Positions 1 to 64,000 of a stretch of DNA of 64,000 bases are shown here, piece by piece. Every line of letters starts with the position of its first letter. The first letter of the stretch is position 1. The translations under genes and the position numbers were made by a program. This DNA is from Chrysomallon squamiferum (taxonomy: Eukaryota > Animalia > Mollusca): positions 17,112,001 through 17,176,000 of the forward strand of contig CM022672.1 in the NCBI GenBank assembly GCA_012295275.1, given 5' to 3'. The notes beneath the pieces are model-generated. The model was not told the origin of the DNA. It worked only from the letters and a program-made list of their open reading frames with translations, and ran no database searches.

Positions 1-222
1 CAATCGTCCCTGAAGCTTCGTTCATACCAACTGCAAACGTAACATTTTCGATGGAACTTGACTGGAAATCTTCTGTATCAGTTGCAGTACCTGATGTAGC
101 AGTTAACTGAACTGTTACTGCTGGAGAATTAGATGCTGTGTTTGATCTCACCAGTGTGAATGTTGCAGAGCCAGCACTCTCAGGTACAGATATTGTTACA
201 GATTTAAATTTAATGAGTGGCA
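1..222 (-). CDS. Gene A exon 4: Calx-beta repeat N-half (C9-type), truncated by window
   Basis: ttttccag|TG CCA CTC ATT AAA; PLIKFKSVTISVPESAGSATFTLVR; 2 differences in 222 nt versus gene C 47325-47546. Confidence 0.9.
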
Positions 223-2231
223 CTGGAAAAGATGGAATGTGATAAAAGGTAAAAACCAAGCTTGTCAACATCTCTAACTGAAAACAACAGCTCTGTACAA
301 ACATTTAATGAGTGGTAAATATCAGGAAAAAATAAATATAAAATTACATAAAATTAACACTAATTTATTAATAACACATAGAGCGTAGTTAAACAAATAA
401 AACCATCAGTAGGTCAGTATTAACAATGTAGGTTAAGACATAGTTAATATCCTCAGAACGTGAAATTAACATAAAATAACACAGAAACGAATAAACTAAA
501 TAGAATGACTATTTTATGTGCACCTGTCAAAATCATTAAACTGACATAGAGTAATATAGAAAACAGCAAACTGAGTACAATTTTTATATGAAACTGTCCT
601 AACCATACAATTTAAGGTAATTAATATAAGGTAATTAAGAAATCAGTAAACTGGCCTAATCATGAAATTAGCATAAAGTAAGACAGAAAACTGAATAGGA
701 ATCAGTGTTTTTCTTTTTTTTTAATAAAGCGATTACTGACATGAGTATTTGTAGAGAAAACAAATGACACCAGTGACTAGTAGTTATATGTAATACAACA
801 CTGCTGATTTAATTAAATTTATAACTTATAAATCTTTACAGCTGATCTAAACATTAGGACTGAAAACAAAATCTAAACTTGATATACAAGCGTTCACATA
901 ACTCACGGTCATTGTCGTGTATGGTAACAAAAGTCTTTTCTGGCCCGCTGAAATACCAACCAGTACGTATAATTTCAACTTCAAACTCTTCATCAGGTTC
1001 TTGTATCTATGGATTTAAAATTTATTAATAATATGTATTACTTTGAGTAAACATGGAAATCTATATTTATCTCAAATTTCCTTTTTAAGTTCTTGGACAT
1101 GAGGACAAAAAAAAAAAAATTAAAAATTAAAAATTAAAAAAAAAAATTATGAAACGTTTCCTATAAAATTAAGAATAAAATTAAAACCTTTTGCTGTAAC
1201 ATATTTCTAAAGCACAGTTTTAGTTATTACACGTCACTTTTGCTAATGTCAGTAACTTATTTATCAGTTCGTGCAACAATACAAAAAAGTACGCATACCA
1301 CGTCATCTACTATAATGACTTCAAATGAAGCTTCAGTCTGAGAGTCAACAAAATTGACAGAAACCGGTAGCTTAGGAATTCTGTAATCACTTGAAGATGC
1401 TGTTTTACCGGTAACTTTTAATTTCACTTCCGTGGAACCAGGAAATTGGTTATTAAGTGGTTGACGTGTCAGTGTTACTGAGACATTACCTCCAGCTTCG
1501 TCAACATCGAAACCCCTCGACGTCAAAAATACGGTAGGTCCTGAAAAAAAAAAAAAAAAATAATAATAATAATTAAAGCAAACAAAACAAAACAGGTGAG
1601 GTAAATTATTTCATAATTTTAAGTGGCCTTCATCTTCTCGAACTGAGTTAGCTCCCTTTTTCAAATGAAATACAGGTACTGAAATACGTTTTTAATAATA
1701 ATACAATGATAAAAAGAAACAAAAAAAAAAAAAAAAAAGGCAGGAAAAACATTTGATAAACATATATCTAAAGTTGTGTGGGATCCAAGTTAGAATACTT
1801 TTTTTTTATTAATAATTATATTTTTGAGGGTTTTCATTTTATAATCATCATTCATTTTAATTATTGCTCTTTTTGTTTCTTAACATAAAATATTTTTTGA
1901 TATAGGTGGCAATGTAGATCATTTTTTTTTTTTTTTCGCAAAAGTCACAGATTTGCCATCTCGTACCGTTTAGTATTAACTAAACTTAAATCGTTTTAAT
2001 TTGAAGGCAAATAATATATATTATATACACACACATATACATATACATATCAGTTTCTGAAATAAAAGAGACGTTTTGGATCTCAAAATATAGGAAATAT
2101 TAGTATTCATTTTAATATTTCCGACAATCGGTCTGTATTTCTAAGATCTTTTTCAAAATGATTTGTTAATATTAGAACATTTTCTTTTATAATATACATA
2201 TATATAAGGCAATGTTCTAACGCACGCACAC

Positions 2232-2305
<74 letters not shown>

Positions 2306-3812
2306 TCGGAAATTGCAAGATCAAATTAAAGTGTTATCTTTGCAGAAATAGTCGAAATATATTTAGCAGATTGCGAGATTATTGCTTTATTTGTATTTGT
2401 CGACAGTAAAATAGTTGTAACATCACTTATTGAAGAACCCATAATTGTATAGGTGTGTGAGAAAAATATTAATTAAAATAAAGCCATAAAGTGCTTTTTT
2501 GTTGTTGTGGAATCCATTTCGGAAAAATAAAATTGAAAGCATTTGTTATTGTCAATAATGGACAATCAAGGTTCGCGAAAATGGGTCACGTAACCCAGTT
2601 CAACATACCGATTTATTCTTTTGACTGAAAACGACAATTATTAGTAAACAAACATCAGCCTGAAAAAACAAATTGAATTAAACTTAGTCAAACTGAAACA
2701 AACTGAATAATCCCTCAATGTGTTCTTATAAAACTATGAAACCTAATATTAATGCGTATTTATGGTTCTGTAATCAGTTAGTCCTTTTTCTAATGGCGAG
2801 AATGGGGAGATTGAGTCTTTCAAATTTAAACATCGAGTTGATTCTCTGATTAAATTTCATCTAATACAATAATTAAAAAAAAACGTATCTTTAGAAACCA
2901 TTTCATTCGACAAATGATAGTGGTGTCGCCGTTAAATCTAGCTTTCATAGTTTTCTGCCGGCACGAGTGCGAGAATTACAAGGAATGTAAAAAAGGGAAA
3001 AAATAGGAAATTAAAATCATACTAAGTACGTTTATAAAAAAAACAAAAAAAAACAAAATGTTCCACCAGCGAAAGGAGACAGCGACATCTGTGGTCGACT
3101 TCCCAGCACCAGTGATCAATCATTTGTTTGTTTTTTTCCCTGTAGTAAAAGTAAGCCAATGACTTTAGGCTGAGATAAGGTGATTAAATGCAGTAATAGA
3201 CATTCAATAACAGTGATTCTAACAAAATAGATGTCCGATTTACGTCCAAATCGATTTAAAACCAACTGGAATGTCGTCGTAAGTTGATTTCTTTAAATCA
3301 TTTTAAGGTAATTTTCTGTTTATTTTAAAACGTAGGTTTTTCAATGAATGCAAATTAACGCGAAGTTCAATTACATATGCTTAGTGATAAACATGATTGC
3401 GTACTGAAATAAAAGAGAACTCCTAGAAAAATGCAATATTTGTGAAAGGTAGATCTTTTATATTTTTTATATATTTAATTAGTGCATTTGTAAAGTCTGT
3501 ACAAAACGACAAGTCGTATGAATAAACCAAAAAATTTCATAATTATTTTCTTATTTTTGCATCTTGAAACAAAATTCATCTACAGTTATTCATAATCATC
3601 TTTAATTAATGGATTTTGGAAGGAAAATTTTTAAACGTAACGATTATGTTCTTCTAAAACACTTACTGAAGATTCTAGAAAGGAAAACAAACGAAATTTT
3701 CTTTTTTTGTATGGTTACGTAAACGAAAACGAACATTAATCACACACACACACACACATCAAATACCCTCAAGGCTTATATATTATAAAACTGAAAACAG
3801 TTTGATAATAAT

Positions 3813-3904
<92 letters not shown>

Positions 3905-4292
3905 ATTAGAAAACCAATATAAGGTGAATTGTTTTAACCATTTGTGGTTAATCGAGTTATGCATATACAAAATTGCAATCCTTTTTTCAAAATTATATCC
4001 ACCGCTCCTCTCTCTTTTCTGACACCTTTGTATGCTGTCCTGCAATGTGTATTCAGTTATTAAGTTTGAACTTAAATAGCTACTGAAAATAATATTATTT
4101 ATTTTTCAAAGTGTTCCTGTCCTAGACGACAAATATCGAAATTGAATGTATACTGAAGGTATAACTGAGAAAATAAATCAGTGTTAATTTGTAAACTAGA
4201 TTTCAAGTGATAATAAATATCTTACTCTGTGTGAGGCAGACTCTAGATGTAAGACACACAAGAAAGAGGAATCCCAACCACCGGACGTCCAT
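1..4292 (-). CDS. Gene A (partial, runs off left edge): signal peptide + Calx-beta repeat protein, paralog of genes B and C; exons 4226-4292, 1299-1540, 907-1006, <1-222
   Basis: Canonical AG/GT boundaries with consistent phases (1,0,1). Signal exon MDVRWLGFLFLVCLTSRVCLTQ is homologous to the first coding exons of B and C. The EGF/ZP/TM part is presumed to lie outside the window. Confidence 0.85.
907..1006 (-). CDS. Gene A exon 3: Calx-beta repeat 1 C-half
   Basis: catag|ATA CAA GAA CCT...GAC C|GTGAGT; IQEPDEEFEVEIIRTGWYFSGPEKTFVTIHDND; 100 nt, phase 0->1. Confidence 0.88.
1299..1540 (-). CDS. Gene A exon 2: Calx-beta repeat 1 N-half (C3-type, hypervariable)
   Basis: tttcag|GA CCT...GAC GTG|GTATGC; VDEAGGNVSVTLTR...TASSSDY...IIVDD; 242 nt, phase 1->0. 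Confidence 0.9.
2234..2300. repeat. (AG)n microsatellite
   Basis: Direct reading. Confidence 0.95.
3806..3905. repeat. (AAT)n/(AAAT)n microsatellite
   Basis: Direct reading. Confidence 0.95.
4226..4292 (-). CDS. Gene A first coding exon: signal peptide
   Basis: tattctag|cctcatcATG GAC GTC CGG TGG...CAG A|GTAAG; hydrophobic 22 aa. Confidence 0.85.
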
Positions 4293-4718
4293 GATGAGGC
4301 TAGAATATAAGAAAAAATATACAAGTTACGAATTACGACAGGTTAAGAATATAAATGAAATACATGAGTGAAAAATATACTAAGTACAAATTAAATTACG
4401 GCTAATATATAATTAAAATTGGGTTAATACTTTACCACAGTAAAGAAGTTTCAGGTAAATACTCTACCTGGATATTTTCAAACACTATGCATGGCACATG
4501 CCCTGTCATGAGGTCAGTCAGTATGTCTGCAGGGGGTCCTTGGCTATTGATTCATTTTAGTCAGCTATTCCGAAAAATAAAGGGGTTTATGGATATTCAT
4601 GTAGCTATAAATAATCATATATCCTGAAAAGTTTCACTTGTACATAGTTGTATAAATAAATGGAAAAATATTAACGATGAAGACGTTATATATATAATGT
4701 TATCATTTGTGGTGTTTC

Positions 4719-4720
<2 letters not shown>

Positions 4721-4770
<50 letters not shown>

Positions 4771-4786
4771 GTTGTTGTTGTTGTTG
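4721..4786. repeat. (TTA)n(TTG)n microsatellite
   Basis: Direct reading. Confidence 0.95.
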
Positions 4787-7379
4787 TCTGGGCATAAATA
4801 CAGATTATTGTAATGTCTAATAATCCCATTTAATGTCGATTTAATGCCGGAAAATACAGCTAATTATGTGGTTAGTTGTAAATAGCTGGAGGGTGGGGCA
4901 ATGGCCATAGGGAATTAACTCTATTTGACTGGCCTATACAATAAATATAAATGTCATATTCATAATACTGCTCTGTAGTTTTTTTTCTTCTCTATTTTGC
5001 AAGCTTTAAAAGCAACAGAATCCTGTTAACCAGAGCATGAACAGCCAGATCGACAAGATGCCACCATCACTGGCATCACGAGCAAAGACAGCCGGTTGAA
5101 ATAAAAATGTTTCCTATAATTCATCAGTTTAACGGGGGCAGGCGAATTATAGTTAAATAAATTTAATCAAACGTGACAAAAGATGGAACAATAAAAATGA
5201 GGTTAATTTAAATTTAGAGAATACGATTATTATTTTGTTATGTCGTATAATGCATAATACATTAAGATACCGTATACATAAAATAATAGATCGTTTTTCA
5301 GTGACAACTGGTTTTAACTTTAATATTCTATATCCATGTATCATCATAAGGCTATGTGAAAAGAAGGATACTGGTGACGTTCACAAAGCAAGTGTTCATC
5401 GCAACCAAGAGATAAGAATATTTAAAATTAGACACCTTTTTTTCTTGTTTTTTGGAAAGCAAAAGCAGGTAAAGCATTTACGTTTATTTACATCAATGCT
5501 GAAGGAAAAAATACAAAGTTTCTTGATTACGTTTCTGTGTAATTGTAATAGAATACACAAAATCAGTGTTGTGTGTTGTTAACATATTTATAGGAACAAC
5601 ATGTATCAAATATTGTAAGCTTATGAACAGAGCATCAAAAAGCTTTTCGCTAATACTCAGACTGACTATTTACGTGATAAATTGTGCCATACAAATTATT
5701 TTTAACAAACACAATTATCTTATAACGCAAATTACAAAAAGAGCGCTCGAGAGGTACCAATATAAATATAGTCAAATTGATATTACTTCTTCATCTTTGC
5801 AATGCTACCATCCGATTTCCTAAAGAGGACATCCCAAGGTTTGAAAAATACAGGTTTGCTAAAACGGCGGAGAGGTATGTCGCCCATGGCGTCCAAAGAT
5901 AAACAACTGTCTGTCGTGAGGTATTCGTAATTGAATCAGATGACAAATAAGCCGAAATATTCACAAAAATAATATTAACTGCAGCTTTAAGGAGCGTGTT
6001 TTGCAACAGATATTTATCCAAAAGATCAGTTTCATGTTAGCCTCGTTCGTAAAAGAAAAAGAAAAACTATTTATTGAAATGTCCAGTTAATGTTATATGT
6101 GTTCAAATGCATGATTCGCTAATGCTAAGAAGAAATTGGTCCGAAGTATTTTCAAGTTAAATTGGTAGAAAGCCTTTTGGACACATCTGATGAAAAATAG
6201 AGACAAAAAGACAGTTCTTTCAAATATTATTCATGTGTTTATTCATGTCCATTATCAAAACGGTTGTATAATAATACATAGAACCACTTGTTTGCAAAAC
6301 AATAAATTGTTTATATTGTGTGAAATATTGGTTGTTACTGTCTCATAGTAAACATGAGTTGGTCTTATTGAAACTTTTGACATTTTTCTAAATCCGCTAA
6401 AAATATATCTACTTTATTTCTTAATATGATTTCAGTATTCATTTGAGACGTCTAAAGAAATCAGTATATAGATTCACATATGCTATGTCTAAATTGGTAA
6501 GTACATGTGTGACAATAATTGTTTTCCATTCATACGTATTTTAAATGTTTTTTTTCTTTCAAATTTGATAAAAGATTCGTTGTTTATAGCAGTCTAAAAA
6601 AGTAAAAATCAAGACAGCGATGAACCGAATATGAGTCTACGAGCGCTCAAGGACTACTTCACTGGAAAGAGTAGGCTTTATTTATTTATATTTTTATATA
6701 CTTATAAACCTACTTAATTATTAATGAAGGCGGTGTGCATGTTAATTTAGTGACAGTTGTAGTAATACGACGAAGAACAGTCAGCAGAGGGAAAATGTCA
6801 CTGCACGTGAAGTGACCCGTCGAATGATTCATCACCTCCTTCTCCAAAGATCTGAGAACCTCAGACCTAGTCTACGCACTACCTGCTCGTTTAATTCTCT
6901 GCTGTGTATTTTCATTTAGTATAAAGTTTCATAGCCGGTTTGATTATAACTGCTACGTAACTTGTAATTTCATTCTCCTGTTTATTCTTTTCCTAATAAT
7001 GATCATAAAACTTTAATATATATATTAATATGAGTTTATATTAATTTATACCGGCAATGAAATAAAATAAAATTGTTTAGTATTTACACAATGCAAGCAT
7101 CTAAAGTGTTAAATTAAACTTTTAGCCACATTTGAAAACAGTAATAAATACTAGGCGTAGAAAACCTGGATCCAACGTTGCGAGTTTTCGGCTGTAAATA
7201 TGTTTGTTTAAAGGATCGTTTGATCAAAGCTTTATCGCAGGCGGGGTTCATCACATAAACCTATTCTTTCTAGATTAGTTTATCTTATTTTTGGTGCTGT
7301 CGTTGTCGTTTTGTTGTTTTTATTGCTTTTTTGTGAGTTTTTTTTTTATATGTTTTTTCATCCGTGATTCATCAAATGT

Positions 7380-7531
7380 TGCATCCGTGAATTAGCGAGA
7401 TATTTCAGTAGAAAGTCGAGAGAAACACGACTTAAATAATAGTCAGTTAGAGAGAACGAGAGAAAGATAGATGAACGAAAAGGAACATAGTTTCTATACT
7501 TATTTGTATTGTTGTTTTAACGAATACGAAT

Positions 7532-7612
<81 letters not shown>

Positions 7613-10600
7613 AAAACAATTATAAAAAGTGTCAAACTTTCCGGTGAAAACAAGAAATTTAATACTAATTTCAAATTTTCAAAACAAGAAACACTTACCT
7701 GTATAACTTCAAACTGTTTTCTTTTTTCTAAGTGATCTTTAGAAAGGAAATGCAGATCTGATCCTGTGAAAACTAGTAACTTTCTGCACAATATTCTTTA
7801 CAAAACACTATCTATATATAGTGTTTTGAAACACACACACACACACACACACAAGGTGTTCACGCTTTCAAGATTTTAAATAAAAGCCCACAGTTCAGGT
7901 TAGTCATGTTCTTTCCCAAAGCAAGTATTCATCGCAAAATTAGACACTTTTTTCTTTTTCTTTCTTTTTTGAAAATTAAAAGCAGGTAAATTATTTACGT
8001 TTATTTATACCAATCATCAGACAATATGTTCCCATCGTTCAGGTTTATCATGTTCTTTCACAAAGAAATATTTATGTTACTTATAAGGTGTCTAAAATAA
8101 ATGGAATTAATGTTTAAAAAAAATCATTATGGACATAACAAACTATGCTGGTATATTCAGTCTTGTGTTTTCACAGTTACTGGAGCATATAAAGTAACTG
8201 AAAATAAAAATAAAACAGGTTTTCGGGGTGGGGTTATGAACATGGTAGTTGCATCTAATTTTATATTTAAGCAGGACAATAAACAAACTGTGATAATATT
8301 TGGGTGTCTTTTGCTTTTGACATTTTGTATAAAATATTTCCAAATTTTTATTATTATTATTTGTCATAGATAATTTTTTAAATATTACATGAAGGATGTT
8401 TTCGTTTGGGAAAGCTATGGATGCAACAAATCCATTTGAAGCATATAATGTAGGAGCCACTATTCTGTTTCTTTTTTCTTTTCTTCTTGTTTTGTTCTCC
8501 ACTTGTTTTTTGTCTTAACTGCTGTAAACTCGATGTATGAATTATACTAGAGAACAGGTTAGATCAAGAATATTTATTAAATATAACACAGATGGGTTCC
8601 AAAGTTATTGTATAATACTTCGCATATGTAATTCACTGAATAATTAATAGAATGAAATATTTCTTCAAAAATGTGTTATTATCATATAAACGGGTAATTA
8701 TGTTTCAAAACGTTGATTTGATTGTAATGTAAAATTAGAAGGGAAACATTTCTGCCCTCACTGCAAGGTTGTTCTTATCTCATGAATATTTTGTAGACGC
8801 TTTGTGACAGTCAGAAAAGTCAGTCTGACTTCCCTTAAAAATGTCGAGAAGCACTGTGTTCAGGTTATCTGTCATACACCAGTGGCGTTTTCTATCCTAT
8901 AACTCGTTTGTTCTTTATAATCTCAGACAAAAATAACAACGAAAACCAGTACATCCCACAGAAAGGTACATTTATAATACTGTAAAGATTACGACACAAT
9001 TCAGAACTGTACTACTGAGTACAACATAATATACTGCCATACAAGAAAAAAAGCAAAATAAAAAAATAAATAAAAATAATAATAAACAAAATAAAAATAT
9101 GTACAGTGGTCTTCTGACCTGCACAAAATCCATAGAACAAAGCTCATTAAAATGCAATATCGTCCAATAAAAAATAAAAACAATACTGGTTTAAATTTCA
9201 TGTATACACGTACTTAACTATATATTATAAAAGAGAAAAATCAAATTTAAGTATAAATATAAAGTGTATTCCTGATCGGCATATGATCTTATGTATATTG
9301 ATATGCATATTGAGAAACTCCATAGCAAGATGGGGGGGTTTTGTTTTTTTGTTGTTGTTGTTCGTTTGTTTTTTTGCACTATAACATTGTGGCTGTATAC
9401 ATATATATTACTTAAAATACAAATTTTTCCTTGTACACCACTCAAAATAAGTTTATGACATTATTTTACTCGGTCGATATAATATGTTTTTACCTGCATT
9501 GTTCAAGTTAAGATATGTATGATAATTATTTGTTATGTTTATGAAGTTTTGAAAATCCAAAAAAAGGAAGGAAAGAAGAAAATTAATGCTTTGTTGCGAT
9601 TTTTTGTGTTATTTTTGTTTTGTTTTGTTTTATTTTGTTTCGTTTTTTATTTTTTGGCTTTAGAAACCAACGGCAAATTTCTCTTTTTGAAGAGTATACA
9701 ATGATCCCTCGGGTATTTGTGATTATAAAGCACGAGGCCAACACGTGTTTTATCCTAATCGTTTGTGACTGCATCGTGATATGAGAATAATGGGGTTTTT
9801 TACCTAGTAATGCGAAAATTTGAAAGGTTTATTCTTCAAATAAAACTCGCTTGCTGAGAGATGCATAAAAAAGGAAGACCAGATAATAATAACAATTATG
9901 ATACATGAAGGACAAATGAGTGCAAAGATAGATGGCCCGAGTAAAGGCACATTTTGACAAATATGTGACTTGTGGTTCGTTACTTGGGTCTTTACTTGAA
10001 ACTTTTCTCCTTCAGTGATTTTTCTGAATATTTCATCCTCTCTTTTTCTTATTATCTTTTTCTTACCTTTTTTTTCTTCTTTTTTTTTTTTTTGTTATCG
10101 ATACATTGGTCATATTTTGATTTTCAAAAGCATATATTCTACATACATAAATATATACATATAGGCACACATACACACACATACATACTTAAATATATAT
10201 GTATCATAGATTGAAAGTTCCATGCATACATACATCTACAATATATACTTATTTACATTAAATTGTTACCTGGAAACTCTTATATATTATTTTCTGAAAA
10301 TGATAAATTTTCACGTTTGTAAAGTTATATGATAGTTGAGAACTAAAGTCAAATACATTTCACCATCACAAATTGCTGTCAGTGAAATGAACACTATTTC
10401 ATGAATGCTGTTTTAAAATTAAGTATTTGACACCGAATAATTGTTAATAATAAAATAAAATCAATTAGCATTAAACGAATACTTACGGGTAACTTCACAA
10501 AAGACAGACATAGGTTTTCATATAAAATGATATTCTAAAGTTTACTTGCAAAATGGTTACTGTGGTTCACAGATTTCTTATGCTTTTACACTTAAAATTT

Positions 10601-11057
10601 ACTTTGTTGGATAAATCATATCAGTTTTCATAATCTTTCATTTTATTTATTACAGTAATAGACAAATGTATTTAAAATATCTCCAGGTTTTCTGAATAAA
10701 CTATCAATATAATTAAATAAAAATATTTTGATCATTTAATAAAAATACCTTAATAAGCTTTCGCTGATATTATATATAAAATGAGACGTCTGGATCGACA
10801 CTTATCGCAGTTTCAAATGTCTCATTTGCCATGTATAAAAATATAATAAAAGTAAAATACATTATTTTCATTACAGTAAGAATGCATACATTTTTATCTA
10901 TATTACATATTTGTGCCATGCATAATAGTAACATTTATTTTCTCTGTAATTATTATAGACAATTTTAAATCAGCGGATTTTCCTATATAATGTCAGTAAA
11001 ACCACCTCATAAAAAATATAGATCATATTTGTAGCTGTTTTTTTGTCCAACAGAAAC
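7380..11057. repeat. Segmental-duplication flank downstream of gene B, homologous to about 26150-32180 downstream of gene C
   Basis: Shared colinear blocks, e.g. aaaataaaacaggttt, cgggtaattatgtttcaaaacgttgatttg and the near-identical 9314-10950 versus 30410-32080; ends approximate. Confidence 0.85.
7537..7611. repeat. (TC)n microsatellite
   Basis: Direct reading. Confidence 0.95.
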
Positions 11058-11995
11058 TTGTTTGACAGGTGGTGCGTCCATCAGCACGTGACACTAAAAT
11101 ATTTTAAAGTATTTTACAGTTTGCTGAATTCAGCCGTAGATGAAATGAATCCTACGCTATTTTTCGCTTCAGAAAGTGCCCTCATTTTCTTTTATTCAGT
11201 AATGTGCTGTTTTCTTTTCTGAATTTTAAAATATAATTCACAACTAATGGAAGAAAGACTAACACAGTACGTGGGAAAAGCTGGGTTTCATCCTATTTTC
11301 TGTCTTGCTCTTATAATAAAGAAGCTTGATACCGTGTTACTATAGATTTAAACTGTGCTGAATTCTTGATTAGACAAAACATTCATTTTCTTCTTTCCTT
11401 CATTTTTTCCGCTCTATACTAGTGATAAAAGTATTATCATTTAAAGCTCAAACTATTTTTGCATGTTTTCCTTTGATCGAATAATAAGTATTTTAGATAT
11501 TTTGGTTTTTCAACACTTCAGAAATGTAACAAATAATTATAACACATATCTTAAATTGAACAACGCAAGTAAACACATATTATATCGACCAAGCGAAATA
11601 ATGTCATAAACTTTATTTTGAGTCGTATACAAGGTAAAATTACTATTTGGAGGTGATATATATGTACACAGCCAAAACGTCTTAGTACATGAAGGTCAGC
11701 ATTAAAAAAAAAAGAAGTAAAAACCCACAATAAACACACATTATAATGTCAGAATGTCTCGATCTCTCTCCTCAGTATTTCAAAGCAAAAATACTGAGTT
11801 ATTTTTTATGCAGATGAATATAAATAAGATCACATGCCGGTCAGATATATTTATATTTAAATTAAATATATAAAATTATTTTGTTATAGTATGCAGTTAA
11901 CTACATGAATACATCAAATTGAAAACAGTATTTTTTTTTTTTTTATTGGACGATATCGCATTTTAATGAACTTTGTTATCTGGATTTCTGGAGTC
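11058..11995 (-). repeat. Inverted copy of the repeat segment at about 27670-28725 (partial copies at 9115-9600, 24390-24570, 30410-30750); possible non-autonomous mobile element
   Basis: Reverse-complement matches, e.g. gcgtccatcagcacgtgacactaaaatattttaaag, aagcttgatacc.tgttactatagattta and ttattggacgatatcg. Confidence 0.75.
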
Positions 11996-12024
11996 ATATT
12001 TTTTTTTTTTTTTTTTTTTTTTTA

Positions 12025-12885
12025 CAGGAAGAATAGATTTTATCTTTAAATGTGCTTTTAATAATAATTCAACATCAAAATAGTTTTGATTTAATTTAAA
12101 AATAAATAAAATATAGTTAGTATACCAAACAAGGAACAGCAGAGTTTATATATAAATGTGGCTTTAATAAAGACAACGACAAAATTGTGAAACCCGTAGT
12201 GATCTAATAATAAAGAAAATATTGTTAGTACCCCAAATAAGCAAGAAAATCTATTATACTTAAATGTGCTTTTAATAAAATCTACGACAAAATTCCCAAA
12301 TCCACAGTGATTTAATAATAAAGGAAATATTGTTAGTACACCAAACAAGGAAGAAAAGCAATTATACTTTAATGTGCTTTTAATACAATCCAATGACAAA
12401 TTTGTCAAACCCGCAGTGATTTAATAATTAAAAATATATATTGCTAGTTCACTAAAACATTTTTTATTAGAGTATAAGGAAGAAAACATATTATTCTTAA
12501 ATGTGCTTTTAATACAATCCAATGACAAATTTGTCACACCCGCAGTGATTTGATAATAAAGAAGATATTGTTAGTACAACAAACCAGGAAGAAAATATTT
12601 TACTCTTAAATGTGATTTAATAATAAAGAAAATAGTGTTAGTACACCAAGCAAGGAAGAAAACCTATTACTTTAATGTGCTTTTAATAAAATCCAACGAC
12701 AAAATTCCCAAACCCGCAGTGATTTAATAATAAAGAAAATCCTGTTAGTACACCAAGCAAGGAAGAAAAGCTATTACACTTTAATATGCTTTTAATAAAA
12801 TCAAGGACAAAATTCCCAAACCCGCAGTGCTTTAATAATTAAAATATATATATTCCTAGTTCACTAAAACATTTTTTTAATTAGA
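12025..12885. repeat. Minisatellite, about 107-110 bp unit, about 8 degenerate copies, just 3' of the gene B stop
   Basis: Recurring aatgtgcttttaata...gacaaaattcccaaacccgcagtgatttaataataaag...gttagtacacc at about 12051, 12157, 12264, 12373, 12502, 12611, 12676, 12786. Confidence 0.85.
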
Positions 12886-12967
12886 GAATGTTCTTGTGTA
12901 TAAATTGGGCCGATCATTTTCAAAGTACTATTCAGTGTTTTCTGTACTGCAACAATGAATAAATCAT

Positions 12968-13167
12968 TTACTGGTAAGCAACTTTTGTTGGGAGTCTGAT
13001 GTTGTCACCTTTACCCGTGTTCTTACGTCTGATCAGACAACAGGAAAGGATGATGCTGAGAACCACGAAAAGAAGCAGAAACACGCCCATCACACCCATG
13101 GCCGCCAGTATCCCAGAATTGAATTCATTTTCACACGACTGAGCTGACTCATGTTTAATCATAGAAC
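12968..13167 (-). pseudogene. Gene B last exon: transmembrane helix + short cytoplasmic tail
   Basis: GILAAMGVMGVFLLLFVVLSIILSCCLI followed by RRK stop-transfer; ends PTKVAYQ*. Confidence 0.88.
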
Positions 13168-13505
13168 CTGCGAAAATGTAAGTATGAGACAGACCATAAG
13201 GTGTTAATGATTATTTTAATTGAAAAAATGTAATATTGTTTCTCTTCTTATTTTAATGCTTATAAACCAAATGCTATATCATATTTATATCAAGACTACA
13301 TATATCATTAGATAAAGGTGAATAAGAGCTCATCTTAATGATTAGATATAAATAATATGAAATACATTCTAAATTTTAGATTTCTAAATGGAAATGTTTA
13401 TTCAAAGTGTGTTAGTGTTATCAAAACAATTTGAGTGCTTCCATTGTTGTTGGGTTCAGACTTAGCTCTAGAAGTGCAAATATTACATTACACAATACTA
13501 ATTAC

Positions 13506-13623
13506 CATCGCTGGCTACAACACGGTTACTGGCAGGATCGGATACTTTGAAAACAAAATCAACAGTCTTATCACCATAGTGATCAACAGATCGCTTCCTT
13601 CTGTTTGAAGAACAAGATGCAGG
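13506..13623 (-). pseudogene. Gene B ZP C-terminal exon with consensus furin site RRKR (13591-13602)
   Basis: PASCSSNRRKRSVDHYGDKTVDFVFKVSDPASNRVVASD; 118 nt. Confidence 0.88.
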
Positions 13624-14234
13624 CTGCAAAAAAATAAAATAAATATAAAATTATTTTCCATAAAAAATTAACTAATGTTACTGACGTTTCACTGTTATGT
13701 ATTTCAGGAAAGGTAAGTTAATAAAGCTAAGGATAATAAAATTCGTTTGACATTTTTTTTATATAGAAATGCTGTAATAAAGCTTTTCTAATAATAATAA
13801 TAGTAGTTAATGAAATAGTCTCCAGTGAAACATTTTAACTTGTGATAAAAATATCTGATAAGAAAATGTTTAAAAACTCCTCAGTATATTCTGAGAGTGA
13901 TTGTTATTAGGTTTAGTCATATGTTTATTGTATAACAGACATGAGAGATGATCTAAAAATTGTCACTTGTCAATTACTAATATAATATACGTGTGTTCAC
14001 AAAGGCTTCATAGCACAAACGACAACACTTGAGTCACTGGACTGGGAAATATACCAGATCAGCACTGAGAAGAATTAATGATTTAGTCCACACACAACTC
14101 AAGTCAGTGCTATAACTATTTACCTTCTATAGAATATATATGAAATGTGTAGTTCAGATTATCTCTGTAATCACATATTACATTTAACAATATATTAAGT
14201 TTCATGCAGAACTTTTCACAAGGAAAAAACTTAC

Positions 14235-14415
14235 CAAGTCACATGATTTCGTATCACTTTTGGGACAAAACTTAGCAACCACTCTTATTCTGATATCATC
14301 GGAATTTCTAAATTTGGGTGGTCGGAATTCAAACTCGATTTTAAGTTCTCCGTTGTCAGGGGTAACCATTAACTCAGTGGTTGGGGACATGATGCCCGCC
14401 ACATTCTTGAAGCAG
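14235..14415 (-). pseudogene. Gene B ZP-C exon
   Basis: CFKNVAGIMSP...FEFRPPKFRNSDDIRIRVVAKFCPKSDTKSCDL; 181 nt as in C. Confidence 0.85.
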
Positions 14416-14752
14416 CTGAAGAAAACAAATTTAGGAGAAAATCACCTTACATAAAATAAAACATGGAGACATACACATATTATATAAACAAAACATATAT
14501 AAAATATAAATTAATGCAGAATAATTAGGGTTTAATATTATAAAATAACATATTTTGCCAATGATTAATGTAGTTAACTTTTTGGGGAAAAAAAAATGAA
14601 GGAAAACATATCTAAATGTTTCTTTAATAGAATCCTGTTTAATTATGTTATTGATTAATTTAACTTATATCATGACACTGAAATTATTATGTTTATGTTG
14701 TTTACTTTGATTCATGTCTTGTAATTATTGCTATGAGAAATCACACAATTAC

Positions 14753-14837
14753 CTGTCCTTTACAATTGTGACTACAATGGGATCTGATTCTAAATTGTTG
14801 TCAATCATTATATCCACAACCAACAAAGCTCCAAATT
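14753..14837 (-). pseudogene. Gene B ZP-C exon
   Basis: FGALLVVDIMIDNNLESDPIVVTIVKD; 85 nt as in C. Confidence 0.85.
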
Positions 14838-14959
14838 CTGAAAATAAATAAATACACTCAGATGACATATCTTTTCTCCAAGAACTGAGACGAAAATGTA
14901 AAAGGAAATGATGTGCTTACAAACAAATGGATTTAAAATTTATCTTGATTGAAAATTAC

Positions 14960-15105
14960 CTGAGTTCTGATTGACAGAAAGGATAACCATCAGCTTTTCT
15001 CCCATTTTGATTGGTGTGTTGCTGCTGACTGCAACACCTTCCTTTGTCACACCCAAATCAAGAGGGTTTTAATCACCTTGGGCAGAGGCTTGAACTGCGT
15101 TATCC
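14960..15105 (-). pseudogene. Gene B ZP linker/ZP-C exon with in-frame TAA
   Basis: CAA GGT GAT TAA AAC CCT versus C CAA GGT CAT CTC AAC CCA; 146 nt. Confidence 0.85.
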
Positions 15106-15825
15106 CTTTAAAAGGTTAGACAAATTGGTGGGTTTATGTCATTCAGATTTTAATTTATTCTCTTAGCGATTTTGTACGCTTCTAAACAAAATTAATACAT
15201 ACATATATTTTAAATTTTTAATCAAATATATATTTTTAATTAAAGTAATATTATCTGCTTGTTTGTTTGTTTGTTTATTTATTTATTTATTTACTTATTT
15301 ATTTATTTATTTGTTTGTTTGTTTGTTTGTTTGTTTATTTTGAAGTGGGAAGATCACGATTCCAGTTATCCAACGATTATCAGTAACGGCAAAGAGATAT
15401 TTACAAAAAGTATTTAAAAATATAACGAGTTTAGTTACAATACATCAAATGTTACCTTTCTAAATAGAAAATTTACTTTGTAAATCAAATACATTTATCA
15501 TACGTAAGAAAGGAAGAAAAAAAAGAACATAGCAATATAATACATCATTTATTATTTTGCATGTCAGCAATAAAAGAAGAAAAAAAACACCCAAAAACAT
15601 CGCCAAAAATAAACACACACAACATTTCGCTCTGAATGAAGTAAGAAATACAGGAAATATCAGCAATGAAATAATTTATCAGATAGTATATAATATGGAT
15701 TAAAAATGTGTTGCCTGTGAATGAAATGGGATGCTAAACATTATAAAAATCAATTCCATTCGCTATCAGTAATCACAAAAATAATGTTCATTTAAGATAG
15801 TAATTCTGAAAAAATTTAAACTTAC

Positions 15826-15977
15826 TGACTTGTAGATACTGGACTGATAAGAGATACGAGTGTGATGTTTTTGGTCATATCAAAAAGACATCTGGCTTTA
15901 ACAAACTCATCATAAACAAATTGGAACTGAGAATTATACTGCACGTATATCAGACGATGTATTTGTAAAATGTTATC
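15826..15977 (-). pseudogene. Gene B ZP-N exon 2
   Basis: DNILQIHRLIYVQYNSQFQFVYDEFVKARCLFDMTKNITLVS; 152 nt. Confidence 0.85.
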
Positions 15978-16453
15978 CTGAGTGAAGAAAAAACAAAAAT
16001 CAAGAGCAAGAGGCTCTCATCAACATTCATTATTTCTATAGTTATTTATTTATGTATTTAAAATGTTTTTATTGTACAAATTAGAAAAAAACAAAACAAA
16101 AGAACAACAATAAACTATCTTAGACTATACAGATTTAACATGTTAAGATAATTGTTCGAATTTTCAATGTAATTTGATATGTATACTGTTTACATTTTTT
16201 TACTTAATGCGTTATACTACTATTGTTGAAATTCTTATTTCAGCTGACTATATCTCAATACGATGACGAATTGTTATTTGTTTTTTGACATCATCGAATG
16301 TAATTTGCAGAGGCCAGTCTTTGCTTAAATTATAAGAAACATGGCTTTATGTTCCAATTAAAACATTTATCAAATATGCTGTATCAGCAGAAGTATTATT
16401 ATAAGAATACAATAACAGCAACATCAAAAAAAAAAAAAAAAAAAAAATAAGTA

Positions 16454-16499
<46 letters not shown>

Positions 16500-16674
16500 T
16501 TAATTGCTCTTGCTTTAAAATATTTTACCAGTCGTGATTATGTGATTTTCTCATATTTAAAAGATATTAATTTTAAATTTATTTCTATTTAAGATACGCA
16601 AGTCTGAAGAATATTTTTAAATAGTATTTGCTCAAAACATTTAAAAAGCTACAACTTTTTTTTAACATACTCAC

Positions 16675-16886
16675 CATGCTCTGAGATGATACATTTCCGC
16701 AGTTGGTGTCAGTATTTGGTATGATCTTCACTTTACCGCTGGTAAAATTATCAGGCATTCCTTCCTGGTTGGCAAAATCGTCAAATGTGCATGTATCTTC
16801 ATAACCATAGGCATAAACCTTTCCTTGAAAATTTCCTATGGGATCAATCTGAATAGACATCTAGTCTTTTCCACAGATCACTTTGT
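16675..16886 (-). pseudogene. Gene B ZP-N exon 1 with in-frame TAG
   Basis: KVICGKD*MSIQIDPIGNFQGKVYAYGYEDTC...TNCG; 212 nt. Confidence 0.88.
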
Positions 16887-17487
16887 CTGTTAAATTATTA
16901 CTTTTTTGATGTATTATTTATTTAATGAATGTAAAGGTAATAACATAAACGTGTAAAAGTAATAGACATAAACATAGAAAAATTGTTGAATAATTAATAT
17001 GCAGTCACAGCCATACTCAAGTACACAAATATGCATTCATACACACAGATATACAAACATTCCGACATCTATTTAAAAACATGTTTCCAAGCACACACAC
17101 ACAAGCACGCACGCACGCACGCAGACACATATACACACATATATATAGAAAAATAATAAATATAAAGTTTTTAAATATTACCGTATCATTTGGGTACATA
17201 AATGAACAAGATAAATCTGTCTAAAATCAGTTAAGCTGTAACACATGTAGATTAGTTGACTAAAAGCGTTATGACCTGCTTTCCTTTTTATGAGAAAGTA
17301 ATATAAATGAATCTTTGCTGTTTATTATTAACAATTGTGTAAAGTGGTAGCATCAAATTTCATTATTTATGCTGCCATTATATAAAGACATTTGTGACTA
17401 TAAATACTGAAATGTGTTAGCATCATTTTAAATGTTTAATAATATAACCATACTTTCTGAGTTCTTGATATCCCCTGTTATCCTGCT

Positions 17488-17488
<1 letters not shown>

Positions 17489-17546
<58 letters not shown>
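17489..17546. repeat. Poly(A) tract in gene B intron
   Basis: Direct reading. Confidence 0.95.
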
Positions 17547-17548
<2 letters not shown>

Positions 17549-17571
17549 AAAACAAAAAGGACGATACTTAC

Positions 17572-17703
17572 ATCTAGGGAAAAGACATTTCTCTGTGTCC
17601 TCATATCCTGCATCACAGTAACATTTGGCTTTTCCATCTTCAGCTACACAGGTTCCATGTTCTGAACAACTTGTCTTGGTGCATGGATTCTTATCAACGT
17701 CAC
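17572..17703 (-). pseudogene. Gene B EGF-like exon 2
   Basis: PCTKTSCSEHGTCVAEDGKAKCYCDAGYEDTEKC (6 Cys); 132 nt, phase 1->1. Confidence 0.9.
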
Positions 17704-18199
17704 CTGCAATTAATTAATTTAAGTAACAACGAGAACAGCCGTAGTAATAATGTTAATATTGTCGATGATAATATCAACAATATAGCAATTTCGTTACAGT
17801 GAATAATAATTAATCTGAATAGCAGTAATATTTATTATTATAATAATGATGATGATAAGAATAACAACAACAAAATAATAATAGTTATAAAGATAACGAA
17901 GACAGAGTCTATACATTTTTTTTTAAATAAAGGTTTTATACATTTAGAACTCGTATTCACAATTGTTGTGACTTTCAGCTTCGTTTCGTTATTCTGATTT
18001 AAATCAGTTATTATATTTTACAATATACATTTTGTATAGATTCAAATTTGTAACATTACTCCCAATTGTAAGAACTCAAATCCTTCAGTACTTTTCTATT
18101 AAATTTAAATGCAAGTGCAAGTTTAGCGTTGTTGTGACATATTGGTTATATATAATTTTTTTCGGTGTCATATTTTGGTTACACACAATTAAATGTTAC

Positions 18200-18334
18200 C
18201 TTTAACATAATCACATTTGTATCCACCGCGAGGTGGATCTATCGCATTACATTCACAAATTCCTTTGTCATTACACACAGCACCATTGGAACACGGTTTC
18301 TGTCCAGGCCGACGACAGTCGTAGGTTGCAGGTC
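18200..18334 (-). pseudogene. Gene B EGF-like exon 1
   Basis: YDCRRPGQKPCSNGAVCNDKGICECNAIDPPRGGYKC (6 Cys); 135 nt. Confidence 0.9.
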
Positions 18335-18567
18335 CTGTTAGAGTTAACAATCATTCAACTATACAATCACTATAGAACATTATAAGAAACTGTGAAAACT
18401 AACAAAGTGACAAGATCAGCTGTCTATATTATTTAGGATTTGCAGCGTAAATAAATTAGATATTTTATAAGAGTGAGTCAGTGTTATTTTTGCTTGTCGT
18501 GTTAAAGAAAAATGTCAAGTGGTTTCAAGTTTAACATGATAAAAACATAAAGCAATAATATACATAC

Positions 18568-18670
18568 CATCATCATCCAGAACTTCTACAGATACCTCTT
18601 TCACACCGGTATTAAACTTATCTGCGTTATCGACAATAGATACTTTGAAAAATTCTGTCTTTTCTTCATT
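18568..18670 (-). pseudogene. Gene B Calx-beta repeat 4 C-half (C14-type)
   Basis: NEEKTEFFKVSIVDNADKFNTGVKEVSVEVLDDD; 103 nt. Confidence 0.85.
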
Positions 18671-18899
18671 CTACAGTATTAAAAAATATACCAGTAAAAC
18701 AAAACAAAATTACAAAACGTGATACAGAAATTCACACTAACAGTTATCTATGCAGTTGTCTTTTAACATTATTTCAAGTTTTCATTAAGAAACGTTATTT
18801 AATACTGTCAAAGCAAATAATCTTTGTATAGCAATGTATAAATTTGAATGTATTGTCCAAAAAAAGATATGTCTAGAAAATTTAACTCATTTAACTTAC

Positions 18900-19129
18900 C
18901 ATATCATCTTTAAGCTGAATTTCAATTGATTGTGTTACTTCTCCATCTGCAAAGACAAGCTTAGCTGCATCTGGTTTAATATAATCTTTGCCTGCAAGAG
19001 CTGTGTCATCAGCGATTGAAAGATCAACAGAGATTTCTCCAATCGATCCATTTGTTCTTGTTGCACTCAAAACTACTGGTCCACTAGACTCGTATGTTGG
19101 ACTCGGTACTTCCAGTGATATAGTAGGAA
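18900..19129 (-). pseudogene. Gene B Calx-beta repeat 4 N-half (C14-type)
   Basis: PTISLEVPSPTYESSGPVVLSATRTNG...TALAGKDY...LVFADGE...LKDD; 230 nt. Confidence 0.88.
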
Positions 19130-19450
19130 CTGGAAATAAATATATATGTGTCTATGTTTTTCTATATGTATGCAAAACTATATACACAAGATAATGTAAA
19201 ATTAGGTCTCTTTCAGTATGTCTGTGTGTGTGTGTGTGTGTGTGTGTCTATACATACACATATATAAATATATGACATATAATTTTAAATCACGCGTTAG
19301 TGATAAAAACAGTTCATACAACCTTCCTTCTGAGACATTGTAACCCTCCTTTATTTGTGAAAATAGAAATTAATTTTTATTTTATTTTTATTTTATTTTT
19401 ATTTTTTTTATTTTTGGCGAAATATTAGAATATAAATACAAAGTTCTTAC

Positions 19451-19550
19451 TTTCATCATCAGTAATTGTAACCACCAGGTTGTCTCCTTCCTGTGCCACT
19501 TCATTATTTTCCTTTACGCTTATTGTGAAGCTTTCATCAATTTCATCAAC
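19451..19550 (-). pseudogene. Gene B Calx-beta repeat 3 C-half (C9-type)
   Basis: VDEIDESFTISVKENNEVAQEGDNLVVTITDDE; 100 nt. Confidence 0.85.
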
Positions 19551-19783
19551 CTGAAAAGTGTAATATAAATTTTAAATTATTTATAATTATTTGTGATCTC
19601 TCTGACTGTTAAATACGAAGATTTCTTTGTTTCTCACATTTTAAAATAATTGGTTATACAGAGTGCCCTTAAGGACATAATTATTAATTACGAGCGATGT
19701 TTTCTACGAAAATGGGAAGAAAAATACTGGTTTTCTAAGCCTGAAAGTAAATTCAAAAAGTGTAAAATACAAATAATACTGAC

Positions 19784-20022
19784 TTTATCATCTAGAATAT
19801 CGATAGTCCCTGAAGCTTCGTTCTTTCCAGCTGCAATCGTGACATCTTTGATGGAACTTGACTGGAAATCTTCTGTATCAGTTGCACTGCCTGATGTAGC
19901 AGTTAACTGAACTGTTACTGCTGGAGAATTGGATGCTGTGTTTGGTCTCACCAGTGTGAATGTTGCAGAGCCAGCACTCTCAGATATAGATAACGTTAAA
20001 GATTTAAATTTAATCTTTGAAA
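19784..20022 (-). pseudogene. Gene B Calx-beta repeat 3 N-half (C9-type)
   Basis: SKIKFKSLTLSISESAGSATFTLVR...SATDTEDF...DILDD; 239 nt. Confidence 0.88.
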
Positions 20023-20840
20023 CTGGAAAAGATTAAATCGAATAGCAGGATAATACCACACTTGTCACCATCTCTAACTGAAACGAAAAGCTCTAATCAG
20101 AATATTAAAGAGTGAAAGTGTTTATTATTCGTGATGAATCAAACAGGACATTTTTTCACAAAGCAGTTCAAAGAATAATAAATACATAAAATTAACGGTA
20201 ATTCATTGAAAACATAGACGACTGTGTTGAACAAATAAGCATTAACAAATTAGATTAAGGCATTTCCAGTATAATGAATCATTGAATATAAATACAGTGT
20301 TTAAAATTTACAGAACGAACATTAACTACAAGGCTATCAAAATCTCGAGATATAGTAACTGAAGTAAAATAAAACTGCCTTTATCATGAAAATTAATAAA
20401 AAATATTACAGAAATCAGTTAATTGAATTTTATTATTGTTTTATGAAAACCCGCTCTAATCATGACATTGACATAATTTAATAAAGAAAACAACAGTAAA
20501 GTGAGTAGAAAATATGTGCAATTGTCCCAGTAATGAAAAGCTAATTAGCGTAAAGTAACGCAGACTTGTTTAGTTTGTAAATACTTTCTGAAACGAAAGT
20601 GCTACATTTATTTGTTTCTGTGATTTTCATCTGTAGTCGTTTTAATAATTGTACACAAAATTTAATCTTTTAACAGATTAACAAGTGTTACAAAGCTGCA
20701 ATTTAAGTATGTCACTGAACTAAAGCAAATAAAATACATAATTAAATAAAACGGTATCAATCTTAATAAAATGCTTTTAAGAAATTGCAAAGCAATCCAA
20801 AATAAAATAAAATTGTAAACTTACGTATCAATTTACTCAC

Positions 20841-20933
20841 CATCATCATTCTTAATTGTTATTTCGGTATTTAGTGAATTTCCTAATTTGTAATCCGAAT
20901 GTTCTTTAAGTTTCATTGTCAATGTTCGCACAA
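20841..20933 (-). pseudogene. Gene B Calx-beta repeat 2 C-half (C4-type), defective
   Basis: Homolog of C 53141-53243, but the acceptor reads ttaatttctg instead of ttaatttcag and the exon is 93 nt versus 103 nt. Confidence 0.8.
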
Positions 20934-21687
20934 CAGAAATTAAAACCAGAAATTAAGTAAACATGTCGATTAATTAAACGAATGAAAGAAGTAGTGTCTT
21001 ATGTTCAATAAATTTCCAAACATTTTGAAAGAAATTCACGAAATCAGGAATCATCTACTGAAATATATAAACCTTCACTGTAGACCATTAGCAGATATGA
21101 TTTGCGTAAAAAGAAATGAAGATTTGTGGTGTTTTATTTTATGTACAAACAAAAATTCAAAAATACAGGCAGGTTTAATTCAACTTTCTCAAAATGTTAA
21201 TAATTACATTGAGTTTCTGCGGTAAGGAAGATTACATTATGTCAACAAATGACAGTAACATTATATCAAAATTGGTCTTCTTTAATTTATATCTGACTTA
21301 AATAATGATTGATGAAAAAACCAGAATTGCAAATACATTTTTCAGATATTTACTTTAATAGAAACAGTTCAAAAACATGTTAAATATGCTATTTTGAAAA
21401 TCAAAATAGAAGTCTATAATATGAACCAGACAAAAATGAGTAACTGTTTTTCATTAAACATGGAGTAATAATTTAGGAAATATAGATAAAAATAATAAAT
21501 TCACCCTGGCTGTTACCAAATGTTTCTATATTTACTGGCGAAAGAAAATCAATCAGAAATTATTAAATCCAAATACCTATTAAATAATCAACTGCATTTT
21601 TGATGATTATCAGCCCTAATCTACATAATAAAAAAAAATATAAGTACTTTTTAGAATAAAATTTCTTAAAATTATGGAGATGCTTAC

Positions 21688-21941
21688 ATCATCGTTTTTG
21701 ATAGTGATGTTAAATAACTGTTCATCTGATGTTGTACCAGCAGCAGGAGAAGGAAAGGTAACTGCATAAGCAGTTAGATCATAATCAGCCCCTTCAGTTG
21801 CAGTTCCAGCAGTTACAGTAACGCGTACACCCAGGGCTGTTACTGATCCACCGTCTGGAAATGTTCTTACAACGGCAACTGAAAGAATTCCATTGTCTTC
21901 ATCGACTTCCTGTGAAGATGTTTTCATGTTGATTGTCGAAA
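21688..21941 (-). pseudogene. Gene B Calx-beta repeat 2 N-half (C4-type)
   Basis: STINMKTSSQEVDEDNGILSVAVVR...GTATEGADY...IKNDD; 254 nt. Confidence 0.88.
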
Positions 21942-22213
21942 CTGAAAACATGATACATTTTCAAAAAATTTATAGGAATGAGGTATTTTCTTCTTCTTCT
22001 AATAAAGCGTTTATTGACATGAGTGTTAGAAAATGTGTGAGTATTTGTTTCAGATGGATTTGTAGAGAAAATAAATAATACTAGAGTAGAAGTAGTTACT
22101 GTACAATGCAGTTACTTGAATTGATTTTCTAAGTTATAAATCATTATAGCTCATCTGAATATTAGTATTAAAAACATCTAAACGTGTAAGATACAAGAAT
22201 TCACATCACTCAC

Positions 22214-22316
22214 CATCATTGTCAAGTATGTCAACACTTGTTGTTGCACGACTTCCGACCTTATAAGCAGTGTCAGGTAGAATTTTCACCAAAAACCTTT
22301 CCTTGCTTTCTTCTAT
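22214..22316 (-). pseudogene. Gene B Calx-beta repeat 1 C-half (C3-type)
   Basis: IEESKERFLVKILPDTAYKVGSRATTSVDILDND; 103 nt. Confidence 0.85.
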
Positions 22317-22613
22317 CTGTGGATTTAAAAGTTATGAATAATATTTACTGAGCAAATATCTAAAAGCTGTTTTTATCTCAGATTTCAGTTTAAATTGTGG
22401 GTCATGGGGATGAAACAGTAAAAAGTTTTTTTTTTTTTGAATATTCGCTGTAAAACTAGAATGAAAAAAGTGTTCTATGACATTTCAACTGTTATGTTTC
22501 TTCTTTTATTTTCTTTTTTTTCTAAAGCACAATTTTAGTTATTACATGTCACTTTTCTGAAAATCAATAATTTATTTATCAGTTCGTTCAAGAATACAAT
22601 TAAAAATGCATAC

Positions 22614-22843
22614 TCTGTCATTTCTTATTGAGATTGAAACGTAAGCTTTCGTCCGATTCTCTCTAAAGTTAATAGCACTGATTCCATAATCACTTGATGT
22701 TGTTGTTACATCAGTAATTTCTAATTTCAGTTTTATGGCAGGAAGCGTTTCGCCAGCAGGTGTCGTTCTTATCGCATATATTCTGACTCGATAAGCATCT
22801 TCTTTAATGACAGTAAAGCTATCGTCCATGTTAAATGTAGGTA
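22614..22843 (-). pseudogene. Gene B Calx-beta repeat 1 N-half (C3-type, hypervariable)
   Basis: PTFNMDDSFTVIKEDAYRVRIYAIR...TTTSSDY...IRNDR; 230 nt. Confidence 0.88.
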
Positions 22844-23048
22844 CTGAAAATAATAATAATTATTATAACAACAACAACAGTAACAATAATAATAATAATA
22901 ATAATAATTAAAGCAAACGAAAGCAAGTGAGACAAAAGATTTGATAAAATGGAATCTACATTTATTTTAGTAGTCGTATGTGTTATTTAACCCAAGATAA
23001 TTTCTTTGTGATTAATACAAACCTTTTTCTAAGTGATCTTAAGAAACA

Positions 23049-23089
<41 letters not shown>

Positions 23090-23460
23090 AATAACAACAA
23101 CAGTAATAGTAATAATAATCATCATCATCATTATTATTATTATTATTATTAAGTAATAAAAAAATAAAAATAAATGTTCAATATCTCTGAGAATAACCAC
23201 GAATACGTTGAATATAAGAGAGATAACTATGTCCTAAGCATCCTCTATACAGTGATCTCCCTCTTTTTTTTCTTCTTTTTTTTTTCTCATTTTCACACGA
23301 TATTGTCCTTAACAACATACACCAGTCAATAGTAATTATGTAACTGATAAAATGAATCAATGTTGATTTGTCAAAACAAATTTCAAGAGATACCTGTTAC
23401 AACAAATAAATAAATAATATTAAAAATACAAAACAGTTAATAAGTTTTAAAATATCTTAC

Positions 23461-23530
23461 TTCCTGCGACGTGGACTGTAAATGTAAGGCACAGAACATA
23501 AAAGAGGAACCAAGACCATCTGACGTCCAT
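23461..23530 (-). pseudogene. Gene B first coding exon: signal peptide
   Basis: tattttag|ccacaccATG; MDVRWSWFLFYVLCLTFTVHVAG; A|GTAAG phase 1. Confidence 0.85.
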
Positions 23531-23819
23531 GGTGTGGCTAAAATATAAGTTAATTACACAGGTATGAAATATGACAGGGCTAAACTATTAATAAGTCTGA
23601 AATTAAATAAATTATGGTGGGGCTAAGATAAAACTGAATTCCACTAGTATAAATTACGAAGAGGCTACAGCATAAGTACATTTATAAGAATATAAAATAT
23701 AAAGTAAAATATAAATACATTACACAAAAAAAAAAAAAAAAATTATAGTACATTTAATTCGTAAGTCTAATTTGGCTAATCATTTAACAGAAAATTCCTT
23801 TCACCCCGTTATTACTAAA

Positions 23820-23954
23820 CATGACAATGTTTGCCCTCTTACGTCAGAAAATATAAATATTTCAGTTAGCAGTAATATCATGTATTTAGAACACCGTTGT
23901 TCAGCCGGTTACACGTAATAAATATATATATTTAAATCTCACACATACACACGT

Positions 23955-23988
<34 letters not shown>

Positions 23989-24836
23989 TGAAATTAGGGT
24001 GACGATTTCCATGTTTGGAAAGAAGGACGCAGCTCACCTATGTGTGTATGTAAAATGAACACGCATTTTTAGTTCATAATAACCAAAACACACAGACTAC
24101 AAGTTACAGTACTTGACAAGTTAATTACGAATTACTGAAGACGTCACTTTAATCAAGTGTGTTTTGTGAAAAGTTGCAGTTAATATAAAGCTGTAGAAAA
24201 CATTTTTGGTAGAATTTATTTGACAGTTGTTATGTGATGAATGCTAATTAGTTCAGATGCGTTGTTCTTATGGTTAAAAAAAAATCATTATAGGCTTATT
24301 ATATCATGGTCAAGTATGCCTTCTTCTCATATCATAGAAACGTTTACATTCTGTTTACGTAACTTTTTTAAACAAGCAGAAACTAACCAAACTGCGTTAT
24401 TCATTCCACCGTTAGTAGATGACTGTTTTTTTGTTTTTTTTTAAATACAGAAAAGAAAACAGCACATTACTGAATAAAAGAAAATGAAGGCACTTTCTGG
24501 AGCGAAAAATAGCGGAGGATTCATTCCATCTACAGCTGAATTCAGCAAACTGTAAAATACTTTAAAATATTTGTTCATTTCTTCTCGCATGGAAAGTCGA
24601 AAGAGATGTCATCGCGTGGAACATTGTCTTAATGGAACGTACAATATATTATTTTCTTTCGGATACCTTAATTCCTCTTAAGCACAGTACGAAATGGACA
24701 TTAATTAATTTTATATCAGAATAACAAAGCCAGAACTCCGAAATGCTTATTATATTGTGATGGGACGAATGTCTATTTAGTAGACATTATAAGCATTATA
24801 CCGTAGTGTTAAAATATTGTAAGAACAGGCCTGTTA

Positions 24837-24871
<35 letters not shown>

Positions 24872-25105
24872 TATGGAAGCCGTACGATAATTATAATGGC
24901 GGCGGAATGATCCTAATGATGGTGCGATTGGAAAGTGGGATAATGGTAACAACAAACACGGTCTGAAGACTGCAGGAATTCGGAGTTTCTTTACAAAAAC
25001 TTAAGGACGTTTTATATTGATTCAAATAAAGATGGAGAAACGAAAAGCTGAACTGATCTCATTAAAAGCAGCAGACAGAACTTAATTTATGATATGTTAA
25101 AATAA
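23820..25105. repeat. Duplicated upstream (5') flank of gene B, homologous to about 59390-61015 upstream of gene C
   Basis: Shared gaaattagggt, ttacagtacttgacaa, aaagagatgtcatcg, gacgaatgtctatttagtagaca and the block at 24895-24990 versus 60662-60757. Confidence 0.8.
24390..24572 (+). repeat. Dispersed repeat copy (matches 28507-28690)
   Basis: cagcacattactgaataaaagaaaatga.ggcacttt...gctgaattcagcaaactgtaaa; absent from the paralogous flank upstream of gene C. Confidence 0.75.
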
Positions 25106-25302
25106 TTTATAAAAAGTTCTTTGTGACAAATAGCATTTACAATAAATAAAATAGAAACATTTTGACACTAACTGTAAAACACTTAAAATAAATAAACAAA
25201 TAAATAGCTATTTAGCATTTCGATTTTCCCGCTACCGTCGATGGTTTATGTATTTTAGATCCTTAGTAATGTGCTAAATATAAAGTAATAGTTAAAGTAA
25301 TA

Positions 25303-25348
<46 letters not shown>

Positions 25349-27899
25349 TATTCCTTTAATATTTTATTCTTATTTTTATTTGTATTTTTAAATCATAATT
25401 AAAATATGTGTCCCAGTAACTACTTTAAAACAAAAGACTGTAATAATTGTTTACATGTGTATATTATAAATAAGGGTAAGGTTAATAGCGTAAAGAATAT
25501 GGGACATTTCATTTATAGCAAAATCAAATATAAAACTTAACCAAAACGTCGTGTGATGTAGAATCACATTTACCGTTTATGCTAACTCATAAAAGAAACA
25601 CAAAATATTGTTACTATCAAAAAAAAAAAAAAAAAAAAAAAGTAATAAGAACAAACAAAGAAGGAAGGAAGGAAGAAACAAAATAAATGAATGTAGCAAT
25701 AATGTTAATAATATTTTTAAAATAGTAATGATAAAATTTCTATAAATATATAATAATTATTATTTACTGGATTTCAAAACAATCCTGAACTATCAGAAAA
25801 GTCTCAAAAAAAGGTTTTTTTATATACAGTTCTAGTTCATTACAGGCTTTTTTTATAACGATGTTTCTGGCAAACTTTGCTGAGCCGACATCACTTTTCA
25901 GTCGAGCATATTTTTTTTCAGTTACAAGTTTTCATTTTTAATACTCTTTTTAAAGTTATAAAGTGAACACTCTTTGTTCTACTTTATTCATACTTGTATC
26001 AGTTCGAGTTATTATTTCATTTTTCATTTTTTTATAGCTCAGTGTTTAGTGAAGTCGCATGGAATTGCTTTCACACAAAAATATTATTAAATAACACTCT
26101 CCAGTTGGTATCCCACAAGTAATTCATAAAAGTTGCTTCCACGAATTGAATTAATAACATACATAGCTGGTATTTCACTAAATAAAAGTCGAAGAAAGAC
26201 GACTTATATAGAAGTCTGACAGTTCAGAGAAGATGAGAGAGAAATAAACGAAAGAAAAGAAATATGGTTTCTTCGTTTAGTTTTATTGTTGTCTTAAATT
26301 TGAACTGAGACGCAAAAATGAATGGTGTGAACATCGTAGATTTTTCCCAAGAACATGATGTGAATTTTAAGGAATATGAATTATCTGTGTCTCTCTCTCT
26401 CTGTCCAGCAGCTCGTTAAGCGAATAAAAGATTTAAAACAATAAATATAATCAAGTATCGAAGTTACTGAATTGTTCTAGGGCAATATCTAAATAAGATA
26501 TCTTTAAGATCTAAATTCAGATAGACATACATATATATATGTACATACAAAGAGCGTTCACCTTTGAAGACTTGAACACTCACCTTTCAGCCCAGTCTTC
26601 GTGTTACACAAAGAATGCATTCATCGCAACCAAGACATATGAAATAAACAGAGCATGTGAAATAAGTGATAATAAAAATAAAACAGGTTTCTGGGAGAGG
26701 CTTATGGAGAATATTTGGGTGCAACTAAGTAAAATATCCTGAAAAGACAAATTCGAATTCCATCTGGTTTTATTTTTTTTAAAAGACAATAAACAAGCGC
26801 TGATAATATTTGGGTATCTTTTGCTTTTCACATTTTTAAAATATTTTTAGTTCTTACATTTTATTATTTATTTATTTATTTATTTTTTTATTTTTTTATT
26901 TATTTATTTTTTTTTTTTTTTTATTTATTTATTTATTGTTTTGTTTGTTTGTTTTGTTGAGTTTTTTATTTTAATTTTAATTTTAATTTTTTTTTAGTCT
27001 TAATATTACGTGAAGGATGTTTTCGTTTGGGAAAGATATGGATGCAACAAATCTGTTTCTTTTTTTTTTTTATTAGATTTCTTTAATTATTGTAAACAAG
27101 ATGTATGAGTTGTTATAGAGAACTGGTTAAGTACATTAAATACAACACAGATGGACTGCAAACATAATACATCACATATGTAATTCACTTAATAATTAAT
27201 TGTTCGAAATGTTTCTTTAAAAATGTGTTATTATCATATTAACGGGTAATTATGTTTCAAAACGTTGATTTGACTGTAATGTAAAATTAGAGGGGGGTGG
27301 AAACTGCTCTGCCCTCACTGCAAGGTTGTTGTTATCCATTAGCTGTAAGGAATATTTTGTAGACACCTTGTTACGGACAGGAAAGTGTAACCGCACCTAA
27401 AAAACTAGTCGTGACGCATTATGATCAGGTTATTCGTCATACACCAGCGACGCTTTCTGTCCTTTCAGTTACATCTCTTTTGTGCAGTACAGTCACGGTC
27501 AGATAGCAAAGAGAAACAACAAAAATCAGCACAGCTCACAGAAATATTAGTGCGAGATCTATACTTATAATACTGTAAAAATTACAACACAATTCAGGAA
27601 TACACTATAGTGTACAACATAATATACTGCCATAGAAAAATATATATATGTGTGTGTGTGTACAGTGGTCTACTGACCTGTACAGATCCGTACAACAATG
27701 TTCATTACAATTCGATATCGTCCAATAAAGAAAGTAAAAACGGCAATAAATTTCGGAAAGCCTATTATTTCATTGTATTCATGTAGTTAACAATAAATTA
27801 ATAAAGAGAAGAATCAAGCTGTATATGTTTAATTTATATATAAATATAAAGGTTATTTCAGATCGGCATATAATCTTCTTTATATGCGTCTATATGTTG

Positions 27900-28326
27900 A
27901 GAAACTCCATATAAAGATGACTGAATATTTTTGTTTTGAAATACTGAGAAGAGAACCACACATTCCGACATTATTTATTATTACATACATTTTTTAATTT
28001 TTTTTTTTTTTTTTTTTTAATACTGGGCTTAATGAACCATAACGTTGTTGCAATTTTTTACGTTGTATACCACTCAAAATAAAGTTTATTTTACTCCTTG
28101 TTTGTTTGTTTATTTGTTGCTGGGTTTTTTTTTTTTTTTTTTTTTTTTTCTTTCCAACATATCACTTGGCCGATATAATATGTTTTTACCTGTGTTATTG
28201 AACTTAAAATATTTATTATAATGATTTTGGTATGTTTCTGAAGTGCTGAAAAACAAAGACAAATATTCAAAAATGCTAACGGATTAATACGTTTATGACT
28301 GGATAATACATTTATCACTAGAAGAA

Positions 28327-28376
<50 letters not shown>

Positions 28377-31300
28377 AAAAGAAGAAAGTTAATGCTTTAT
28401 TTAATAAAAAAAATTCAAAACAGCTTAAATCTATAGTAACATGGTATCAAGCTTAATTATAATAAGAACAATATAGAAAATAAACTGAAAACCAGCTGTT
28501 CCCGCGTACTGCGTTATTCTTTCATCCATTAGTAGATGACTGTTTTTTTTTTTTTTTTTAAATACAGAACAGAAAACAGCACATTACTGAATAAAAGAAA
28601 ATGAGGGCACTTTGTGGAGCGAGAAATAGCGGAGGATTCATTCCATACACAGCTGAATTCAGCAAACTGTAAACTACTTTAAAATATTTTAGTGTCACGT
28701 GCTGATGGACGCACACCTGTCAAACATTTTGAGGAGAACGTTATGCTCCAAACTGCTTGCAAGAATGGTATGGGCAGGAATACATTATGGTGGTAGGTGG
28801 TCGGAAGTTTCTGCAGCGCAAAAACATCCTAGATACTACCTTTCGTAATATTTAAACCCACTAGAACATTTTGGGGGTTGGATCTGACCAGCGTATGAGT
28901 CGAATGAATCCACCATCCCAGACACCTCTCTCTGCAACTTCGTTCGGAACGGCAGCTTGTTTCATTATTTCCATGAGCGTCATCGATTCTGACATTCTGC
29001 CGACCGCCGCTTCGCATATAAAGCAGGTGTAATCATTTTTGGACAATTCAGATTAATTCCTTTCCCTTATCTACGAGTTTTGTTTTTTGTTTGAGTTTTT
29101 GGGGCGATGGGTGGGGGGTCTTTATTTATTTATGGTTTGTTTGTTTTTGTTTTGCTTCTTTTGTTGGGTTTTCTTTTCTGTTTTATTATTAAACTTTAAA
29201 AATCAATGGCAAGTTTCTCTTTTCGAAGAGTATACAATTACCCCCACGGGTGTTGCGGAGTATAAACCACGAGGCCAGTGTTATTCGTTTGTCAGTGAAT
29301 CGTGACACGAGAATAATTATTTTCTTAACCCACTTATTTCAAAATTGAAAAGGTTTATTCTTCAAATAAAACTCGCTTGGTCAGTGATCCATATAAGGTG
29401 GAGACCGAAGTAATAATAATAATATATTTGTAGACGACAAAAGCGTTGATATGTTTTTGACACCAATATCGGACTTTACGTAAACGTTTTCTCCTTCAGT
29501 TTATTGCCTGAATATTTTATCTTCCTTCTTGTTATTTTCTTCTTTTTTTTATTTTATTTTTTATTTTTCTGTTACTGACATTTTGATTTTCAAAAACATA
29601 TATTCTGCTAATAATAATTTGAATTTACACATATGTACAAACATATATACACACATATATACATATATACATACATACACAAAAACATGCGCGCATAATT
29701 ACATACATATATACATATCATAGATACACAGATGTATGCCTGCATACCTCTACAATACATACACATGTATACATACTTATTTACATTAAATTATGACCTG
29801 GCAATTCTTATTTATTATTTTTCTGAAAATGATAACTTTTCACATATGTAAAGTTACATCATAGATGAGAACTAAAGTCAAATAAATTGAACCATCACAT
29901 ATTGCTGTCAGTCAAACACTATTTCAGGAATGCTGTTCTAAAATGAAATTTTTATGAACGAAATAATTGTTAATAATAAAATATAATTAATTATCATTAA
30001 AAAATTATTTATTGGGAACTTCACAAAAGATAGACGTTAGTATTCTGATAAAAAGATATTATTCCAAAGTTTTACTTGCATAATGGTTTCTGTGATTGGC
30101 TTAAAATTTACTTTGGTAGGTAAATCATATCTGCTTTCATAATTTTTCATTTTATTTATTTCAGTGATAGCCAAATGTATTTAAAATATCTTCAGGTTTT
30201 CTAAATAAACTATCAATATAATTATATAACAATGTTTTGATTAGTTAATAAGAAATACCTTAATACGCTTTCACTGATATTATGTATAAATTGTGATTTC
30301 TGTATCGACATTTCCTCGCAGATCCAAATGGCTCATTTGCCATGTATAAAATATATTATAATAAAGGTAAAGTACATTACTTTCATTACAGTAAAAATAC
30401 ACAAACTGAAACTCCATAGCAAGATGATTTGCTTTGAAATACTGAGGAGAGATCAATACTTTCTGACATTATAATGGGTTTTTGGGGGGGGGGGTGTTTG
30501 TTTTTTTTTGTTGTTGTTTTTCGGCACTATAACATTGTGGCAGTATACACATATATATTACTCAAAATACTAATTTTTCCTTGTACACCACTCAAAATAA
30601 GTTTATGACATTATTTCACTAGGTCGATATAATATTTTTCACCTGCATTGTTCAAGTTAGGGTTATGTATTATAATTATTTATTATGTTTATGAAGTTTG
30701 AAAAATCAAAAAAAAAGGAAGGAAAGAAGAAAATTAATGCTTTGTTGCGATTTTTTTGTTATTTTTTGTTATTTTGTTTTATTTTGTTTTATTTTGTTTC
30801 GTTTTTTATTTTTTGGCTTTAGAAACCAATGGCAATGTTCTCTTTTTGAAGAGTATACAATGATCCCTCGGGTATTTTTGATTATAAAGCACGAGGCCAA
30901 CACGTGTTTTATCCTACTCGTTTGTGACTGCATCGTGATATGAGATTCTTTTTACCTAGTAATCTGAAAATTTGAAAGGTTTATTCTTCAAATAAAACTA
31001 GCTTGCTGAGAGATGCATATAAAAGGAAGACCAGATAATAATAACAATTATGATACATGAAGGACAAATGAGTGCAAAGATAGATGACCCGAGTAAAGGC
31101 ACATTTTGACAAATAAGAGACTTGTGGTTGAAAACAGTGTAAATATATCGGTCTTTACTTGAAACTTTTCTCCTTCAGTTATTTTTCTGAATATTTCATC
31201 CTCTTTTTTTCTTATTGTCTTTTTCTTACCTTTTTTTTTTTTTTTTGTTTGTTTGTTATCGATACTTTGGGCATATTTTGATTTTCAAAAGCATATATTC

Positions 31301-32010
31301 TACATACATAAATATATATACATATAGGCACACATACACACACTCACATATATACATATATACGCATCATAGATTGAAAGTTCCATGCATACATACTTAT
31401 TTACATTAAATTGTAACCTGGAAATGATAATTTTTTACCTTTGTAAAGTTATATCATAGATGAGAACTAAAGTCAAATAAATTTCACCATCACAAATTGC
31501 TGTCAGTGAAATGAACACTATTTCATGAATGGTGTTTTAAAATAAAGTATTTGACACCGAATAATTGTTAATAATTAAAATATAATTAATTGTTATTAAA
31601 CAAATACTTACTGATAACTTCACAAAAGACAGACATAGGTTTTCATATAAAATGGTATTCTAGTTTACTTGCAAAATGGTTACTGTGGTTCACAGATTTC
31701 TTATGTTTTTACACTTAAAATTTACTTTGTTGGATAAATCATATTTGTTTTCATAATGTTTCATTTTATTTATTACAGTGATAGACAAATGTATTTAAAA
31801 TATCTCCAGGTTTTCTAAATAAACTATCAATATAATTATATAAAAATGTTTTGATCAATTAAAAAGAAATACCTTAATACGCTTTCACTGAAATGAGATT
31901 TCTGTATCGACATTTCCTCGCAGATCCAAATGGCTCATTTGCCTTGTATAAAATATATTATAATAAAGGTAAAGTACATTACTTTCATTACAGTAAAAAT
32001 ACACAAACTG
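27900..32010. repeat. Tandem duplication downstream of gene C (copy 1 about 27900-30409, copy 2 about 30410-32010)
   Basis: 29200-30409 repeats as 30820-32010; the junction cacaaactg|aaactccatag joins the end of one unit to the start of the next. Confidence 0.8.
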
Positions 32011-34457
32011 TTATTTATATTACCTATTTTTTGCCATGCATAATATTAACATTTATTTTCTCTGAACATTGTTATAATCATAAATATAAAAAAACCAACA
32101 CATAAAAATGATTGTATAATAATATGAACCATATTTCGTATATGTATACAACTGTTTATACTGTGTCTAATAGAAACGTGTGTTATTTTGGTTTGATATC
32201 GTCACTTGTAAAAAGTGCAGTGAGTCACTACTATATAAAACCACACTGCAAATTATAAGATGCTAAGAGGACGAAACGGTTAAAGCTAGAAATGTCAGTG
32301 GTCAAACAATTGTTTTCTGACACTTCAGACATCATTTTAACTAAAAGTCCAAACTGATACCCAAATTTGGCCAGACACTTGGACTGTATTATGGATTTTT
32401 GCTACATCTACCTAATTACCTAATTAGTAAGTAAATATCACTACGCAAATATAATTTGATCATCTGCAGTTTGTAATTATTTACATGTAATTAATTATTT
32501 TAATGAAATATCCTTTGGTGTATTTATTCTTAATTTGCTTGTCAGGTTAGAAACGTTAAGATACGTTGAATGGGGTGAAGTACAGTTTATTTTAATGTCG
32601 GAAGGTTTCAAGTGTCACACTAAACTTTCTGCATTCATAATTCTCTTATTACTGACGGCTTGTCTCGAGTCGAATCTGCACATTGTAATAATAAAACTGT
32701 TTAAAGTTATTTTTTTATATGTTTTTATTTTTTTTATATAATTTTTTTTTTTTTTTATTATTATTATTTTTTTTTAAATATTCAATAAATACACTGCTTC
32801 TAACATGTCTTGGCTATTCATTAGGTTTATAATTTACCAAGAATTCAGAGATTTTCAAACATTCCAAAACTTTGTCATTTGTAATAACTTGTTATTCTCA
32901 TAGTATTAATGTTTTACTCTCAAACACTGTACAGTTTAAGTGTCGACTAGAAAAATCAAATAAGCGTTGTATCGAGGAAAATGGATAATACAGTCAACTA
33001 ATTTTCAATATTAGTGTTACTACACAGCTGCAGTGACCTGTTGTTGGTGAAAGCATCTTTCTGTGTCAGATAATTCTACTCCATGCCTCATTTACTTCAT
33101 CTTTCCATCATCTAGCTCCTCTTGTTCTCGAGGTATCACTGTTACATCCGAATTCAGAAACATCTTACAAATATGTCTCTCTTTTGTTACTTGGTAAAGT
33201 AATCTTGTTTTATGAAATTGTGTTTCAAGATGTTTGTCTGAGGTGTGTTTTTTTTTTTTTTTTTTTTTTTTAAGAGACAGTTTTGAATAATAGATGGATT
33301 ATTATCTAGACAACGATCGATTTTTCGTCATCTTTTGGGTGGTTTGTTATTATTAATGTTGTTGTTGTTAATGTTAAAGTTATTGTTAATTTTATTTTTT
33401 CATTATTTCAAAGTGAATTAATATTTATATGAAAAAACAACAACAATAATTTAATTACAAAATAATATACACATGTGAAATTAGAAATGAGATATGTTTT
33501 GGTTATTTAGGTTGGTTTTGCAAAGGAGGAACTGAAATTGGATGTGCCCCTTTTCTGAACTAAAGTGAAAATATAAATCTTAAGTGGGTATTTTTATAAC
33601 CAAAAAAAAAATAAAAATATATATATATTTTTTTTTCTATGTCCCATCTATTTGAAAGTTAATCTACATTTAAAAATTTAATACTTGGATATTTTGCATC
33701 ATATTTAACTTGGCTTATAAAAGAATTACGAGAACAATCCATTAGGTAAGTAGATGTAGCATTCAAACTGAAATGGAATTTATTATTTTAAAAGTTGGCA
33801 AAGTCTTAGTGTGTGGTTCACTCTTCTCGTGGATTTGTGCTTGTTAAATCATTAATTCATTCAATATACTAATCGCAGTTACCATTTTTTTATGTTTGTT
33901 TGTTGTTGTTTTTGGGTGTGTTTTTTTGGCGGGGTTGTTGTTAACTTTTTTGTTGTCTCTGTTTTATTTATTTATTTTTTTTTTTTTCAGTTCAGTAAAA
34001 CAAAATGTTGTGTTAAATCTTGGTTTTATTTACAGACTACAACATTATGTATATCACTGGACTCTGTGCAAGATAGTTTATTTTCAATTTCATTTCTGAA
34101 TGATTTATAAAAAAAATTAAATAAAAAGGAATAAGTATAAACTAAAATACTAATTTAAAAAATAAAAAACTACAAAAAAAAACTTCTCATATTTTGCTTT
34201 TCTTTATTAGTCTGCATAATGCAAAAATAAGGAAACAAATATATCATACATTAACATGCTTCTAATAAAATCCAGTGACAAAACCATGAAAAATTATAAT
34301 ATTAATTAACGAATTGCAGATCAGCTGAAAGGCATAACAAAATGTACTTGGTACTGAAAATAATATCGTTAGCGTACGTAACTGTTTCTTTTATTAGAGG
34401 ATGTCCTTGTTTATAATCATTTTCCACTTAGTTTTTGTTGCAGCATAAGAGACATAA

Positions 34458-58910
<24,453 letters not shown>

Positions 58911-58939
58911 GCTATAAAAATAAAATAAAAAAAAGTAAT

Positions 58940-59228
58940 TAAATTATATAAGTATGAAATACGACAGGGCTAAAATTTATGTACATTATTACACAAGTAT
59001 AAAATACGATAGTGCTAAAATATAAGAAAATTCCACAAGCATACATTATGACAAGTCTAAAATATAAGTAAATTATAAGAATATGTAATATAATAGTACT
59101 AAAAAAAAAATAAGAAAATTACACAAGTATAAATCATGACAAGACTAAAATATAAATAAATTATAAGAATATAAAATATAGAAGTACTAAAAACAAGTAA
59201 AATATACAAGTATAAATTATGAAAAAGC

Positions 59229-59269
<41 letters not shown>

Positions 59270-59340
59270 TAAACAACTTTTGAATTACGACAGGACTAAA
59301 ATATAAGTAAAATAAATAAGTATGAAATAAAATAGTAATG
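58940..59340. repeat. Degenerate AT-rich tandem repeat in the intron upstream of the signal exon (shorter versions at about 23540-23760 and 4300-4420)
   Basis: Recurring caagtat.aaat.acga.a...ctaaaatataag.aaa. Confidence 0.6.
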
Positions 59341-62290
59341 AAATATTACAAAATTGAAAAATAAAATTGCTGTAAAAAGATGAAGAGAATCAGTGTTTGC
59401 CCCATTACATTAAAAAAATTAAAATATATCTGTGTGTGATAATACCATGTATCTAGAACATTGACATTCAAAAAAGTCCATGTACTAAATATGTTTTTAT
59501 ATCAGACAGAATGAAATTAGGGTAGCTATTTCTAAATTTCCAGCAATCAGGACGCAGCAGCTCTGTTAGTGTATATGTGCGTGCATGCGTGCGTGCGTTT
59601 TTTGTGATGAACATGCTTTTTTACTTCATAATAACCAAAATACAAATTACAGTACTTGACAAATTAATTACTAAAGTCTGAAGATGTTACCTAAATCAAA
59701 TATGTTTTATAAAGCCTACCAAAAGCTGTAGAAAATATACTTAGGAGAATTTATCATCTGAAGAAAGCTATTTTATGGTATTTTTTCTAAAATTAGTTTT
59801 TTAAATCACAGTATATATTACGGTATGTATTACAATATGCATTTGTTCAGTCAAAATAATTTGAAGAAATTAATATTCAGAAAAGAAAAATGTATTTTTG
59901 TTTTTTAGACAGACGCCCCAAAAAAGAACAAATTAATTTCCTTCTTGATATTGCTCAGGACGAAAGCTTTTTGCTAAAGGATTTCTGGCCACGCTAATTG
60001 AAACGTACCTATGTTTAGATAATGCATAAACATGGGTTTTATTTAGTAACCACATATCTATATCAATTAGATGACACCAAGTTAAAAAAAACCAAGAATA
60101 TAATTATTTAAAGGAGAACTAATTCTTGATTTGTATATATATATATATATATATATTTGTTCTTATTGTAAGCAATTCATTCAAGGTTTTGAATATATTA
60201 GTTACATTTTTGATGTTTAAACGAAGAGGACATAACACATAACACTGTGAACATCACTGAAACAGTTTACGTTTCGTTTGTCATCGTTTCACGTAATTTC
60301 TTCGACAAGCACAAGGTTGTCAACTCGGACAAGAAAAGTCGACAACCGGAACATTGTCATCAAAGTTGACGAAATCATTTGCTCGCTTATTTTTTATAGC
60401 ACGTAAAGTCAAAAGAGATGTCATCGACGAAACATTGTTGTCTTCGATCTACATACGATATATTATTTTGTTGCGTATACTTCATTTTCTCTTAATTATT
60501 TGTATTGAATGGACCTTAAATTAATTTTATATAGCTAGATGGTTATGTCCTGATGTGACGAATGTCTATTTAGTAGACACTATCAGCATTATCCAGCAGT
60601 GTTAAAATATTGTAGAGACAGGCCTGATACAGTTTTCTGGATATCAGCCGCAGTATAATCATAATGGCGGTGGACTGATCCAAATGATGATGCGATTGGA
60701 AAATAGGATGATGGTAACAAAAAGCACGGTCTGATGATTGCAGGTATTCGGAGTTTCGTTTTTAAATAAAATTCAAGAATTTTCTGAACAATTTCTTATG
60801 TTTTAAGAATTATATTCTCTAGATAAAAATTACTGAAATAATAATATTTAAGGCGTTGTTGTTGTTTTTCTGAAACTTTCGAAACAAAAACTTAAGGACT
60901 TTTTATACTGATTCAAATAAAGATGACGAAACGAAACGATATTAGGAAAGAGAGTTGTGGCTGAATTGATGTCATTAAAACATGGCAGACAGAAATTAAA
61001 TTATGATATGTTAAAAAGACAAAATAATGAATAACAATTGTTCAGATCATTTTCAAGATTTTGACAGTGGTTATCTAATTTTACACTGTACCCTTTTATT
61101 AAAGTCTGATCACGAATAAATGTTTAGCTTCTTCCACAATATTGTCAACAATCAGAAAATTGCACGATAAAATAATAAGTACAGCCAGCAGTTTGCAAAC
61201 TGTAGCATAAAAAGCAGTTTAACAAACATTTACGTTTATGACTGGTTGAACTCCGTAACAGTATCCTACGATAAACGCCTTTTTTTTTTCTTCTTTTTTT
61301 CGGCGATTTGATATTTGATATTTATTAATTAGCAACTGAAAAATCAGACATAAAATTTGACATATTTTGTCCGTGACGCCAAAACGCTTTCATTCCACTT
61401 TCAAAGGAAAGCAACATTCTTAGCTGACACATATTCTGAAATTCTGATTGTTGAATATGAACAGAAAATCAAAATCAGCTCTGAATCAATTACGATAATT
61501 TAAATAAACAGAAATACAGTTTGCACGTCCGAACACAACATAATAATTTTTATAGATAAAACATAAGTAAAAGAGCACATGAGTGACAATAACTGTTTTC
61601 AAATGATGTCCGTTTACCCTTTTTAAATATTCATTCATAAAATAATCTTTAGATTCAGTTTCGATTCACAAAATACTATCGAAATGAATATGAGTTTCAG
61701 TAAGGCTTTAAGGGTTACTTGCCTGGAAGCAGGAACTTTTTTATTAAATAAATAAATGTATTTATTTATTTATACATAATTTACATATTACAGGCATTCA
61801 AAAACCAGTGAGTTATAAAAATTAAATAACCGTGAAGAAAATGTGCTAAATCAGTGACTCAGCATTTGTGATTTGTGACATTTAATGATCGTAATATTAA
61901 AATATTTCATTCTGTAACAAATCTATTCCAAACTAGTGAAATATTTTATGTGACATGCGTTAATTTATTATTATTACTAAATTTTATTGATGTGAAACGG
62001 CTTATTTTATTATATTAAATTATATGGAGACAAATGTACTAATTTTGTTTTAATAAATACAATTATAAACAAAAAAACATATATATATAAACATAAAAAA
62101 TGATGTTACTTTTTTGTGGGACAGGGTTGTTTTGTTTTGTTTTGTTTTGTTTTATTTTTGGGGAGGTTGTATTGTTTTGTTTTCTTGAGGATAATGAAAT
62201 TAACAAAGGATATCAGACTGTTTACAACAGTTAATAATGAGATTTTATAACGATATATGTTACCGTCGTCAGTGAATATTTTGGTGCATC

Positions 62291-62355
62291 TTTATAAAGG
62301 CCACCTGTCCATACCGACCATCTTCTCTTGGTCTCTTGAGTGGTCGTTTATAAAA
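62291..62355. repeat. Short imperfect inverted repeat, possible MITE remnant
   Basis: tttataaaggccac ... gtggtcgtttataaa are near reverse complements. Confidence 0.3.
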
Positions 62356-64000
62356 GTTCAGCTGAATTTGAAAAAGTACCACATGCGATGTACATGTTAA
62401 TTTTAGCAGTAGTTGCAGTAATACAAGAAACAGTCGTGTCGATGAAGAACAGGCAGCAAACTGTAAAACTTCTGATAATCTTAAACAAGTTCGCTCCTGC
62501 TGGCAAACAGACTGCTTTTCAAAAAATATCTACATTTATGTTGGACTAGCGTAAAATGTATGCATATAAAAAATTAAAAAAAAAGTGTTCTGTTTTCTTA
62601 ATATATCTCTTTTTAATAATTTTATTGTGTGTGCGTTGCAACATTTGACATGACAGATTGGTATAATATAATAAAATGTGTCTACAGTTACCATTTAACA
62701 ATAGCAAGGAATATCTGACGATGTAGCTACTAAAGATACATGTGTTTTTAATCGTCAATATTAATACAAAACAAAAGAAGGACATTTATACAAGAACTAG
62801 ATACAGAAGACCCGCTCGTGTTTTGAGGAATCACCCATACACATTATCTTCTCCTTTACATTCGCACGAAAGACTATGAATAAACCAACTTCATTTTGCT
62901 TTGCACAACAGACGTCAAGGAATAGCTATTGACATAAAGAAGAAACCTGTTGTTTAACAAAGCACTCATCATTTTTAATTTATAGTTATGTCGTCGTGCA
63001 TATGATTAACTATCATATATATGTCAACTGAATCCCTTCACCGCCAAGTTAAAAGTTGCTCTGTTATAATTAGAAGAAGCGGATGCTTTATTTGACAGAT
63101 TTTCCTCAGCTTTGAAAGCACTCACTTCAGTCTTCGATGAATTATTCACAGGGAAGAGTCTGAAGGAACCAAATGCTTATGTGTGCTGTATTATTTATCA
63201 CTGACTACAGATTATGGGGTAAACATTAGTACACTATTCTTTGTTTTCACTAAAGCGGAACTCAGGGCCGTTCCAAAAATGTTCCCAAATTGCCCTCGCA
63301 ACTCGTAAAGCCGACCCAGTCTACAATCTGTTCTTTCGATGGATATAAGTATATTATTTCAAATTGTTAAATGACAGAAGAATATAGAAAAAAAAACATC
63401 CAAATCTGTGAGAAATTTAAACAGTAATATACCAACGATATATAGTGTGCTTCACCGTGTATTTAGTGTAAAATTTCTCTACCGCTTTGGTCAAAATTGC
63501 TGCACAAGGTAGTAACGTGATCTCTTTTTTACGCATTATTTAATCATAATAATACTTTTGAAAAAAAAAGGCCTTTGTAATGATGAAGCAGGAACATGCG
63601 CAGACCAAGCAAGGAATTCGATACCTTAATCAAACCATAGACAGCTAAAAGCAAAATAAAATTATCAGGCTAGAAAATATTACAAACATTTTAAGAAAAA
63701 AGAAAAAGGTTCACAACAGATCTGAAAAGAAACATCAAAAATGCAAAATTAAAAGCTTATCTACTTTTTAAAACATTAATACGAGTAGGAAGTGAATATT
63801 TTTGTATATGTCTTTATGAAGTCTACGATAGAATATGTTGTAGTATAATAATAATAATAATAATAATAATTTCGATATATCACTATTAACGCCAAAAACA
63901 CTACTCAAGGCCTACATGATGTTCCAAAAGTTACTGTTCATTTTAATATGACAGCGTTTTGATTTCAAATATATGTTAGTAGATATATATTAATAAAGGT

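What the first reader, a model, noticed from the sequence alone, without database searches (positions are those of the whole stretch)
22614..22843. Hypervariable tip domain with near-zero synonymous divergence: signature of positive selection
Seen: over the first 52 gap-free codons of this exon (B 22614-22843 versus C 54987-55225), 32 residues differ, yet all 20 conserved residues use identical codons. A (1299-1540) versus C shares 17 residues, 15 of them with identical codons. B versus C identity over the exon is about 34%. The flanking introns still align easily (A gtatgcgtacttttttgtattgttgcacgaactgataaataagtt; B gtatgcatttttaattgtattcttgaacgaactgataaataaatt; C gtatgcatacttaattatatacttgcacgaattcataaataagtt). 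Established: exons that diverge faster than their introns are typical of gamete-recognition, venom and immune proteins (lysin, the N-terminal VERL repeats, conotoxins). Inference: this repeat, the first after the signal peptide in A and B, is a specificity-determining binding surface.
Basis: partly seen in the sequence, partly recalled or inferred. Interest (0 to 1): 0.85.

Follow-up and report, generated by a model that had tools for sequence, protein, structure and literature searches.

The report
Hypervariable domain on snail ZP protein
In a cluster of three snail genes for a membrane-anchored protein built of Calx-beta repeats on a zona-pellucida-type base, one repeat has changed two thirds of its amino acids between two copies while its silent DNA sites changed no more than in the rest of the gene, which marks it as a likely binding surface under an evolutionary arms race, although the copy that was flagged is now a broken gene.

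Summary
The counts are exact: 20 of 20 conserved codons are identical over the first 52 (26 of 26 over the exon); A versus C is 15 of 17. The exon is the first half of a Calx-beta domain in three tandem paralogs: signal peptide, Calx-beta repeats (14 in C, 4 in B), two EGF, ZP-like module, furin site, TM. B versus C gives dN 0.84, dS 0.15, omega 5.7 (p 2.5e-4; 0.0014 allowing multi-base mutations); other repeats give dN 0.15. Core and acidic motif residues are kept; the surface changes.

Corrections: dS is ordinary for this gene pair, not near zero. The repeat is third, not first, in C. Pairs with A are not significant alone. B has two stop codons and a dead exon, but its decay looks too recent to explain the signal, which is strongest on intact C.

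The one homolog found is a Gigantopelta aegis (vent snail) protein labelled ADGRV1-like. My searches found no paper describing this architecture. The partner is unknown: microbe (about 40%) or gamete (about 25%). No expression or allele data were obtained.

The parts
22614..22843 (-). B1a: the flagged exon, first part of the hypervariable Calx-beta domain in gene B
   Evidence: no Pfam hit itself but aligns with the other repeats and shares introns with C3a
22214..22316 (-). B1b: second exon of the same domain; 61% nucleotide identity to C3b
54987..55225 (-). C3a: counterpart in intact gene C, third repeat
   Evidence: Pfam PF03160 E 3.6e-8, above cutoff; AlphaFold pLDDT 88, best Foldseek matches are NCX/CALX Calx-beta domains
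54546..54651 (-). C3b: second exon of repeat 3 in C
1299..1540 (-). A1a: counterpart in gene A, first repeat after the signal peptide
   Evidence: weak Calx-beta hit E 0.065
907..1006 (-). A1b: second exon of the domain in A
1..4292 (-). Gene A, 5' part: signal-peptide exon 4292-4227, repeat 1, then a C9-type exon (222-1) that runs off the window
   Evidence: 1-315 is 99% identical to C 47325-47639
12968..23530 (-). Gene B, probable pseudogene: signal-peptide exon 23530-23462, 4 Calx-beta repeats (C3-, C4-, C9-, C14-type), 2 EGF, 6 ZP exons, TM exon 13167-12968
20841..20933 (-). B2b, broken exon: no AG at the acceptor position and 10 bases shorter than C4b (out of frame)
16861..16863 (-). in-frame stop in B's first ZP exon
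15069..15071 (-). in-frame stop in B's third ZP exon
34458..58910 (-). Gene C, intact, about 2,070 aa: signal-peptide exon 58910-58839, 14 two-exon Calx-beta repeats (58411-39799), EGF exons 39370-39236 and 38853-38722, ZP-like module in six exons 38169-35112 with an RRKR site, TM exon 34687-34458
   Evidence: 1968-codon exon chain with 0 stops; Pfam EGF and CUT_N; ZP-C by ESM Atlas; collinear with G. aegis XP_041379155.1

Best explanation
The flagged exon is half of one Calx-beta domain in a family of snail proteins with Calx-beta repeats, two EGF domains, a ZP-like module and a membrane anchor, and its surface residues diverged between gene copies far faster than its silent sites, most likely because it binds a fast-changing foreign partner, probably a microbial surface. 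Shown: architecture, excess amino-acid change, spared core, birth-and-death of copies (repeat number 14 vs 4, recent exchange between A and C, decay of B). Inferred from family knowledge: the protein is secreted to an epithelial surface, cut at the RRKR site or kept tethered, the ZP module polymerises into a surface matrix, and calcium at the conserved acidic motifs stiffens the repeats into a rod that presents this domain away from the membrane, much as DMBT1 presents SRCR repeats on a ZP base. After each duplication selection would favour a new binding surface on this one repeat while the stalk and base stay conserved. B evolved such a surface and was then lost.
For: B-C omega 5.7, dN 0.84, dS 0.15, p 2.5e-4, about 0.005 after the 21 exon pairs examined; p 0.0014 with double and triple mutations allowed. 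Other Calx exons pooled omega 0.57, EGF+ZP 0.45. Three-copy site test LR 38.8; maximum 6.1 in 76 null simulations; control trio A2a/B3a/C9a LR 6.0. Branch C alone omega about 10, p 0.015. Fourfold sites differ at 3 of 21 versus 65-68% between old repeats, so ancestry is recent across the exon. Changed residues: 10 of 24 core/motif vs 40 of 52 surface, Fisher p 0.004. E14, D51, D78 invariant in 19 of 19 repeats. C3 and B1 are the least acidic repeats (net -5, -1; other complete repeats -8 to -17). Identity to the G. aegis homolog falls from 61-79% in ZP exons to 37-65% in repeats. For a microbial partner: analogy only (DMBT1, PMC7736800 passage), plus an unlinked lead, one G. aegis gene labelled Calx-beta that is enriched in the symbiont-hosting gland (log2FC 3.46; PMC7895826 Supplementary Data 2).
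Against: Three sequences of 76 codons from one genome. A-C omega 2.25 (p 0.06) and A-B 1.57 (p 0.25) gap-free, about 1.1 with a gapped protein alignment. Branch B alone is not significant (p 0.18) and free-ratio is no better than one-ratio (p 0.23). Exon b alone has NG86 dS 0.65 above dN 0.53, and neighbouring B2a-C4a has dS about 0.5, so ancestry is mosaic. A1 is as acidic as other repeats (-10). No ligand, tissue or polymorphism data. The gland-enriched G. aegis gene could not be tied to XP_041379155.1. The G. aegis model lacks its N-terminus, so no ortholog of this repeat was available.
Confidence: 0.4

Rival explanations
1. Same selection, but the partner is a gamete protein: an egg-coat or sperm-facing ZP protein that works like abalone VERL, with distal repeats tuned to sperm.
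For: ZP base, furin site, TM and selection limited to a distal repeat match VERL, where selection is on repeats 1-2 only (PMC2704960 passages). G. aegis has 17 annotation rows naming zona pellucida.
Against: Divergence here is between copies in one genome, with gene death, which is more typical of immune families (own knowledge). Repeats are Calx-beta with introns and only about 30-40% alike, not a homogenised VERL-type array. No ovary or testis data.
Confidence: 0.25
2. Selection for the copies to differ from each other: a self-recognition or homophilic adhesion code (like sponge aggregation factors), or a new role in a shell, cuticle, adhesive or sensory matrix.
For: Sponge AF genes are tandem, Calx-beta-rich, phase-1 shuffled and polymorphic (PMC5400394, PMC11670116 passages). 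The EGF-EGF-ZP-furin-TM base matches molluscan EGFZP shell proteins (PMC9290575); scallop byssus proteins mix EGF and Calx-beta (PMC9168380).
Against: No wreath domain. 'Calx' is absent from the searchable part of the peltospirid shell and sclerite proteome supplements (one file cut, one unreadable). A purely structural role does not predict omega above 2 on one repeat.
Confidence: 0.2
3. No real positive selection: relaxed constraint in a dying gene, gene conversion that reset silent sites, and luck in a small sample.
For: B is broken and has more derived amino-acid changes than C against G. aegis (37 vs 17, p 0.009). Exchange between copies occurs and affinities switch around the exon. 0 of 26 silent changes is on the lucky side.
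Against: Relaxation gives omega near 1, not 5. Two stops in 795 codons imply about 0.02 substitutions per site since death (0.002-0.07) against dN 0.33 on B's branch. Intact C carries dN 0.42. B1a's core is still conserved (14 of 15 core sites hydrophobic in all three copies). The longest identical run is 11 bases and silent sites inside changed codons are shared at 9 of 12, so patchy conversion between old repeats does not fit; conversion of the whole exon would shorten the time and raise the rate.
Confidence: 0.15

Closest known systems
Gigantopelta aegis XP_041379155.1 (labelled 'adhesion G-protein coupled receptor V1-like')
   Same: Collinear homolog: nine Calx-beta repeats matching C8-C14 types, two EGF (58-66%), ZP exons 61-79%, same furin site, TM and tail.
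   Different: The model starts mid-array with no signal peptide, so it has no counterpart of the hypervariable repeat. The label is a misnomer: one TM segment and no 7TM Pfam hit.
Molluscan EGFZP shell-matrix proteins (PfuEGFZP, Lottia LUSP-17)
   Same: Signal peptide, two EGF, ZP, furin site, TM; tandem duplication (PMC9290575 sections 5-6).
   Different: 4-14 Calx-beta repeats inserted before the EGFs; 'Calx' does not occur in that paper's text or held supplement; phylogenetic membership untested.
Abalone VERL
   Same: Molluscan repeat array with positive selection on distal repeats only; ZP base recalled.
   Different: VERL repeats 3-22 are over 95% identical and contiguous without introns; here repeats are Calx-beta, two exons each, old and distinct.
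Sponge aggregation factors (AqAF, MAFp3/p4)
   Same: Tandem cluster of secreted Calx-beta repeat genes with phase-1 module borders, varying domain number and excess non-synonymous variation.
   Different: AFs end in a wreath domain and use three-exon, all-phase-1 modules; this family has EGF-ZP-TM and an internal phase-0 intron.
DMBT1/gp340
   Same: Repeat array on a ZP base that binds microbes (PMC7736800 passage).
   Different: SRCR and CUB domains instead of Calx-beta and EGF; no sequence relation tested.

Membership tests
Calx-beta domain (PF03160) | Profile match | tested here: met
   C3a E 3.6e-8, above cutoff; 4 of 16 exon-a halves pass the cutoff and 6 more hit below it; B1a has no hit. 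Profile of 19 repeats hits NCX1 CBD12 at E 8.8e-17.
Calx-beta domain (PF03160) | Beta-sandwich fold | tested here: met
   AlphaFold of C3a (half domain) pLDDT 88, five strands; top Foldseek rows are all Calx-beta structures, probability 1.0 but E 0.015 or weaker.
Calx-beta domain (PF03160) | Calcium binding at acidic motifs | not testable with these tools
   Acidic motifs aligned to NCX1 are present; B has Asn at position 77. Binding not measured.
ZP-module proteins | ZP-N with four cysteines | tested here: inconclusive
   Four cysteines at 4, 32, 62, 100, kept in G. aegis; CUT_N profile matches over 4-103 of 103 but below cutoff, E 0.0014.
ZP-module proteins | ZP-C domain | tested here: met
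   ESM Atlas top hits for the fifth ZP exon are ZP/ZP-C clusters (0.93, 198 of 256 features; 10 of 10 in the same clan). Four cysteines instead of six; I read this as loss of the C5-C7 pair, which has precedent (PMC7456536 passages). No Pfam ZP hit; single-sequence fold failed.
ZP-module proteins | Signal peptide, furin site, TM segment | tested here: met
   Read from sequence: hydrophobic N-terminus, RRKR after the last cysteine, hydrophobic segment near the C-terminus; no dedicated predictor run.
Molluscan EGFZP family | ZP domain falls in the EGFZP clade | not tested
ADGRV1/GPR98 | GAIN and seven-TM region | tested here: not met
   Single TM segment then stop in C, B and the G. aegis protein.
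Sponge aggregation factor | Wreath domain; near-uniform intron phase | tested here: not met
   C-terminus is EGF-ZP-TM; introns alternate phase 1 and 0. No wreath profile was run.
VERL | Homogenised, intron-free repeat array; lysin binding | tested here: not met
   Repeats are Calx-beta, split by introns, about 30-40% alike. Lysin binding untestable.

The most novel reading that the evidence does not exclude
A snail-specific family of variable surface receptors that reached the DMBT1 and VERL design independently using Calx-beta modules: one swappable, hypervariable module on a calcium-stiffened stalk and ZP base selects which bacteria (possibly symbionts) the animal binds, and the repertoire turns over by duplication, module deletion, conversion and gene death.
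Probability: 0.2. Interest if true: 0.85.

Novelty: new variant of a known kind. Interest (0 to 1): 0.6.

Why it matters
ZP proteins with rapidly evolving distal repeats are the textbook case for gamete recognition, and ZP proteins with SRCR arrays guard mucosal surfaces. A Calx-beta version was not found in the papers searched, and its one database relative is mislabelled as a GPCR. It points to one 110-residue domain, with three natural variants about 35% identical yet of recent common ancestry, that can be expressed and tested for binding. If the partner is bacterial it would be a candidate specificity factor in a snail group known for chemosynthetic symbionts; if it is a sperm protein it would be a second molluscan solution beside VERL.

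Tried and rejected
No whole genome is held for this window, so further paralogs were not counted. No sequencing runs were obtained, so expression, alleles and the reality of B's lesions in reads stay open. Homolog searches with the ZP1 and EGF1 exons found nothing although the G. aegis protein is 73% and 66% identical there, so these searches miss real relatives. The HMMER scan with the ZP5 exon returned 3 repetitive proteins without a ZP-like match, judged spurious. The profile search gave 91 proteins; none lists a ZP Pfam family, and only P0005 was compared in detail. PDB sequence searches with C3a and with the G. aegis ZP stretch: 0 hits. Single-sequence AlphaFold of that stretch: pLDDT 32, uninformative. 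ESM Atlas for B1a: only unnamed clusters, recognition below threshold. Thirteen other open frames in the window: no convincing Pfam hit. Five look-ups in earlier findings: nothing. My first guess of a cephalopod source was dropped. An amino-acid tree does not group C3, B1 and A1; their kinship rests on introns and silent sites. Intron identity alone is a weak measure here: shuffled AT-rich flanks also align at about 70%. The exon-b site test (LR 16.3) used hand-placed gaps and hit a boundary, so I give it little weight.

Full report
OBSERVATION. The coordinates are right: B 22843-22614, C 55225-54987, A 1540-1299, all minus strand, phase 1 in and phase 0 out. Over the first 52 codons B and C share 20 residues, all with identical codons; over the exon, 26 of 26. 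A versus C gap-free gives 15 of 17 and A versus B 9 of 13. Codon bias does not explain it: old repeats within C share a codon at 842 of 1916 conserved residues.

ANATOMY. The window holds three tandem paralogs. C (58910-34458) is an open chain: signal peptide, 14 two-exon repeats, two EGF exons, six ZP-like exons, RRKR, one TM segment. The repeats are Calx-beta (Pfam; NCX1 structures at E 8.8e-17; model and Foldseek). The base is ZP-like: ESM Atlas places the fifth exon among ZP-C clusters and the N-half has four conserved cysteines with a sub-threshold CUT_N match. B has four repeats, of the C3, C4, C9 and C14 types; A shows the C3 and C9 types before the window ends. The flagged repeat follows the signal peptide in A and B but is third in C.

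B IS BROKEN. It has in-frame stops in ZP exons 1 and 3, and exon B2b has lost its acceptor and 10 bases. It also has more derived amino-acid changes than C against the outgroup, 37 versus 17. These lesions could not be checked in reads.

SOURCE. The profile search returned Gigantopelta aegis XP_041379155.1, a peltospirid snail. It is collinear with C8 to the tail, with ZP exons 61-79% identical. The window is therefore most likely from a related gastropod; the species was not determined. The G. aegis model lacks the N-terminal repeats.

SELECTION. Pairwise codon ML for B1a-C3a: dS 0.15, dN 0.84, omega 5.7, p 2.5e-4; 52 codons only: omega 4.1-4.2, p 0.007-0.011; both exons of the domain: omega 2.5, p 0.006-0.009. 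This is the only one of 21 exon pairs with omega significantly above 1. Pooled other Calx exons give dN 0.15, dS 0.26; EGF plus ZP dN 0.09, dS 0.20. So the anomaly is a five- to nine-fold excess of amino-acid change; dS is ordinary (0 of 26 vs 68 of 566, p 0.06). The test survives multi-base mutations (p 0.0014) and the interval for omega runs from about 2 to over 20. With all three copies, one-ratio omega is 2.6 (p 0.003), M2a beats M1a by LR 38.8, and both B (dN 0.33) and C (dN 0.42) branches are long; only C is significant alone. Null simulations peaked at LR 6.1 in 76 runs. Against this: pairs with A are not significant (omega 2.25 and 1.57 gap-free; about 1.1 with a gapped alignment), exon b alone has dS above dN by counting, and three sequences give imprecise site estimates.

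ARTEFACTS. Decay of B: a nonsense clock gives about 0.02 substitutions per site, far below B's branch dN. Conversion: it happens here (A 1-315 is 99% identical to C9a), and which pair is closest shifts around the exon. But fourfold sites differ at only 3 of 21, including 3 of 12 inside changed codons, against about two thirds for old repeats, and the longest identical run is 11 bases. Recent shared ancestry of the whole exon fits; patchwork between old repeats does not. The exon (61%) is more diverged than its downstream intron flank (77%).

WHERE THE CHANGES FALL. Classing columns by the 16 other repeats, 10 of 24 core or motif sites changed against 40 of 52 surface sites. Using strand alternation, outward positions on the first, second, fourth and fifth strands and the following loop changed at 22 of 24 sites, and the third strand with its following segment at 7 of 16 (grouping chosen after seeing the data; that the former strands form one sheet is recalled, not computed). 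So the core is spared, with a hint of one preferred face. C3 and B1 are also much less acidic than other repeats.

MECHANISM. Shown: a modular ZP-based surface protein whose distal repeat diversifies under selection, in a family with birth and death. Inferred: calcium-stiffened stalk, ZP matrix, and a foreign ligand. I put positive selection at about 85% and split it among a microbial partner (40%), a gamete partner (25%) and paralog-specific adhesion or matrix roles (20%). The microbial choice rests on analogy with DMBT1 and on within-genome turnover. The only expression hint is that the single G. aegis gene described as 'Calx-beta domain-containing' is in the list of oesophageal-gland-enriched genes; I could not show it belongs to this family.

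LITERATURE. Searches for 'Calx-beta' with 'ZP domain' and with 'zona pellucida' plus 'cephalopod' returned 0 papers; with 'gastropod', 'octopus', or 'mollusc' plus 'egg', 1, 1 and 2 papers, none on this family by listing or passages; none of the 20 listed of 47 contains 'calx'. The library lacks most subscription journals. Seen: PMC9290575 passages, sections 5-6 and a supplement search; PMC7895826 passages, supplement searches and the file description; PMC11871041 passages and supplement searches (one file cut, one unreadable); passages only of PMC5400394, PMC11670116, PMC2704960, PMC7456536, PMC7736800, PMC9168380, PMC10815962. The main supplementary PDF of PMC7895826 was too large to read. 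Lysin, conotoxin and uromodulin comparisons are recalled.

VERDICT. A real feature, correctly counted, with a mostly right reading that needs three corrections: dS is normal, the domain is not always the tip, and the flagged copy is dead. It is a new variant of a known design. Interest 0.6.

Noticed in passing
window 1-315 vs 47325-47639: A's second repeat exon and flanks are 99% identical to C9a while A's first repeat is about 35-40% identical to C3 in protein: very recent exchange between A and C.
   Followed up: partly
window 17563-17708 vs 38713-38858: EGF2 exon is 98.6% identical between B and C, above the gene average, another likely conversion tract.
   Followed up: no
window 21941-20841: Skipping both B2 exons would keep the frame and give B the same repeat order as A (C3-type then C9-type); all repeats are phase 1-1 modules, so alternative splicing could vary stalk length. 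The ZP stops would remain.
   Followed up: no
window 4292-4227, 23530-23462, 58910-58839: The three signal peptides start with the same six residues but are only 31-40 of 60 bases identical without gaps.
   Followed up: partly
window 38169-35112: The ZP-C half has four cysteines rather than six, the same in G. aegis; probably loss of the C5-C7 pair.
   Followed up: partly
window 8200-12000, 24400-25100, 26700-32100, 60400-61000: Intergenic segments repeated in direct and inverted orientation at 70-95% identity (e.g. 9332-10957 vs 30488-32076, 87%; 11097-11231 vs 24572-24438, 95%), possibly non-autonomous mobile elements or shared regulatory DNA.
   Followed up: no
window 12094-12839: Tandem array of about 108-base units just downstream of B's stop codon; 42-base arrays at 48730-48977 and 42/88-base arrays at 59011-59236 upstream of C's start.
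   Followed up: no
P0005 (XP_041379155.1): Annotated as ADGRV1-like but is a Calx-beta/EGF/ZP/TM protein with a truncated N-terminus; repeats 1 and 3 group with C8, suggesting an internal duplication.
   Followed up: yes
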